Shown: positions 1 to 64,000 of the stretch, one piece after another
How positions within the stretch are numbered: the first letter of the stretch is position 1
Layout of the letters: every line of letters starts with the position of its first letter
IMG/VR virus record: IMGVR_UViG_3300031993_000069
DNA: 64,000 bases
Reading direction: 5' to 3' (one strand)
Origin: a virus
Translations under genes and position numbers: made by a program
The notes under the pieces: model-generated
Told to the model about the DNA's origin: nothing
The model's database searches: none
Seen by the model: only the letters and a program-made list of their open reading frames with translations

Positions 1-158
1 GGAAACAAAGTCTTATCCTTACAAAACTGATATTATTTCGTTGAGAGAAAAATTCTTATTCAATAAATAATAAAAAATAGGGCCGGCCAGATAAAAATTG
101 ACTGGCCCTTACTGTATAATATTGTAATTAATGATAATACGTCAAGGAGGATAGTTTT

Positions 159-362
159 ATGTTTGCTTTACAAGAAATAATGCATGATTTAGCTACTAAA
201 GATGAAGTAGAAATTAGAGGTGAAAAATACAGAATAAAAAACCTTGTTTCTGCTACTGACAATGAGTCTGTTTTAAAGATTAGAGTTGTCTTAGAACAGA
301 TTGCTGGCATAAAAAACATTGATGTAGATATCGATATTTCTGCTGTTGTTTACAAAAGCTAA
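159..362 (+). CDS. hypothetical protein (67 aa)
   Basis: ORF preceded by RBS AGGAGG 8 nt upstream; -10 TGTATAATAT at ~109. Confidence 0.5.
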   Translation: MFALQEIMHDLATKDEVEIRGEKYRIKNLVSATDNESVLKIRVVLEQIAGIKNIDVDIDISAVVYKS

Positions 363-391
363 ATTAAGGGTATGAGGAAGGTAATTAATTA

Positions 392-649
392 ATGGATCCA
401 GAAACAGAGATGTTACAGATTAATGAAGAGCTTGAATTTGTAGATAGTATGATTGAGGCTCTTAAAGAACTAAAAAAACGTAAAGGATACAAAGATTGTT
501 TAGAAGATACCATCAACCTAATAGATAAATTAAAAGATAGAAAAAAACGATTAAAAAAAGCAGCCGATGATTTAACTGAAGAGATAATTGCTATCTCCGA
601 AGTATATGAAGATTTAGACTTCAAAGCGCTAGATGCTGAAGTTTATTAA
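392..649 (+). CDS. hypothetical coiled-coil protein (85 aa)
   Basis: ORF with GAGGAAGG RBS; charged K/E-rich sequence. Confidence 0.5.
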   Translation: MDPETEMLQINEELEFVDSMIEALKELKKRKGYKDCLEDTINLIDKLKDRKKRLKKAADDLTEEIIAISEVYEDLDFKALDAEVY

Positions 650-1211
650 AAACATTGGCTAAATTAAATAGAGCCCATGCTTATTTCTACAAAAATAGTA
701 AGTTTAAGGAGCCATTTTAGCTGGGTCAGAATATATTGTTTATAAACCGCGTGCTTCTAGTCGCCTCTCAAATATCGTAAGCACGACGAGATTATGCTTA
801 TTTCTAAAAAGAAGATCAAATGATAGTTGAGGCGCAAAAGCTAATCCGGTAATTATAATAAACAAGCTTTAAATCAATATTTGCTCTGAGCGGTACGACT
901 TATTGTCAAGTATCCGTGTTCGCGAAGCAGCTAACATAGCGCGAGAAACGACAATAAGCAAAAAGGAGCAGAGACTACACTTATTTCTGACCAAAATTTT
1001 TATGAAAGAAAACATAAAATTGGCCGCGACTTAGTTAGTCCTAAATATTTGTTTAAAGCTTGTTTTAATTTTTAGAATAAAATTGTATAATAATATAGAG
1101 CTTATGCTTATTTCTATTGGTTAAAGAAGGTTCGATTCCTTCACCGCCCGCCAATCCCGGGCAGTGATTCTAGCTAAGCCATTACAATTTTTAAAAAAAT
1201 TTATAAAACTA

Positions 1212-1241
1212 TTTACAAAAATAAAAAAATAGTTGTATAAT
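1212..1241 (+). promoter_or_regulatory. sigma70/sigmaA-like promoter (TTTACA-N16-TGTATAAT)
   Basis: TTTACA -35 and extended -10 TGTATAATAT. The same architecture recurs at ~7237, 7541, 8929, 15505, 17428 and, -10 only, at 109, 1085, 3767, 6515, 10205, 13271, 14522, 15074, 18250, 18768, 21348, 30218, 32826, 35274, 60175. Confidence 0.6.
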
Positions 1242-1421
1242 ATTAATGTGAGCGGATGACTCACAAGTTAGAGCCTATACTTATTTCTCAGAAAATATGG
1301 TATTCTAAAGCAGTTAGGCCAGATTGTTATTAAAAACGTTAAGCAGCGCTTAATGTGTTAGACGAACTGGCAGCTCTAGCATATTAAGGGCTGCTTATTT
1401 AGTTAAAGGAGGTCATTAATC

Positions 1422-3437
1422 ATGATGACAAGAAATCAATTCAATGCACTTAGTGCAACCACAATCCCATCCAACATTCATGTCAATGCACAAACTATTT
1501 TGATTGCAAGACATTATTTACTTGCGGCTCCAATTGCCCAAGAAGATGCTATTAAGACTGCATATTACAATGCTTATCTTTTTGCTAACTTCGGTATTGT
1601 TGTCGACAAGCCAAAGCTTTTAAGCGATATTAGCGTTAAGGAAATTGCTGATTTATTCAAGCTTAATGTTCCAGCTTCTTTCTACAAGAACCCACAAGAC
1701 ACTAAGTATTACACTCGCGGTGAACTTTTCGTTAACCAAGTTATCTCTTACTTCTTGGCTTACGGCGAGGAAAACTCTGCCATCGATTTATTCGGTGCTG
1801 ATAAGAAACTCCCAGAATATCCAGAAGGCGACGAAATCAAACTTCGTGAATTCAAGATTTTAACTGCTGACGAAGCTGATGTTGTTTTAGCAGATATTGC
1901 TAAGGCTTACTGTGACTACAAACGTCCATGGTCTTTAGATGAGACTTATGAATTTGTCTGGTTATATGACCACGGTTACTACAAGAACTTTGATGTTCTT
2001 TGCGGTGACAATGCTATTACTATGCTTGAAAAGGATACTAACTTTGCTCGCTTCTTATTTAAGAAAGACTTAGTTAAAATCTCTGTTTCTCGCTGCGGTG
2101 AAAAGTCTAAACTTGTTTTAGATACTGAAACTAGAGACCTTATCCGTAAGGCTATTCCTTTAGTTAAAGATTGCCCAATGACTAAAAAGCAAGCTAAGTA
2201 TTTCAATACTTTAATTGCTAAAGTTGGTGCAACCGGCAAGGTTAAAACTGCTTCTAATGCTAACTCTCCATATGCTAAGGCACAAGCTGCTTTAGATAGA
2301 GGCGATGTTTTAGGCGCAGCTAGAATCTATGCTGCCAACGGTTCTTTATTCGAAAGAAACATCAAGATGTTAATCTCTCGTGCTAATCCAGCAGAAGCAA
2401 TGGAAATCATCAAAATGATTCCAAATAAGAACCCAATCGCTCTTTACCAATTTGTTACTACTTTAATGGAAGACAATGGCGGAAATCGTACATTTACTTT
2501 CACCAAGAACAAATTAGTTAAAAAGCACGTCGAAACTGAGTATGAAGCTAAGTGGAGAAAATCCAGACTTAATGAGGCAACTCGTAAGATGGTCCATGAC
2601 GCTACATTCACTCAAATCGAGGCTGGTTATCGTTTACAACCTTCTTTAGGTAAGGTTTATGTCTCTGAAGACTTCTTCAAAGTTGGTGTCCCTGTCAACA
2701 CTTCTGCCTCTGGCAAAGGTATTGATGTCTTACCAGCTGGTTCTAGAATTCCAGTCAGAGGCAACAAAATCCGTACCTTCGTTCACTGGGAACATGCATT
2801 TGATATCGACTCTTCTTTAGTCATCATTGATGAAAAAGGCAATGTTGACGTTATGGGTTTCTTCAACTACATGCATAAAGCTTATTCTAATGATTTGCTT
2901 TTCTCTGGTGACGTTACAAGCCCAACTGGCACTGAATACTACGATATGGACTTAGATGGACTTCGTAGACATGGTGTCCGCTACATCATCCAAACCTTCC
3001 ATGGTTTCTGCTCTAACCTCAACAGCGGAGAAATCTACTGTGGTTATCAAGACAAGAAGAACCTTAACACTAAGGCTTGGGATCCAAAAAACATTGAATT
3101 AAAAATTCATGTTAAGGGTGATACTCGTGCCTTCATGTCATTCGGTGTCGACTTAGAAACCAATGAAGTCGTTATCTTCAATATGCTCTTAGACTCTGAA
3201 AGCCGTGTCGTCTCTGGCGACATGAAAGATACAGTAATGAAATACTTATCTTCTAGCTGCTTAGAGCTTAATATGGGCCTTGTTGCTACATATAGAGCAT
3301 CTGAAATTGTTGCAACTCCAGAAGAAGCAGATGTCGTCTTTGACGCTACCTATACTGCTCTTGAAGGCCAAAAGGTCGTTCGTCCTTACGAGGTCGAAAA
3401 GCTTGTTGGTTTAGCTTCTGGAGCTGAACTTAACTAA
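1422..3437 (+). CDS. large hypothetical protein (671 aa)
   Basis: Long uninterrupted ORF with RBS AAAGGAGG. No TGA codons. No recognisable motif. Confidence 0.7.
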   Translation: MMTRNQFNALSATTIPSNIHVNAQTILIARHYLLAAPIAQEDAIKTAYYNAYLFANFGIVVDKPKLLSDISVKEIADLFKLNVPASFYKNPQDTKYYTRGELFVNQVISYFLAYGEENSAIDLFGADKKLPEYPEGDEIKLREFKILTADEADVVLADIAKAYCDYKRPWSLDETYEFVWLYDHGYYKNFDVLCGDNAITMLEKDTNFARFLFKKDLVKISVSRCGEKSKLVLDTETRDLIRKAIPLVKDCPMTKKQAKYFNTLIAKVGATGKVKTASNANSPYAKAQAALDRGDVLGAARIYAANGSLFERNIKMLISRANPAEAMEIIKMIPNKNPIALYQFVTTLMEDNGGNRTFTFTKNKLVKKHVETEYEAKWRKSRLNEATRKMVHDATFTQIEAGYRLQPSLGKVYVSEDFFKVGVPVNTSASGKGIDVLPAGSRIPVRGNKIRTFVHWEHAFDIDSSLVIIDEKGNVDVMGFFNYMHKAYSNDLLFSGDVTSPTGTEYYDMDLDGLRRHGVRYIIQTFHGFCSNLNSGEIYCGYQDKKNLNTKAWDPKNIELKIHVKGDTRAFMSFGVDLETNEVVIFNMLLDSESRVVSGDMKDTVMKYLSSSCLELNMGLVATYRASEIVATPEEADVVFDATYTALEGQKVVRPYEVEKLVGLASGAELN

Positions 3438-3465
3438 TAAATTAAGTCAGTCTTTATAAAAAATA

Positions 3466-3494
3466 AGATCCGTAAGAAATTGCGGATTTTATTC
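3466..3494 (+). terminator. rho-independent terminator
   Basis: Hairpin ATCCG-loop-CGGAT followed by a T-run. Confidence 0.5.
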
Positions 3495-3805
3495 GCTAAA
3501 TTAAAGATAACCCTGTACGTAGGGTGTGTATAATGTAAAATGTCACAGCAGATATTTAATGAGGCCTGGCAACATTCCTCCCTCAACCCCGTTGCCAGTA
3601 TTCCGGATGTTCTCTAAAATGTCTAAGAAAATTCTTGGGATAAAAATTGTAGTGACTCCAAGACGAACAGACTTCTTACCAGCGGCTAATAAGCGTATTC
3701 GCTAAAAGTATGTTTATTAGCCGCTTAATATACTATAGATGCTAGCCCTTGAGGCTATTTTTTATTAAATATTGTATAATATATTAGTATTTATAGGAGA
3801 TTTAT

Positions 3806-4147
3806 ATGTTTAAATTAATTAGAGATAAAATTCCAGAACTAACAAAGAAATCTGGTAACATTTGTAATTATGCAAAAGTTGAAAGTCCTGAATTATTCGC
3901 CGGATTATTACGTAGTAAATTAATTGAAGAAGTTAATGAATATTTAGCTTCTGGAACTGTTGATGAACTTGTTGATATTATTACAGTTATTAAAGTTATT
4001 TTAAAGGCAAATAATATTTCAGAAGAAGACTTTGATAAGCTTTATAAAAATAAGCTTGATACAAAGGGCGGTTTTGAAAAACAATACATTGGATTTTATC
4101 CAGATGCTCCGGTAGCCACAGCACGAGAAGAATCTGAAGATAAGTAA
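3806..4147 (+). CDS. MazG/HisE-like NTP pyrophosphohydrolase domain protein (113 aa)
   Basis: N-terminal LIRDKIPE... and an all-alpha E/D-rich pattern typical of PRA-PH/MazG-like phage NTP-PPases. Preceded by a TGTATAATAT promoter. Confidence 0.45.
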   Translation: MFKLIRDKIPELTKKSGNICNYAKVESPELFAGLLRSKLIEEVNEYLASGTVDELVDIITVIKVILKANNISEEDFDKLYKNKLDTKGGFEKQYIGFYPDAPVATAREESEDK

Positions 4148-4287
4148 TTAAATTTAAGCTTATATAAAGAGATTATCTTTGGGGTAATCTTTTTATTTAG
4201 CTAAATTAAATGATAACTTGGCAATGTTATTTAGGGCACGATGGGCCAATATAGCGCTACAGGTTTATCGGAAACGAGGAGATTATT

Positions 4288-5196
4288 ATGGACAATTCAG
4301 TTTATACTGGTTGGAAAAAATGGAGTCCTAGTTCTGATGAATGGCTAACATTATATAATGATGGTAAAGTTCCATTTGAACTAAAAGAAAACCAATATCT
4401 AATTGTCAAAACTGATGGTAGTAGCTCAATTTTTTACTGCTATGAAAATGGGCAATTAAGAAAATTCACTGGTGGTGCAATTAAGACCATCAAAGATTTA
4501 ACTCCGGTTCCATTAGAGGAGCCAAAACAAAAGCAGGATGAAAATAAAAAGCCCGCTAAAAAATATTCTAAAGGCAAGAATATAGTTATTACACCAAGGA
4601 ATGAAGAGCAAGTTTGTGCTTTTGACCTTATGAAAGACCCTACAAAAACTGTTAAATTGTTAACAGGCACTTGGGGCACAGGTAAGACTTTAATTTTAGT
4701 ATCGGCTGCATTAGAAGCATTAAAGCAAGGACGATTTGAAAGAATTGTTTGGATTAGAAATAATGTTGATGTTAAAGATACAAAAGATTTAGGTGCTTTA
4801 CCAGGCGAAGTTATTGATAAATTACTTCCATTTTTAGGACCTTTTATTGACCATGCTGGTGAAAACAGTGTTCGAACTATGTTAAATAAAGGAACACTTG
4901 TAGTTGAACCACTTCAATCATTGAGAGGCCGAAATTTTGAGAATACATTAATTATGTGTTCAGAAGCAGAAAACTTAACAAAAGAGCATATTCAATTAAT
5001 TATTGCTCGTGCTGCTGAGGGCAGTGAAGTTTGGTTTGATGCCGATAACAGACAACGTGACAAAGCTTCATTTGAGAAATCACGTGGTATTGAAACGCTT
5101 ATTGAAAGATTTGCCGGACAAAAGCTTTTCGGTTATGTCCATTTAGTTAAATCTGAGCGTTCTGCAACTGCTGCTATGGCAGACTTATTGAATTAA
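4288..5196 (+). CDS. phoH: PhoH-like ATPase
   Basis: Walker A GTWGTGKT and a PhoH-family C-terminal region. Common phage auxiliary gene. Confidence 0.85.
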   Translation: MDNSVYTGWKKWSPSSDEWLTLYNDGKVPFELKENQYLIVKTDGSSSIFYCYENGQLRKFTGGAIKTIKDLTPVPLEEPKQKQDENKKPAKKYSKGKNIVITPRNEEQVCAFDLMKDPTKTVKLLTGTWGTGKTLILVSAALEALKQGRFERIVWIRNNVDVKDTKDLGALPGEVIDKLLPFLGPFIDHAGENSVRTMLNKGTLVVEPLQSLRGRNFENTLIMCSEAENLTKEHIQLIIARAAEGSEVWFDADNRQRDKASFEKSRGIETLIERFAGQKLFGYVHLVKSERSATAAMADLLN

Positions 5197-5198
5197 CT

Positions 5199-5816
5199 AT
5201 GAAAACTTGAACAATATACTGTCATATTAACAAAATTAATGGTAAAAGATATATTGGCCAAACTAGCAGACAAAAATTAAATTTGAGATGAAAAAGTGGT
5301 TATGGATATACTTTAAAAGACCAAAAGATTTTTGCAGAGGCTATTAAAAAATATGGCTGAGAAAATTTTGATCATCAAGTTTTAGAATCTGGCATTAAAA
5401 CTTTAGAAGAAGCCAATAAAAGAGAAAAATATTGAATTTCTTATTATAATACTTGGGTTTATAGCCAAAATTGTAATGGATATAATATGACTGAAGGTGG
5501 TGATTCTGTTGTTTCTCATACAGCGTGAAATAAAGGAAAACCACAATCAGAAAAACAAAAGCTTGAACATAGCAAAAGAATGTCTGGCAGAAAATTATCT
5601 GAAGAGCATAAAAAAGCTATTAGTGCTGGTCTTCAAAGAAAAGAAAATACCCATAATAAAGCAGTTAAATGCATAGAATTAAATAAAGTTTATAGCTCAG
5701 CAGTAAAAGCATCTACTGAATTAAATATTTTAAGAACAAGTATTACTAATTGCCTGCATAAGCATTCAAATACAGCTGGTGGGTATCATTGAGAGTTCTT
5801 TAAGGAGGAAAACTAA
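5199..5816 (+). CDS. GIY-YIG homing endonuclease with NUMOD-like C-terminus; contains 6 in-frame TGA codons read as Trp
   Basis: Translation with TGA=W gives ...INGKRYIGQTS..., KYGWENF, YWISYYN, AWNKGK and a C-terminal GGYHW, which are hallmark GIY-YIG/NUMOD3 motifs. With standard code the frame breaks at every expected Trp. Confidence 0.75.
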
Positions 5817-5817
5817 A

Positions 5818-6459
5818 TTGTCTCTGGTTATAGCGATAAAAGATAAAGATAGAATTGTGCTTGGCGCTGATAAACAAACCAGCGTAAGTGATTTTAAAGA
5901 CCACTCTAGCACAAAGATTTGGCCTGTCGAAGAACTTCCTGGTGCTTTAATGGGAAGTGTCGGAACTTGTCGTGCATCACAAATTATTCAATATGCTAAT
6001 ATCATCGATAAAAATTTAATTAATGGAGACCTTTCAACAGACTTCATTATTTGTTCATTAGCTCCAACAATTGCTGCAGGCTTAAAAGCTCATGGCATTG
6101 TTGTAGAACCAGGCGAAAATGGCTCGTGTGATATGATGCCAAATTCATTTATATTTGCTTATAAAGACAAAGCTTGAATGATTTGGAATGATTTAAGTGT
6201 AACAGAGATTGGTGACTATTTAGCAATTGGCTCCGGAGCCGATGTTGCTAGAGGTGCTTTATTTGCTACAAAGAAAGAGAAAAATCCGTTTGAGCGTATC
6301 GTTACAAGTATTGATGCCGCTGCCGAGTCAACATTGTTTGTTGATGATGGAATTGATTTATTAGCTACAAAATCGCACAAGGATGATGCAGAGCTTGTTG
6401 CTGCTGCATTTGGTTATAATATTAAAAAGAAATCTGCTGATAATGGTAAGAAGAAGTAG
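5818..6459 (+). CDS. HslV/proteasome-like Ntn-hydrolase peptidase (TTG start; alternative ATG at 5779); one in-frame TGA at 6175
   Basis: SLVIAIKDKDRIVLGADKQTS resembles the HslV N-terminus TTIV..RRNG.VV.AGDGQ.T, and LAIGSGADVARGAL resembles the HslV IAIGSGGPYA motif. RBS AAGGAGG lies 9 nt upstream of the TTG. ORFs 5779..6177 and 6178..6459 are in the same frame, joined by a TGA. Confidence 0.6.
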
Positions 6460-6483
6460 AATTAAATAAATATTAAAACCAGA

Positions 6484-6515
6484 AATCCCGAGTGCGCCAA
6501 AAACATTCGGGATTT
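6484..6515 (+). terminator. rho-independent terminator
   Basis: AATCCCGAG...TTCGGGATTTT hairpin plus U-run after the stop of 5818..6459. Confidence 0.7.
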
Positions 6516-6546
6516 TATTATTGTATAATATTAAAGAGGTATTTAT

Positions 6547-7152
6547 ATGGCAGAAAACTTTCAAGATACAATTGCATCAATTAGAGATGCTTATTTTCCA
6601 GGAAAAAGAACTCCAGAAGAAAATAAAGCTCTTTGTGAGAAATATCCATTCTTAAAATGGTACGGTGATCCTCTTTATATGGGTTATAGTGAAGAAGGTG
6701 AACCAAACTATAAATATACCTGGGAAGATGAAATGCCTGAAGGCTGGAAAATTGCTTTCTGTCCACAAATCTGGGATGAATTAAAAGCTATTCTTGAAAA
6801 AGCTAATTATGTTAATGAATTTAGATTTGTTCAGATCAAAGAAAAATGGGGAACATTAAGATTATATTATGGCGGTGTTCCTAATGAAATTTTTGATGAG
6901 GTTCTTGCTTGGGAACAGAAGTATGATAAGCTTTCAGAAGAAATTTGTATAGACTGCGGTAAAAATAAAGCTACCCATATGTCATTAGGTTGGATTAGCT
7001 TTGTTTGTAAAGATTGTGCTTTAAGGCGTGATGAAGAGCAGTTTAAAAAGTATAATAGTGGCCATGAACATTTTGTTAGATTAGAAAATATCGATGAATT
7101 TTATAATAACCGTGAAGAATATTGGAAAAAATATAAAGACGAAATTGTTTAA
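6547..7152 (+). CDS. hypothetical protein (201 aa)
   Basis: ORF with RBS AAGAGG and promoter TGTATAATAT at ~6517. Confidence 0.6.
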   Translation: MAENFQDTIASIRDAYFPGKRTPEENKALCEKYPFLKWYGDPLYMGYSEEGEPNYKYTWEDEMPEGWKIAFCPQIWDELKAILEKANYVNEFRFVQIKEKWGTLRLYYGGVPNEIFDEVLAWEQKYDKLSEEICIDCGKNKATHMSLGWISFVCKDCALRRDEEQFKKYNSGHEHFVRLENIDEFYNNREEYWKKYKDEIV

Positions 7153-7236
7153 TAAATTAATAAATCAATAAATTATTAAATTAATAAATTATTAAATTAA
7201 TAAAAAATAATTGGCTAAATTATTTTGAAAAAGCTA

Positions 7237-7266
7237 TTTACATTTATAAAAAATAGTTGTATATTA
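7237..7266 (+). promoter_or_regulatory. sigma70-like promoter driving the first tRNA operon
   Basis: TTTACA-N15-TTGTATATTAT. Confidence 0.55.
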
Positions 7267-7349
7267 TTATTGAGCTTGTGCTTACTGCTTGAACGCTGTG
7301 GTTCGAATCCACCTTGCCTGTGGGGAGCAGAAAGATAGCCAAGCCTTAT

Positions 7350-7433
7350 GCCCCGGTGGTGAAATGGTAGACACAAGGCACTTAAAATGCCTCGCCGAAA
7401 GGCATGCCAGTTCGACTCTGGCCCGGGGCACCA
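7350..7433 (+). tRNA. tRNA-Leu(TAA), class II
   Basis: Cloverleaf with acceptor GCCCCGG/CCGGGGC, anticodon loop CTTAAAA, long variable arm, A73 and encoded CCA. Confidence 0.8.
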
Positions 7434-7438
7434 CTCAT

Positions 7439-7515
7439 GGCGTCATGGAGAAGGGGCTTAACTCAGCAGCCTCTCAAGCTGCCATTCGCGGGTTCGAATC
7501 CCGCTGACGTCACCA
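7439..7515 (+). tRNA. tRNA-Glu(CTC)
   Basis: Acceptor GGCGTCA/TGACGTC, anticodon stem GCAGC/GCTGC with loop CTCTCAA, T-loop GGTTCGAATCC, CCA. Confidence 0.65.
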
Positions 7516-7636
7516 AGTTGTTAAAAATTTTTAGAAAATATATTTACAATTTAAAAAAATAATTGTATAATATTAATGAGCGTTGAAAAAAGATACGCTA
7601 AATTAAAATGGTCGCAAGACAGGAAGGAAAAGATTT

Positions 7637-7750
7637 ATGGCAAAAGTTATGTTTGGGAACATTCATGAACAACGTAATGATTCAGTATATGGTTGCTGGA
7701 ATATTTTTGCTACTCTTGGATCATCCGGTTTTGTGCAGGTTAATCGATAA
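7637..7750 (+). CDS. small hypothetical peptide (37 aa) inside the tRNA island
   Basis: RBS AGGAAGGAAA 7 nt upstream of the ATG; followed by a strong terminator. Confidence 0.3.
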   Translation: MAKVMFGNIHEQRNDSVYGCWNIFATLGSSGFVQVNR

Positions 7751-7780
7751 GATTAATTAAGAAGAATAACGCATAAATTA

Positions 7781-7812
7781 GGGTGGTCCGAAAAAGACCA
7801 CCCTTTAATTTT
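7781..7812 (+). terminator. rho-independent terminator
   Basis: GGGTGGTC-CGAAAAA-GACCACCC followed by TTTAATTTT. Confidence 0.8.
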
Positions 7813-7813
7813 C

Positions 7814-7899
7814 TGGGGAGATAGCCAAGCGGCAACGGCAGCTGACTGTAAATCAGCCCTCTGACGAGTTCGTAGGTTCGAGTCCTACTCTCCCCACCA
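7814..7899 (+). tRNA. tRNA-Tyr(GTA)
   Basis: Acceptor GGGGAGA/TCTCCCC, anticodon loop CTGTAAA, long variable arm, CCA. Confidence 0.8.
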
Positions 7900-7903
7900 A
7901 CAT

Positions 7904-7980
7904 GGTGTATGGAATCCGACGGTTTTGGATGCTAGTCTGTGAAACTAGATCATTGGGTCCGACTCCCAGCATGCACCCCA
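7904..7980 (+). tRNA. tRNA-His(GTG) with encoded G-1
   Basis: G-1:C73 pair, acceptor GTGTATG/CATGCAC, anticodon loop CTGTGAA, CCA. Confidence 0.75.
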
Positions 7981-7985
7981 GTTAT

Positions 7986-8061
7986 GGGCCGGTAGCTCAG
8001 TTGGTAGAGCACGTGCCTGAAGAGCATGGTGTCGGCGGTTCGATCCCGCCCTGGCCCACCA
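7986..8061 (+). tRNA. tRNA-Phe(GAA)
   Basis: Acceptor GGGCCGG/CTGGCCC, D-arm GCTCAGTTGGTAGAGC, anticodon loop CTGAAGA, CCA. Confidence 0.85.
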
Positions 8062-8076
8062 TAAGAAAGGAAAAGT

Positions 8077-8505
8077 ATGAAAGTTGTATTCTTAGATATC
8101 GATGGCGTATTGAATGATGCTGTTAATATCCACAACCTGATGGATGACAAACCAACAAAAGAGCACTTAGACTGCCTAAAAGCAATCTTAGATGCTACTG
8201 GTGCAAAAGTCGTACTGTCCTCAACTTGGAGATTATTCCCAAACTCCAAGAATATCGTAAAGAATTGTTTACGAAACATTGGCTCTGATATCTATGATAT
8301 AACTAAAGAGCTGCCAAAAGGGAGAGGTGCCGAAATAAAAGAATGGCTTAGTCGACACCCGGAGGTAAATCAGTTCGTTATCTTAGATGACGACATTGCT
8401 GATATTAAGCCATATTACCCAGCGAATATCGTAAAAACGACATTTTATAGGGGATTGCTTCCTCATCACATTGAGCCAGCAATAAAAATCTTAAATGCCG
8501 AGTAA
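8077..8505 (+). CDS. HAD-superfamily hydrolase/phosphatase (142 aa)
   Basis: N-terminal FLDIDGVL (HAD motif I DxDG) and a later ILDDD motif. Sits inside the tRNA island. Confidence 0.6.
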   Translation: MKVVFLDIDGVLNDAVNIHNLMDDKPTKEHLDCLKAILDATGAKVVLSSTWRLFPNSKNIVKNCLRNIGSDIYDITKELPKGRGAEIKEWLSRHPEVNQFVILDDDIADIKPYYPANIVKTTFYRGLLPHHIEPAIKILNAE

Positions 8506-8519
8506 AATCGGCATCACAT

Positions 8520-8596
8520 TGGAGCGTAGCTTAGCTGGTTAAAGCACTCGGCTGATAACCGAGAGACCGCCGGTTCAAATCCGGCCGCTCCAACCA
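8520..8596 (+). tRNA. tRNA-Ile(GAT)
   Basis: Acceptor TGGAGCG/CGCTCCA, anticodon stem CTCGG/CCGAG with loop CTGATAA, CCA. Confidence 0.8.
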
Positions 8597-8600
8597 ATCT

Positions 8601-8675
8601 TGGGGAGTAGCCAAGCGGTAAGGCACGTGGCTTTGAACCATGTATGCGAAGGTTCGAACCCTTCCTCCCCAGCCA
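8601..8675 (+). tRNA. tRNA-Gln(TTG)
   Basis: Acceptor TGGGGAG/CTCCCCA, loop CTTTGAA, CCA. Confidence 0.8.
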
Positions 8676-8743
8676 GTTAGAGCCTATACTTATTTCTAAA
8701 AACTTCCGACTGCAAATCAGAATAATATAGTTAGGCCAAAATT

Positions 8744-8817
8744 AGGGGTATCGTCCAACGGTAGGACTACGGTCTCCAAAACCGTCTATCTGGGTTCGAA
8801 TCCTAGTACCCCTGCCA
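8744..8817 (+). tRNA. tRNA-Trp(CCA)
   Basis: Acceptor AGGGGTA/TACCCCT, anticodon loop CTCCAAA, G73, CCA. Confidence 0.85.
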
Positions 8818-8821
8818 ATGT

Positions 8822-8909
8822 AGAAGCTTGTGTGAGCGGTTGAAACAGTTGGTCTAGAAAACCAATATGCTGAAAGGCATCGAGGGTTCGAATCCCTCAG
8901 CTTCTGCCA
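8822..8909 (+). tRNA. class II tRNA-Ser with anticodon loop CTAGAAA (anticodon AGA, A34)
   Basis: Acceptor AGAAGCT/AGCTTCT, G73, long variable arm TATGCTGAAAGGCAT, anticodon stem TTGGT/ACCAA. Confidence 0.6.
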
Positions 8910-8928
8910 AAAATATTTAAAAAAAGTA

Positions 8929-8957
8929 TTTACAACCTAAATAAATGGTTGTATAAT
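8929..8957 (+). promoter_or_regulatory. sigma70-like promoter
   Basis: TTTACA-N16-TGTATAATAT. Confidence 0.6.
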
Positions 8958-9190
8958 ATGAATGTGAATATGAGGACTGAAAAGACCATCACTCAGTAAG
9001 TTTGAATAGAGTAGGTATGACGACTCCTGACACCGCTTAGTCGTCATGTCTGTGAACAAGATTTCACAGCGGCAGGCTAATGCCGTAAAACTTAGTCTAG
9101 GGTACAGCTGATGCGAACGTGGCAAAGGCCGAGGCCGAAGAAGGGCATAACAGGAGCGGACACCCTCTAAAGAGTGAGGCCACCAGATAT
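8958..9190 (+). ncRNA. unidentified structured ncRNA candidate (~230 nt) transcribed from the 8929 promoter
   Basis: ORF-free and GC-enriched. Contains several perfect hairpins (ATGACGACT...AGTCGTCAT, CTGTGAA...TTCACAG, CGGCA...TGCCG). Ends where tRNA-Glu begins. Confidence 0.35.
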
Positions 9191-9267
9191 GGTGCCGTGG
9201 AGAAATGGTTTAACTCATCACCCTTTCAAGGTGACATTCACGGGTTCGAATCCCGTCGGCATCACCA
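9191..9267 (+). tRNA. tRNA-Glu(TTC)
   Basis: Acceptor GGTGCCG/CGGCATC, anticodon stem TCACC/GGTGA with loop CTTTCAA, CCA. Confidence 0.8.
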
Positions 9268-9272
9268 AATTT

Positions 9273-9359
9273 GGAGAGCTGTGATAATTGGTAGTCGGGC
9301 GGTCTTGAAAACCGTTGGGTCGAAAGGCCTTCAGGGTTCGAGTCCCTGGCTCTCCGCCA
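9273..9359 (+). tRNA. tRNA-Ser(TGA), class II
   Basis: Acceptor GGAGAGC/GCTCTCC, loop CTTGAAA, long variable arm, G73, CCA. Confidence 0.85.
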
Positions 9360-9467
9360 TTATCACTTATTAGTACCCACTTGCTCAATACTAGTAATGA
9401 GCAGACAAAAAAGAACGCCAGGTGAAATAAATTTTAAGGGTTTAAGTTCAGAGTAGCCACTTATCAT

Positions 9468-9544
9468 GGGTCACTAGCTCAATTGGTTAGAGCAGCCGGC
9501 TGTTAACCGGCAGGTTGTGGGTTCGAGTCCCTCGTGGCCCGCCA
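9468..9544 (+). tRNA. tRNA-Asn(GTT)
   Basis: Acceptor GGGTCAC/GTGGCCC, loop CTGTTAA, CCA. Confidence 0.8.
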
Positions 9545-9682
9545 TACGGTCCTTAGATATATTACCTTCTCGTGGTGGGACTGAACAGCTAAAGGATACT
9601 TGGAATTAATAGTATCGGCTAGACGAAACTTATATCGTAAAGACACGACTGGCCTGACGTGCGTAAATAACGGCCACCAAAT

Positions 9683-9757
9683 GGATCGCTCGTATATCGG
9701 TTAGTATACTTGGCTGTCTACCATGGGAGGAGGGTTCGATTCCCTCGCGGTCCGCCA
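9683..9757 (+). tRNA. tRNA-Asp(GTC)-like (atypical anticodon stem)
   Basis: Acceptor GGATCGC/GCGGTCC, loop CTGTCTA, T-arm GAGGGTTCGATTCCCTC, CCA. One mismatch in the anticodon stem and a pyrimidine at position 37. Confidence 0.5.
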
Positions 9758-9945
9758 TTGGAGCCTATACTTATTTCTAATTTGAAGATTCCAAGCCGCC
9801 ATTCGTAGGTTCGAATCCTACCATACCAGTATGGTATGTAGCCAAGCGGGAAGGCAGCGGCCTCAACAAAGCCAGTTAGGCCAAAATTAATTAAAACAAA
9901 TAAAGGAGATTAAGCTTATGTAATTATTTTAAAGGAGAAAAACTT

Positions 9946-10200
9946 ATGAATAGTTACTTTCGTAAAAAATACGAGAAACAAAAGCTTAAAAAACTAGCTG
10001 AAAAATGTGCTGGTTGGTGTGGCGGCAGCTATTATAGCGAAAGAAAAGGCCGTTACATTCGTTTTTGGAAAAGCCAAGGTAAAAATTCCTTCTGGGCTAC
10101 CGAAAAAAGATATGGCAGACGCATCTATCGAAGAAAGGCTAATAAAGTTGATTATAAATTAGCTAAAAAAGCCTTCGATCTTTGGTGGAATGTTTGGTAA
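9946..10200 (+). CDS. small basic hypothetical protein (84 aa)
   Basis: ORF with RBS AAAGGAG; Lys/Arg-rich. Confidence 0.5.
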   Translation: MNSYFRKKYEKQKLKKLAEKCAGWCGGSYYSERKGRYIRFWKSQGKNSFWATEKRYGRRIYRRKANKVDYKLAKKAFDLWWNVW

Positions 10201-10232
10201 AATGCTGTATAATATTAAGAGGTATACTCAGT

Positions 10233-11192
10233 ATGACTAAAATTATCCAAAATTTTTCAAGCAAAAAGCATATTAAAGCACTTCCTGTATTTGATATATT
10301 ACTTTGGAGTGCTGGATTACTTAATTTTAAAAAATTAGGCTATAAAACGAAGCTCTATTGTGAAAAATCAGATATTCCCTTCTTAAAGCGCTGGGGTTTA
10401 TATGATCTCTATGATGAAATTGATAGTAGATATCTAACAAAATTAGAGGAAGATGAGCGCTTTAAACAAATTGATGGTAATTGGTTTTGGTCTGTAAGAA
10501 AGCTATTTTGCATTGAACATGAATATAGTCTTAAATCAAAAGATAAATTCATGTATTTCGATACTGACATCTTACTTTATGACCATATTGAATTGCCAGA
10601 TTGGGCAAACCTATTCGTCTGGTCTATTGAAGAAGAGCCTATTTATATTCCTTGGGAATTCATGTCAGTTCCAGAAGGTTATAAAAAGCCTGAAGAATTC
10701 GATGATGACATGATTGCCTATAATTGTGGTATCTTAGCATTCAGCGATAAAGAAAAGTTTGAGCAATATTTTGCTGAATACTTGAAATTTACACAAGGAA
10801 ATCCCTGTAAATTATTACAAGGAGCTAATACTTCTGAGAAAACCCTCAAAAATATTTGGGCCTGTAATGCAGAGCAACGTATCCTATTAAATATTTCTCG
10901 TGCTGGAGACTGGAAAACTGTTATATTTGCAAATCCAGAGCAAGAAACCGGAATTCTTGGTTTCTATAAGGGCGGTAAACATTTCTATTTACTTCGTGCA
11001 ATTCTAAGAGATTTCACAGATGAAACTCAGGAGTCATTTAGAAACTTCTGGTTAGATATGTATAATGAAAATATCAAAGAATGCTTAGAGGTATTAGAAA
11101 AAGAAAATCCAGCACAATTAAATATATTCTTAGAAATTCCTTGGATTAAAAATTTATATAAATATAATTTCAAGGTAAAAGAATATAAGTAA
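10233..11192 (+). CDS. hypothetical protein (~320 aa)
   Basis: ATG at 10233 follows the TGTATAATAT promoter (10205) and RBS AAGAGG. The track ORF 10182 start lies upstream of the promoter. Confidence 0.6.
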   Translation: MTKIIQNFSSKKHIKALPVFDILLWSAGLLNFKKLGYKTKLYCEKSDIPFLKRWGLYDLYDEIDSRYLTKLEEDERFKQIDGNWFWSVRKLFCIEHEYSLKSKDKFMYFDTDILLYDHIELPDWANLFVWSIEEEPIYIPWEFMSVPEGYKKPEEFDDDMIAYNCGILAFSDKEKFEQYFAEYLKFTQGNPCKLLQGANTSEKTLKNIWACNAEQRILLNISRAGDWKTVIFANPEQETGILGFYKGGKHFYLLRAILRDFTDETQESFRNFWLDMYNENIKECLEVLEKENPAQLNIFLEIPWIKNLYKYNFKVKEYK

Positions 11193-11203
11193 AGGAGATA
11201 GCA

Positions 11204-11494
11204 ATGGGCGAAGATGTTTGGACATTGGGGCTATTTACCCTAAGAGACTACAACCATACAGAACCAGAATTAAAGGCTTGTGACCATTTATTCTGTATTA
11301 CTTATCAACAAGGGCAAGAGGAATATCCAGTAATGCTCTTGTGGAAACGCGGTAAACGATGTTTTACCAGGACCTGTAATGCTCCAGGTCTTAAATTACC
11401 AAAAGATATGCAAACAGCTATGTATCTATCAAGATTATCTACGGCTGCCATTCGTATCTTAAATGGTGAAAAGTTTAACCTATTTGATATATAA
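11204..11494 (+). CDS. hypothetical protein (96 aa)
   Basis: ORF with RBS AAGGAGATAGCA. Confidence 0.5.
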   Translation: MGEDVWTLGLFTLRDYNHTEPELKACDHLFCITYQQGQEEYPVMLLWKRGKRCFTRTCNAPGLKLPKDMQTAMYLSRLSTAAIRILNGEKFNLFDI

Positions 11495-11508
11495 AATAGG
11501 CACGACAT

Positions 11509-11594
11509 TGCGGTGGAGTGGCACGGACAACTATAAACCATTCTAGGCTCATAACCTAGCGATACCGGGTTCGACTCCCGAGCACCGCAACCAG
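11509..11594 (+). tRNA. tRNA-Met(CAT)-like with an enlarged D-region
   Basis: Acceptor TGCGGTG/CACCGCA, anticodon stem CTAGG/CCTAG with loop CTCATAA, T-loop TTCGACT, CCA. Length 85 nt with a 16-nt D-loop. Confidence 0.5.
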
Positions 11595-11875
11595 GAGTAG
11601 TTTTTGTTAGTTTTTGGAGCGCCAAGATCAAATACAAACTAACAGACAGTGTGACTATGTATATGATAGCACTATTCTAAAAATCGAAAGGATATACACC
11701 AGAAATTTGGTCGGCTAGTTGGCGTAAACCTAGCGATAGGAGCGTTTGCAACAGACCCTCAATAACTGCAGTGAGAGGGCAAGCACGAGCCTCCAAGAAG
11801 AGACTGCGATGGATGAAATATTCCTAGTGCACTTGGGCCGAGGACACAAGGTTCACTGGTTAAAGAACAAAACAC

Positions 11876-11951
11876 GGGGTATTGGTGCAGCGGTTAACAT
11901 GCCTCCCTGTCACGGAGGAGACCACGGGTTCGAATCCCGTATGCCCCGCCA
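11876..11951 (+). tRNA. tRNA-Asp(GTC)
   Basis: Acceptor GGGGTAT/ATGCCCC, anticodon stem CCTCC/GGAGG with loop CTGTCAC, CCA. Confidence 0.8.
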
Positions 11952-11980
11952 GTTCTTATTCAATTTATTTAGGAGGAGTT

Positions 11981-12283
11981 ATGATTATTACATTTAATGA
12001 TTTTTATGTCAATGTAACAGAAAATAATGTGCATATTCATGACTCTTACAAGATAAAAGGTAAGAAAAGAAAGCTTGAAATCATTAATGCAATCATAGCT
12101 TTCTGTCCAGAAGCTTTCAAAACTAGAACAATTAAGTCAGTTCTGAGAGAGTGGCGTGCACATAATGTCTTATATAAATTACATATTGCTAGAAATAGCA
12201 CAATGCATACAGACATTGAAGCACATCAAAAATTATTTTATAAAATTAGCTATTTACTTATTAATATATTCGGTATAGAATAA
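11981..12283 (+). CDS. hypothetical protein (100 aa)
   Basis: ATG with RBS AGGAGGAG 5 nt upstream, directly after tRNA-Asp. Confidence 0.5.
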   Translation: MIITFNDFYVNVTENNVHIHDSYKIKGKKRKLEIINAIIAFCPEAFKTRTIKSVLREWRAHNVLYKLHIARNSTMHTDIEAHQKLFYKISYLLINIFGIE

Positions 12284-12289
12284 GTATAT

Positions 12290-12365
12290 GGCTGGGTAGC
12301 CAAGTGGTTAAGGCGTCAAGCTCATACCTTGAAGATCGTCAGTTCAAATCTGACCCCAGCTACCA
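12290..12365 (+). tRNA. tRNA-Met(CAT)
   Basis: Acceptor GGCTGGG/CCCAGCT (G1·U72), loop CTCATAC, CCA. Confidence 0.7.
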
Positions 12366-12370
12366 GGTAT

Positions 12371-12445
12371 GCTCGCTTAATTCAGCGGGAGAAGGCAATC
12401 CTTACAAGATTGAGGTCGGCAGTTCGAATCTGTCAGCGAGCACCA
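12371..12445 (+). tRNA. tRNA-Val(TAC)
   Basis: Acceptor GCTCGCT/AGCGAGC, anticodon stem CAATC/GATTG with loop CTTACAA, CCA. Confidence 0.75.
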
Positions 12446-12644
12446 CGGCATGTATGCAATTATAAAACGCAGCCTACCGGTAAAGTAGGTGCTCTGAGTA
12501 GTCTCGAAGTAAGAGCTTTGTGGAATATTGCTAAATCGAGACTTTAGTAACAATATTCTAGGTGCAATTCCCACCATGCCAACCACCGCTCGGCTAGAGC
12601 ACAGCAAATCATACGGCTGTGTAGGAGAATCCCCGAGCAACCAC

Positions 12645-12718
12645 GCGGGAATAGGACAGTGGTAGTCCATCTGCTTGCCATGCAGACTACGCGGGTTCGA
12701 TTCCCGTTTCCCGCTCCA
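12645..12718 (+). tRNA. tRNA-Gly(GCC)
   Basis: Acceptor GCGGGAA/TTCCCGC, loop TTGCCAT, CCA. Confidence 0.8.
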
Positions 12719-12789
12719 CCAGGACAGATAAAGATTAGGTTCTTTATTAGGTTCTATGGCTGGACAAATCGATAAAACCAGCCACATTT

Positions 12790-12863
12790 GCGGGTATCGT
12801 CCAATGGTAGGGCCTCTGCCTTCCAAGCAGAAGATACCGGTTCGATCCCGGCTACCCGCTCCA
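12790..12863 (+). tRNA. tRNA-Gly(TCC)
   Basis: Acceptor GCGGGTA/TACCCGC, loop CTTCCAA, CCA. Confidence 0.8.
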
Positions 12864-12892
12864 TGCAGTATTTAGAAGGAGAAAATGCAATG

Positions 12893-12985
12893 AAAACACT
12901 TAAACTCAGTAAACTAAGTCGCCGTCGCTGTATAGCATGTTTTCGTTGTTGTCTTATAAATACCGCGTTAGCTCAATTGGATTAG
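12893..12985 (+). CDS. small Cys-rich basic peptide (30 aa) candidate
   Basis: RBS AGAAGGAGAAAATGCAATG. The peptide MKTLKLSKLSRRRCIACFRCC... has CxxC..CC spacing. Overlaps the 5' end of tRNA-Arg. Confidence 0.2.
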   Translation, partial: KTLKLSKLSRRRCIACFRCCLINTALAQLD

Positions 12986-13039
12986 AGCATATCGCTACGA
13001 ACGATAAGGTTGTGGGTTCGAGCCCTACACGCGGTGCCA
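12962..13039 (+). tRNA. tRNA-Arg(ACG)
   Basis: Acceptor ACCGCGT/ACGCGGT, loop CTACGAA, CCA. Confidence 0.8.
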
Positions 13040-13045
13040 GACATA

Positions 13046-13122
13046 GGATAGGTACCCAAGTGGCTTAAGGGAGCGGTCTGCAACACCGTTATTCGTGGGT
13101 TCGAATCCCATCCTATCCTCCA
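13046..13122 (+). tRNA. tRNA-Cys(GCA)
   Basis: Acceptor GGATAGG/CCTATCC, loop CTGCAAC, CCA. Confidence 0.8.
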
Positions 13123-13125
13123 AAT

Positions 13126-13200
13126 GGTCGTATAGCTCAACGGCAGAGCGGGCTCCTTATAAGGGCTAGGTTCCTGGTTCGAATCCAGGTGCGACCACCA
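13126..13200 (+). tRNA. tRNA-Ile(TAT) (AUA-decoding type)
   Basis: Acceptor GGTCGTA/TGCGACC, anticodon stem GGCTC/GGGCT (2 G·U) with loop CTTATAA, CCA. Confidence 0.55.
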
Positions 13201-13301
13201 AAACATGTTAATAGCACGCTCCTTTATGAAAAATCTTCAATATAAAGGAGTTTATTTATTTCAGCAAATATTGTATAATATAAAAGCAAGGAGCTATAAA
13301 A

Positions 13302-13820
13302 ATGATTGGTAAACACTTAAAAGACTATAAAAAAGCTTATAAAGCTGACCGCAGAGAAAACAGAAGAACTTGCGTTAAAAGAAATTCTGATTGGAAAAAA
13401 CGCTGGTTACCATTTATTAAGTATGATCATGATTTTGACGGCTTCTTCCTAATTGAACTTATGGTTCATAAATTACATATTATGCTTGATTACTATGACC
13501 ATGGCAAATATTGTATGCAAGTCGATGAGAGCCGACTTGAAATTGTTGAAAGCTTAAAAGAAGCTTGTAGACTTGGTGATTTAATCTTAGAGGATGATTT
13601 CAATGAACCTGCCTATAAAGTTATGATGGAACACCACCGTATGTGGACTGAGCCATGCAAAGACAATAGTCATCTTTGTGAAATTAAAATGGAATGGGAT
13701 AGCCCAGAGGCTAAGGCTGAATATGATAGGCTTGAAAAAGAAACTGATGCTCTCAGAGAAAAGACTATCGATGAATTCTTCGATTTTGTTAGAAAACATT
13801 ATCGTGAATGGTGGGATTAA
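13302..13820 (+). CDS. hypothetical protein (172 aa)
   Basis: ORF behind TGTATAATATAAAAGCAAGGAG. Confidence 0.6.
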   Translation: MIGKHLKDYKKAYKADRRENRRTCVKRNSDWKKRWLPFIKYDHDFDGFFLIELMVHKLHIMLDYYDHGKYCMQVDESRLEIVESLKEACRLGDLILEDDFNEPAYKVMMEHHRMWTEPCKDNSHLCEIKMEWDSPEAKAEYDRLEKETDALREKTIDEFFDFVRKHYREWWD

Positions 13821-13861
13821 TTAGTCCTCATCGAAAATGTCATTGAAAAAAACTAGACATT

Positions 13862-13952
13862 GGAGGAATACCCAAGAGGCCGAAGGGGACGGTTTGCTAA
13901 ACCGTTAGTGGTCGCAAGGCCAGCGAGGGTTCAAATCCCTCTTCCTCCGCCA
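13862..13952 (+). tRNA. tRNA-Ser(GCT), class II
   Basis: Acceptor GGAGGAA/TTCCTCC, anticodon stem ACGGT/ACCGT with loop TTGCTAA, long variable arm, G73, CCA. Confidence 0.8.
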
Positions 13953-13957
13953 TCTAT

Positions 13958-14034
13958 GCCCCGGTAACCGAATTGGCATAGGTACTAGACTTAGAATCTA
14001 GGTTCTGTGGGTTCAAGTCCCACTCGGGGTACCA
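13958..14034 (+). tRNA. class I (77 nt) tRNA with anticodon TAG (a Leu anticodon) and short variable loop
   Basis: Acceptor GCCCCGG/TCGGGGT (two G·U), anticodon stem CTAGA/TCTAG with loop CTTAGAA, 4-nt variable loop, T-loop GGTTCAAGTCC, A73, CCA. Confidence 0.55.
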
Positions 14035-14037
14035 TAT

Positions 14038-14415
14038 GGGCTCGTACTGGTTTCGATTGGTATTTGATGCTTATGACTACAGCAAGCTGATAACTTACTA
14101 TCAAACAAAAACAAACGACAAAACAAACTTTATGGCACACCTTGCCAACAACCAAATGGTTGCTGCTCGCGCCTAGTTCGCGAGAATGGTGATTGAGCTA
14201 GATAAGGTCGAATTTAGTTCTCTATTAATCAGACCTCGATGTTTATATCTAAGTAACTCCATATAAATGTTTAAATAAAGAGTAGACAACTGCTAGTATC
14301 GGATCGAAGGACTTGAGGTTCGCCGATAAAAAGAATATTTCTCAGGTTAAAGCTGTAATTAACGTTGTGGGGGTTTGGTATCAAGACAGGAGTTCGATTC
14401 TCCTCGGGTCCACCA
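14038..14415 (+). ncRNA. ssrA: tmRNA (transfer-messenger RNA)
   Basis: The 5' end GGGCTCGTACTGGTTTCGATTGG resembles the canonical tmRNA 5' end GGGGCUGAUUCUGGAUUCGAC. The 3' end AGGAGTTCGATTCTCCTCGGGTCCACCA pairs with the 5' acceptor and has G3·U70 and A73 (Ala identity). Length 378 nt. The internal frame ...NNQMVAARA-TAG is a candidate tag ORF. Confidence 0.75.
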
Positions 14416-14419
14416 TAAT

Positions 14420-14506
14420 GGGCGAGTGGCGTAACTGGTAGCCGCAATGGTCTAAGAAGCCATTGACCGAAAGGTCGTAGGGGTTCAAGTCCCCTCTCGC
14501 CCACCA
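14420..14506 (+). tRNA. tRNA-Leu(AAG), class II, A34
   Basis: Acceptor GGGCGAG/CTCGCCC, anticodon stem ATGGT/GCCAT with loop CTAAGAA, long variable arm TGACCGAAAGGTC, A73, CCA. Confidence 0.6.
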
Positions 14507-14561
14507 GAGTTATCTTTAATAATATTGTATAATATATTAGATATTGAAAGGAATTTATCTT

Positions 14562-14894
14562 ATGTATAGTTTACAAGAATTAATTGAACATGGATATGTC
14601 GATAGTATTACAACTGATGGAACACATCTTGGTGATGGTTATACTATTGTTGTTAAACTAAGCAGATATTCTATTGGTAAGATTACAATTAATGTTGGTA
14701 TTGATGAATACTTAGATGATGCTGTTACGCTTATTAATGGTATTATTGATATTCAAGAAAGCTTAAATAAAGAAGCTAAACCGGAAGAAAAGCCAACTAT
14801 TAGACATGTAACTGATCCAGATGAAATAAAGGAAATACTTTCTGGAACAGCAATTAAAGACACAAAAATTGAACCAGAGGATTATGCGGAATAA
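14562..14894 (+). CDS. hypothetical protein (110 aa)
   Basis: ATG behind promoter TGTATAATAT (14525) and RBS GAAAGGAA. Confidence 0.55.
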   Translation: MYSLQELIEHGYVDSITTDGTHLGDGYTIVVKLSRYSIGKITINVGIDEYLDDAVTLINGIIDIQESLNKEAKPEEKPTIRHVTDPDEIKEILSGTAIKDTKIEPEDYAE

Positions 14895-15073
14895 TGTATC
14901 AAATTATTAAAGACGATAAATATTATCTATATAATGATATAGGCGAAGAATTAATGACAATTACCTTCGACAATTCATTACCAGGAGACCAAGTAGTTAT
15001 TACTACACAGGATGAAGTTTATGCTGGTCCAATAAAATTTGTTACTTTTTCTGGAGATATTCCAAAAGAGTAG
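14894..15073 (+). CDS. small hypothetical protein (59 aa)
   Basis: ATG overlaps the upstream stop (ATAATG). Coding-like composition. Confidence 0.35.
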   Translation: MYQIIKDDKYYLYNDIGEELMTITFDNSLPGDQVVITTQDEVYAGPIKFVTFSGDIPKE

Positions 15074-15089
15074 CTTGTATATTATTAAT

Positions 15090-15186
15090 AGGGGCTTAGT
15101 GTAACGGCAGCACAACGGTCTTCAAAACCGCAAAGCGGGGGCCTCCAAAACCCCAGGTGCGGGTTCGAATCCTGCAGCCCCTGCCA
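15090..15186 (+). tRNA. Trp-like opal-suppressor tRNA, anticodon TCA, with an unusual 25-nt extra arm
   Basis: Acceptor AGGGGCT/AGCCCCT, G73, CCA. The D-arm and anticodon stem ACGGT/ACCGC are nearly identical to tRNA-Trp(CCA) at 8744, but the loop is CTTCAAA. A 25-nt insertion AAAGCGGGGGCCTCCAAAACCCCAG between the anticodon and T arms forms a hairpin. Own promoter TTGTATATTATTAAT sits immediately upstream. Confidence 0.7.
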
Positions 15187-15252
15187 TATAGAGCCTGTAC
15201 TTATTTCTATCACAAACCTTGAAATTTGCACGCAGTAGTCAGGCCATTTATT

Positions 15253-15438
15253 TTTATGAAATTTAAGTATAGAATTATTTGGGTTAATACAGTTAAAGGA
15301 AAACAAGAATATGTTGATATCGATGACCAGCATATTGTATTGTTTGTCGCTAAGAAAAAAGTTAGCGATGGAATGCAAGGAGTCATCATTCAAGTTTCTG
15401 GTGATCCATCTATGACTGACCCAGATGATGCTAGCTGA
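15253..15438 (+). CDS. hypothetical protein (61 aa)
   Basis: ORF downstream of motif A. Confidence 0.3.
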   Translation, partial: FMKFKYRIIWVNTVKGKQEYVDIDDQHIVLFVAKKKVSDGMQGVIIQVSGDPSMTDPDDAS

Positions 15439-15504
15439 CCGGCTATTGATGCGAATGCTTCTGAAGCTGAAAATAAAATAATTTAAAAAAATTAAAAAAA
15501 ACTA

Positions 15505-15534
15505 TTTACAAAAAATAAAAAAGTATTGTATAAT
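15505..15534 (+). promoter_or_regulatory. sigma70-like promoter
   Basis: TTTACA-N16-TGTATAATAAT. Confidence 0.6.
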
Positions 15535-15539
15535 AATAT

Positions 15540-16180
15540 TGTGAGTGTTAAGCAAGCACTCCAAAAGTGTTCTTTGAAAAATTTTAATTGGCACCTCGAT
15601 GAAGACATCTTGCACGATGGTCGAGGCTCGGCTCTAAGATGATGATAACTGGTGGGATACTGCTGGGTAAGTTGAAACTTCCAAAGTGATGAAGAAGTAA
15701 ACCTATTTAATTAGGATTGAGTCGATGGCGCAATTTGTTGCAGCGATTTAGATGAAAACACATATGCGGGTCCGACAAGAAGCTCTGGCCGTAAGGTCAT
15801 CTCACCTGTGGTATTAAGCCTGAGAAACTTAATGCCCGGTAACTCAAAGGAAGGACGCGACTTGATGTCAAGAAATTGACTATAACTGGTAATGTGTTTG
15901 TACAAGTAGCCGTATGTCGTACTACAAAGCTTTAACAGGATATTTATTAAATACTTTGCTGAAGCTCGGTGAAAGTTGATAGGTAAAGGTCCTATCTGTG
16001 GAAGTCGTAAGACCATTGGAGAAGTTATAGGGTAGCTCCCTGTGACTCAGCCTCCCGTGAGCATCCATTAATAAAGTCAAGCAATAAGGGTTGTATGGTG
16101 AAGACCGGAAATTAAAATTTTTTAAAGAGCACTTAAAAGTATTGCTAAATTAAGTAGACTTAAAAAGTCAGAAGGAGAAA
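15540..16180 (+). ncRNA. unidentified ~640-nt ORF-free structured RNA candidate
   Basis: Lies between a strong promoter and a small ORF. GC-enriched relative to the genome, with no ORF above 60 aa on the + strand. No RNase P P4 motif (GGAAAGUCC) seen. Confidence 0.3.
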
Positions 16181-16184
16181 AAGC

Positions 16185-16274
16185 ATGTTAAACTTAGTTA
16201 CTGTTAACGTTAGACCTACAGCAACAGCCAAACCAGCGTTGGTAAGTTTTGATATGCTCATGACCTCTGATAGA
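16185..16274 (+). CDS. small peptide (29 aa) candidate
   Basis: RBS AAGGAGAAAAAGC then ATG; followed by a perfect terminator. Confidence 0.25.
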
Positions 16275-16302
16275 TAAGTTAACTTAAAAACTTAACTAAG
16301 AT

Positions 16303-16335
16303 ACCGCAGTTGTGATGAGCAGCTGCGGTTTTTTT
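16303..16335 (+). terminator. rho-independent terminator
   Basis: CCGCAGTTGTGATGAGCAGCTGCGG followed by TTTTTTT. Confidence 0.85.
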
Positions 16336-16506
16336 AAGAAAAAATAACTAGCAATGTAAAACTCATAAGAGAGACGTGACGAAACCAAGGACTTCTGTGC
16401 CTTGGTCCCAAAAGTCTAAGGGATGAAATGAAGCCAGCAGTGCACAAAAAACTTGTTGCCTGATAAAAAAAGAGGCTGGTCAGGCAGAAGAAGAACGAAA
16501 GCTAGT

Positions 16507-16590
16507 TAATTATATGGGCCGATAGTTTAATTGGGAAAATACCCGCCCTGCAAGCGGGAGTTAGGGGTTCAAATCCCCACGTGTCCACCA
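16507..16590 (+). pseudogene. tRNA-like element (Ala-TGC-like anticodon arm, T-arm and CCA) with a non-pairing acceptor stem
   Basis: CCCGC-CCTGCAA-GCGGG anticodon-like arm, GGGGTTCAAATCCCC T-arm and a 3' CCA. The 5' GGGCCGA does not pair with the 3' CGTGTCC. Confidence 0.3.
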
Positions 16591-16595
16591 TTTAT

Positions 16596-16671
16596 GGGGG
16601 TGTAGCTCATCTGGGAGAGCACTTGATTAGCATTCAAGAGGTAGCGAGTTCGATCCTCGTCACTTCCACCA
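16596..16671 (+). tRNA. tRNA-Ala(AGC), A34
   Basis: Acceptor GGGGGTG/CACTTCC with G3·U70 and A73. Anticodon stem CTTGA/TCAAG with loop TTAGCAT. CCA. Confidence 0.6.
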
Positions 16672-16735
16672 GACAGAACCTGTGCTTATTTCTAACGTTA
16701 AATTTGGGATTTAAAAAGTAGCAGCCAGGTCAATT

Positions 16736-16811
16736 GCCGCCTTAGCTCAACTGGCAGAGCAACCGCCTTGTAAGCGGTAGGTTACTGGTTCGATTCCGGT
16801 AGGCGGCACCA
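16736..16811 (+). tRNA. tRNA-Thr(TGT)
   Basis: Acceptor GCCGCCT/AGGCGGC, loop CTTGTAA, CCA. Confidence 0.8.
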
Positions 16812-16815
16812 CTTT

Positions 16816-16892
16816 GGGGGTGTAGCTCAATTGGGAGAGCGCTCGCCTTGCAAGCGAGGGGTTGCGGGTTCAAGTCCCGTCACGTTCCACCA
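16816..16892 (+). tRNA. tRNA-Ala(TGC) with a 1-nt bulge in the 3' acceptor strand
   Basis: Acceptor GGGGGTG with G3·U70, anticodon stem CTCGC/GCGAG with loop CTTGCAA. The 3' strand CACGTTCC carries one extra nt. CCA. Confidence 0.6.
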
Positions 16893-17049
16893 CTAAAATG
16901 TAAGCCTATACTTATTTCTCCTCCTAAATTGTTGGGGGCCTTAGTTAGGCAATCAAAAAATTCATGCCACGGAAGGAAAACCGTATAAACCCTTACAGCT
17001 TCGTTCTTAGCCAGACGTAGACTAAGATAAAGTTAAGCTGATGTAATTT

Positions 17050-17126
17050 CGGGAGTTGGCTCAGCTTGGTAGAGCACTTGATTTGGGATCAAGGGGTCAA
17101 GGGTTCGAATCCCTTACTCCCGACCA
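17050..17126 (+). tRNA. tRNA-Pro(TGG)
   Basis: Acceptor CGGGAGT/ACTCCCG, loop TTTGGGA, CCA. Confidence 0.8.
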
Positions 17127-17251
17127 TTAGAGAACCTGTACTTATTTCTTAGCTTTGGGAGCCGCTGTTTGTTGGTTCGAGTCCAGCCTTCCCGACCATT
17201 ATCGGGAAGTAGGCAAATTGGTAAAGCCGGCGTTTATTAGTCAGGTCATAT

Positions 17252-17327
17252 GCGCTTTTAGCTCAGTTGGGAGAGCGTCTGCTTGACGTGCAGAAGGTCG
17301 TAGGTTCGAGCCCTGCAAGGCGCACCA
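17252..17327 (+). tRNA. tRNA-Val(GAC)
   Basis: Acceptor GCGCTTT/AAGGCGC, anticodon stem TCTGC/GCAGA with loop TTGACGT, CCA. Confidence 0.75.
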
Positions 17328-17331
17328 TTAT

Positions 17332-17408
17332 GCTCCTCTAGCCCAACTGGCAGAGGCAATGAGCTCAAACCTCATTCAGTATCGGTTCGAATCCGATGGG
17401 GAGTACCA
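17332..17408 (+). tRNA. class I (77 nt) tRNA with anticodon CAA (a Leu anticodon) and short variable loop
   Basis: Acceptor GCTCCTC/GGGGAGT, anticodon stem ATGAG/CTCAT with loop CTCAAAC, 5-nt variable loop, A73, CCA. Confidence 0.5.
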
Positions 17409-17427
17409 AAAAATTATTAAAAAACTG

Positions 17428-17456
17428 TTTACAACGCAGAATAAATGTTGTATAAT
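17428..17456 (+). promoter_or_regulatory. sigma70-like promoter
   Basis: TTTACA-N14-TTGTATAAT. Confidence 0.55.
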
Positions 17457-17566
17457 TATGAATGTAAGGTCGCGATGTGTGAGCATTAAACTATCGGCCC
17501 CTCACCTCCGAAAACCGTAGGCCGAGTCGGACCTTATATATAGATTGTTCAAAAAGGAGAAGAGTT

Positions 17567-17647
17567 ATGATGACAATGAACAAGAAAAACATCAAGAATA
17601 GAAAAACTAGAAAAACTAGTTCATTTAGTCATGGCTTAATTCAGTAA
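17567..17647 (+). CDS. small basic peptide (26 aa) candidate
   Basis: RBS AAAAGGAGAAGAG then ATGATG; followed by a terminator hairpin and T-run at ~17678-17712. Confidence 0.25.
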   Translation: MMTMNKKNIKNRKTRKTSSFSHGLIQ

Positions 17648-17772
17648 AACACTAATAATACGTTAACGTAAGATAGAGTGCCGAGTGGTTAAGCCGCCCG
17701 GCATTTTTTCTGGGATTACGTTAGCGCAACGGACAGGGACGACATAAGAGCGTGCTTTTCCAGAAATCACAT

Positions 17773-17849
17773 ACCTCCGTAGCTCAACTGGACAGAGCAT
17801 CGGTCTTCTAAACCGCAGGTTGGGCGTTCGAGTCGCCCCGGGGGTGCCA
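17773..17849 (+). tRNA. tRNA-Arg(TCT)
   Basis: Acceptor ACCTCCG/CGGGGGT, loop CTTCTAA, CCA. Confidence 0.75.
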
Positions 17850-17853
17850 AATC

Positions 17854-17928
17854 GCGTCCATAGCCAAGTGGTATGGCAATCGGCTTTTAACCGATGTACC
17901 GAGGGTTCGAATCCTTCTGGGCGCACCA
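17854..17928 (+). tRNA. tRNA-Lys(TTT)
   Basis: Acceptor GCGTCCA/TGGGCGC, loop CTTTTAA, CCA. Confidence 0.8.
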
Positions 17929-17933
17929 CATAT

Positions 17934-18010
17934 GCCTCCATAGCAAAATTGGCTAATGCACCTGACTCTTAATCAGGGGATTCTGGGTTCGAGTCCCAGT
18001 GGGGGTACCA
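17934..18010 (+). tRNA. tRNA-Lys(CTT)
   Basis: Acceptor GCCTCCA/TGGGGGT, loop CTCTTAA, CCA. Confidence 0.75.
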
Positions 18011-18012
18011 AT

Positions 18013-18088
18013 GCGCCGGTAGCTCAGCCGGTAGAGCACGTGACTTTTAATCACGGGGTCCAGAGTTCGAACCTCTGCCGGCGCACCA
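18013..18088 (+). tRNA. tRNA-Lys(TTT), second copy
   Basis: Acceptor GCGCCGG/CCGGCGC, loop CTTTTAA, CCA. Confidence 0.75.
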
Positions 18089-18090
18089 AT

Positions 18091-18165
18091 GCTGATTTAG
18101 TTTAATTGGTAAAATAATTCTCTCGTAAAGAATAGTAGTGTGTTCGAAACATACAATCAGCACCA
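18091..18165 (+). tRNA. tRNA-Thr(CGT), AT-rich
   Basis: Acceptor GCTGATT/AATCAGC, anticodon stem ATTCT/AGAAT with loop CTCGTAA, T-arm GTGTGTTCGAAACATAC, CCA. Confidence 0.7.
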
Positions 18166-18261
18166 TTAGAGCCTATGCTTATTTCTAGCTCAATGAGAGC
18201 GTTTGACATTTAATCAAAAGGTATAGCTAGGCCATTCTTGATAAATCTACTGTATAATATA

Positions 18262-18500
18262 ATATGGTTGCGATGAATTTTGCAGTTTCGACCCATGTGC
18301 ACAGAAATAGAAACTGCCTATAGGTTAATGTTGACCATAGTTATTGGTGCAGAGTACGTAATCTGCGAGGTAAACTCCGGTGTATGTTCATTCGCCGACC
18401 TATGAAGCTAAAAAATGAACGGAGATAGCGTATAAAAATGATTTATGAAAAGTACGTAACGCCCATGAGGAGAGGCCTCATGCTTCAATAAAAAACAAAA
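18262..18500 (+). ncRNA. unidentified structured RNA candidate (~240 nt) behind the 18250 promoter
   Basis: ORF-free. Ends in the hairpin CATGAGG-AGAG-GCCTCATG immediately before the next tRNA. Confidence 0.3.
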
Positions 18501-18503
18501 CTT

Positions 18504-18579
18504 GCCGGCTTAGCTCATCTGGTAGAGCAATTCACTAGTAATGAATAGGTGGTCAGTTCGAGTCTGGCAGCCGGCACCA
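18504..18579 (+). tRNA. tRNA-Thr(AGT), A34
   Basis: Acceptor GCCGGCT/AGCCGGC, anticodon stem ATTCA/TGAAT with loop CTAGTAA, CCA. Confidence 0.6.
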
Positions 18580-18707
18580 TGAGCCTATACTTATTTCTAA
18601 ATTCGCCTTATAAGCGGGTGGTCGCAGGTTCGAGTCCTGCCGCCGCAACCATTACATTGCGGCGTAGCTCAGTTGGGAGAGCACCTATTTCTAGTTAGGC
18701 CTTTCTG

Positions 18708-18764
18708 AAAAAATAAGCCAAAACTGGCTTATTTTTTATTTTAAGCCAAAATTGGCTTATTTTC
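18708..18764 (+). terminator. tandem rho-independent terminators closing the RNA-gene island
   Basis: AAGCCAAAACTGGCTTATTTTTTATTTT and AAGCCAAAATTGGCTTATTTT. Confidence 0.8.
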
Positions 18765-18792
18765 CAATGTATAATATATTGAGGGTTAAATT

Positions 18793-19602
18793 ATGAACAA
18801 AGAAATCATTGAATTTGGAAAACGTATGGATGCTGCAGAAGATAAGGCAATGTTAGTTGACTATGCCGAACATGCGACATCTGTTTTAGATTTAGGCGCT
18901 GGAACTGGTAAAATCTCACGAGATATTGCTGAAAAATGGGGCGCACACGTCGATGCAGTCGATATTCAATTTAAGGATAATTGTCAAAATTCTGATAGCG
19001 TTACCTATTATGGTATGGGCATTAATGAATTTTTAGCTAATTATCCAGATAAGAAATATGACTGTATCGTTTTAAGTGCAATTTTACATGAGCTTTCTGA
19101 TGAATATATTGAGGAAATGTTAGCAAAATTACAAAATGTAATGAAGGCAAATTGTCGTATTCTTGTTAGAGAGCCATTTTATGATGAAGCTCTTGGCCCT
19201 GTGCTTGTGCAAGATTTAAATAAATATGTAGATTTAGTTAAAGATCATCTTCCAGCAGGCAAAGCTATTGAATTTGCTTTGACTCCAAAATTAAATTCTG
19301 GAAATTGCTTATGCATTGAAGATTTAATTGGTATTGACTGGATTAATTTATCATTTACAATTAGCTACGGTGATCAAGCCTGGGAACGCGAAAAGCATGA
19401 ATTACGCTATGCCAGGTCATTAGACTGGTGTAAAAGGGTATTTGATATGCCAAAACGCCCATTTACTGGTTTCCAAGCCCTACCAGTTTTAGATAAAACT
19501 TATAGACGTCATTTTATTAATGCAAATATTCCAGCAGAGGCATTCGATTTAATTCAATATACTGGAATGCTTGTGATTATTGATTATTCAATTATTGAAT
19601 GA
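18793..19602 (+). CDS. class I SAM-dependent methyltransferase
   Basis: Motif I VLDLGAGTGKIS; Rossmann-fold MTase layout. Ends at TGA; if TGA is sense it extends 3 codons to TAA. Confidence 0.75.
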   Translation: MNKEIIEFGKRMDAAEDKAMLVDYAEHATSVLDLGAGTGKISRDIAEKWGAHVDAVDIQFKDNCQNSDSVTYYGMGINEFLANYPDKKYDCIVLSAILHELSDEYIEEMLAKLQNVMKANCRILVREPFYDEALGPVLVQDLNKYVDLVKDHLPAGKAIEFALTPKLNSGNCLCIEDLIGIDWINLSFTISYGDQAWEREKHELRYARSLDWCKRVFDMPKRPFTGFQALPVLDKTYRRHFINANIPAEAFDLIQYTGMLVIIDYSIIE

Positions 19603-19685
19603 AAAAATTAAATTTTGGTAATAATTCTTAAAAAAAGAATGTATTATATACTGATAACAAACTTAATGAAAGGAGACATTAAATT

Positions 19686-21257
19686 ATGCCATTAGGTGCT
19701 ATTATCGGAATTAGTGTTGGCGGAGCTCTCTTGCTCTTCTTAATCATCTTCTTAGCTTGTGCTTATACAAAAGCTGGACCAGATGAAGCCATCATGATCT
19801 CTGGCTTAGGTAAGAGAAAAATTTTAAGAGGAAAGGCTGGTTGGAGATTACCATTCTTACAAAGAAAAGATAAATTATCTCTCAAAGTATTCCAAGTTGA
19901 CATCAAAACTCGTGAATCCATTCCAACAAATGAATTTATTAATATTAATGTTGATGGTGTTGCGAACTTAAAAGTTTCTAGTGACCCTGAGTTATTAGAA
20001 AGAGCATTTGAAGCCACTCTTGGTATGTCACAATCTGACTTGATTGAACAAGTCAAACAAGTTCTTGAAGGTAACATGCGTGAAATCATTGGTACTGTTG
20101 GTATTAGACAACTCGTCCAAGACCGTAAAGGTGTTGCTGAAGCTGTTAAAGAAAATGTCATTCCTGACATGAATAAACTTGGTCTTGAATTAGTTAACTT
20201 CAACATTCAAAACTTCTCAGACAATAACCATGTTATTGAAAACTTAGGTATTGATAACATCTCTCAAATTTCCAAAGAAGCTGCTATTGCTAAAGCAAAT
20301 GCTGAAAGAGACGTTTCTATTGCCCGTGCTGAAGCTGCAAAACAAGCCAATGAGGCTGAAGTTGCTTCTAAGACAGCTATTGTTCAAAAGAACACAGAAT
20401 ATAGCCTTAAAGAGTCTGAATTAAAGATTAAAACAGATACTGCGAAGGCTGACGCTGATGCTGCTTACAAAATTCAAGCACAAAAGAGACAAGAAGAAAT
20501 CAATACTGCTACTGTTAATGCTGAAATTTCTAAGAGAGAACGTGAAGTTGAACTTGGAAACAAAGAAGTTGAATTAGCAGAAAAGAAATTAGCTGCTACT
20601 GTTAACAAGAAAGCTGATGCTGATAAGTATGCTGCAGAAAAAGAAGCTGAAGCAGAATTATACAGACGTCAAAAGAAAGCTGAAGCTGAACTTATTGAAG
20701 CTCAAAGACAAGCTGAAAAACTCAAAGTTGCCGCTGAAGCTGAAAAACTTGCTCGTAAAGAAAAAGCTGATGCTGTTGCTATCGAAGCTGAATCTCAAAG
20801 AGTTGCTCGTGCTAAAGCTGCTGAAGCTATCAAGTTAGAAGCTGAAGCTAATAAGCAAGCTGCTCTTGCTGAAGCTGAAGGTATTAAGGCAAAAGGTGAA
20901 GCTGAAGCTACTGCAACTAAAGAAAAGGCAGAAGCTATGAAGGCCTTCAATGATGCTGCTACATTAAAGCTTGTTTTAGATAGTGGTGTCTTACCAGAAA
21001 CTGTCAGAGCTTACTCTGAACCAATCGCTGCTGCACTTGCACAAATCGATGGTATCACAATGTACGGTTCCGGTAATGAGGCTCAATTAGTTGAGAACAT
21101 TCAAAAATCTGGCGATCAAATCTTTGCGGGTTTAAATAAGACATTAGGTATCGACCTTAAATCAGTTCTTCTTGGTTACCTTGGACCAAAAGTCTTAGGG
21201 GCTGTCGCAGAGACTCCAACCAAGAAAACAAAAGGTAAAACAGATTTAACTGAATAG
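19686..21257 (+). CDS. flotillin-like SPFH/band-7 domain protein
   Basis: N-terminal TM helix, an SPFH domain, and a long A/E/K-rich coiled coil typical of FloT/YuaG. Confidence 0.8.
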   Translation: MPLGAIIGISVGGALLLFLIIFLACAYTKAGPDEAIMISGLGKRKILRGKAGWRLPFLQRKDKLSLKVFQVDIKTRESIPTNEFININVDGVANLKVSSDPELLERAFEATLGMSQSDLIEQVKQVLEGNMREIIGTVGIRQLVQDRKGVAEAVKENVIPDMNKLGLELVNFNIQNFSDNNHVIENLGIDNISQISKEAAIAKANAERDVSIARAEAAKQANEAEVASKTAIVQKNTEYSLKESELKIKTDTAKADADAAYKIQAQKRQEEINTATVNAEISKREREVELGNKEVELAEKKLAATVNKKADADKYAAEKEAEAELYRRQKKAEAELIEAQRQAEKLKVAAEAEKLARKEKADAVAIEAESQRVARAKAAEAIKLEAEANKQAALAEAEGIKAKGEAEATATKEKAEAMKAFNDAATLKLVLDSGVLPETVRAYSEPIAAALAQIDGITMYGSGNEAQLVENIQKSGDQIFAGLNKTLGIDLKSVLLGYLGPKVLGAVAETPTKKTKGKTDLTE

Positions 21258-21282
21258 TTAGCTAAAACCTTACAATAATTTA

Positions 21283-21318
21283 AAAAAAACCATGCAAAAC
21301 TTGCATGGTTTTTCTTTA
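21283..21318 (+). terminator. rho-independent terminator
   Basis: AAAAAAAACCATGCAAAAC-TTGCATGGTTTTTCTTT. Confidence 0.85.
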
Positions 21319-21361
21319 TAAATATTAGTATCTTTTAAGGTATTTTATTGTATAATATTAT

Positions 21362-21577
21362 ATGACAGACCCAAACTTATTATTAGAAATGTTTATCGTA
21401 GGATTTATCGGGATAGTCTCAATCTGCTTTGGACTCATAATTTATATTAAGCATAAAGAGGATAAAGGTTGGGATAAAGCTCGATGGGTTCTAATGGCGG
21501 CAGTAATCTCTGTGGGGATTATGGTTACAATATTCGAAATTGTTTGGCTCTGTATGTATCTAGGCTTACCAGTATAG
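21362..21577 (+). CDS. small membrane protein (71 aa, 2 TM)
   Basis: Hydrophobic ORF behind a TGTATAATAT promoter. Confidence 0.5.
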   Translation: MTDPNLLLEMFIVGFIGIVSICFGLIIYIKHKEDKGWDKARWVLMAAVISVGIMVTIFEIVWLCMYLGLPV

Positions 21578-21587
21578 GAGGATAGTT

Positions 21588-21686
21588 ATGATTACTATAT
21601 TAGCATTTTATGGCATTGGACTTGGATTATTAAATTTACTTGTTATTGGTTTATTTGCTGGTCTAAAGCTAAAGGAGAGAAAATAA
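21588..21686 (+). CDS. small hydrophobic peptide (32 aa)
   Basis: RBS TAGGAGGATAG then ATG; single TM. Confidence 0.3.
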   Translation: MITILAFYGIGLGLLNLLVIGLFAGLKLKERK

Positions 21687-21687
21687 T

Positions 21688-22218
21688 ATGAAACAAACAT
21701 TAGTCGTTAATCTTTTAGGCGGTCCTGGTGTTGGTAAATCTACATTAACCGCAGCTGTATTTGCAAAGTTAAAAGATGCTGACGTCGATTGTGAAATGGC
21801 ATCTGAATTTGCAAAAGAATTGGTTTGGGAGCAAAGAAACGAAACATTTAAAGATGAGTTATATATCTTTGCAAAGCAAGCCCATAGATTATTTAGATTA
21901 AATGGAAAGGTTGATGTAGTTGTTACAGACAGACCATTAATTCTTACTTGTTTCTATGCTCAAAATGATAAAGCATTAAGTAAATTCTGTTTAGATCGCT
22001 TTGAACAATATAATAACTTAAATTATTTATTGGTTAGAGAAAAGACTTATAATCCAAATGGTAGAAATCAAACAGAAGATGAAGCTAGACAAATTGATAG
22101 TGCAACTAGATATATGCTAGCAAGTTATGATATTGATTATAAAGAAGTTCCAGGAAATATGGAAACTGCAGACATTATTGTTAATGATGTTTTAAAGCTA
22201 TTGGAGGAAAGAAAATAA
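21688..22218 (+). CDS. P-loop NTPase / nucleotide kinase-like protein
   Basis: Walker A LLGGPGVGKSTLT at the N-terminus; 176 aa. Confidence 0.6.
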   Translation: MKQTLVVNLLGGPGVGKSTLTAAVFAKLKDADVDCEMASEFAKELVWEQRNETFKDELYIFAKQAHRLFRLNGKVDVVVTDRPLILTCFYAQNDKALSKFCLDRFEQYNNLNYLLVREKTYNPNGRNQTEDEARQIDSATRYMLASYDIDYKEVPGNMETADIIVNDVLKLLEERK

Positions 22219-22886
22219 TGGGCGTTTTGTGTAATGAAATTAAACAAAAGCATAAGAAGATTATTGAAAATTTTGGCGTAGATCCTTGGATTAAAGAAGA
22301 AATTATTAATGTTCTTGATATTCAAATTTCTGCTTTACCAATTTTAGACCAAAAACAATATACTATTCTTATCAACTCAGTAGAACATCCTGATGGATAT
22401 AAATTAGATTTAACTGCCCATCCAACTCTTAGAATTAGAAGTGGAAAACTCATTAGAGACCCTGCTGGAAATCCTGACTCATTCTTTTGGGATGAAGCAA
22501 CATATGAAAAGAATAAATCACGCTCTACTTATTTTTTAATCAGTGGAGAGACCGGGGAATATCTTGAAAACTACTTTGAATTGCGTAAGAAAATTATTTC
22601 AAAGGAAGATGGCGAACAGCTATCCTTTAAAGTTGCATCAAGAAAATGGCCACTTGAAGTAATGATTACTCCTGCAGAGCAGAGAACAGCTTTAGAAGTT
22701 ACAGAAGAAGTTTTAGAAAGACTTCCGGCACTTTTAGAATCATATAATGATATTGACCCAACTGCCACAGTTAAATTAGCTATCGGTGATTTATTAGTTT
22801 TAGATAAAAATGGATTTTATTATCGTGTAGCAAAAGATTTAAAAGAACAAACATATTGTAAAGGAGTTTTAAAAAATGGCAATTAA
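22218..22886 (+). CDS. hypothetical protein (222 aa)
   Basis: ORF with start overlapping the upstream stop. Confidence 0.55.
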   Translation: MGVLCNEIKQKHKKIIENFGVDPWIKEEIINVLDIQISALPILDQKQYTILINSVEHPDGYKLDLTAHPTLRIRSGKLIRDPAGNPDSFFWDEATYEKNKSRSTYFLISGETGEYLENYFELRKKIISKEDGEQLSFKVASRKWPLEVMITPAEQRTALEVTEEVLERLPALLESYNDIDPTATVKLAIGDLLVLDKNGFYYRVAKDLKEQTYCKGVLKNGN

Positions 22887-23100
22887 AATTCTTAGAGATG
22901 GCTATGAACAAAAGCCTACTATTCGTATCTATACTGTTACATGTCCAACATGTGGTTGTATTTTTGAATGCAATTATCATGATTTTAAATGGCAAAGCCG
23001 TGGACTTGTCTTAGATGCTGGAGTCGATTGTCCACATTGTGGAAAAGAATTACATCTCGGCCCAGATACTCCTTGTAGAGTAGAATTTGAGGAAGAATAA
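22876..23100 (+). CDS. zinc-ribbon protein (74 aa)
   Basis: CPTCGC...CPHCG Cys pairs. Confidence 0.5.
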   Translation: MAIKILRDGYEQKPTIRIYTVTCPTCGCIFECNYHDFKWQSRGLVLDAGVDCPHCGKELHLGPDTPCRVEFEEE

Positions 23101-24147
23101 ATGCTAGATTACCAAAACGTTAAAATCCCAGAAGAAATTATTATCGTTGAAAAGCAAATTCAATATAGCTGGTATCAATCAAAGGCCAATGGTATGCACC
23201 AAGGCTATGTTGTTGATGCCAATAATAAAAAGATGCTTGAAACTGCTTTAAACTGGGCAAAAGGAACCGCCTATGATGAAAGCCTTTTAGAAGGTAAAAA
23301 TTGGTGGGATTGCTCTGAAGAAATTAAAAAAGCTTATAGAGCATCAGCCAAAGAGGTCGAAGGTATTCAACACAAATATACTAATGGTAATTTTAAATTA
23401 AGAATTATTGACTCAGCAGATAATAGTAGCCAAGGTGGAAAATTATCTTTCTGGAATTGTGGAATTACTTGTCCAGATGGTTTAGAATTATTAGTTGGTA
23501 TCAATGCTGATATCTTACTTGAATTATTAATTACAAATACTTTTGTTAATGGCGTTTGTCCAACAAAAGTTTGGCTTGGTCGTGTTAAGGGAACTCAGGT
23601 TGGAGCTTTCTCTGAAAATATGGAGTTATTCGAACAAGCTAAAAAAGATGAAGCTACAAGACGTGCTAATGCTGCAGCTGGAAGTAATTATAAACCAGGA
23701 GCATTAGTCAGCAATTTAACCAATACAGAAATTTATATTGGCACATTATATACGGCCGCTGATTTTGATGATAGTGGTTGGAGACGTTATACACTAACTG
23801 TTTATAAAAAACCGCAGGTTAGACATTTCTTCTTAGGATATGACCCCGAAAAAGGAACTATTAGTAGATATGTCTATGGCTCAGATATTAAAAAGACAAA
23901 GCCAAAAAGAGTTATTAATGGCCAAAAAGATATTGGTATGACTCCACATGCTTATTTATCAAAGATTATTGATAGCTATTACAAAGAAGGCAATGTCAGT
24001 GATTATTCTAAGTTCTGCTATGACAAATTATTATTAGGCTATGCAGATACCCCAGAAGAAGCATTAGCAAAGCAAGAAGAATTTATTGCTTTGATTAAAA
24101 AACAATATAGTCCTCGTGACTATTTAGATATTAAATACGAAGATTAA
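23101..24147 (+). CDS. hypothetical protein (348 aa)
   Basis: ATG abuts the upstream stop. Confidence 0.6.
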   Translation: MLDYQNVKIPEEIIIVEKQIQYSWYQSKANGMHQGYVVDANNKKMLETALNWAKGTAYDESLLEGKNWWDCSEEIKKAYRASAKEVEGIQHKYTNGNFKLRIIDSADNSSQGGKLSFWNCGITCPDGLELLVGINADILLELLITNTFVNGVCPTKVWLGRVKGTQVGAFSENMELFEQAKKDEATRRANAAAGSNYKPGALVSNLTNTEIYIGTLYTAADFDDSGWRRYTLTVYKKPQVRHFFLGYDPEKGTISRYVYGSDIKKTKPKRVINGQKDIGMTPHAYLSKIIDSYYKEGNVSDYSKFCYDKLLLGYADTPEEALAKQEEFIALIKKQYSPRDYLDIKYED

Positions 24148-24158
24148 GGAGAACATTT

Positions 24159-25109
24159 ATGATTAGAGATGCACTCGGTGACAGAATGAAAGGTTATGAA
24201 GCTGTCACAAAAACTACATTAGTAAGCAGAATGCCAGTCATTATTAGATTAGATGGCTGTCATTTCCATACTTTTTGTCGTGGATTTAAAAAGCCATTCG
24301 ATCCTTTAATGGTTAAGACCATGCAAGCAACCATGAAATATCTCTGTGAGAATATTCAAGGCTGTGTTTTAGGCTATACTCAAAGTGATGAAATCACTCT
24401 TGTTTTAGTCGATTATAGAAAGCATAATTCCTCTGCTTGGTTTGATAATGAAGTCCTTAAAATTACGTCAGTCTCTGCTTCTTTAGCAACATTTGCATTC
24501 AATAAATTCTTCAACGAATTCTATCTTGAACAACTTGCTGAAAAGGGTGAAGCTGATGAATATGATTTAGTCTATGATAGAAAACGTAGAATTGGTGCAT
24601 ACTTCGATGCAAGAGTTTTCAATGTCCCAAGAGAAGATGTTACAAACTGTGTTCTTTGGAGACAATTAGACGCTGAAAGAAACTCAATCAATTCTCTTGC
24701 ACAATCTTTATTCAGTCATAAGTCTCTTCAAGGTTTAAATCTTAAAGCTACTATGACTAAGATCGAAACAGAAAAAAGCATTGTCTGGGGTGATTTACCA
24801 ACAACTCAAAAACGTGGTTCTTGCTGCATCAAAGATGTTTGGTATACTTTAGATGATGGTCAAAATGTTAAGAATAAGTCACACATTTGTTATAAAGATA
24901 AAACAGGTGAATTCTATTTTGATGGTGATGGTTTCTACTTCTATGCTACTGGCTTAAAAGATAACCTTAATTGTGCTTTTTCTGCCCAAGGTGTTAAGAT
25001 GAATGTTAAAGAGCATTCTGCTTGGAGAATTGATAATGAAATTCCAAGATTTATCGATGAAGGCAGAGAATATATCGAAAAGTTAATCTATCCAGAAGAC
25101 GAGGAATAA
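24159..25109 (+). CDS. Thg1-like protein (tRNA-His guanylyltransferase / 3'-5' nucleotidyl-transferase family)
   Basis: VIIRLDGCHFHTF...FKKPFDP...GYTQSDEITLVL matches the Thg1/TLP core R.DG..F..F.....KP.D...YGQSDE.S.V. Confidence 0.7.
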   Translation: MIRDALGDRMKGYEAVTKTTLVSRMPVIIRLDGCHFHTFCRGFKKPFDPLMVKTMQATMKYLCENIQGCVLGYTQSDEITLVLVDYRKHNSSAWFDNEVLKITSVSASLATFAFNKFFNEFYLEQLAEKGEADEYDLVYDRKRRIGAYFDARVFNVPREDVTNCVLWRQLDAERNSINSLAQSLFSHKSLQGLNLKATMTKIETEKSIVWGDLPTTQKRGSCCIKDVWYTLDDGQNVKNKSHICYKDKTGEFYFDGDGFYFYATGLKDNLNCAFSAQGVKMNVKEHSAWRIDNEIPRFIDEGREYIEKLIYPEDEE

Positions 25110-25112
25110 TAT

Positions 25113-25544
25113 ATGGGCAGAAAAGAAACAGTCAGAGAATTTATTAATAACAGGTCAAGTGGTGCTTGGATCACTTTTGAATTTGATGTAGATAGAGTCT
25201 CTGAGACAGTTTTTAAGCAATATCGTTGTATTAGCGTTGAAGACTTCCTAGTTGAATATGGCAGAAGAAGTAGTTATATTCTTGATGATTATGTTGTCGT
25301 AAGCACTGAGGAGTCTTATCCAAGCAATTCACAAGGACAAACTATTTGGATGACATTACAAAAGAAATCTGATTATGTTGAAACCTTAGAGCCAATAAGC
25401 TTAACACCATTTGAAGTTGAAGATATTGTAACTAAGTTAGAAAAAGTTAAAAAGTCAATTAATGAAATCTCTCCTGTTTATGATGATCCAGCTATTAAAG
25501 AAATAGATAGCATTATTAGAAAGCTTGAGGAACATGATGGATAA
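25113..25544 (+). CDS. hypothetical protein (143 aa)
   Basis: ORF in a tightly packed operon. Confidence 0.5.
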   Translation: MGRKETVREFINNRSSGAWITFEFDVDRVSETVFKQYRCISVEDFLVEYGRRSSYILDDYVVVSTEESYPSNSQGQTIWMTLQKKSDYVETLEPISLTPFEVEDIVTKLEKVKKSINEISPVYDDPAIKEIDSIIRKLEEHDG

Positions 25545-25848
25545 GGAAGTTATTGAACTTTTAAATAATATTCTCAAAGCAGCTTATGAATTCGGTTGGG
25601 AAGTCGGAGCGAGCTGGGATATTAATCATTATAAAGATTTAGTAGGTCCTAGTGGCTATCTTTATGATGATGCTAAAATAGATAATAATTTAAGAGAGAA
25701 TATTACAAAATTACTAGCAAAACTTGGATATAATCCAGAAAATTTCTATATTTATACTAAAGAAGATACTGGTTATCATTCATGCGACTGGGAATACATT
25801 GCACCAGTTATAGACTCTAAGGAGAAAGAAGAATGTCAAGAAAATTAA
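25525..25848 (+). CDS. hypothetical protein (107 aa)
   Basis: Overlapping start. Confidence 0.5.
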   Translation: MRNMMDKEVIELLNNILKAAYEFGWEVGASWDINHYKDLVGPSGYLYDDAKIDNNLRENITKLLAKLGYNPENFYIYTKEDTGYHSCDWEYIAPVIDSKEKEECQEN

Positions 25849-26168
25849 AGTTACTTGCAGGTGATACAATCAATTATATTGATTTAGAATTAACCTGGTG
25901 GATTGACGCTTATGATGAGGATAGCGGAAAGTTTCCTTATAAAATAAGATTTAGGGGAGCCGATGGAGGTAACTCTCAAACTATTGGTTGGAAAAAAGAA
26001 AAAGATAGAGATAACTATCTTGAAAAATTAGAAAAACTTCTTCATCCAGTTACATTAGAGGATGATGAGGAAGAGGAAGAAGCTGTTGTTCCCGAACCAA
26101 AAATACCTGAAACACCAAAAGAAGATGTATTAGCATCAGATTACGACCCAATGGAGGCAATTAAATAA
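25833..26168 (+). CDS. hypothetical acidic protein (111 aa)
   Basis: Overlapping start; DDEEEEE tract. Confidence 0.5.
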   Translation: MSRKLKLLAGDTINYIDLELTWWIDAYDEDSGKFPYKIRFRGADGGNSQTIGWKKEKDRDNYLEKLEKLLHPVTLEDDEEEEEAVVPEPKIPETPKEDVLASDYDPMEAIK

Positions 26169-26371
26169 TGGAAAGATTACAAGTTAAATTCTGCAAAGGC
26201 GAAAAAGAATTAAATGAATTTTTAATGACATTAAATATTGGACATGTTGGTTATCCACAACTTCAATCAATTAACTATGTCGCTGAAATTCAAGGCAAAG
26301 GTTCTGATGTTGAAATCAATATGGGTAGCTCAGTCATTGCTGCCGTTCAATACTTTGTAGAGGTAGAATAA
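26168..26371 (+). CDS. hypothetical protein (67 aa)
   Basis: ATG overlaps the upstream stop. Confidence 0.45.
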   Translation: MERLQVKFCKGEKELNEFLMTLNIGHVGYPQLQSINYVAEIQGKGSDVEINMGSSVIAAVQYFVEVE

Positions 26372-26667
26372 TGGACCCAATTTTCAATGAATCCGAAAGA
26401 ATTGAAAGATTAATCAAGGCAAGCAAAAAGTCTCCTGAAAAAGCCATTTTAAAGCTTGTAGAGGAGACTGGTGAGCTAGTCAGTGCCATCGAAGCCTTGA
26501 CTAGTTATAAACATGGAGATTATACTCATGTTCAGGAAGAGGCAATTGATGTCCTTCAATGTGCAATGAGCATATATTTCTTAATACAAAACGAAAAACC
26601 ATTTGATGGCGAAGCTATTATGAAAGCTAAGGATGACAAGTGGGAAAATAAGTATTTAAACAAATAA
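26371..26667 (+). CDS. MazG-like nucleotide pyrophosphohydrolase domain protein (98 aa)
   Basis: EETGELVSAIE...EEAIDVLQCAMSIYFL matches the MazG EExxE/D...DxL pattern. Confidence 0.5.
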   Translation: MDPIFNESERIERLIKASKKSPEKAILKLVEETGELVSAIEALTSYKHGDYTHVQEEAIDVLQCAMSIYFLIQNEKPFDGEAIMKAKDDKWENKYLNK

Positions 26668-26883
26668 AATTTAATTATCGTATAATATTTTAGAACTTCT
26701 ATGTAGGGCAATTTTATTCGCTAAATTAATGTGACGACGTAAGTTGTCATTACATAGAAAAGGGCACAACCACGGTAACGTGGCGTCGCAAAACTAAAGG
26801 GCCTTGGGAGAGGCAGCCAGTTGCTTCTGTGAAACCGTTATTCATGGAAGTTTTTTATTTATATGGACAAGGAGAACACACAC

Positions 26884-27537
26884 ATGAAATTAAGAAACAA
26901 ATTAGCAGCTATCACAGCTGCAGCAATGTTAGCATTTGCCGGCTTAGGCTTTGCTGCTTGGACATTCACAAATTCTGTCGAAGTTGAGAAAGAAGCATCT
27001 TCAATTGTTACAGTTGCAGTTGAAACAAATGCAGTTAAGCTTTATACAGATTCTGGTTTAACGGATGAACTAGAAGCGAGTGAACACATTTATTTAATTG
27101 CAGATGCTCCATCAACAGGAGCTGGACATTTAGCAGGAAAAGGATTACATTGGTCTCTTTCTGCTGATAATTCTACAGATCCTATTACTGCACTTTATGT
27201 TGTTCCACAAATTAAGTATAATGCTGAAGACCTTAAGGATATTACAACTGTCAACTCCACAATTACTGCTACTTCTGATGCATTAGTTGTTGAAGATGTA
27301 AATTATACCTATTTCAGTATTGCTGCTTTAGCTATTGATAATGGTGCTTCAACTGTCAATTTAGGCAGTGCAACAACAGATACAGTAATTGCATCATCTG
27401 CTTATACTTTAAATCTTCCAACACTTGAATATACTTATGTACCAACAAATGTTGCTGAAGTTACTGCTATGCATACAGCATTAGCTGCTGCAACTATTAC
27501 ATTCAGCATTTCAAGTGAAATTTCAAGCGTTGCTTAA
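26884..27537 (+). CDS. TasA/camelysin-like secreted protein with SipW-cognate signal peptide
   Basis: The signal peptide ends ...LGFAAWTFTNSVEV, which resembles the TasA/CalY motif GGTWAAFND. Ser/Thr/Ala-rich mature region. ATG at 26884 behind RBS AAGGAGAACA. Upstream motif GCTAAATTAAT at 26720. Confidence 0.6.
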   Translation: MKLRNKLAAITAAAMLAFAGLGFAAWTFTNSVEVEKEASSIVTVAVETNAVKLYTDSGLTDELEASEHIYLIADAPSTGAGHLAGKGLHWSLSADNSTDPITALYVVPQIKYNAEDLKDITTVNSTITATSDALVVEDVNYTYFSIAALAIDNGASTVNLGSATTDTVIASSAYTLNLPTLEYTYVPTNVAEVTAMHTALAAATITFSISSEISSVA

Positions 27538-27553
27538 TTAAGAGGTTTAATTT

Positions 27554-28360
27554 ATGACATCAATTACGATTATTACAATAGTCGTAGTTGCACTCTTAAC
27601 TGTATTAATCTTTGGTTTAGCTTGGCTAGGTTATAGCTCTTGTTTAAAAAGCTATAAAATGGAGGTTGACCAAGGAAAACATGATGCTGAAATATTCAAA
27701 GAGTATCATTCTAAAAAGAAAAATAAAGGAGGACTAATTGGACTTATTGGTTCATACTTAGCCCTCCTCGCTTTATCTGGGCTATTTGTAACGGGAATAG
27801 TCTATAAAGCAAATGGTGAAAATTTTACTATTAATAATCAAACAGCCTTAGTTATTAAATCAGGGTCTATGTCTGAATATTATAGCGAAGAACTTGCTAA
27901 TAAATACTCAATTTATCCAGAATATCACTTTAATGTTGGAGATATTTGTGTATTTGAAAAGGTATCGGAAGATACTGAATTAGTTGAGGGTGAAGTCTAC
28001 GGCTATAAATACAAGAATATTATTATCACTCATAGACTTATTGGGTCTTTTGGAGATACGTATGAGTTTAGAGGAGATAATAACCCAGTTTCTGATGGCC
28101 TTTTAATTAAAAAAGCTAGTATTTTATATCATTATACTGGCAATAAAGTACCAGGAATTGGTGCCTTTGTTTTATATGCACAATCTTATTTTGGTATTTG
28201 GTCATTAGTTGGTATTATTGGGGTAATGACTAGCTCTGAGGTTGTTTATCATAAGATAGATAAGATAAATAAAGAAAGAGATAAAAAGCTTGATCCAAAG
28301 TTTATTCCGGAACCACCAAAGCTAAAAGAAAGAAAGCGAGGTAAAAAACATGAAAAATAA
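27554..28360 (+). CDS. ER/archaeal-type signal peptidase I (S26B, SipW-like)
   Basis: Box B VIKSGSMSEYY, box D IIITHRLI (catalytic His) and box E RGDNNPVSDG (GDNN, with no SPase-I Lys box) are ER/SipW-type hallmarks. N- and C-terminal TM segments. Confidence 0.75.
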   Translation: MTSITIITIVVVALLTVLIFGLAWLGYSSCLKSYKMEVDQGKHDAEIFKEYHSKKKNKGGLIGLIGSYLALLALSGLFVTGIVYKANGENFTINNQTALVIKSGSMSEYYSEELANKYSIYPEYHFNVGDICVFEKVSEDTELVEGEVYGYKYKNIIITHRLIGSFGDTYEFRGDNNPVSDGLLIKKASILYHYTGNKVPGIGAFVLYAQSYFGIWSLVGIIGVMTSSEVVYHKIDKINKERDKKLDPKFIPEPPKLKERKRGKKHEK

Positions 28361-29336
28361 ATTTTTACTCGCATTAATTAGCTTATTTGCTGTAACAGCT
28401 TTGATTGGAACAACCTATTCAGCTTGGACATTTACTAATGACCCAAGTATAACTAATAATGTTCAAATTGAAGTGCCTACTTGGAATTTCTTAACAGACC
28501 CCGGTTTTGCTAAACTTGATAATGTTAGAAATGTAACAAACTTAGTAGCTTCAAAAGAAGAGTCTATCACAGTAGGAAGTTCTGAGGCGCTTAGATTAAC
28601 TAGCACAACTGGAACATCTACAAAAGACCATACTGTAAATATTAATTTAGACCGAGACTATTATCTTTCTGAAATTCAATTCTTTAAGTTTGAGTTTGAT
28701 TATTATCATAGATATAAGAGAGAACAATATAATAAAGGTTTCCCAACAGTTCAATTTACAATTAATAATTCTACTTTGGGAACAAATCAAGGTGGAACTG
28801 ATACTTGCACAAGCAAGTCTCCATTTGTTGCTACGGCTATCGATGAAGATTGGTGGCATTTAGAATATTATATATTCGCTCATATGCCAACAATTGCCAA
28901 AGGTAAAGATACTCCAATTGCTACAACTAAAAAGATAAATGGCGTTAGAATCACTGATAGAACTATGTATGACTACGCTGGCACAACAGCTTATGTAGTT
29001 ATAGATAATATGCAATTTAGTGCTGAACCAACTTCAAGATTAGGTATCTTCAATAGATGGACAAGTGATGTTGTTGGAAATTTATTCTGGTTTAAAGTTG
29101 CTTGGTCTAGCGAAATACATTCTGTTAAGCTTTATTCAAGTGATACAAGCATAGCTGTTCCAGAATTCGATCCAACCGATACAGTTTCTACAAGCTATCC
29201 ATTCCCAAATGGAAGCCCATTCTACTTTGAATTATTACAGCCAGGAACTGTTAGATTTACTGCTGTATTAGAAATTGGTGATAATCATGATATTTATACC
29301 ATTATTTCTGATAATTTCACGGTAAATGCAGCTTAA
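28350..29336 (+). CDS. TasA/camelysin-like secreted protein with SipW-cognate signal peptide (paralog of 26884)
   Basis: Signal peptide ...LIGTTYSAWTFTNDPS; 328 aa. Confidence 0.6.
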   Translation: MKNKFLLALISLFAVTALIGTTYSAWTFTNDPSITNNVQIEVPTWNFLTDPGFAKLDNVRNVTNLVASKEESITVGSSEALRLTSTTGTSTKDHTVNINLDRDYYLSEIQFFKFEFDYYHRYKREQYNKGFPTVQFTINNSTLGTNQGGTDTCTSKSPFVATAIDEDWWHLEYYIFAHMPTIAKGKDTPIATTKKINGVRITDRTMYDYAGTTAYVVIDNMQFSAEPTSRLGIFNRWTSDVVGNLFWFKVAWSSEIHSVKLYSSDTSIAVPEFDPTDTVSTSYPFPNGSPFYFELLQPGTVRFTAVLEIGDNHDIYTIISDNFTVNAA

Positions 29337-29351
29337 AATATCAAAATTTAT

Positions 29352-30170
29352 TGTATAGTAATATATAGTTCCCCTGTGTCGGGGGTCCTGGTGCTAAAAA
29401 GTGGTTGTCATTGCCGGCCCGGCTGCCTCGGTAAGTCGCGGTTATCGATATAACCCGGTGTCCTTGCGGACTATTTCCAGGAATAACGAGCGCGAGCCCA
29501 CCTAGTCGGAGAGTCAGACCGCAACACCTGACGTTAAATCAATGTTCCTCCGTGAATAGGCAGTGGGAGAAGAGTAGGATACAAATGGCAGCGTGCCCGC
29601 AGAAGAAACTATTTCAATAATTTACAACGCTTAGGCGTTTAAATAGAGGATGACTAGTAACGCAAAGGAGTTCGACCTCGATAAAAAATGAATCCTTAGG
29701 TCAAGCTGAAATGACATAATTCAGCAGAATAAACTGTGTAAATTCGTGGCGTGAAAGAACGAGGCTGAAGATGAGCTGAGGCCGTGACGCTGGCCCACGT
29801 TAAAAAGAGAAGGAACGGGACTCTCATTAAATTGAGATTAGAGCCTACATGGTAGGCGGTAAGATGAAAATATAGGACGATGCCTGTCAGCATTGAGTAA
29901 ATGGGTAAGACTCTTGGAATAGACCTTAGATAAAGCCTTTAGAGTAGCGAAACCATAACACCTATATGGCCCTACAGCGGTCCCAGACGGACTCCACTTA
30001 ACCCCCCTCATTTATTATATCCCGAAGATGTAAACATCATCATTACTTGTAAGGCCTAGGTAATAGGCAAAGAAAAGGGAGAATGGGGCAGCTCATAAGA
30101 CACGTCCGAAGATGACGTTAAAGGTCTAATGAAGCTTAACTCGCAAAATAGTTAAGTTTTTATTTTTCTT
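29352..30170 (+). ncRNA. giant structured ncRNA candidate (~0.8 kb, GC-enriched, ORF-free)
   Basis: Follows promoter TTGTATAGTAATAT (29342) and opens with a GC hairpin CCCCTGTGTCGGGGG. About 48% GC against ~30% in the flanks. No ORF above 65 aa on either strand. Confidence 0.45.
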
Positions 30171-30289
30171 AAAAAATGATACGCTAAATTTATTACTACG
30201 GACTTTCCAAAAAAGTATCGTATAATATTTTAACGGATTCGCGAATTGGTATCCATAGCAATTCAGTCCGAAAGAGCAAGGAGAAAGAT

Positions 30290-30643
30290 ATGGAAAGAGA
30301 CACATTAGAACAATTCAGTAATAATCTTGACGAAAGTCGTAAAGCTGAATTAAAAGAACTAAAAAACTTACAAGAAAAGAAACTCAATAATGCAGAAGCA
30401 TTAATTGAAAAAAAGAAAATCTTAGCAAGTGAAGCGAAAAACATCGCAGAAACTAGCCAAATTCCTCTAACGCATATTTATAAATGTATTAGAGAGGAAG
30501 CTAAGGAAGGCAGAGTAAAGCTTGATTGGGGCATTTATAATATGAGCTCCAAATGCATTGAACTCACAAAAGAAGCCTTAATTAAAGATGGCTATTCAGT
30601 CGAAGTAAATAAAGACGAAAACTTATTAAAGATTAGTTGGTAA
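30290..30643 (+). CDS. hypothetical coiled-coil protein (117 aa)
   Basis: Promoter TCGTATAATATTT (30221), RBS AAGGAGAAAG. Confidence 0.55.
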   Translation: MERDTLEQFSNNLDESRKAELKELKNLQEKKLNNAEALIEKKKILASEAKNIAETSQIPLTHIYKCIREEAKEGRVKLDWGIYNMSSKCIELTKEALIKDGYSVEVNKDENLLKISW

Positions 30644-30649
30644 TATCGG

Positions 30650-32830
30650 AGTAATCCGTTATTATATATCTTCCTGAAAATCTTTGGACAAAAGCCAAAG
30701 CGAATGATTGCATAAGTTGTATCGAGTGCAATCACGAGAAAGGGTACGCTGGGATGCTGGGAAGTAAAATATAGTGCACCAGTAATTGTCGGTGGCAATA
30801 TAAAACCGTTCGACGGAGATACAACTCTTGATCGATAAAGGCCTTGTTGATGGGTGAGGCTAGTGACCTCTTCAGGTAGAAATGAATCAACAGTATTAGA
30901 GCTTAAAAAGCACTCATAGAGGAAAACACCGAAATGTTCCAAAGGGGCTGACGAAATCCTAAGCGTCTATAAATAAAGTTTAGTGGAGCTTTATGAACGA
31001 GTGGTTGATTACCCAACGGTCCGCTTTACGAAGCGTTAAGAGGTTGGTAGGGGTTAAAGTTGTCTACCTATAATCACAAAACAACTGCTTCCTTGGCTAA
31101 TTTAGTCCGGTAGGAAGCTTATCAAAAGAGAGGTTGGGCATTCCTCCCCACATTGTGGTATTCCTTAATTGGATTTCTTCGGTAATTTATTACCGCTTCC
31201 TTGCCCGGCGGGCTAGGCTACCGCCCTCCTTCTGTTACCTAGCTAATGCAGAACGGTATTTTCTTAGGATATACTTCAGGTATGTCCTCTGATGCTAATT
31301 ACATCTGAATAAGATGCGATTATATATCAACATGTTGATTGCCAGTAAGCCATATGACTAGACATGAGCTTGCTCTTGAAAAGGCGCAACGGGGTTTGAT
31401 GAGAAAGTGACCACAACTAGTTATTAAAATCATCCGAGGATGCTATAAATACCTCGTTAAAAACTAATAGTTAAATAACCGTTCTCGATACGCCTCTTAA
31501 CAATGCGCAACAATCGGGCCTTCGTAATTCATAACAAAACCATGAGTATGGACGCATACGATGATTGGCACAAAAGGAATTACAAATCTGGCCGACCCAA
31601 TGGATAGTTTGAGGTGCGACTCCTCAATTGGTCTCAAAAAGCCCATGCAGCAGTAACCAGGGCTAATACTAAGACGTCAAAACGTGAAAGAGTCTGCTGC
31701 AAGAAGGAAAACTATAAACCTCCGGTTGGTGCCCGGCTAAACTGTAAGAAACAAGCTGCCTTTAAACAGTATAAAGATTAGGGGTGCGGAACTATCGCTG
31801 ATGTTAGCCTGTAGGAAAAGCGTCATAATGAGAGGCCAAAGGTTGTTGTGGTAAGAGCATGAACCGCGTTAAGCACAAGCGGGGAACAGCAGTAATGAAA
31901 CCGTGGTTTGGAATGACCTCATAACTAACCTAAAAATCCACAGAAATCGTTTCTGGACGTACAAACCAGATGGTAACCTTGAAATAGGTGCGAGAAGGAA
32001 AACTTAGCCAAACCCGTATTTAGCTTAATGTGGAAGCTTTATTCCAGCTTTGTTAGTGTGCTTTGTTGATACGTTGTTATCTAACAATGGCGGTTCGTCC
32101 GCAGGAGCAGCATTAAGAAATTCGTCTAAAACTATTCTATACATAATTTATTTATAGATTATGTAGGGGGAACCAAATACCGAGCCCATGAATCATAAAG
32201 ATCGGCGTCGAAGCAACGAAAGCTGCCATGTTGTCCGTGCACGGCGAAAGAAGGAACGGTCTAACGCAGTTGTCTAACGGATTGATTCACCGTTATAGAT
32301 TCTCACACAGAGAGGAGTACTGCTAAAGTAATGGTCAACATAAGGTTTGCGGTGATTATCTATGATAATTATAAAAACCTCGGTGAACTAGTTGACAGAG
32401 GCACGAAAAACCGCAATTTTCAAAAGAGAAGGAGCTTAATTGTTCCAATCTATCGTTTCCACCACCTGGTACTGATTATCGTGGAAGTCTTCTATGACTA
32501 TTTGTGGACGACCTAGCGCCTATATGGCTGACACTGTAAGACTTAGCATCTTATAAGGCTAGAGAAAGCCGGGGAAACTCCAGGACGGGTCTTGTTATTA
32601 CCCTGCTAAGAGGCGAAAGCAATATAAAAACACCCGAGTAAATCTAAGAACCTGCAATTTGGGGTTGAGCCCAGTTGAGAATTGAATAGGTAGTGCATTC
32701 ACTCAACAATGCTTATTAGCTTATGGCTCGAGGTTATCTCGCGCGACTAATAAGAAGAGCCCATGACGATAGGGAGCCGAATGGCATGCTATGTCCAGCA
32801 CTACATTTTTTTATATTTAAAATACTGTAT
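30650..32830 (+). ncRNA. second giant ORF-free structured RNA region (~2.2 kb), possibly several ncRNAs
   Basis: 2.2 kb with only two marginal ORFs (61 and 116 aa, the latter antisense and overlapping). GC-enriched, with many long-range complementary segments. Bounded downstream by the 32826 promoter. Confidence 0.4.
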
Positions 32831-32892
32831 AATATAATAGTTCAAAAGTCTCAAAAGGACGATTTGTAGCCCAAAAGGCGAAGGAGAATTAT

Positions 32893-33759
32893 ATGTCACG
32901 ATTTTCAGGAAAATGTGATTTATTTGATCACATCTCAGGACGTGGCGGCTGATATGACAAAGACGGAAATCCCGTTAAGTTTGGTCAAGAAGGCGTTGGC
33001 GTCTATTATTCAGATGAAATGCAAGATTTTATTGCATTCAAAAAAGAAACTGGCGGGGTAATCCATCAACATAAAAAAGTCAAGGTTGATGAGTGGAATC
33101 AAGATGAAGTAGCTAAACATTGCAAGTTTTTTAAAGTTATTCCTCATGAAGAAATTATTAAAGATAAGCGCTATAATGGTGGGGAGAGAAAACAAACAAC
33201 TTATACCTATAGCTATTATGGTAAAGAATATACATTAAAAGAGCTTAATAAACATGGTGTTTGGGTAGAAATTGATATTCATTTTAATACAATTTTAGAC
33301 TTAATTCCTTATTATCCATACTTAGTTGCTTGTGCAGCTTATAGTGATGGAAAAGCTTATGTTGTTATTTCACAAGAAAGCTATGTTACAGAAGAAAGAG
33401 ATGAACATATTGAACATGGATATTTCAGTGAATTCTGGGAACATTATGCTAAGGAATTACAAGACCATTATAGAGAAATTGTCTTAACTTATTTCAATCC
33501 AGAAGGAAGAGAAAGAGTTAAAGAAATTACTTTTGATGAAAATGGATTAGGTTATGTAGGTGAGCCTATTGATTATAACTTTGATCCAGATTGGCGTTGG
33601 GAAGATGGAAAGCGCCATGACCATTGGACTTCCCCTAAATTAGTTGATGCTGAAAAAGGCTGTATCAAAATTAGTGAGGAAGACCAACGACACTATATTG
33701 GAAATAAAGCATTAGTCTATTATGTGACCACAAAAAATGCTAAATTATATTTGGGGTAG
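32893..33759 (+). CDS. hypothetical protein (~288 aa) with in-frame TGA at 32950
   Basis: ATG at 32893 with RBS AAGGAGAATTAT. Frame-continuous with track ORF 33019..33759 across one TGA (GRGGWYDKDG). Confidence 0.6.
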
Positions 33760-33764
33760 GGAAG

Positions 33765-34139
33765 ATGGCACAAGAATATAATCAACACTATTTCAGTAAG
33801 GAAGAAGTCAAGAAAGGCTTACCTTGGAAATTTATTAAACAATTATTTGAACTATTCAACGAGTCTGACGAGCATCGTATTGATATGCATATTTATCAAG
33901 AAGATTGTGAAGCGATGGTCGTTGAGTGGACTCAGCAAAACTGGAAGTACTTAAATGAAGAAGGTGGCTTCCAATACGTCAACAGTGATCAACAGGTCAT
34001 GCAAGAATTATATTTACCTGACAACTCTGTTGTTATGTGTTATAATGATGCAGATGCAGAGGAAACTTTGCAAGAATGGTTAAAGGAACATCCAAAATAC
34101 AAAAAGAATTCCAATAACAGATGGGTTGAAGAAGAATAG
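33765..34139 (+). CDS. hypothetical protein (124 aa)
   Basis: ORF with RBS GGGAAGATGG. Confidence 0.5.
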   Translation: MAQEYNQHYFSKEEVKKGLPWKFIKQLFELFNESDEHRIDMHIYQEDCEAMVVEWTQQNWKYLNEEGGFQYVNSDQQVMQELYLPDNSVVMCYNDADAEETLQEWLKEHPKYKKNSNNRWVEEE

Positions 34140-34292
34140 ATGAAAAAGACTTTATTAAAAATTCTTAAAACAATTGGTGCTGTTCCGCTCTGTTTAGTTG
34201 GAGCGGTTTGTTTAATACCATTTGCAATTATATTTTTATTGATTGATTTGCCATTATTGGCTATTGATGATATTTGGCATAAGGAGGACTAA
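34140..34292 (+). CDS. small membrane protein (50 aa)
   Basis: ATG overlaps the upstream TAG (TAGATG); two hydrophobic segments. Confidence 0.35.
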   Translation: MKKTLLKILKTIGAVPLCLVGAVCLIPFAIIFLLIDLPLLAIDDIWHKED

Positions 34293-34295
34293 AAC

Positions 34296-35243
34296 ATGAA
34301 ATACTTCGTTGTATCAGACATTCACAGCTTTGACATTCAGCTAAAAAATGCGCTAAAAGCTGCTGGTTTTGAAAAAACTAACAAAGACCATACTTTAATC
34401 GTTTGCGGCGATATTTTTGATCGTGGTGCCGGTACAATGGAATTATTCAAGTTTTTATACTCAATTCCAAAGAAACGTTGCATCCTAATTAAGGGCAATC
34501 ACGAAGACTTATATTTAGAGCTTCTTAAAAAGAAATTCCCAGATGGATATGACTTCTCAAACCATACCGTAGATACTTTCTGTCACATTGCGGGTTATAG
34601 CCCAGAAATCATGACTGCTAAGTATTGGTATAAGCTTGGTGAAGAAAATCCATATGAGAGAATGCAACAAACCTGGCAAGAAATTCTAAAAGAAGTTAGA
34701 GAAAATAAGATTACAGGCTGGCTAAAAAGCAATCAATGGAGAAACTTCTATGAATTAGATAAATATATCTTCGTTCATAGCTTTATTCCATTAATTAATC
34801 TTGACGGCCAACCAAGCTGGTATATCAACAATAGAAAATTCCATTACTTTGCCAATTGGCGTACTGATGCTACTGAATTAGAGTGGTATGATGCCAGATG
34901 GGGATGTCCATATCAAAATTATCTTGACGGCTACTTCAAACACGAAGAGGAAGAAGGCAAGGTATTAGTTTGCGGACACTGGGTTGTAACTGACTTTAGA
35001 CAAGCCATAAACAACAGAATGACCGACAATACTGATATTTATTACTCAGAACATTTAATTGGCCTAGATTGTGGCGTTTGGCACTATAAAGGCACAAGCG
35101 GATATTATCATCCACAAAATGTTCTTGTAATTGATGACTCAGACTTCGATACTTGTTATGACCAACGTGGTAATAAGTTAGAATACGAGAAATCAGTTCC
35201 AATTATTCGAACAGTTACTCCAAAAGATGGAGAAGAATTCTAA
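34296..35243 (+). CDS. calcineurin-like metallophosphoesterase (PPP-family phosphatase-like)
   Basis: Motifs VSDIHS, GDIFDRG, GNHE. Confidence 0.85.
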   Translation: MKYFVVSDIHSFDIQLKNALKAAGFEKTNKDHTLIVCGDIFDRGAGTMELFKFLYSIPKKRCILIKGNHEDLYLELLKKKFPDGYDFSNHTVDTFCHIAGYSPEIMTAKYWYKLGEENPYERMQQTWQEILKEVRENKITGWLKSNQWRNFYELDKYIFVHSFIPLINLDGQPSWYINNRKFHYFANWRTDATELEWYDARWGCPYQNYLDGYFKHEEEEGKVLVCGHWVVTDFRQAINNRMTDNTDIYYSEHLIGLDCGVWHYKGTSGYYHPQNVLVIDDSDFDTCYDQRGNKLEYEKSVPIIRTVTPKDGEEF

Positions 35244-35275
35244 AAAAAAGGGTTTACAAACCCTCTTTTTTATTG
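35243..35275 (+). terminator. rho-independent terminator
   Basis: AAAAAAAAGGGTTTACAAACCCTCTTTTTTATT. Confidence 0.85.
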
Positions 35276-35299
35276 TATATTATATATGAGGTATTAAAG

Positions 35300-35995
35300 A
35301 TGATTAGCATTTTATACGACATTTTCAAACATTGGAGTGCTAAAGGATCAGTCTATATTATTAGCGATCCTCATTTTCTTGATGCCGAAAGCTTTGAATT
35401 CAGAACTGCCCAAGGGAAACTTCCAAAAGATGTTACTACTATTGAGGCTTTGGCTGAATATCAAATCAAAGAAATCAATAAGATTTGTCATAAAAATGAT
35501 ACATTAATTTGCTTAGGAGACGTTGGTGACATCGAATGTGTCAAGAAATTAAAAGCTGGACATAAGGTTTTAATTTTAGGAAACCACGATAGGGGCAAAG
35601 ACTATTACATGAGAAAAATCAATTATATTATGGACAATGCTAAAGGCACTGTTGAGATTGATTTGAACATGTATAGAGTTGAAGATAACCATTTATTCGA
35701 TGAAGTCTATGCTGGACCGCTCATGATTTCTGATAAGATTTTATTGTCTCATGAACCAATTATCCCATGTCCTGACTATATTGTTAACTTATGTGGACAT
35801 GTTCATGCAAATGGACACAAATTCAAGGTCAAAAAGCATCAATATTACAACTTCTGTGCTGAAGCAATTCATTATAAACCTGTTTCATTGGCTGAACTAA
35901 TCAAGCATGGGTTACTAAGTGGGGTCAAAGACATTCACGAGGTTACGGTTGCTGGCGCAGTTGCTAGAAAACAACACAAAACTAAGGCTGAGTAA
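35300..35995 (+). CDS. calcineurin-like metallophosphoesterase (second copy)
   Basis: Motifs ISDPHF, LGDVGD, LGNHD. Promoter TTGTATATTATAT at 35276. Confidence 0.8.
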   Translation: MISILYDIFKHWSAKGSVYIISDPHFLDAESFEFRTAQGKLPKDVTTIEALAEYQIKEINKICHKNDTLICLGDVGDIECVKKLKAGHKVLILGNHDRGKDYYMRKINYIMDNAKGTVEIDLNMYRVEDNHLFDEVYAGPLMISDKILLSHEPIIPCPDYIVNLCGHVHANGHKFKVKKHQYYNFCAEAIHYKPVSLAELIKHGLLSGVKDIHEVTVAGAVARKQHKTKAE

Positions 35996-36057
35996 ATACG
36001 CTCAGTCTTTTTATTTTGCTAAATTAACTGATATCCAAATCAAAAAGGAGTTAATTT

Positions 36058-36609
36058 ATGCAAGATAAATATATTACACCTGCATATAAGCACAGTAAGC
36101 TAGGAAATTTCTTATTTTTCTTATGTGCAAAGGTTACAAGAGGCCTTGTAAAAGCTAGATGGCTTTATTATCTTTTAGCTTGCACTTGGGGCTTCATTTT
36201 TACATTAATTGGTCTATTAATCACAGGGGTTTTAGCTATCGCAAAGCTCTTTAATAAAAATATTTCTTTTGAAAAATATAATTGGATTTACTTTGCAAAA
36301 GTCGGTCCTGATTATTGGGGTGGTTTTGAAATGGGCTTGATGTTTGTTAGAGACCAAAAATCTTATTATGTAATTAATGAACATGAATTTGGACATACTT
36401 TCCAAAACTGTTTATTTGGCCCATTCATGTTATTTTTAGTCAGTTTACCATCAGCAATTCGCTATTGGTATAGAGAATTAAAATATGAAAGAAAAGGCTT
36501 AATTCCACCTACAGATTATGATGCAATTTGGTTTGAAGATGCCGCAACTCGCTGCGGTGCTTATGCAGTAGCTCAAATTGCTCAAAAAAGAATTAATAAA
36601 AAGAAATAA
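36058..36609 (+). CDS. membrane protein with HExxH zinc-metallopeptidase motif
   Basis: Multiple TM segments plus NEHEFGHTF. Upstream motif TTTTGCTAAATTAACTGATATCC. Confidence 0.45.
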   Translation: MQDKYITPAYKHSKLGNFLFFLCAKVTRGLVKARWLYYLLACTWGFIFTLIGLLITGVLAIAKLFNKNISFEKYNWIYFAKVGPDYWGGFEMGLMFVRDQKSYYVINEHEFGHTFQNCLFGPFMLFLVSLPSAIRYWYRELKYERKGLIPPTDYDAIWFEDAATRCGAYAVAQIAQKRINKKK

Positions 36610-36671
36610 TGTGCTAAATTAATTGATAAAGGCGACTTTATTGGGAATGAACTAAACAGGAGGAACCAGAA

Positions 36672-37241
36672 ATGCCAGATTGGTTAACAATTGTTATTGC
36701 TGTAATAGGCTTAATCGGTACTGTTTTAGGCGTTCTAGGTGTTTCCGGATACCTCGGTGAGCGCGCTAAATTCAAGGCTGAAAAGAAAAACAAAAAAGAA
36801 GAAAAAACTGAGATGGAACTTGAGCAACTTCATGTCAAGCAAATGGAGGACACATTCCGCTCCGTATATCGTGAAGAGTCGCAAGGAATTAGAGACGAAT
36901 TATCAGAAATCAACAAAGAAATCGTAGAAATCAAAGAGGATTTGTCAGCGAATACCGTTGGAACAGTTACAATTCTTCGTGATAGAATGAAGGCGATCTT
37001 AGATGATTGTAGAAATGCTGGATATGCCAATACAAGTACAAAAGGCAACTGGCACGAACTCTACAATACATACAAAAGTTTAGGTGGAAACCACTTCAAA
37101 GAATACGTCGATGCTTGGAAAGCTGAATTAGACGGATTACCAAGCGTTCCACCAGAACCAGTTAAGGTTAGAGGCAGAAGAAGTTCAACATCTATTGAAG
37201 GCGTTATGCCAGTTGATGCTTCTGTTAAAAATAAAAAGTAA
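36672..37241 (+). CDS. membrane-anchored coiled-coil protein (189 aa)
   Basis: N-terminal TM followed by a charged coiled coil. Upstream GTGCTAAATTAATTGATAAA motif. Confidence 0.5.
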   Translation: MPDWLTIVIAVIGLIGTVLGVLGVSGYLGERAKFKAEKKNKKEEKTEMELEQLHVKQMEDTFRSVYREESQGIRDELSEINKEIVEIKEDLSANTVGTVTILRDRMKAILDDCRNAGYANTSTKGNWHELYNTYKSLGGNHFKEYVDAWKAELDGLPSVPPEPVKVRGRRSSTSIEGVMPVDASVKNKK

Positions 37242-37262
37242 TAGGAAAGGACACAAAATATT

Positions 37263-37607
37263 ATGGGTGATTGGATTACAACAGTTAACGGATTAATTAC
37301 ATTAATCACTGCTTTAATTGGTTTAATCGGCACTGGCGTAGGTACATTCTTCGCTATCAAAAACTGGATTAAAGCCACAAAAGAAAAGAGTTCTAAAGAG
37401 ATTTGGAACATGATTATGGAAATGGCTGATGCAGCTATGAAAGAATATGAACATTCTTCATTACATGGGGCCGATAAAAAGACAGCAGTCATTGAATCTG
37501 TAAAAGCAAGCTGCAAAGCAGCTGGTGTTGATATTGACCTATTCGTTGACCAATTAAGCGCATACATTGAAGATGCAATTAAATGGTATAACGGAATGAA
37601 AAAATAG
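37263..37607 (+). CDS. holin-like small membrane protein (114 aa)
   Basis: N-terminal TM segment LITLITALIGLIGTGVGTFFAI and a charged C-terminus. Sits upstream of the structural block. Confidence 0.4.
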   Translation: MGDWITTVNGLITLITALIGLIGTGVGTFFAIKNWIKATKEKSSKEIWNMIMEMADAAMKEYEHSSLHGADKKTAVIESVKASCKAAGVDIDLFVDQLSAYIEDAIKWYNGMKK

Positions 37608-37623
37608 TCAATGATTATTATGA

Positions 37624-37661
37624 GGGCCCGAATACCATATAGGATTATTGGGCCCTTTATT
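37624..37661 (+). terminator. rho-independent terminator
   Basis: GGGCCCGAATACCATATAGGATTATTGGGCCC followed by TTTATT. Confidence 0.8.
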
Positions 37662-37681
37662 AAATTAATGGAGGTTTTAAA

Positions 37682-38044
37682 ATGCATAAAATAGCTGAAA
37701 ACGGAATTATAACAATGACCGCAGGCGATTCTTTGCTTGCACCTCTTTATATTAGCTATGATACTCCAGAAGGCTCTGAAGCCTATTATACCTTAGAGGG
37801 AAACGATAAGGTATATTTTGCCATTTTAGAGCCACAACAACCATTTGAAGCTGGATTAGTTAGAAAAATCTATACAGCTGAAAACTTAAACAAATATGGT
37901 TGCGTTATTATTGAATTAGACGCAACTGATACTGAAAATCTTCGTAAGGGAACTTATTATTACGAAATCAAATTTTCAACCATTAAAAACAATAAAGAAT
38001 ACGTTGATACAATTGTTCCTAGAAGAAAATTATACATTATTTAA
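37682..38044 (+). CDS. hypothetical structural protein (120 aa)
   Basis: ORF with RBS GGAGG. Confidence 0.5.
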   Translation: MHKIAENGIITMTAGDSLLAPLYISYDTPEGSEAYYTLEGNDKVYFAILEPQQPFEAGLVRKIYTAENLNKYGCVIIELDATDTENLRKGTYYYEIKFSTIKNNKEYVDTIVPRRKLYII

Positions 38045-38055
38045 GGGGCGTATTT

Positions 38056-38472
38056 ATGGATTATATTAAAGGAAAATTAAAGATATTAGGCGACTTAGAA
38101 TACTTTAACAGAGACAGCGCTTATTATAGCCCACGTGGTATCAATCTTACTGGAGCTGAAATAGTTGCTGACATCGATACCGCTTTAATTGAGCTTTCTG
38201 AATTCAAGGTTTATTTAACTTTAGAAAGTACTTTTGAGCTTACCTTTAATACTAATTTATATGCTCGTGGTTTATATGAAACTGTTATTTATCCAGCAAC
38301 TTATGGACCATTAGAGCATATTTTCTGTGTCGGTCCATTAGAAACCATTGACCTTAAAGACAACTGGGAACAAAAAGTTGTTATGATTAACAACAAAGCA
38401 TATTATGCCTATACTCAAAAGAATAGAGTAAAGGATAACAATTTAACTTATAGATTTGTAGTAAATAGATAG
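38056..38472 (+). CDS. hypothetical structural protein (138 aa)
   Basis: ORF. Confidence 0.5.
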   Translation: MDYIKGKLKILGDLEYFNRDSAYYSPRGINLTGAEIVADIDTALIELSEFKVYLTLESTFELTFNTNLYARGLYETVIYPATYGPLEHIFCVGPLETIDLKDNWEQKVVMINNKAYYAYTQKNRVKDNNLTYRFVVNR

Positions 38473-38486
38473 GAGGAAGCTAGAAC

Positions 38487-41400
38487 ATGGTACAATTTCC
38501 AAGTGGTTTAATAATTACATCTAAAGAGCCAATAGATTGCCGTTTAGCTTTAACAAATGCTGAGATGCTTGCAATCAGCCTTGCAATCAGAAATAATCGT
38601 TCAGGATCAGCGATTGAAGACATTAGCGATTATAACATGCCGGATAAATATCTTAGCATTAGCGAAGATGACGGCAGAGTTTATTATTTCTATTGTGAAG
38701 ACCCAAACATTGAGTCAAAGCATAATGACTGGCAAGAAGAAACCGGTTATTTTAAAGCTTCCGAATATAGATTAGATGAAGCTTTAGCAGCAGAAATTGC
38801 TAGAGCTATTGCTCGTGAAGATGATATTGATGAAAGAGCTTTACATAAAAAGTTCTGGGGACCAGCTAAAGTTGAGTCTGTCGAGGGCAAAAAGATTTGG
38901 TTTGGTGAACAAGAATATCGTAATAACTTAGTCTTAACTGGAACAGACATCACCGGCGTTAGAAAATTAAAAACAGATTGGGCTTATATTGAAGAAGCCT
39001 TTATTGATAAAGAAAAGACTGGAACTGCAGACATTTTAACTGCAAATGTTGAAACTGCTAATATTGAAACAGCAAATATCGTTACTGAAAACGTTCAAAC
39101 TGAAAACATCGATACTATCAATGCTTTACATGCAAATATCGAAGATGCTAATATTGGCACAGCAAAAGTTGATACTGCCAACATTGAAAACGGCAATATT
39201 GAAAATGAAACAGTCAAAGTTTCTGGTATTGTAACTGCAAATATCAATAAAGCAAATGTTGATACCGCAGATATTTTACATGCTCACATTGGTGATGAAA
39301 CTGTTACAAGTGCAAATATTAATGATGCAGATATCGCAACATTAGATGTTACTATAAAAGCTGAAATTAAAGAAGCTTCTATTGAAACTGTCGCTATTGA
39401 TGAAGAAACAGTAACTACTTCAAATATTGATAGTGCAAAAATTAGAACTGAAGAAGTTGGTACTTCTAATATTACAACTGCAAATATCAATCATACTCTT
39501 ACTGATTTATTAGATGCTGATGATGCTAATATTGATACATTAGATGTAAATGTCAAAGCCAATATTAATGATGAGTCAGTTGGAACCTCTGATATTGGAA
39601 CAGCAGGAATTGGAACTGCAAACATCGGAACAGCTAACATTGGCATTAAAGCAAATATCAATGAAGCGGCTATTGGAACGGCTGGTATTGGTGATGCTGA
39701 TATTGCTACTTTAGATGTCACAACAAGCGCAAATATTAAATCAGCTTCTGTTGAAACTGCAACAATTGATGCTGAAACAGTCACAACTTCTGATATAACC
39801 ACAGCAAATATTGGCACTGCTAATGTTGGAACATTAAATGTCGGAACAAAGGCAAATATCAATGATGAGGCTGTCGGCACTTCTACAATTGGAACATTAC
39901 ACGTTACTGAAACTGCTGAAGTTGACGGAAACATCACTACACATTCAGATTTATATGTAGAAGCTCAAAAGACTGCTGCTAATACAGAAAATGCACTTAA
40001 GATTAATTCTTCTGGAAAAGTCGAAAAAGTTGATTTAACAACTGCTTCCCCAACCAAGAATGGTAAGACTTTAGAATATATCGATAGTGTTTCACAAGAC
40101 AGCATTGGTAAGATTTCTGCTACAAAGAAAGAAATCACATTAACTGATGGCGGTCAAGGAACACTTACATTAAATGACAGTGATATTACTATCACAAATT
40201 TAACAACTTCTGGAAAACCAACATTCACAGGAGTTACACTTTCTAGTGCTCCATTAGCAGATACAGATGCTACAACAAAGAAATATGTAGATGATGCTGA
40301 TAGTGATTTACAATCTCAAATCGATACTATTGAGTCAAGAACAGATGTCATTGACGTTGTTGCTTGCTATGACTATAATAACTACGAAGAACCAAAACCA
40401 ACTTCTGATATCGTCCACTATGATACTTCAAGCGGAAAGATTTCAGACAAAGACGTTGTTAAGGTCTTAATTGATGAAACTCACAATGATGCTGTTTCTT
40501 ATTATAGATATTCTACAAGCACAAGCTCATTCAGCTATGTAGGTACTGTTGAAGCTTATTATACTAAAGCTGAAACAGATGGCTTTGTTTCTGGTTTACA
40601 AGCTCAAATTGATGAAGATATCGAAGTTGTTCCTTATCAAACAACTACTGCTTTAACAGATAGCCAAATGGCAAAAGCTTATGCTGGCAAATTGGCAGTT
40701 TATTTTAGTAATCATTTATTTATTTTAACAAATATTAAAACTGACAAACTTATTTTTAGCTATTTTGAATATTCTGGTGAGGATCGTACAACACCATTTC
40801 CAGTAAGTAAAAAATTATTAACATATGAGATTCGTTTAGACAGGGCAACAAAGATGTTCTCAGGTCATGGCGGATCAGAAGAGAATATCATTTCTGCCTA
40901 TGATAATTCTATTGCAAATAACTTAATTCCAGATGCTGCTGGAAAGCAAATCATCCGTGCTCTTAACTTAAGAAAAACACAAGATATGATTGCAAATGTT
41001 TATGATGCAACTGCAACATATGCTTATGGTGATTATTGTATTTATCAAAATGATTTCTATAAATGCACGACTGCAATTACTTCAGCAGAAGCTTGGAATT
41101 CTAGTCATTGGACAAAGATGACTTTGGCTGATGCTAGTAATGAAGATGATATTGAAATTATTGATTATCAATCCAATACTCCATTAACAGATGCTCAAGT
41201 AAAAAAGGCTAAAGAAGGTAAGTTAGTAGTTAAAGGTAATTGAGGCTATGGATTAACTTATTATGCAAAAGCCTTTAGACAAGACAATAATTATATTTAT
41301 TTTTTAGGCAATCAAAAAGAAAGTACAATATTTAACCCAGATAGTCCAACTAGACCTCCTGTAATGGCTGGCATTTTTATGCCTTATTGTACACTATCCT

Positions 41401-42671
41401 TATCTACAAAAATGTTAGGAAATCCTAGCACTCAAGAATTAGACACGATATCTCTTGATAGTAGAAATTATATGTCCCTTGGAACAACACCAGAGTTAAC
41501 AAAAGGTAGAGTTGTTCTTGAAAGTAATTTACGTCGCTTAAGAGATATGCTCGCAGCTGAATATAGCTCATCAGCAACTTACTCTGTCGGAGATTATGTA
41601 ATTTATCAAAATGAATTATATAGATGTTCTACAGCTATTACAACTGCTGAAACTTGGACTGCAGCACACTGGACTAAGACAAGTTTAAGTAATGAAGTTG
41701 AAACTGAAAAAATTCAAGTAGTTACCCTTAGCAGCAGCGGTACTGGTACATTTTCAGATAGTGACTATGCTAAAGTATTAAGAAATAATTGTCTTTTAAA
41801 AGATGTCGATGGTATTTATTACCATAAATTCTATGAGACCGATAGCTTTATATCGTATATTCAAATACATGGAATTTCAACTAGTAGTATAAACTTTAAA
41901 ACTTATTCTATTACAAAAAGTTCAAAAACATATACAAATGGAACAACTCTTAATATAAGATCTATTAATATTAATGAAAGTTTAAGTGGAAACGAAGTAG
42001 AAACTAAAGAGTTAACAGTTGAGTCTAATAAATACAAAGTCCTTAATTCAGAACAATTCTATCCAGCTTATAATTCAACATACACATATTCAATTGGTGA
42101 TATTGTTTCCTATAAGGGAAAATTCTATATTTGTATTTCTGCTATTTCTACGGCAGAAGCTTGGACGGCTGCTCACTGGGCTGAGACAAATCCTGGAACA
42201 CAAATAGTTGAATTAGCTAGTGGTAGTGGTACATTTTCTGATATAGAGTTTGCAAAAGTTAATAGTCTTGATTGCGTTATTAGTTTTAGCAAAAGATTAT
42301 ATTACAGAGTAAATAATAATGCTTTGCCTGATAATATTGATTATCGAGTAATACATACTTCTGTAATGAACGGCGATCTTACTTTTGATACTATTCGTAT
42401 CACTAAATCTACAAAATCTTATGTTAGAAGCGATATGTCAGCTGGTGTTTCAAGAGTTGCGGCTAACCAAACACTTGCAGGCACTGAAGCAGAACTTACA
42501 AGCTTAACTGTAGGACAAACTAAATATAAAGTTCCAACTCAAGCTCAATCTTTAGCTTATTTAACAACAGCTCCAACGGCAGACAATACAGATGGAGTTA
42601 AATTAGTTGTATTAAGCCAAGAGCCAGCAACAAGATACGAAGGTTATCTATATATAATCACGGAGGAATAA
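38487..42671 (+). CDS. giant tail-fibre protein (~1394 aa) spanning track ORFs 38487..41243 and 41364..42671 via in-frame TGA (Trp) at 41241
   Basis: The two ORFs are in the same frame with no other stop between them. N-terminal part carries about 45 short T-A-N-I repeats. Three copies of a ~40-aa motif Y.(V/I)GD.V.Y...(Y/F)Y.C..AI(T/S).AE.W...HW(T/A).T. Confidence 0.6.
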
Positions 42672-42675
42672 CACA

Positions 42676-42921
42676 ATGCCTTTATTCCCAGGATTAAAAA
42701 ACGTTGACCATATATATTTCGGCGGCAAGAATGTCGTTAAGATTTACTTTGGTCAAAAAGTAGTATATGAAGAAGGAGTCTTGTACTCTTCAGACAATAA
42801 GGCATTGGCAGACACAAATGGCTTAATTTTAGAGCCATCAACCGAAACAAACTTCACATTGGCAGACGGAAAGACAATGTATACTGCCGATGGATTAATA
42901 TTCAGTGCATTAGAGAATTAA
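42676..42921 (+). CDS. hypothetical protein (81 aa)
   Basis: ORF. Confidence 0.45.
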   Translation: MPLFPGLKNVDHIYFGGKNVVKIYFGQKVVYEEGVLYSSDNKALADTNGLILEPSTETNFTLADGKTMYTADGLIFSALEN

Positions 42922-42932
42922 GGAGATAAATT

Positions 42933-44024
42933 ATGGCAAAATATCAACTTACACAAACAGCCGAAGCTATTCAAAGGGATTTAGATTTAACAGAAGCCCT
43001 TGGTTTAGAATATGACGGCACAGTAATGTATTATGGCGGCGATATTGTAAGAAAAGACAATAAATTTTATCAATGCAATAGCGCTACTACATATGGCCCA
43101 ACAGCCACATTCGATACGACATATTGGGATGTAGTCAGCTTAAACGAAGTAAAAGAATGGCTAATCAAAAGAATTGGCTGGGCAATTACAGACCACGATT
43201 ATAATTCTACTTATTCTTATAGCGCTGGAGACACGGTTTGTTTCAAAGGATACTTATATGTCGCCAATACTGATATTGCGGCTCCTGCTGGCACATTTGA
43301 TTATACAAAATGGACAAAGACTTCTGTTGAAGAGCTCATTTGGGCAAAACAAGATACATTAGTTTCAGGAACCAATATCAAAACAGTTCACGGTAACTCT
43401 ATTTTAGGAAGTGGCGATATTGATGTCGTCGGTCCAATTGGCCCTACTGGAGCTACAGGACCTCAAGGGCCTACTGGAAAGACCGGGGCAACTGGACCAA
43501 CTGGACCGCAAGGACCTACAGGAAAGACTGGTCCTCAAGGTCCTACTGGTAAGACAGGGACAGGTAATCAAGGGCCTACTGGAAAAACAGGTCCGCAAGG
43601 CCCAACCGGAAAGACTGGTGGAACTGGTCCAACTGGCGCAAGTGGTGATCCATCAAGTTTTTATTGGGCAAATATTCAAATTCAAACCCAATCATCAACT
43701 TCTAAATCACCAACATTCAATGAATGTACTGCGACTAAATTCTATGCAACATCAGATAGCCGTTTAAAAGAGAATATCAAACCATTTGATAGTGAAAAAT
43801 CAATTTTAGACTTACCGATTTATGAATTCGATTTCAAGTCTAGCGGTAAACACGCAATTGGCTGTTTAGCTCAGGATTTGCAAGGAATTTGCCCAGAAAT
43901 CGTTTATGAAAATGAAGAAGGCTATTTAGCTATCGAAGAGTCTAAATTAGCATATTTATTAATCTTAGAAATGAGAAAAGAGATTTCAGCATTAAAAGAA
44001 GAAATCAAAGAATTAAAGAAGTAG
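42933..44024 (+). CDS. collagen-like tail fibre with C-terminal peptidase-S74 intramolecular-chaperone domain
   Basis: Two copies of the Y..GD.V.....Y.....T motif, a conserved junction [20 protein letters not shown], and about 20 G-P-T-G-x-T triplets. C-terminus [13 protein letters not shown]...LPIYEF matches the S74 chaperone start SDxRLKENI. Confidence 0.7.
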
Positions 44025-44038
44025 AAAGGAGTTAATCT

Positions 44039-45325
44039 ATGGCAGGCGCAAGATATTTTTATGGCACTGGTTCATCAGATTATATAGGCGAGCAAGCTGC
44101 AAAAGTTGCAAGCAGCAGTGACTATACGACTCCTTTAAGCAATACAGTAATTAATAGCTATTTTTCTGATACTAGTGCTAATTATTCATATATAACCCCA
44201 AGAGAAGACGCTGGTAATACTTATGGTTTATGGGGAAACTATGACTACTATAAAATAGCTGCAAATAAATTTTATACAAAAACTAATAATGTAGAGACAG
44301 TCTTAAAGTTTGTTGATAGAAGGTCTGCACCGCTTTTATCTAAAGCAACTAGAGATACAAACTGGGGCCGTTGTCAAGCACCCTTTAGTTATTATGCTTT
44401 TGCTCATAATTTTGCGGGTTATACTGCAAAACTTTATTGGGATAGCACAAATAATAGAATTCAAGTAAATGTTTATAGCGATGATAATTATTCATCATTA
44501 AATACATCCTTTACCATCAATGCTTATGGCGTATTCATCATGATTGCCGGCGGCGGTGGCGGTGGAGGGGGCGGAGACGCCCAGTACTGAGGCCAAGGAA
44601 GTCCCGGCGGCGGTGGCGGCGGAGGCGGTGGAACTGCCCTCGTCTATCTTGATCTTAGATGATTAAATAATTACAGTTCTGGTTGTTATGCCAGAATTAA
44701 GGTTGGAACTGGCGGTTCAGGGGGCTCTGGCGGGGCTGGATTCCAATCAGGTAGTGATGGAACTTCTACCGATATAGATATTTGTAGCTCTTCTGGTACT
44801 TCTATGTATTATATTACTGCTTATCCTGGTAAAGGCGGAGCAGGACATGCTTGGGACGTAGCTGCTGATTCAGCTGGCGGCAAGGGTGGAACAGTAGACT
44901 GAGGACATCAACAAAGTCAATGGGCATCAATGTCAACAGGAATTAAAGTATTAAGTTCTGCTACTGGCGGAAAAGGTGGAGATGGCTGTCGTGGTAGCAG
45001 TGGTTATTCTGGCAGTTATATTTCTTCAGGAAGCTGAGGATTGCCATTCTCAAATTCTTGGGGTAAAACAGATACATTTACATACGGTAGCTCTACTTGC
45101 TATATGGGCGGTGGAGGCTCAAACAATAACCAAGGTGGAGGAGGTGGAGGTTGCGGAGCTGGCTATAAAGACTCGCAATATCCAACTGCCACATCAGGTT
45201 GCGGAATGGGCGGACGCGGTGGTGGTGAAAGCCAAGCCGGATTATCTGGCGGAAGTGGTTTCTGTGGAATATTTTATGGATATGTTGCAGGAATTGATTC
45301 TGGCTGCGATCCAAAAACTGTTTAA
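44039..45325 (+). CDS. glycine-rich fibre/structural protein (~428 aa) containing 4 in-frame TGA (Trp) codons
   Basis: Track ORFs 44039..44590 and 45041..45325 are in the same frame. Gly runs (GGGGGGGGG) and TGAs at ~44588, 44659, 44899 and 45036 sit in Gly/Ser-rich context. Confidence 0.55.
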
Positions 45326-45345
45326 TAATGAGGAGATAAAAACTT

Positions 45346-46383
45346 ATGGGAAAATACACAAGTAAATACACAGGACAACAAATAGATGATAAACTTGATG
45401 CTATTAGTAATATTCCAGTTGGTGCATTAAAAACTGCTAATGATGATTTAGCTATTGGTTATAATTCTACAACAAATTCAACGGTTGGAAGCCATAATAC
45501 TGCTTATGGAACTAATGCAGATGCTAGAGGTGATGATAGTGTTAGCATTGGAATGGACTCAAAAGCTACTGGAAAACATAGTGTAGCTCTTGGAAGATTT
45601 GCTTATGCTACTGCAGATTATGCTGTTGCTGTTGGTCGTGGAGCACAGGCCGTATATAATTATACTACTGCCATTGGCTATGGTGCGGTGGCTAATAATG
45701 GATATGACTTGGCAATTGGCTATAATGCTCGTGCTTCTAAAGCACAGTCTATGGCTATTGGGAGCGGCGCTGAAGCTAAGCAAGATTATAGTACAGCTTT
45801 AGGTCGTAATGCTTCTGTAGATGGCGTAGGGTCTATTGCGATTGGCCGTAATTCAGCTATTGGTAGTAATTGTAGTTATGCAATATCAATTGGAACACAA
45901 ACTAAAACATATGTTTCAAATTGAATTAATTTTGATGGAGAATCAAATGACTATATTCGTACATTGTCTCTTTACGACCTAACTAAAATCTTTTTTAGAA
46001 ATGAAAATATAGATTCAAATAAAACTACACAAGCGGCCTATACTAATGGTAAAACATTACAAAATTATTTAGATGAAAAAATCACAGTATTAGCAACAGG
46101 TGCATTTACTACTTATACAGCAAAATCAATTGCAACATTAATCTCAGAAGGATATAATTATGTAAGACTTACTGGTTATCGTTCTGATGCTGATAAACAC
46201 CAAAGAAGCTGGTTAGTTAGCTTAGCAACTTTAAATGCTGGAACAACAGTTGAAATTCAAGAAGCAATTAGCGGTTGGACTACTGCTGCTTATATTTATA
46301 TCTTTAATAGTAATGGAAATATAGCTTGAGATGGCGGTGGTGGAATTACTGTCACAGTTAATTTAATTGAAGGCATTAAATAA
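45346..46383 (+). CDS. repeat-containing fibre protein (~345 aa) with 2 in-frame TGAs
   Basis: Track ORFs 45346..45924 and 45964..46329 are in the same frame. Repeats of AIG..A.A/SIG; TGAs at 45922 and 46327. Confidence 0.55.
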
Positions 46384-46406
46384 TAATTAAATTTAATAGA
46401 TATATT

Positions 46407-46438
46407 AGCAGATTTTAAGAGAATCTGCTTTTATTTTT
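46407..46438 (+). terminator. rho-independent terminator
   Basis: AGCAGATTTTAAGAGAATCTGCTTTTATTTTT. Confidence 0.8.
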
Positions 46439-46479
46439 GCTAAATTATATGATTAGTCCAAAGATAAGGAGATATAGAT

Positions 46480-49400
46480 ATGCCTGAATATAAACCAAAT
46501 TCCTCATTCTTATCCGAAAAAGAAGTAGTTCAGACCGCCAAAGATGTTGTTGCAGAAGTTCAAGTTGCAGACGTTCAAGTCAATGGCGTTTCTACTGTCG
46601 AAGAGGGTATTTCACATATTAATTTAAAAACAATTCATGGTCAATCTATCGTAGGCACTGGTAATATCGACGTTGTTGGTCCGCAAGGTCCAACAGGAGC
46701 TAAAGGAGCTGATGGTAAAGTAGGACCAACAGGTGCTACTGGAGCCAAAGGTGAAGACGGAGCCACTGGACCAACCGGTCCACAAGGCCCAGCCGGAGAA
46801 GCTGGCGCAGCTGGAAGCACTGGTCCAACTGGACCTCAAGGTCCCGCTGGTGAAGCTGGCTCTAAGGGCGAAGATGGAGCTTTAGGTCCTACAGGACCTC
46901 AAGGTCCTGCTGGAGCAGCTGGAAGTGAAGGCCCAATCGGCCCTACCGGTCCTCAAGGCGAGAAAGGTGACAATGGTAATGACGGAGCCGTTGGTCCAAC
47001 CGGACCTCAAGGCGAAACAGGCGCTACTGGCGCCATTGGACCAACCGGTGAAACCGGTCCTACTGGTCCTAAAGGTGAAGATGGAACAAGCTTCCGTATT
47101 TTAGCTAACGCTGAAGCATGTACTCAATTAGGTGATGGCTATGTAGATTATCGTGGCCATTTAATGGTTCTTACTAGCTTAGATCCAAGAAGCTTTACAG
47201 ATGCTGGAGAAATTCGTGGTCCTCAAGGTCCAACCGGTGAGGCTGGAGATAGAGGCCCAACTGGAGAAGCTGGCGAACAAGGACCTGTCGGACCTACTGG
47301 TCCGCAAGGCGAAGCCGGTGTTTCAGGAAGTGTAGGACCTACCGGTCCTGCGGGCGTAAATGGAAGTCAAGGACCTGTCGGCCCAACTGGTGAAGTTGGT
47401 CCTACTGGTGCAACTGGCCCAACCGGTAAAGATGGTAAAGATGGCTTAACCACAAGCGTAAGCGTAAATGGTAATACTTATACCCAAGTTGAAGGTTTAA
47501 TTACTTTACCAAATTATCCTGTCGTTCCAACAAATGTCAGTGCATTTACAAATGATGCTGGCTACATTACAAGCGTTTCTTGGACAGACATTCAAGGTGC
47601 TCCTACTGTTGGACAAGGCGTTTTAACTATTCAAAAAAATAATACTACAATTGATACATTCAGTGCCAATGCGACTGGAAATAAGACAATTAATATTTCA
47701 GTCCCAACAAAGGTTTCTGACTTAACAAATGATAGTAAATATGTTACAAAAGATGTAAATAACTTAACTAATTATACTGTTACTGGTGATTTAGCTGCAG
47801 TTGCTTTAAGCGGTGATTATTCAGATTTAACTAATAAGCCAAACTTCGCTACTGTCGCTTTAACCGGAAATTATAATGATTTAATTGGAAGACCTACCAT
47901 TCCAACTATTCCAGTCACAGACGTTCAAGTTGGCGGTGTTTCTGTATTAGACGGAACTATTGCTAAGATTAATAGTGTTATGGGTCCAACTGGTCCTGCT
48001 GGAAGCGCTGGACCTGCCGGTCCAACAGGCCCTGCGGGTATAGGAACTCAAGGACCAACCGGTCCTGCAGGAAGTAATGGTGCTACTGGTCCTACTGGTC
48101 CTGCCGGAACTGGAAGCCAAGGTCCTACAGGCGCAGCTGGTCCAACAGGCGCTCCTGGACAAATCGGTCCAACCGGACCTGCTGGAAGCGGAAGTCAAGG
48201 ACCTACCGGTGCGCAAGGGCCTACCGGCGATATGGGACCTACTGGTCCTGCTGGTTCTAATGGTAATGATGGTATTACTCCACATATCGGAACCAATGGT
48301 CACTGGTATATTGGTCAAACTGATACTGGCATTGTTGCTGAAGGTACTAATGGCGAAAATGGAAGTAAGATTTATTTTGGACAAGGCGTACCACAAGCAG
48401 GCTTTGGTTTAAATAATGACGTTTATATTGATTTATTCACTTATAATATTTATAATAAAGGTAATGGTTCTTGGATTTTCTCAGGAAATATCTTAGGTGA
48501 AACTGGTCCTATCGGACCTACTGGTGCTAGAGGTTTAGCAGGTCCTACTGGCGAACATGGTGCAGATGGTGCAGATGGACCACAAGGTCCTACTGGTCCA
48601 AAAGGCGCTGATGGACAAAGCCTTAATGTTAAAGGAACTGTTCCAAACTATGCTACATTAATGCAAATTACTGCTGCTGATGGAGACTACTATATTGTTG
48701 AAGTAGATGAAGAGCATGGTAATTTACGTGGTACATTATATATTTATAAAGGCAATCAATGGAAATACTTAGGACAATTTAGAGGTGCTGAGGGTCCTAC
48801 TGGTCATGTTGGCCCAGTCGGTCCAACTGGCCCACAAGGTCCTACTGGAAGAGTTGGTCCTACCGGAAAGATTGGCCCAACAGGTTTAACAGGTCCTACT
48901 GGTAAAACTGGCTCTGTTGGCCCAACAGGTTTAACAGGTCCTACTGGTAAAGACGGTCCTAAAGGTCCAACTGGTGATATTGGTCCTGTTGGTCCTACTG
49001 GAAACCCTGGTTCTACTGGCCCTACTGGAGAGGCCGGACCTACTGGACCTCAAGGTCCAACTGGTCCTAAAGGCGAGGATGGTAGATCAGTAAATATTAA
49101 ACCATCTGCTGCCGATTGCACAACTGTTGGTGATGCTTATATTGATACAACTAATAACCACTTAATGTTATTAATTGCTATTAATCCAAATGAATGAAGA
49201 GACTTAGGACAATTTGCTATTATCGGTCCAACAGGTCCTCAAGGACCTATTGGTCCTACTGGATTACAAGGTCCTATCGGTCCTTCCGGTTTAAGAGGTC
49301 CAACAGGTGCTTCTGGTTTATTAGGACCTACCGGTAAAACAGGTCCGACTGGCTCCGCTGGTTCTATGGGTCCTACAGGCCCATCTGGCGTTGGTAGCCA

Positions 49401-49818
49401 AGGCCCAACAGGTGCTACTGGCCCTACAGGACCACAAGGCTTAATTGGTCCTACTGGTCCATCAGTTAGCTCTGCTGTAACCTTATATGATGGCGATGGT
49501 ATGACAAATGAAATGGCTGTCAGTGGCGTAACTCCAGCCGCTCTTACTTTCACAAATTTAAAGAATTATGGATTAATTGTCATGCTAGGCTATAAGAATG
49601 GTCACAGCAATGGTAATGGTATTATTATATTTTCTCCTGCTGCTCTTGATGCTTGGGGAAATTACACAGTTGCTTTAGGTGCTGATAACTGGCAATATAA
49701 TCTTAAATTATGGAAACCAGGTGAAGGCTCTGAAAAGATAACTTGGGCAACACAATCAGATTATGGCAGTAGCTATGAATTTACTGTTCATAAAGTTTAT
49801 GGAATTGGGAGAGTATAA
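46480..49818 (+). CDS. collagen-like tail-fibre protein (~1112 aa) spanning track ORFs 46480..49197 and 49366..49818 via in-frame TGA at 49195
   Basis: Junction motif [25 protein letters not shown] followed by hundreds of G-P-T-G/G-x-x-G triplets in several blocks. Upstream motif TTTTTGCTAAATTATATGATTAG. Confidence 0.7.
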
Positions 49819-49820
49819 TC

Positions 49821-50177
49821 ATGAAAATTAATTATATTTTAAATACAGATAATACAATAAAAACCTGGTGGAAAATTCCATTTGATGAGAATGTTCCATT
49901 CATCGAAGTTCCAGAAGATACTATAATTTATTCAAACGCTGATAAAGTTATTGATGGAAAATTCGTAAGAGATAATGAAGCTATTGAAGCTTTATTAGCT
50001 GAAAAACAAGCCAAGCTTGAAAAGGCAAGAAGAATTGCTGAATTGAAAAAATTATTAGCAGATTCAGACTATATTTGCTTAAAACATGCTGACGGTGAGA
50101 TTACCGATGAGGAATACGCCGCAGTAAAAGCTCAACGTCATGCTTGGCGTGTTGAAATCAATGAATTAGAGGCATAA
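49821..50177 (+). CDS. small conserved protein following the fibre gene (candidate tail-fibre assembly/chaperone; paralogs at 54343 and 58321)
   Basis: 118 aa. Shares N-terminal MK(I/V)NY.LNTDNTI and C-terminal DY.(C/A)LK(H/Y)A(D/E)GE...EEYA..K.QR.AWR.EI.ELE with 54343..54702 and 58321..58644. Confidence 0.5.
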   Translation: MKINYILNTDNTIKTWWKIPFDENVPFIEVPEDTIIYSNADKVIDGKFVRDNEAIEALLAEKQAKLEKARRIAELKKLLADSDYICLKHADGEITDEEYAAVKAQRHAWRVEINELEA

Positions 50178-50194
50178 AATAATATAAAATATTA

Positions 50195-50222
50195 AGAGGC
50201 AACCTTATGCCTCTTTTTATTT
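50195..50222 (+). terminator. rho-independent terminator
   Basis: AGAGGCAACCTTATGCCTCTTTTTATTT. Confidence 0.8.
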
Positions 50223-50297
50223 ATATCAATATAATTTGCTAAATTAATTGATTAGTTTGCAACAAACAATTAAAAACAATGTTAAGGAGCGTAAAAT

Positions 50298-51191
50298 ATG
50301 AGTAAATTATCTGATTTTACAGAAGCAACTCCAGTTGTTAATGATTTTTTAACAGATACCGTAGATGCTGATGAAATAATTATTGGTGGCACTTGTACAC
50401 ACGTTTTTGAGCTACCATTTATTTATGATCGAGTAGTAAAAAGCGCTAGAGTTATCTATAAACAAGGCTTAGAAGTAAAATTAACAGTAGATGTCAAGCA
50501 AAGTATGATTCAAATCAAAGGAACGTCTACAAATATTTATGTTTTCCTTCCAGTTGTTTACACAGAACTATTTGATAAAACTTTATTAGATGCTTATTGC
50601 CAACTTGAGATTATTACAAAAGACAATAAAAAGCTTTATGATGAACCACATAAATTAAGAGTTTTAGCACCGTTAACTGACTCAGAAAAACCAGTAGGCA
50701 TTATCGATGATGTCAAGGTAAATGGCGAGTCCGTAGTTTTTGGCGGTGTTGCTTATATCAATGTTCCAGAAAATATGTCTGACCTTGTTAATGATGTTGG
50801 ATATATCAGTAAGGTAAAAACTATCAATGGACAATCTATTGAGGGCGAAGGTAATATTGAAATTAAAGAGGTTTTTGTTAAGGATTTCTCAGATATTACA
50901 CTTTTAGAAGTATCTCCAGTAGAATTCATTGAATTAATTCGTAATCACTATCATTTAATCGATGCTGAGTCTTTAATTGTTCCAACAGAATTATTTGACT
51001 GCGATGAGGCATCAATTACAATCAGATTAAATGGAACTAATTATGTTATTAGATTATCAAGAAATAACCCAACAAATATGACAGGCACATTAGTTATGGC
51101 TGTAGACCAAAGCATTTATGAGCTTGTAATTGGTTTATTATATGTCGAAGGCGAATTAAAAGCTATAATTCGTTGTGCAAGTATTTATTAG
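50298..51191 (+). CDS. structural protein (297 aa) sharing the fibre junction motif
   Basis: Contains KTINGQSIEGEGNIEIK. Upstream motif ATTTGCTAAATTAATTGATTAG. Confidence 0.55.
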   Translation: MSKLSDFTEATPVVNDFLTDTVDADEIIIGGTCTHVFELPFIYDRVVKSARVIYKQGLEVKLTVDVKQSMIQIKGTSTNIYVFLPVVYTELFDKTLLDAYCQLEIITKDNKKLYDEPHKLRVLAPLTDSEKPVGIIDDVKVNGESVVFGGVAYINVPENMSDLVNDVGYISKVKTINGQSIEGEGNIEIKEVFVKDFSDITLLEVSPVEFIELIRNHYHLIDAESLIVPTELFDCDEASITIRLNGTNYVIRLSRNNPTNMTGTLVMAVDQSIYELVIGLLYVEGELKAIIRCASIY

Positions 51192-51205
51192 GAAGGAGCT
51201 ATTAA

Positions 51206-54200
51206 ATGAAAAGTAAATTTAGTAATTCTTCATTCTCTTCTACTGATTTCGGAAACAATGTAAGAGACGAAGCATTAAAATTTGAATTAGAGAATAACGT
51301 TGCTGCAGAAATTAAAGTAGCTCAATCAGGAAATATTATTAGTATAGCTCTTTATAACCAAAGAGGAGAAGTCCTTGGAGCACCACAAGAATTTAGTATT
51401 CAAAGTGCACAAGGTGCCATTACTAATATTGCTCTTGATGATATTAAGAGAGAACTTATTGTTGATTTTGAAACCGCTCCTTCAATTCATGTCGACTTTA
51501 AGTCAATTTTCAATACTTTAAATTCTTTAGTAAATACAAAACAAGATAAGCTTAAATTTGGTTATGGCTTAAAATATGATAAGTCTACAGACACTTTATT
51601 GGTTGATAGAGCTAATGTAGATTATAAAGAAGGCACTGGAATTATTATTGATGCCGCTAATAAAATTATTAGTATTGATACAAGCTTACTTGATGCAAAG
51701 CAAGATAAGTTAGTTTCTGGTGTAAACATTAAGACTATTAATCATAATGATATTTTGGGTGAAGGCGATATCTCAATTATCGGACAACGTGGAAAGTCTG
51801 CTTATGAGATTGCAGTCGATGAAGGCTATGAAGGTACTGAGGCTGAATGGCTTGCTAGCTTAGTTGGTCCAAAAGGTGATATCGGCCCTACTGGAATTCC
51901 AGGACTTGTTGGTCCTACAGGAGCTCAAGGAGAAACAGGTAATATTGGTCCTACTGGTTTACCTGGTGCTATTGGACCTACTGGTCCAAGAGGCATGACT
52001 GGTTCAATTGGTCCAACTGGTAAGGTTGGTCCAACAGGACCTATCGGTCCTGCTGGCCCTCAAGGTATTCAAGGCCCAACAGGTAGCTATATTGAGTCAA
52101 TTGAAAAACTTACAACAGTAGAATATACTGATACATATGAAATTAAATTAACAGATGGAACAACACATCAATTCAAAGTTGTTAATGGTACTATGGGTCC
52201 TACAGGACCTAAGGGTGATACTGGTGCGACTGGTGATAGAGGCCCTTCTGGACAAAACGGCATCTCTCCAGTTTTAGCTATCGATATTGATGGCTATTGG
52301 ACTATTAACGGCGAAAGCACTGGTGTTCGTGCAATTGGTCCAATTGGTCCAACTGGTGCAAATGGCCCACTTGGTCCGCAAGGCCAAAAAGGTGATACTG
52401 GTGATAGAGGCCCAACAGGTCCTAAAGGAAATACTGGTCTTGCCGGTAAAGCCGGTCCAACAGGTCCTATTGGACTTGTCGGTCCAACAGGCGCACAAGG
52501 ACCTACCGGTGCAAAAGGAGAAGAGACAAAAGTTTCTGTTAATAGCGTTGTCTATGAGCCAGATGAAAATAATATTGTCACCATTCCAGATTATCAAGAA
52601 ATTATTCCTAATGCAGTATTGACAGGCATTGTTGAACCAAATGATAACATGCTTAAGTCATTACGTATTGATGGTGTAACATTTGATGCTACTAGTGCCG
52701 AATATTTAACTAATTTACCAAACAGCGCTTTAAATGAAGATCAATACAGACAAACTTGTAAAAATCTTTGCTTTATTGGACATGATGATACTCTCTATGC
52801 AAAAGCATACGAAACAGCTGATTCAATCATCTTCTATTCTATCTCATACTTGGAGCCAGGTGCTGAAGGTGGTTTATATCAAATCGGCAGTAAAAAATTA
52901 ACTGTTAGCAAAATAACAAAAGAATATGAGATTTCAAACAGCGTTAATATCACAATTTATGATTTAACAAAATTAAATGAATTACTTGATGGAAAATTAA
53001 GCATTGCTGATATTGAGTTATTAGGAACCCAAGAGGCTGGAAGCCCAATTGCTGGTCGTATTACGCTTAATGGTACTACTTGGAACCTTACAAAAATTAC
53101 TGGAATTAATACCACTCCAAGTGCAACAACTCCAGTATTAAATACTTTAAATATTAATGGTACTTTATATAAATTAAGTGCCTTAACAACAGTTGATTCT
53201 GAGGCAGCTATTGCAAATGCTTTGCAATCAGAAGCAGCAAGTACAACTATTTCTGCTCTTGATGGCTTAAGAGAGCTTGTTTCTGACGGTTATGAATATT
53301 CTGAAACACTCAATAGCGGAGATGTTATTGGTGAAACTACTGACCTTTATAAAGTTCTTATCAATAAACTTCCATTTAAGGCAAACGGAATTTGCTTTAA
53401 ATTCATTGGTACTTCCAGTGGTGGTGTTTCATTAGAGTATGTTGGTAGAGTAAATGTTACCGGCACTGAAAATGCAAAAATTCAAAATTATCTTCTTTCA
53501 TTTAATACTAGTACTAAAGCAGTTACCATTATTTTTGGATATGATTTTGAGGATATTGATTCTGTCCTTGGCATTGTAAAGGCCCAAAGTAGCGGTTCTG
53601 TTGTAAAGCTAGCTGATACTGCTGCATTAAAGGAGCTTGTTTCAACTGGCTATTATCCTACAGAACCTATAGTTAATGGCACTACAGTTGTAGAAAACAG
53701 CAACTTAGATATTGTTTTAAGAAGTAGAATTCCTATTACATTACCAGATGGTATTACTTATAGATATAAAACAAGATATACTGAAGATGGTGATACAATT
53801 TTTGAGTATTCAAGCGAAATTGTTGGATTAGAAAATCTGGTAGCAGACTCAAATAACCCAAATACATTCGAATTAAAAACTGCGCCAACTGCTGATTTAT
53901 TTGTATTAAGATATAATTTAGATACAAGAAAAATTAATTTAATTACAACAAGACTTGGCACCAAAATTGTCTATGAAGGAAGCTTAAGTGGACAAGGAAC
54001 ACAAGGAATTCCATATGATTGGCTAAGTAGCTTCAAATTAGTCATGTTTAGTGGCTATAAAGAGGGTGTTCCAGCCCCAAATAAAACAACAATTATTATT
54101 GATCCAAAACAAATTGTTCCAGATGCTTATTCTAATGAACAAACTGCTATTTTCCCACTTTCTGCTAAAGACGGCGATGTCAGCTGGTCTTACCGAGTTC

Positions 54201-54328
54201 TCATTAAAGAGTCTGTTGTCGATGAACACGTTTATTGGTGGACAGACTTCTACTGGGATTGGTGGGAAGGAAGCGTTAAGCACTCAAGCAATGTATTCTT
54301 TGTAAATAGAATTGTTGGAATTAGATAA
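51206..54328 (+). CDS. collagen-like tail-fibre protein (1040 aa)
   Basis: Junction motif [20 protein letters not shown] followed by G-P-T-G triplet blocks; large non-collagen C-terminal domain. Confidence 0.7.
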
Positions 54329-54342
54329 GGAGCTAGATTATT

Positions 54343-54702
54343 ATGAAAGTTAATTATACATTAAATACAGATAATACGATATCTTCTATTACAGCTTATC
54401 CTTTTAATAATAATGCACCATTTATTGAGATTACCTCAATCGATGATGTAACAATTGGAGTTGATTTAGTTATTAATGGCAAATTTGTCAAAGACGCCGA
54501 AAGACAAGCAAAAATTAATAGAAGTAGTCAAATTATAGCTCAAGTAGAGGATTTAAAGTCTAAGCTAGCAAAAACAGACTATTTAGCTATTAAATATGCC
54601 GAAGGTGAGTTATCACCCGAAGAATTTGCACCAACAAAGTCCCAACGTCATGCTTGGCGCTTAGAAATCGGAGAGCTAGAAGAAGAACTAAGAAATCTTT
54701 AG
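54343..54702 (+). CDS. small conserved protein (paralog of 49821)
   Basis: See 49821. Confidence 0.5.
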   Translation: MKVNYTLNTDNTISSITAYPFNNNAPFIEITSIDDVTIGVDLVINGKFVKDAERQAKINRSSQIIAQVEDLKSKLAKTDYLAIKYAEGELSPEEFAPTKSQRHAWRLEIGELEEELRNL

Positions 54703-54724
54703 TTTCTGATTAATTCAAAATTAT

Positions 54725-54757
54725 TAAGAGTACTTTATTAAAGTACTCTTTTATTTT
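54725..54757 (+). terminator. rho-independent terminator
   Basis: AAGAGTACTTTATTAAAGTACTCTTTTATTTT. Confidence 0.8.
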
Positions 54758-54805
54758 ATTATTTGCTAAATTATATGATTAATGACTTTTTAGGAGGCAG
54801 TATAG

Positions 54806-55195
54806 ATGGATAAAAAATTTAGAATAGACTGAATTTTAGCCAATTATACCGTAGAAACCTGGAATGAAATGTATAAAAAAGCCGAAAAGGGAGAGCCTGA
54901 TGCTCAAACTGTTGATTATAATGACATTTATCCAGATGCTACGAATAGTTTAAACATTGACTATAATACTATGTACCATCTTGTTGAAACTGGGTCAGAA
55001 ATTACAGATCCAGAAATGAAACGAGATGTAGAAGACTGGAATAAAGGTATTCTTCCTCCTGAATCTGATCATGACGAAGTTATAGGTCATACGCTAGTTT
55101 TAAGAGGAAAAAGTACTGTTATTGCAGCAACTAATACTATTAAATTGGATAATAATGAAACTATAAATAATAAAAAGCATTCATTAGTTTTATAA
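54806..55195 (+). CDS. hypothetical protein (~129 aa) with in-frame TGA at 54830
   Basis: RBS TAGGAGGCAG then ATG. Frame-continuous with track ORF 54869..55195 across a TGA. Upstream motif TATTTGCTAAATTATATGATTAATGAC. Confidence 0.5.
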
Positions 55196-55209
55196 GGAGA
55201 GAGTAAGAT

Positions 55210-58200
55210 ATGAGTGATAAATATGTAAATAAAGTTGAAGCTCAAGACGGTCAAGAATATCCTGTTAGAGATGAACGAATTCCAGAAGTATCCGCTGAGG
55301 ATAATGGTAAAGCCTTTGTAGTAAAAAACGGCGTTATTGACCTTGAAGTTATCTCTCATGGCCCAGTCGGCCCAACAGGTGCCGCTGGTCCTAAAGGCGA
55401 TAAAGGCGACAAGGGAGACAAGGGTGATACTGGAGCGCAAGGCCCACAAGGTGAGCCTGGTGCTAAAGGAGACTCAGGAGATGTAGGTCCAACCGGACCT
55501 GCTGGAGCAAAAGGCGAACAAGGTATTGAAGGTAAAGTTGGTCCAACTGGTCCTAAAGGAGCAGATGGAACCAATGGAGAAAAAGGTGAACAAGGTAACT
55601 TAGGTCCAACAGGACCTAAAGGTGATAAAGGCGATATTGGTAATGTCGGACCTACTGGTCCACAAGGCATTGCTGGTACAGCCGGAGCTCTTGGACCAAC
55701 TGGTCCTAAGGGCGAAAAAGGAGACCAAGGAATTGTTGGTGAAACCGGTCCAGTTGGTCCTACTGGACAAGCTGGCGCTGAAGGTAAACAAGGTCCTACT
55801 GGAGCTGAAGGAAAAGTTGGCCCAACCGGTAGTAAAGGTGAGACTGGTAGTGTAGGTCCAACCGGTGCTACAGGTGCACAAGGCTTAACAGGACCTACCG
55901 GAAGTAATGGCGACACAGGAGCCATTGGTCCTACTGGACCACAAGGCTCGCAAGGTTTAGTTGGCCCTACAGGAGCTAAAGGTGAAAAAGGTGCTGATGG
56001 AACATCAATTACTTTAAAACCTGATGCTGAATCATGTATTAATATTGGTGATGCCTATATGGATGAATATGGACATCTTCAAATTTTAGATAGTTTAGAT
56101 CCACGTCATTTTAAAGATGCTGGACAAATTAGGGGCCCACAAGGCCCAACAGGCGCAACAGGAGCTCAAGGAGCTACTGGTCCGACTGGTGAAAAAGGCG
56201 ATACCGGAGAAACCGGAGCTAAGGGCCCAACTGGTGAGAAAGGTGCAACTGGAAATGTTGGACCTACTGGTGAAGCTGGAGCTATTGGTCCTACTGGACC
56301 AAAAGGCGAGAATGGTTCTGACGGTGCTGAAGGTAAACAAGGACCTACAGGTCCTCAAGGTATTGCCGGTAATTTAGGTCCAACAGGCCCTAAAGGAGAG
56401 CAAGGTATTCAAGGCTTACAAGGTCCAACTGGTAAAGATGGCGCGACTGGCTCTGAGGGTCCTATCGGACCTACAGGCCCTAAAGGAGAAACAGGAGCCA
56501 CCGGTGAAACTGGTGCTACTGGTCCTGTCGGACCTACGGGCGCTAAGGGAGACAATGGTGCAAAAGGTCCAACAGGAGAAAAAGGTGAGACCGGCGCTAT
56601 TGGACCAACCGGTGAAAAAGGAGAGGCTGGTGCATTAGGACCAACCGGTCCAAAAGGCGACCAAGGCGAAAAAGGAAATGATGGTGCAATCGGACCTACC
56701 GGTCCTCAAGGCATTCAAGGTATTGAGGGTAAAGTAGGACCTACTGGTGCCAAAGGTGAAACTGGAAATCTTGGTCCAACTGGCTTAGCTGGAGAAGATG
56801 GAAATAATTATTATACAACCTCTAAGTGGGCGCCAGAAAATCTTTCTTGGGATTTATGGGTCTATGAGTCTGAAATGAACAATTGGGATAGCAAGATTTC
56901 TGCTGGAGATATTGTCTATCTAGGTAATTCTTATTATGGTATCGTTCAAAGCTTAGGTGAAGACGGTACTGGTAAATATGCTGTTGTAAACGCTTATGTT
57001 AATATTAAAGGTCCAACAGGAGCTCAAGGTGAACAAGGCGTTGAAGGTAAATTAGGTCCTACAGGTCCACAAGGTCCTGCAGGAGCAAGTATCACTGGTG
57101 ATGTTGGTCCAACTGGACCACAAGGCGAAACAGGTTCTCAAGGACCTGTCGGTCCAACCGGCGCTGCTGGTAAAGATGGAAAAGACGGTGCTGATGGAAA
57201 AGTCGGCCCAACGGGTGCTAATGGCTTAAATGGTGCAACAGGTCCTACAGGACCTAAAGGTGCAGACGGTCAAGCTGGAGCAGAAGGACCACAAGGTCCT
57301 ACTGGTCCTAAAGGCGAGACTGGTGCAACAGGTGCCACTGGTACAGAGGGTAAAATTGGACCTACAGGCCCACAAGGTCCAGCTGGTGAATCAATTACCG
57401 GTAATACTGGACCTACAGGTCCAGAGGGCAAATTAGGCCCAACTGGTCCTAAAGGTGAAAATGGAACTAATGGTGCTACTGGTCCTACTGGACCACAAGG
57501 CCCTAAGGGTGAAGACGGCAAAGACTCAACAGTTGCAGGTCCTCAAGGACCTACAGGTCCTGCTGGACAAAATGGACAAGATGGAGCTACTGGTGCTTTA
57601 GGTCCAACTGGACCTAAGGGCGCTGATGGCATAGGTACCAAAGGTGATACGGGTCCAACTGGTCCTCAAGGACCTGCTGGAGAAAGCATCACGGGTGCAA
57701 CCGGACCTACTGGTGAAACTGGAGCTCAAGGACCTCAAGGTCCTACAGGCCCAAAAGGAACTGATGGAAGCGCAGGAGCTACGGGTCCTACCGGACCTAA
57801 AGGAGCAGATTCAACTGTTCCAGGCCCTGTCGGTCCTACAGGACCTAAGGGAAATGATGGAGTTGGCTCTGTTGGTCCAACCGGTCCAAAAGGTGCAGAC
57901 TCATCTGTTGCTGGACCTATCGGTCCAACTGGCCCACAAGGTATCCAAGGTGCTACAGGACCTACTGGTCCTGCTGGAAGTGATGCCAATGCTACTATTC
58001 AAACAATTGCAGTTGGAGCATTCACATCTGGTTCCGCATCTATTACTGATTTAACAACTTTAATGGCTAAATATTCACACGTAATTATTTACGGCCACCA
58101 TCAATATGCCCCAACGGTTGAAATGTGTGCAGTTATTGACTTAACGTCACTTAATTCTGGAACAACCTATACATTAAATGGTTGGATTAAGGACTGGGAC

Positions 58201-58305
58201 AGAAATATTCCAATTTATGTTTTCAAAGCTAGCGGATATATTGATTGGAATTCAGGCAACTCTGACGCCGTTTATATTACTGCAATTTTAGGTATTACTA
58301 AGTAA
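55210..58305 (+). CDS. collagen-like tail-fibre protein (1031 aa)
   Basis: About 75% of the protein is G-x-x triplets (GPTG/GAKG/GEKG). Confidence 0.7.
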
Positions 58306-58320
58306 GGAGTTTAAAAATAT

Positions 58321-58644
58321 ATGAAAATTTACTTATTATTAAAAGATACTATTATTACTGGTTATTCTTATTCAGAACTTCCAGAAACAATTGAAGTTGA
58401 AATCGAAAATCCAAATAGTATCAAACTTGGTATTGATGCTTACGTCGATGGAAAAATCATTTCAAATGAAATTCCAGCTGCTCAAGTCAAAGCTGCTAGA
58501 ATTAGAGAATTAAAAGGCTTATTAGCTGAGTCTGATTATCTTTGCTTAAAGCATGCTGATGGCGCCTTATCAGATGAAGAATATGCTGAGACAAGAGCAC
58601 AAAGACAAGCTTGGAGAGAAGAAATCAATAGCTTAGAAAACTAA
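58321..58644 (+). CDS. small conserved protein (paralog of 49821)
   Basis: See 49821. Confidence 0.5.
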   Translation: MKIYLLLKDTIITGYSYSELPETIEVEIENPNSIKLGIDAYVDGKIISNEIPAAQVKAARIRELKGLLAESDYLCLKHADGALSDEEYAETRAQRQAWREEINSLEN

Positions 58645-58650
58645 TTTTAG

Positions 58651-59976
58651 GTGACTGAAATGGCAGAAAAAGTATTAAATGATAAATCAGCCAATGAGAA
58701 AGTCTATGATATCTTTAATATGCCATATGTTAAAGAAAATCCTAGAGTTAACCCAACAGCCAAAAAAATTCTAAATGATGAATTTACGTTGACTGATATT
58801 AGAAAAATATATAAAGAAGCTAAAGAAAAACTTTATGAAGAAACTACCTCGGACCTCTTAGATGATTATGTCTATTGGGGTCCAAGTAGAAGTCATTCTG
58901 AAGATTGAGGCTATGATAGCTCTGATATGGTCGGCGGAATGGGCTATAATATCTTTACCATTAAAGATGTTGCGTTTACAGACCAAGGCTATGGAATGAG
59001 TGGCGACCTCAAACGTACTGATAAGTTTGATATCTCATTAGAGCTTGCTTTATGGGGCTTATACAATAGTCGCTATGATGAAGATGAGGCTAGCGAATTC
59101 TTAGACCAAATGGAGAGTGACTCTGAAATTGCTTTTGAAGATATTCAAGAAGAGCTCAATGAAATTTGGGAAAAAGAAGAAAATGAAAGACAGACCAGAG
59201 ATGCTGAGAGTAAAAAAGTTTATGGCGTTAAAGGCCAAGTTACTATAAACATTAGCGTTGATGCTCCAAGCAGTAATCATTCAAATCATAAGGCAGAATT
59301 AAAATATGATTATGATGTTGTCGCTGATGTTGACTTGCCTTTCCAACCAGGAACGCCTATAGTAAGCAAGATTGTTCCAGTTGACTTTAATTTAACTGAT
59401 ATTAAAGATCCAAATGATTTTGATAAGGCACTTGGTAGAGAGCTTTCAAAAGGCTTAGAAAGCATAGCTGATTTAGAAATGGATAAGATTTATAATTCAA
59501 ATCCATTTAAGGTTAGCTTTGATTTCATTCCATATAATAAACAAAAACCAGCTTCAATGAAATATATCTTATATCAATCACCAAAAAACAATAAATATTA
59601 TATTACTTCAAAAGGCATTGGTATTGAAAATTTAAGATTATTCTGGGATTCTAAAAGCTTAAATTATAAATCAATGACTATATCAAAGACAGCTTCTTCT
59701 GGACACAGATATACCGTAGATGCGGTTAAAGATATTGCATTAAACCGCAGTAATTGCAATCAAAACTATCTTGCATTAGATGATGAAGACGCTTATAATA
59801 AATTCATTGTTCCTAATAATAAGATGAATATTGCTGTTAAGCTTGGCTTACGATTATTATTCTTAGTCGATTATCATGTTGATTTAGAAATTACTGAAGG
59901 CAGCAATAAAACTAAAAAAGTTGATGATTACTCAGGAAGCCAAAAAATTAAGGAATTTCCTGCGAAATTGATATAG
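58651..59976 (+). CDS. hypothetical structural protein (~441 aa) spanning track ORFs 58651..58908 and 58927..59976 via TGA at 58906
   Basis: Same frame with a single TGA in between (SHSEDWGYDSSD). Confidence 0.55.
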
Positions 59977-59984
59977 AATTTCCT

Positions 59985-60017
59985 AAAGAGCATTTATTAA
60001 TAAATGCTCTTTTTATT
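59985..60017 (+). terminator. rho-independent terminator
   Basis: AAAGAGCATTTATTAATAAATGCTCTTTTTATT. Confidence 0.85.
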
Positions 60018-60202
60018 ATGCTTTATTATATAGCTTTATATTATATTATAAAGCTTGAATGCGCGCGCCCGTATGTATATTTTTTAAAGAAAAATGTGCG
60101 CAAAAATCAAGAATTTACTGTATTCTATATTAGAGGCATTAAGCCAGAAAAGGCCTGAAATATCAGGTTTATTTATTGTATAATATAGTAAGAGGTTTAG
60201 TC

Positions 60203-60532
60203 ATGAAAGCAGAAAATTTTAACAAAATCGTTGAAGATCAAGTAGAACACATTAGAAAAGTATTAGTCAAGAAAGCTGATGAATATAATTTAGAGGAAGA
60301 CCGTTTAGGCTTTTTTAAGAGAGCTGCGACATTTGCACAAACAACTCCAGAAAAAGCTTTATATGGTTTTCTTTTAAAACACTTAGTTAGCTTGAATGAT
60401 ATGATTGTTTCTGGCGAAAAGTATTCAAAAGACTTATGGTTAGAGAAAATCACAGATATTGAAAATTATCTTATTCTTCTTTTAGGTTTATTAGAAGATG
60501 ATAAAATGTTTAAGAAAGTCGAGAAGAAATAA
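60203..60532 (+). CDS. hypothetical all-alpha protein (109 aa), possibly NTP-pyrophosphohydrolase-like
   Basis: Promoter TTGTATAATATAGT (60176), RBS AAGAGG. Confidence 0.5.
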   Translation: MKAENFNKIVEDQVEHIRKVLVKKADEYNLEEDRLGFFKRAATFAQTTPEKALYGFLLKHLVSLNDMIVSGEKYSKDLWLEKITDIENYLILLLGLLEDDKMFKKVEKK

Positions 60533-61029
60533 TGAGCCAAAAATACACACAATATATTGTAGACCATAGAACAAATGTTCAAAAAGCTTATTTATGGCTT
60601 GTAGAGCATGGTCTAGTCGATGCAGATATTCAATCACAAGCTGCACTTAATATTGCGGCGCATGATATGTCTAAGTATCAACCAGAAGAATACAAAGCAT
60701 ATGATGATTATTTCTATGGCACAAGAACCAAAGAAGTAGAAAAAGACTTCAATTATGCTTGGTTACACCATATCCATGCAAATCCTCATCATTGGCAATA
60801 TTGGGTATTAAAGCATGATGATGAACCAGAAGAAGCCTTAGAAATGCCTAGAGAATATGTTTATGAAATGATCGCAGATTGGTGGTCATTCAGCTTTAAG
60901 AAAGGCGACTTAAAAGAAATCTTTGGCTGGTATAAAGAACATAAAGGCATGGTCCTTCATCCAAATACAAGAAAATTAGTTGAAACTACTTTAGATAAAA
61001 TTAAAAAGATTTTGGAGGAAGAAAAATAA
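60532..61029 (+). CDS. hypothetical His-rich protein (165 aa)
   Basis: HDMSKY...LHHIHANPHHWQYW histidine cluster suggests a metal-dependent hydrolase. Confidence 0.45.
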   Translation: MSQKYTQYIVDHRTNVQKAYLWLVEHGLVDADIQSQAALNIAAHDMSKYQPEEYKAYDDYFYGTRTKEVEKDFNYAWLHHIHANPHHWQYWVLKHDDEPEEALEMPREYVYEMIADWWSFSFKKGDLKEIFGWYKEHKGMVLHPNTRKLVETTLDKIKKILEEEK

Positions 61030-61292
61030 TGACTGATCAAGAAGTAATTGAATATATCAAAGCTCATTTAAGAGATTATGATAAAGCATTTGGCTCAAAC
61101 TCAACCTTAATTGGTTTTTGGGTTGAAAACAATCCAGAGCTTGAAGCTTGGGCTAAAGAAGTTGTTGAAGCCAATACTGGTAAAAAATTTACTAAGACAT
61201 TTTTAGATGACTTAGCTGAACCTGCAGAAGAAAGTATTAGCGAGTCTTTTGAAGAGGCTTATGAGGAATTAAATAAAACTTGGGAGGATTAA
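61029..61292 (+). CDS. hypothetical acidic protein (87 aa)
   Basis: Overlapping start (TAATG). Confidence 0.5.
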   Translation: MTDQEVIEYIKAHLRDYDKAFGSNSTLIGFWVENNPELEAWAKEVVEANTGKKFTKTFLDDLAEPAEESISESFEEAYEELNKTWED

Positions 61293-61293
61293 T

Positions 61294-62139
61294 ATGGCAT
61301 TAGCAGATAAGATTTTTAAAGAAGAAGTAAATAAACTTTTAACAGAAGGCTTTAATGATAAAGACTATGAAGTCAGACCTCATTGGCCAGATGGAACTCC
61401 AGCCCATACAATCAAAACCTTCTGTACAGTCAGACGTTATGATTTAAGCAAAGAATTCCCTGCATTAACACTTCGCACACAAGCGTTTAAAGGCGTCGTA
61501 AGAGAGCTTTTATGGATGTGGCAAAAGAAGTCTAATGTAGTTGATGAATTGGGCAAATCGGCAGCCATTTGGCGCGCCTGGGAGCGTCCTGATGGAACTA
61601 TCGGTAAGACATATGGTTATCAGTTAGGAAAGGTCTCACATTATTCTTATGGTGACTTAGATCAAGTTGATAATTTAATTTATTTATTAAAGAATAAACC
61701 AATGGACCGCAGAATGATTGTCACAATGTGGTGTCCACAAGATTTACACGATATGGCGCTTCCACCTTGTGTCTATGAGTCAATTTGGGACGTGACTGAT
61801 GGAAAGCTTAACTGCACATTAATTCAACGTTCTGGCGACCTTTTAGCAGCAGCATGTTCAGGTGGTTGGGATACAATGGAATATGCTATCTTAATGCATA
61901 TGCTTGCACAAGTCTGTGGTTACAAAGTTGGTGAATTAGTCCATATCGTTCATAACTTACATATTTATGACAGACATATGGAAGTTGTCAAAAAGGTTTG
62001 TGAAAACCCAGAATATGATGCTCCAACTCTTTGGATTAACCCAGAAGTAAAAGACTTCTATGCATTCACAGAAGATGACTTCAGATTAGATAATTATCAA
62101 TCAACAAAATTAACAGAAAAGTTTGAGGTAGCTGAGTAA
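61294..62139 (+). CDS. thyA: thymidylate synthase family protein (ThyA-like, divergent)
   Basis: DRRMIVTMWCPQDL...MALPPC...GKLNCTLIQRSGD aligns with ThyA R..I...WNP.DL...ALPPCH...L.C.LYQRS.D. The downstream segment (AAACSGGWDTMEY) differs from the canonical LGVPFNIASYALL. Confidence 0.7.
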   Translation: MALADKIFKEEVNKLLTEGFNDKDYEVRPHWPDGTPAHTIKTFCTVRRYDLSKEFPALTLRTQAFKGVVRELLWMWQKKSNVVDELGKSAAIWRAWERPDGTIGKTYGYQLGKVSHYSYGDLDQVDNLIYLLKNKPMDRRMIVTMWCPQDLHDMALPPCVYESIWDVTDGKLNCTLIQRSGDLLAAACSGGWDTMEYAILMHMLAQVCGYKVGELVHIVHNLHIYDRHMEVVKKVCENPEYDAPTLWINPEVKDFYAFTEDDFRLDNYQSTKLTEKFEVAE

Positions 62140-62564
62140 TGATGAAAGAACAAGAATATGAAAATATTAAAGGCATCGTGCATAGCGATTTCTTAGACAA
62201 ACCTGCTGTAAATACAATTTATTACGGACAACCAGACGAATATATCCAATGTCCGCATTGTGGTGAGTTAGCCAAACTTGACCCAGAAATCTTGACATCG
62301 CTTCCACCACAAAGAAGATATAGATGCTCACATTGTGGTCAAATTGGAACTATCTTCTGTCATGAAGCCCGAATTATTCTTGGCGATGAAAAAGGCTGGA
62401 AACCTTGGGACCAAATGCCTGAGCCAAAAGCTTTATATGGCACAAGGTGTATTATCTGCGGTGAAGAACATTCTATCAGCATTTTCCATGAAGGACCATT
62501 TGTCTGTGACAAATGTAAAAGAGCTGTTATGAAAATGCGTAAATTATTAGAGGAAGAAGAATAA
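62139..62564 (+). CDS. zinc-finger protein (141 aa)
   Basis: Two CxxC pairs twice (CPHCG...CSHCG and CIICG...CDKCK). Confidence 0.5.
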   Translation: MMKEQEYENIKGIVHSDFLDKPAVNTIYYGQPDEYIQCPHCGELAKLDPEILTSLPPQRRYRCSHCGQIGTIFCHEARIILGDEKGWKPWDQMPEPKALYGTRCIICGEEHSISIFHEGPFVCDKCKRAVMKMRKLLEEEE

Positions 62565-63103
62565 TGATTATTTCAATTGTTTGTTGTGCTAAAGATTATG
62601 GAATTGGCAAAGCAAATGGCTTGTTATTCGATATTCCAGAAGATATGATGCACTTTAGAAAAGAGACGACTGGAAAGATTTGCGTATTTGGCTATAATAC
62701 TTATATGTCTCTTCCAAAGAGACCGCTTAAAAATCGTATTAATGTAGTTCTTTGGGATAAAGCAACTTCAATGGATTGCTTACCAGGAGCTATTACATTC
62801 AATGATTTTAATGCCCTAATGAATTTTGTTAAAATCATGAGTAGCCAATATGATGTATATATTTCAGGCGGCGCTGGCGTGTACGCTGCGACATTGCCTT
62901 ATGTAGATTTAATTGATTTAACATTAGTTGATGCAGTTGACCCAGAGGCCACAGCATTCTTCCCAGACCCAATAAAAGCTGGCTTTGTTTGTAATATTGC
63001 AGGCAAGCCCCATAAAACTGATGGTGCTCTTGGTACCAATGGTTATACAATTCAAAAACAACTTTGGTCAAGACCTGCACCAGAAAGCGAGATGATTCTA
63101 TAA
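62564..63103 (+). CDS. folA: dihydrofolate reductase
   Basis: N-terminal MIISIVCCAKDYGIGKANGLLFDIPEDMMHFRKETTGKICVFGYNTY matches the DHFR MISLIAA...IG..N.LPW....D...FK..T.G..V.MGR.T core. Adjacent to the ThyA-like gene. Confidence 0.8.
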   Translation: MIISIVCCAKDYGIGKANGLLFDIPEDMMHFRKETTGKICVFGYNTYMSLPKRPLKNRINVVLWDKATSMDCLPGAITFNDFNALMNFVKIMSSQYDVYISGGAGVYAATLPYVDLIDLTLVDAVDPEATAFFPDPIKAGFVCNIAGKPHKTDGALGTNGYTIQKQLWSRPAPESEMIL

Positions 63104-63846
63104 TGGATAATTTTACAGATAATTTAATTGATGAATATGCTCACTCTGCTTTTTATAAACAATTAAAAACATTGCATGATAGTTTTATTTTACAAACTAT
63201 TGAGCAAGATGGAAATACTTATATTCCCCATGCTTTGGAGGCAGAGTTTTTTGATTTATTAGCTACAAGACGCAGTGAAATGTTATCTGAAGAATGTTTC
63301 GAATTAACAAAAGCAATTAATACTCTTGTTTATAACGTTTTAATAAATGTTATAGCAGGCGGTAAATCTGGTTTAGACGTTGGACAAAGTACTTATAATG
63401 CTTCAGTTACAGAGTATGGCTTACATACAAATTATGGCTGGGCATATTATGGTGGTGGTGAACTTGATCATGAATATCATCACACCGGTCAAGGTACCAA
63501 AGGTGCAGATTTTAAGTTAAATGAAGCTTTTGATATAGAAATTTATAATAAAGCTAAGCAAAAAGCAATGATTTTAACTATTCCTGCTGGCACCGAAATT
63601 GATGCTAAAGATTATATGACAACCAGCACCATGGATGTTGAATTAGGTAAAAATATTAATGGTAGTTTAGGACATTTCGGAAATTCATTGTTTATTCATA
63701 TAATTTCTAGTGACTCTTATTATCTAACAAAAAATATTGCTGGTGCTCAGCTTTATCCGGTATTAAATTTCAGTACCAGAACAGAGCGTAAGCAAGTAAA
63801 ATTAGGTGTAGATGAAGCTGGTATTTTAACTGTTTCTTATTATTAA
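63103..63846 (+). CDS. hypothetical protein (~247 aa)
   Basis: ATG at 63103 overlaps the DHFR stop (TAATGG). The track ORF starts earlier at 63064. Confidence 0.5.
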   Translation: MDNFTDNLIDEYAHSAFYKQLKTLHDSFILQTIEQDGNTYIPHALEAEFFDLLATRRSEMLSEECFELTKAINTLVYNVLINVIAGGKSGLDVGQSTYNASVTEYGLHTNYGWAYYGGGELDHEYHHTGQGTKGADFKLNEAFDIEIYNKAKQKAMILTIPAGTEIDAKDYMTTSTMDVELGKNINGSLGHFGNSLFIHIISSDSYYLTKNIAGAQLYPVLNFSTRTERKQVKLGVDEAGILTVSYY

Positions 63847-63847
63847 A

Positions 63848-64000
63848 ATGCAATTTTATATAAGTTATTTTCAACAATTACGAAACTTTGATAAAACGTT
63901 TATTCCAATTGACACCTCGGTTTGGGCACCAAAATGGCTTGATCCATCTAATGGTAAGCGCCAGTATGTTAATGATAATGGTGTTTTAATTGGTATTAAA
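63848..64000 (+). CDS. hypothetical protein, 5' partial (runs off window)
   Basis: ATG at 63848; open to the window end. Confidence 0.3.
   Translation, partial: MQFYISYFQQLRNFDKTFIPIDTSVWAPKWLDPSNGKRQYVNDNGVLIGIK

Follow-up and report, generated by a model that had tools for sequence, protein, structure and literature searches.

The 2.2-kb block that lies between the small gene ORF117 and the next promoter of this large phage is made up of at least eight separately conserved modules of folded RNA, and no catalogued RNA family is matched by them. We consider the block to be probably a non-coding operon that runs from promoter to terminator, is co-transcribed with ORF117 and yields stable structured RNAs of the ROOL and GOLLD kind. 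Positions are those of the window, the whole 64,000-nucleotide stretch of the IMG/VR virus record IMGVR_UViG_3300031993_000069 that was analyzed, and the promoter, terminator and processing sites of the unit are motif-level assignments. RNA polymerase would start at a promoter-like box at 30219, read ORF117 and then 2.17 kb of RNA-only sequence, and would stop at a stem followed by a run of seven T residues (32798-32812). Comparison with related genomes shows the RNA-only part as a string of modules of about 100-280 nt each, predicted to fold independently, in the order E-A-F and then B1-Bv-B2-C-X-G-Y-D. The features of this unit and of the neighboring block upstream of it are as follows:

29352..30168, plus strand: neighboring block 1, a unit of the same kind, with a promoter at 29352-29359 and then a 5′ hairpin
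29370-29620, plus strand: module H of block 1, conserved in contigs L036, L046 and L041; 93% paired, 3 compensatory pairs
29621-30128, plus strand: segment H2 of block 1, no homologs found
30135-30168, plus strand: putative AT-rich intrinsic terminator of block 1, read from the sequence
30219..30226, plus strand: promoter-like box CGTATAAT, the only candidate promoter upstream of the block (consensus tTGTATAATat); forms repeat D5 with 32819-32835
30290..30643, plus strand: ORF117 (117 aa), 5′ end of the putative transcription unit
30643..30670, plus strand: punctuation element 1, hairpin ATATCGGA-GTAA-TCCGTTAT with a GNRA loop and one U-U mismatch, then TATATATC; forms repeat D1 with 31303-31328
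30671..30892, plus strand: module E, 88% identical to L038 11090-11324 (nhmmer E 1e-53); 2 compensatory pairs
30892..31123, plus strand: module A, ~230 nt and 8 helices; 7 distinct homologs, place differs between genomes
31123..31300, plus strand: module F, homolog at L036 1400-1570, 91% identical; 3 compensatory pairs
31302..31328, plus strand: punctuation element 2, hairpin CATCT-GAATA-AGATG, then GATTATATATC; read from the sequence and from repeat D1
31329..31440, plus strand: module B1, 7 homologs; pseudoknotted core 31341-31434
31328-31339, plus strand: 5′ hairpin of B1, TCAA-CATG-TTGA, with a self-complementary loop
31441..31586, plus strand: module Bv, with an abiF-motif-like hairpin at 31484-31519; only homolog L046 2646-2782
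31587..31700, plus strand: module B2, 5 homologs; T-loop-like hairpin GAGG-UGCGACU-CCUC
31697..31941, plus strand: module C, 4 homologs
31942..32141, plus strand: segment X, homologs only in near-identical contigs (nhmmer, blastn); may be a lineage-specific module or a spacer
32142..32420, plus strand: module G, 4 homologs (L036, L050, L051)
32447..32536, plus strand: module Y, mapped by nhmmer and blastn to 3 genomes, with homologs in L050 and L051; almost invariant
32536..32805, plus strand: module D, core 32536-32689; 9 close homologs and 4 distant ones found by covariance model R1
32690-32696 with 32798-32804, plus strand: closing stem of the 3′ domain of D, GTAGTGC paired with GCACTAC
32806..32812, plus strand: T7 run immediately 3′ of the closing stem of D; transcription of the unit probably ends here
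32826..32833, plus strand: TGTATAAT promoter of the next gene (motif scan)
32893..33759, plus strand: downstream gene, read with one in-frame TGA

The description of this region as gene-free, made in an earlier note on the same sequence, holds under genetic codes 11 and 4 alike, with no ORF of at least 90 aa in 30644-32815. Across 30643-32826, under these two codes, only one stretch on the two strands runs for at least 90 codons without a stop, an antisense one of 116/124 codons that overlaps the upstream gene, and the marginal ORFs mentioned there were found again as a sense frame of 61 aa (32331..32516) and an antisense frame of 116 aa (30592..30942). Reading TAG as sense opens stretches of 127-151 codons in the block, none of which is backed by homology, and no stop-free stretch of the block has a match in Pfam or PHROG. 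Substitutions between the block and its relatives are spread evenly over the three codon positions, module E included, where codon periodicity is absent, and indels of 1, 2 and 4 nt occur that break any frame; the neighboring coding sequence is strongly periodic (87/54/136 mismatches by position). Together these results leave no footing for the suggestion that the region is pseudogenised.

The view that the block represents decayed genes for proteins, or filler without function in a hyperplastic region, is very improbable. It would fit the finding that the closest relative without the block, contig L026, has other genes at the site although its flanking protein is 67% identical, and the finding that segments X and H2 are without homologs. 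Against it stand the lack of protein homology and codon periodicity, and the fact that nucleotide identity of the block to its relatives is 70-93%, with pairing kept by compensatory changes, although the flanking protein is only 50-65% identical in those same phages. Absence from close relatives had been named as a sign of recently inserted junk: such an absence does exist in L026, but about 12 other relatives keep the modules under structural constraint.

The composition of the block also agrees with what had been reported. GC content is about 0.42 (0.40-0.45) compared with about 0.33 (0.30-0.35) in the flanking genes, a level equal to that of the tRNA arrays in the window. No promoter of the phage consensus tTGTATAATat (TGTATAAT-type) lies within 30227-32825, as claimed; a motif scan finds 23 copies of it on the plus strand and 9 on the minus strand of the window, and around the block only those at 30219 and 32826. 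A generic scan for sigma-70 promoters and terminators was not above shuffled sequence, and neither the AT-rich terminator at 30135-30168 nor the stem and T-run of module D was picked up by it. Direct and inverted repeats inside the block are short, correspond to the promoter and hairpin boxes, and include no terminal repeats. The remark that local hairpins are numerous fared less well. The hairpin quoted in its support, CCGGCGGGCTAGGCTACCGCCC, is present at 31205-31226 inside module F, but thermodynamically the hairpins are not above chance, since minimum free energy z-scores against dinucleotide shuffles are -2.35 for module E and -2.75 for F, and lie between -1.2 and +1.4 in the other modules, so that most modules are non-significant and resemble coding controls. 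The case for structured RNA in the block is comparative rather than energetic.

The modules are separately conserved in about 12 related large-phage metagenome contigs, and 78% of the block is common to at least one non-identical relative. By nhmmer and blastn, module A was matched in 7 genomes, B1 in 7, B2 in 5, C in 4, G in 4, Y in 3 and D in 9. Beyond this group the sequence is scarce: a blastn search with 3.6 kb of sequence matched none of 50,697 GenBank phage records, a scan of one genome per GTDB species found none of the modules, and exact-pattern scans of IMG/VR returned one related contig and one chance match (L031). Searching IMG/VR with the downstream gene as a single protein found nothing, and a profile search with the same gene found 16 loci with a protein identity of 45-59% whose non-coding DNA is not alignable to the block. 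From the near-empty IMG/VR and GTDB scans, the modules appear to be confined, in the collections available, to a narrow phage clade. A tblastn search with a 671-aa protein of the window gave only weak matches to isolated phages (20-29% identity), and we found no description of these RNAs in the literature.

Covariation in A, B1, B2, C, G and H was compared with slid controls, and in B1 with shuffles as well. For module B1, the hand-derived structure, including its pseudoknot, is 97.3% paired across homologs with 9 of its 21 pairs changed on both sides; none of 500 shuffles was as good, and slid alignments reached at most 40% pairing and one such pair. In module A, pairing holds in 97.7% of cells, with changes on both sides in 15 of 45 pairs (at most 44% and 4 pairs when slid), and a covariance model built from the other subfamily only aligns the copy in the window at 158.6 bits. 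Module D, in an alignment fitted to its model, is 92.5% paired with 18 of 25 pairs changed on both sides; its closing stem is replaced by CAAAGTT/AACTTTG in L038, and a loop-loop pairing CUUAG:CUAAG becomes UCUAG:CUAGA in L050 and L051, which is suggestive of a kissing-loop contact. Pairing is 98% in B2 (slid, 32-45%; 4 compensatory pairs), 94% in C (38-44%; 12 pairs) and 97.6% in G (31-39%; 5 pairs), so that C, G, B2 and H together are 93-98% paired versus 31-50% in slid controls. G-U pairs place the structures on the plus strand.

These counts come from alignments of 3-13 sequences from one phage clade, and for that reason many of the double changes trace to few evolutionary events; two of the alignments (A10, A7) were fitted to the model. 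The comparisons for E and F involve two sequences each, and Y, being almost invariant, is without covariation information. Within these limits, the suggestion of multiple ornate non-coding RNAs is supported by separately conserved modules, covarying helices and the pseudoknot of B1, with the kissing contact of D as a suggestive addition. The block combines several features of large ornate phage ncRNAs: it is ORF-free, conserved across genomes, folded into a covarying multi-helix structure with a pseudoknot, and located near tRNA islands.

How these modules are arranged in different phages bears on whether they form one molecule or several. Modules B1, B2, C, G, Y and D are collinear in this order in every contig and are only ever present or absent, and D is last in every relative, followed by a T-run and then by the next TGTATAAT promoter. 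This promoter at 32826, with its 5′UTR, is also kept in relatives without the block. The positions of A and E vary between relatives: in L029, A separates B1 from C, and in L040 it follows B2. One promoter and one T-run bracket A-ORF71-E-B1-B2-C-D in L038, and in L036 module H and the series A-F-B2-G-D are ~600 nt apart with a 73-aa ORF between them.

One way to read this collinearity is that B1-to-D (31329-32812, ~1.5 kb here and 1.2-2.3 kb in relatives) acts as a single molecule, a giant RNA of several domains. Its 5′ pseudoknot domain (B1) and its 3′ domain (D) would be conserved and the domains between them optional, and it might be able to self-assemble; E-A-F would represent either another RNA of this sort or inserted domains. 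We regard this as possible but a good deal short of probable. In its favor, B1-to-D contains no punctuation hairpin or promoter in the window, GOLLD, too, is conserved in its 3′ region and variable in its 5′ region (PMC12286853), and the loop of the B1 5′ hairpin is palindromic in all three variants seen (CAUG, GCGC and CCGG), as expected of a kissing-dimer site. On the other hand, the modules showed no long-range pairing with one another, A sits at differing places inside the string, and internal modules are lost wholesale, leaving B1-C-D in L048 and G-Y-D in L050. Such losses suit beads on a string better than one integrated fold. More tentative still is the idea that B1-to-D is one modular RNA of 1.2-2.3 kb in which the pseudoknotted 5′ domain and the 3′ domain are fixed and optional domains are accommodated between them. 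Copies of this RNA would join through their palindromic kissing loops to form a particle made of RNA only, much like the cages of ROOL and GOLLD.

The head of the unit invites a different explanation, in which the block is a long structured 3′UTR that acts in cis on the stability or translation of the ORF117 mRNA or on expression of the downstream gene. The block does lie directly 3′ of ORF117 with no promoter between them, and a small ORF (71 aa or 122 aa) heads the unit in relatives too. Yet the same modules also stand behind different ORFs or, in L040, follow the promoter and a leader directly, beginning with B1 and with no ORF at all; the downstream gene has a conserved promoter of its own, which together with a terminator-like T-run sets it apart from the block; and a bacterial UTR would not be expected to reach 2.2 kb with at least eight covarying domains. 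We therefore consider this explanation improbable. A riboswitch or other cis-regulatory leader was likewise rejected, since the block ends in a stem and T-run followed by an independent promoter and its modules occur in other gene contexts.

Searches against known RNA families were almost empty. With permissive filters, cmscan of 29000-33300 against Rfam at E<=10 gave no family except one sub-threshold abiF-like hairpin, and at gathering thresholds, over the whole window, no family was matched in the block and no intron was found anywhere. ROOL, GOLLD, OLE and other catalogued large RNAs (Rfam 15) have no match in the block at E<=10, and the earlier observation that rRNA signatures are missing is borne out by the lack of any Rfam rRNA match there at the same threshold. 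Mimicry of rRNA, RNase P or SRP RNA was rejected for want of Rfam matches, and tRNA-like elements were rejected because neither ARAGORN nor the Rfam tRNA model finds any in the block. The method works on this sequence, since ROOL (RF03087) was found elsewhere in the window, 15 kb upstream of the block, at 213 bits. A c-di-GMP-I riboswitch is also present in the window.

These searches bear directly on the proposal of a group II intron RNA lacking its intron-encoded protein (IEP), or more generally of a degenerate intron or mobile-element remnant. Although size, GC enrichment and the lack of ORFs would suit such an element, no Rfam intron or ribozyme matches at E<=10, the stop-free stretches hold no remnant of a reverse transcriptase, maturase or endonuclease, the flanking genes are whole and independently promoted, and the block has no terminal repeats; relatives that lack it, L026 among them, carry intact genes of an unrelated kind at the site. 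Module order is shuffled between relatives, which the fixed domain order of a group II intron would forbid, and we find the intron proposal scarcely credible.

The one sub-threshold match raises the idea that the modules are anti-defense RNA decoys mimicking regulatory or antitoxin RNAs of the host, for example as a pseudo-antitoxin directed at abortive infection of the AbiF type, comparable to pseudo-ToxI. The 36-nt hairpin of Bv matches the conserved loop CCUCUNAACNAUG of the abiF motif RNA (RF03085) at 34.5 bits (E 0.0013), and the presence/absence variation and shuffling of modules resemble accessory counter-defense islands. Unlike a true member of that family, the hairpin scores below the Rfam gathering score of 37 and has no abiF (Abi_2) gene nearby, and the sole Bv homolog, in L046, carries an 18-nt insertion in the conserved loop that abolishes the Rfam match. 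No other module matches a known family, and known decoys are much smaller and simpler than these modules. Decoys are unlikely as an account of the block.

Returning to the operon of several structured RNAs, its module borders carry a recurrent signature. In relatives, the punctuation hairpins take the form TAGTTAC-stem-GNRA/UUCG-stem-GTTTCTATA with a covarying stem, and the composite TGTATAATATATAG-TTAGTTAC-hairpin-GTTTCTATA occurs at module borders in L029, L033, L038, L040 and L046. In L038 and L039, a GNRA hairpin with GATTATATAT stands upstream of B1 and is of the same type as punctuation element 2 of the window. The punctuation hairpins of the window itself are variants off the consensus of the relatives and lack a promoter. 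Stable GNRA or UUCG hairpins followed by a UAUAUAU or UUCUAUA box before units are likely to be 5′-end stabilizers or processing marks, and if they stabilize or process in this way, the precursor would yield several stable RNAs, at least E-A-F and B1-to-D.

The repeated cassettes of promoter and hairpin also offer a plausible recombination route for the observed shuffling of modules. Similarly, PeSL cassettes of T4-type phages place a repeated promoter and stem–loop at the flanks of variable genome segments, and such a composite would provide homology for recombination and so for modular shuffling. PeSLs consist of a terminator stem–loop and an early promoter and flank protein ORFs in hyperplastic regions (PMC2839356, PMC4122927). 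Unlike PeSLs, the hairpin here lies 3′ of the promoter, has GNRA or UUCG loops, occurs promoter-free as well, and flanks RNA modules. Hairpin promoters of the N4 type were rejected, because the hairpin here comes after a canonical promoter and has a GNRA/UUCG loop of the RNA type.

The surroundings of the block invite comparison with known phage RNA loci. A region at 7350-18579 of the window holds 36 tRNAs, a tmRNA and ROOL, and the arrays of relatives adjoin tRNA clusters and contain ROOL, drum-like and YrlA-like matches. The phage RNAs ROOL and GOLLD lie close to tRNA islands and assemble into homo-oligomers (PMC12286853). Like them, the block is large, ornate, ORF-free, GC-enriched, pseudoknotted and phage-encoded beside tRNA islands, and the self-complementary loop of B1 may recall their homo-oligomerization. 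Unlike them, it is modular, with modules that are present or absent and a mobile module A, and its unit is 2-3 times longer and headed by a small ORF; the analogy is one of context and general character rather than of homology, the Rfam search at E<=10 being empty. Phage tRNA arrays are similar in that many small structured RNA genes lie in one orientation under shared promoters with content that varies between relatives, and the promoter type and 5′ hairpin habit of the block are those of the tRNA and ROOL units in the window. In contrast to those arrays, the modules here are 100-280 nt long, have many unrelated folds and are not tRNA-like by ARAGORN and Rfam, and no processing signals of the RNase P or RNase Z type were identified in the block.

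By this analogy, the products would be trans-acting structural RNAs broadly comparable to ROOL and GOLLD, and they may work with small phage proteins such as ORF117 in taking over the RNA and translation metabolism of the host. ORF117 has a long N-terminal helix and a small alpha/beta domain; it has no Pfam match and no significant sequence match in the PDB, and its fold gives only weak matches, to small domains of the nucleic-acid-binding type.

Large, intricately folded RNAs of bacteria and phages are rare, with ROOL, GOLLD, OLE and raiA among the few known. These four have reportedly been found in recent work to build unexpected RNA-only assemblies, and to our knowledge none of them has a known function. 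The locus described here adds at least seven uncatalogued, covariation-supported families of structured RNA (A, B1, B2, C, D, G and H) in the neighborhood of a ROOL gene, a tmRNA and a complete set of tRNAs, and it shows an organization not described for known large-RNA families, in which domains behave like cassettes that can be exchanged within a constant frame and are punctuated by conserved hairpins. If B1-to-D is one RNA, no larger structured RNA, ribosomal and intron RNAs aside, would be known from phages or bacteria, and if that RNA also associates with itself, the whole locus would amount to an ‘RNA organelle’ operon of the phage, in which module A is a mobile domain. The locus is a compact natural system in which to study the roles of RNA in infection, the mutual assembly of RNAs and the spread of new structured RNAs between phages, and it readily supplies new folds for those who determine RNA structures.

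The block at 30644-32815, between ORF117 (30290..30643, 117 aa) and the promoter at 32826, lies in a large-phage window of low GC (37%) with all genes on the + strand. As the earlier note had proposed, the block is ORF-free: it holds no stop-free stretch of at least 90 codons under code 11 or code 4, the sole exception being an antisense stretch overlapping the upstream gene, and the stretches opened by reading TAG or TAA as sense were all without homology support. GC is elevated, at 0.40-0.45 versus 0.30-0.35 in the flanking genes, and equals the level of the window's tRNA arrays. The hairpin quoted previously was located at 31205-31226, and together the ORF, GC and hairpin checks confirm the observation. 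The claim of many local hairpins held less well, since predicted folding energies were mostly no better than those of dinucleotide shuffles, with z-scores of -2.4 and -2.8 in two segments and, as in coding controls, -1.2 to +1.4 elsewhere. Hairpin abundance alone is therefore not evidence.

ORFs were examined under several codes since some window genes contain in-frame TGA. TGA read-through is needed for complete ORFs at 32893-33759 (1 TGA), 5199-5816 (6) and 44039-45325 (4), and the tRNA island holds a 97-nt tRNA with anticodon UCA (15090-15186) that ARAGORN calls tRNA-SeC; partial TGA recoding or suppression is suggested for a subset of genes. Coding stretches of GC 0.46-0.55, against the genome mean of 0.37, fall at 46800-49600 and 55200-58000 within ORFs of 1112 aa and 1031 aa, overlapped by many TGA-interrupted antisense ORFs; the two ORFs may be genes for structural proteins that are repetitive or biased in composition.

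To compare the block with relatives, we gathered about 12 distinct related contigs (up to 273 kb; L-numbers below) via the downstream 288-aa protein, which has about 300 homologs, DNA-pattern scans and a 71-aa ORF in the relatives' arrays; nine contigs 99.8% identical to the window add nothing to the comparison. By blastn, 78% of the block had an alignment in one or more non-identical relatives, and nhmmer profiles split the block into independently conserved segments.

Modules of the block, 5' to 3', with genomes holding a homolog
30671-30892: module E, 2 genomes
30892-31123: module A, 7 genomes
31123-31300: module F, 2 genomes and a partial
31329-31440: module B1, 7 genomes
31441-31586: module Bv, 2 genomes
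31587-31700: module B2, 5 genomes
31697-31941: module C, 4 genomes
31942-32141: module X, no genome
32142-32420: module G, 4 genomes
32447-32536: module Y, 3 genomes
32536-32805: module D, 9 genomes and 4 distant by covariance model

Collinearity of B1<B2<C<G<Y<D holds across all contigs while presence varies (B1-B2-G-Y-D in L051, B1-C-D in L048, G-Y-D in L050), and D is last in all cases, with a T-run and then the next promoter behind it. Module A moves: it precedes B1 in the window, L038 and L039, but in L029 it separates B1 from C and in L040 it follows B2. The collinearity favours a single giant RNA running from B1 to D; the insertion of A inside the string and the wholesale loss of inner modules argue against one. 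Of the options in the earlier note, multiple ncRNAs fit the block best, and a very large ncRNA is a less probable reading of the B1-to-D part. A conserved 68-73-aa ORF (MKYYVLDGE...CDRCSRFF; weak DUF7552 match, E 4e-4) either lies within the relatives' RNA arrays or heads them; it is missing from the window, where ORF117 holds the equivalent place.

Positions of the 68-73-aa ORF
L036: 804-1025
L038: 10741-10956
L039: 541-756
L029: 6022-6234
L041, L045, L046, L048, L050 and L051: about 5001-6216

In distant relatives, whose flanking protein is 48-59% identical, ORF-free and partly GC-enriched blocks of 1.2-2.3 kb occur near the same gene.

Distant ORF-free blocks
L019: 2812-5103
L010: 8490-9982
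L018: 2774-3976

Here D-like elements were found by covariance model only (L019 3294-3388, 40.5 bits; L018 2575-2672, 22 bits), and together these blocks and elements indicate that the habit of carrying such units predates the recognisable modules.

Neither a group II intron nor a pseudogenised region, both offered previously, was borne out. Against an intron, all that Rfam 15 returned for 29000-33300, even at E<=10, was an abiF-like hairpin below threshold, the genes on either side are complete, each with its own promoter, and in L026, the closest relative without the block (flanking protein 67% identical), the site holds Thg1 and a 402-aa gene. The block is absent from this relative, yet its modules recur in about 12 distinct contigs. 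Against decayed genes, the ten longest stop-free stretches had no Pfam or PHROG match, and in pairwise alignments with relatives mismatches were even over the three codon positions, with 1-, 2- and 4-nt indels common; the neighbouring 288-aa gene gave 87/54/136 and 85/60/165 mismatches per codon position. The abiF-like hairpin (31484-31519, RF03085 loop, 34.5 bits vs 37) is the sole evidence that the modules are anti-defence decoys, and this weak match fails in L046, the sole homolog, where it is not conserved as such. Its loop also shows 78% complementarity to a stretch of module A, 31026-31043 (repeat I2).

Covariation carries the case for structure. A B1 structure derived by eye from seven sequences, in which a hairpin forms a pseudoknot by pairing its loop to a strand farther downstream, alongside a third helix, was 97.3% paired with both-side changes in 9 of 21 pairs; none of 500 shuffles matched the observed pairing, and controls slid by 1-3 columns reached <=40% paired and <=1 covarying pair. 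To avoid circularity, the RNAalifold structure of A was taken from one subfamily only (L029, L038, L040, L033) and turned into a covariance model, to which the other subfamily (window, L036, L039), about 70% identical, was aligned. It was 97.7% paired with both-side changes in 15 of 45 pairs, including five positions swapped in one 7-bp helix, against <=44% and <=4 pairs in slid controls. For the D core, the 13 sequences were 92.5% paired with both-side changes in 18 of 25 pairs, in an alignment fitted to the model, and the closing stem of its 3' domain reads GUAGUGC/GCACUAC in the window versus CAAAGUU/AACUUUG in L038. Two D hairpin loops, CUUAG and CUAAG, are able to pair and change jointly to UCUAG and CUAGA in L050 and L051, which as one event is only suggestive. 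C, G, B2 and H, a module of the neighbouring block, were 93-98% paired, their slid controls 31-50%; compensatory pairs numbered 12, 5, 4 and 3, respectively. B2 contains a T-loop-like hairpin. G-U pairs on the + strand, which would be C-A on the opposite strand, and the + orientation of all genes fix the RNA orientation. By these alignments, of few sequences from one clade, the modules are structured RNAs of the + strand.

The promoter consensus tTGTATAATat occurs in 23 copies on the + strand (e.g. 7564, 8950, 15527, 17449, 29352, 32826) and 9 on the - strand, before genes, tRNA clusters, ROOL (15527) and the neighbouring ORF-free block (29352). In the RNA transcription units (tRNA clusters, ROOL, that block) a stable hairpin follows the promoter by a few bases. 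A further ORF-free stretch at the window edge (1-1406; GC 0.30-0.34, not enriched) has promoter boxes at 113, 1084 and 1234, the last followed by a 5' hairpin as in the RNA units. The consensus scan found no promoter at 30227-32825, the block being flanked by those at 30219 (before ORF117) and 32826, so co-transcription with ORF117 is the simplest reading, and the putative transcript would end, judging from motifs, at D's closing stem and the T7 behind it (32798-32812). Over 3 kb of L038, A-ORF71-E-B1-B2-C-D sits between a single promoter (10147) and a single T-run (13106). A long regulatory 3'UTR is disfavoured since the same modules lie behind different ORFs, or behind none.

Relatives carry a conserved element before units, immediately behind a promoter or without one: UAGUUAC, a 3-5-bp stem, a GNRA or UUCG tetraloop, the returning stem and GUUUCUAUA. 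Its central stem covaries (ACAGA/UCUGU, ACACG/CGUGU, ACGCA/UGCGU, ACAUC/GAUGU), and behind a promoter it would be the RNA 5' end.

Punctuation hairpin variants in the window
30643-30670: AUAUCGGA-GUAA-UCCGUUAU then UAUAUAUC, before E
31302-31328: CAUCU-GAAUA-AGAUG then GAUUAUAUAUC, before B1

RNA-type tetraloops argue that the hairpins function in the transcript. In Firmicutes, 5'-terminal stem-loops shield RNAs against 5'-dependent RNases, and irregular hairpins in phage polycistrons are RNase III sites; 5' protection and RNase III cleavage are both candidate roles here. The repeated promoter and hairpin cassette is similar in principle to PeSL cassettes, by which T4-type phages shuffle modules (PMC2839356, PMC4122927), and such repeats would account for the wandering of module A.

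A unit of this kind also occupies the neighbouring 0.8-kb ORF-free stretch (29352-30168).

Features of the neighbouring block
29352: own promoter TGTATAGT, then a 5' hairpin
29370-29620: module H, conserved in L036, L041 and L046, 3 compensatory pairs
510-nt part: H2, no homolog
30135-30168: clean intrinsic terminator, CTTAACT-8 nt-AGTTAAG then TTTTTATTTTT

In L036, about 600 nt separate H from A-F-B2-G-D, which lies downstream of it.

The block is best read as a non-coding operon whose several RNAs would be stable, fold independently and act in trans. In general character the predicted products would resemble ROOL and GOLLD, self-assembling RNAs that phages encode near tRNA islands and that have no known function (PMC12286853; PMC5737381). 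As a hint of a kissing-dimer site, the B1 5' hairpin has a self-complementary tetranucleotide in its loop whichever of the three sequence variants it carries (CAUG, GCGC, CCGG), with a chance of about (1/16)^3 for a pattern noticed post hoc. The relatives' arrays also contain ROOL, and a drum-like RNA (L045 6637-6745, 42.8 bits vs gathering score 43) and a YrlA (Y-RNA-like) match (L041 8414-8534, 36 bits vs 69) indicate that known orphan RNAs are mixed with the new modules.

Known RNAs of the window (Rfam)
36 in the window: tRNAs
14038-14415: tmRNA
15571-16127: ROOL RNA
26753-26828: c-di-GMP-I riboswitch, 52.4 bits

The riboswitch lies directly upstream of three genes (region 26753-29336), all without a Pfam match: two secreted-looking proteins with a common N-terminal ...AWTFTN... 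motif, on either side of a 268-aa protein that has SGSM and GDNN motifs like those of signal peptidase I. The region resembles a phage module in which c-di-GMP controls secreted or fibre-like proteins.

The block has no Rfam family and no blastn match among GenBank phages, and we found no paper describing these RNAs; a 2023 IMG/VR screen reported short motifs only (up to 151 nt). On comparative grounds the non-coding unit at this locus is real, conserved and structured. With it, several new RNA families join the few ornate RNAs known from phages, and their modular, shuffled and punctuated arrangement is unusual.
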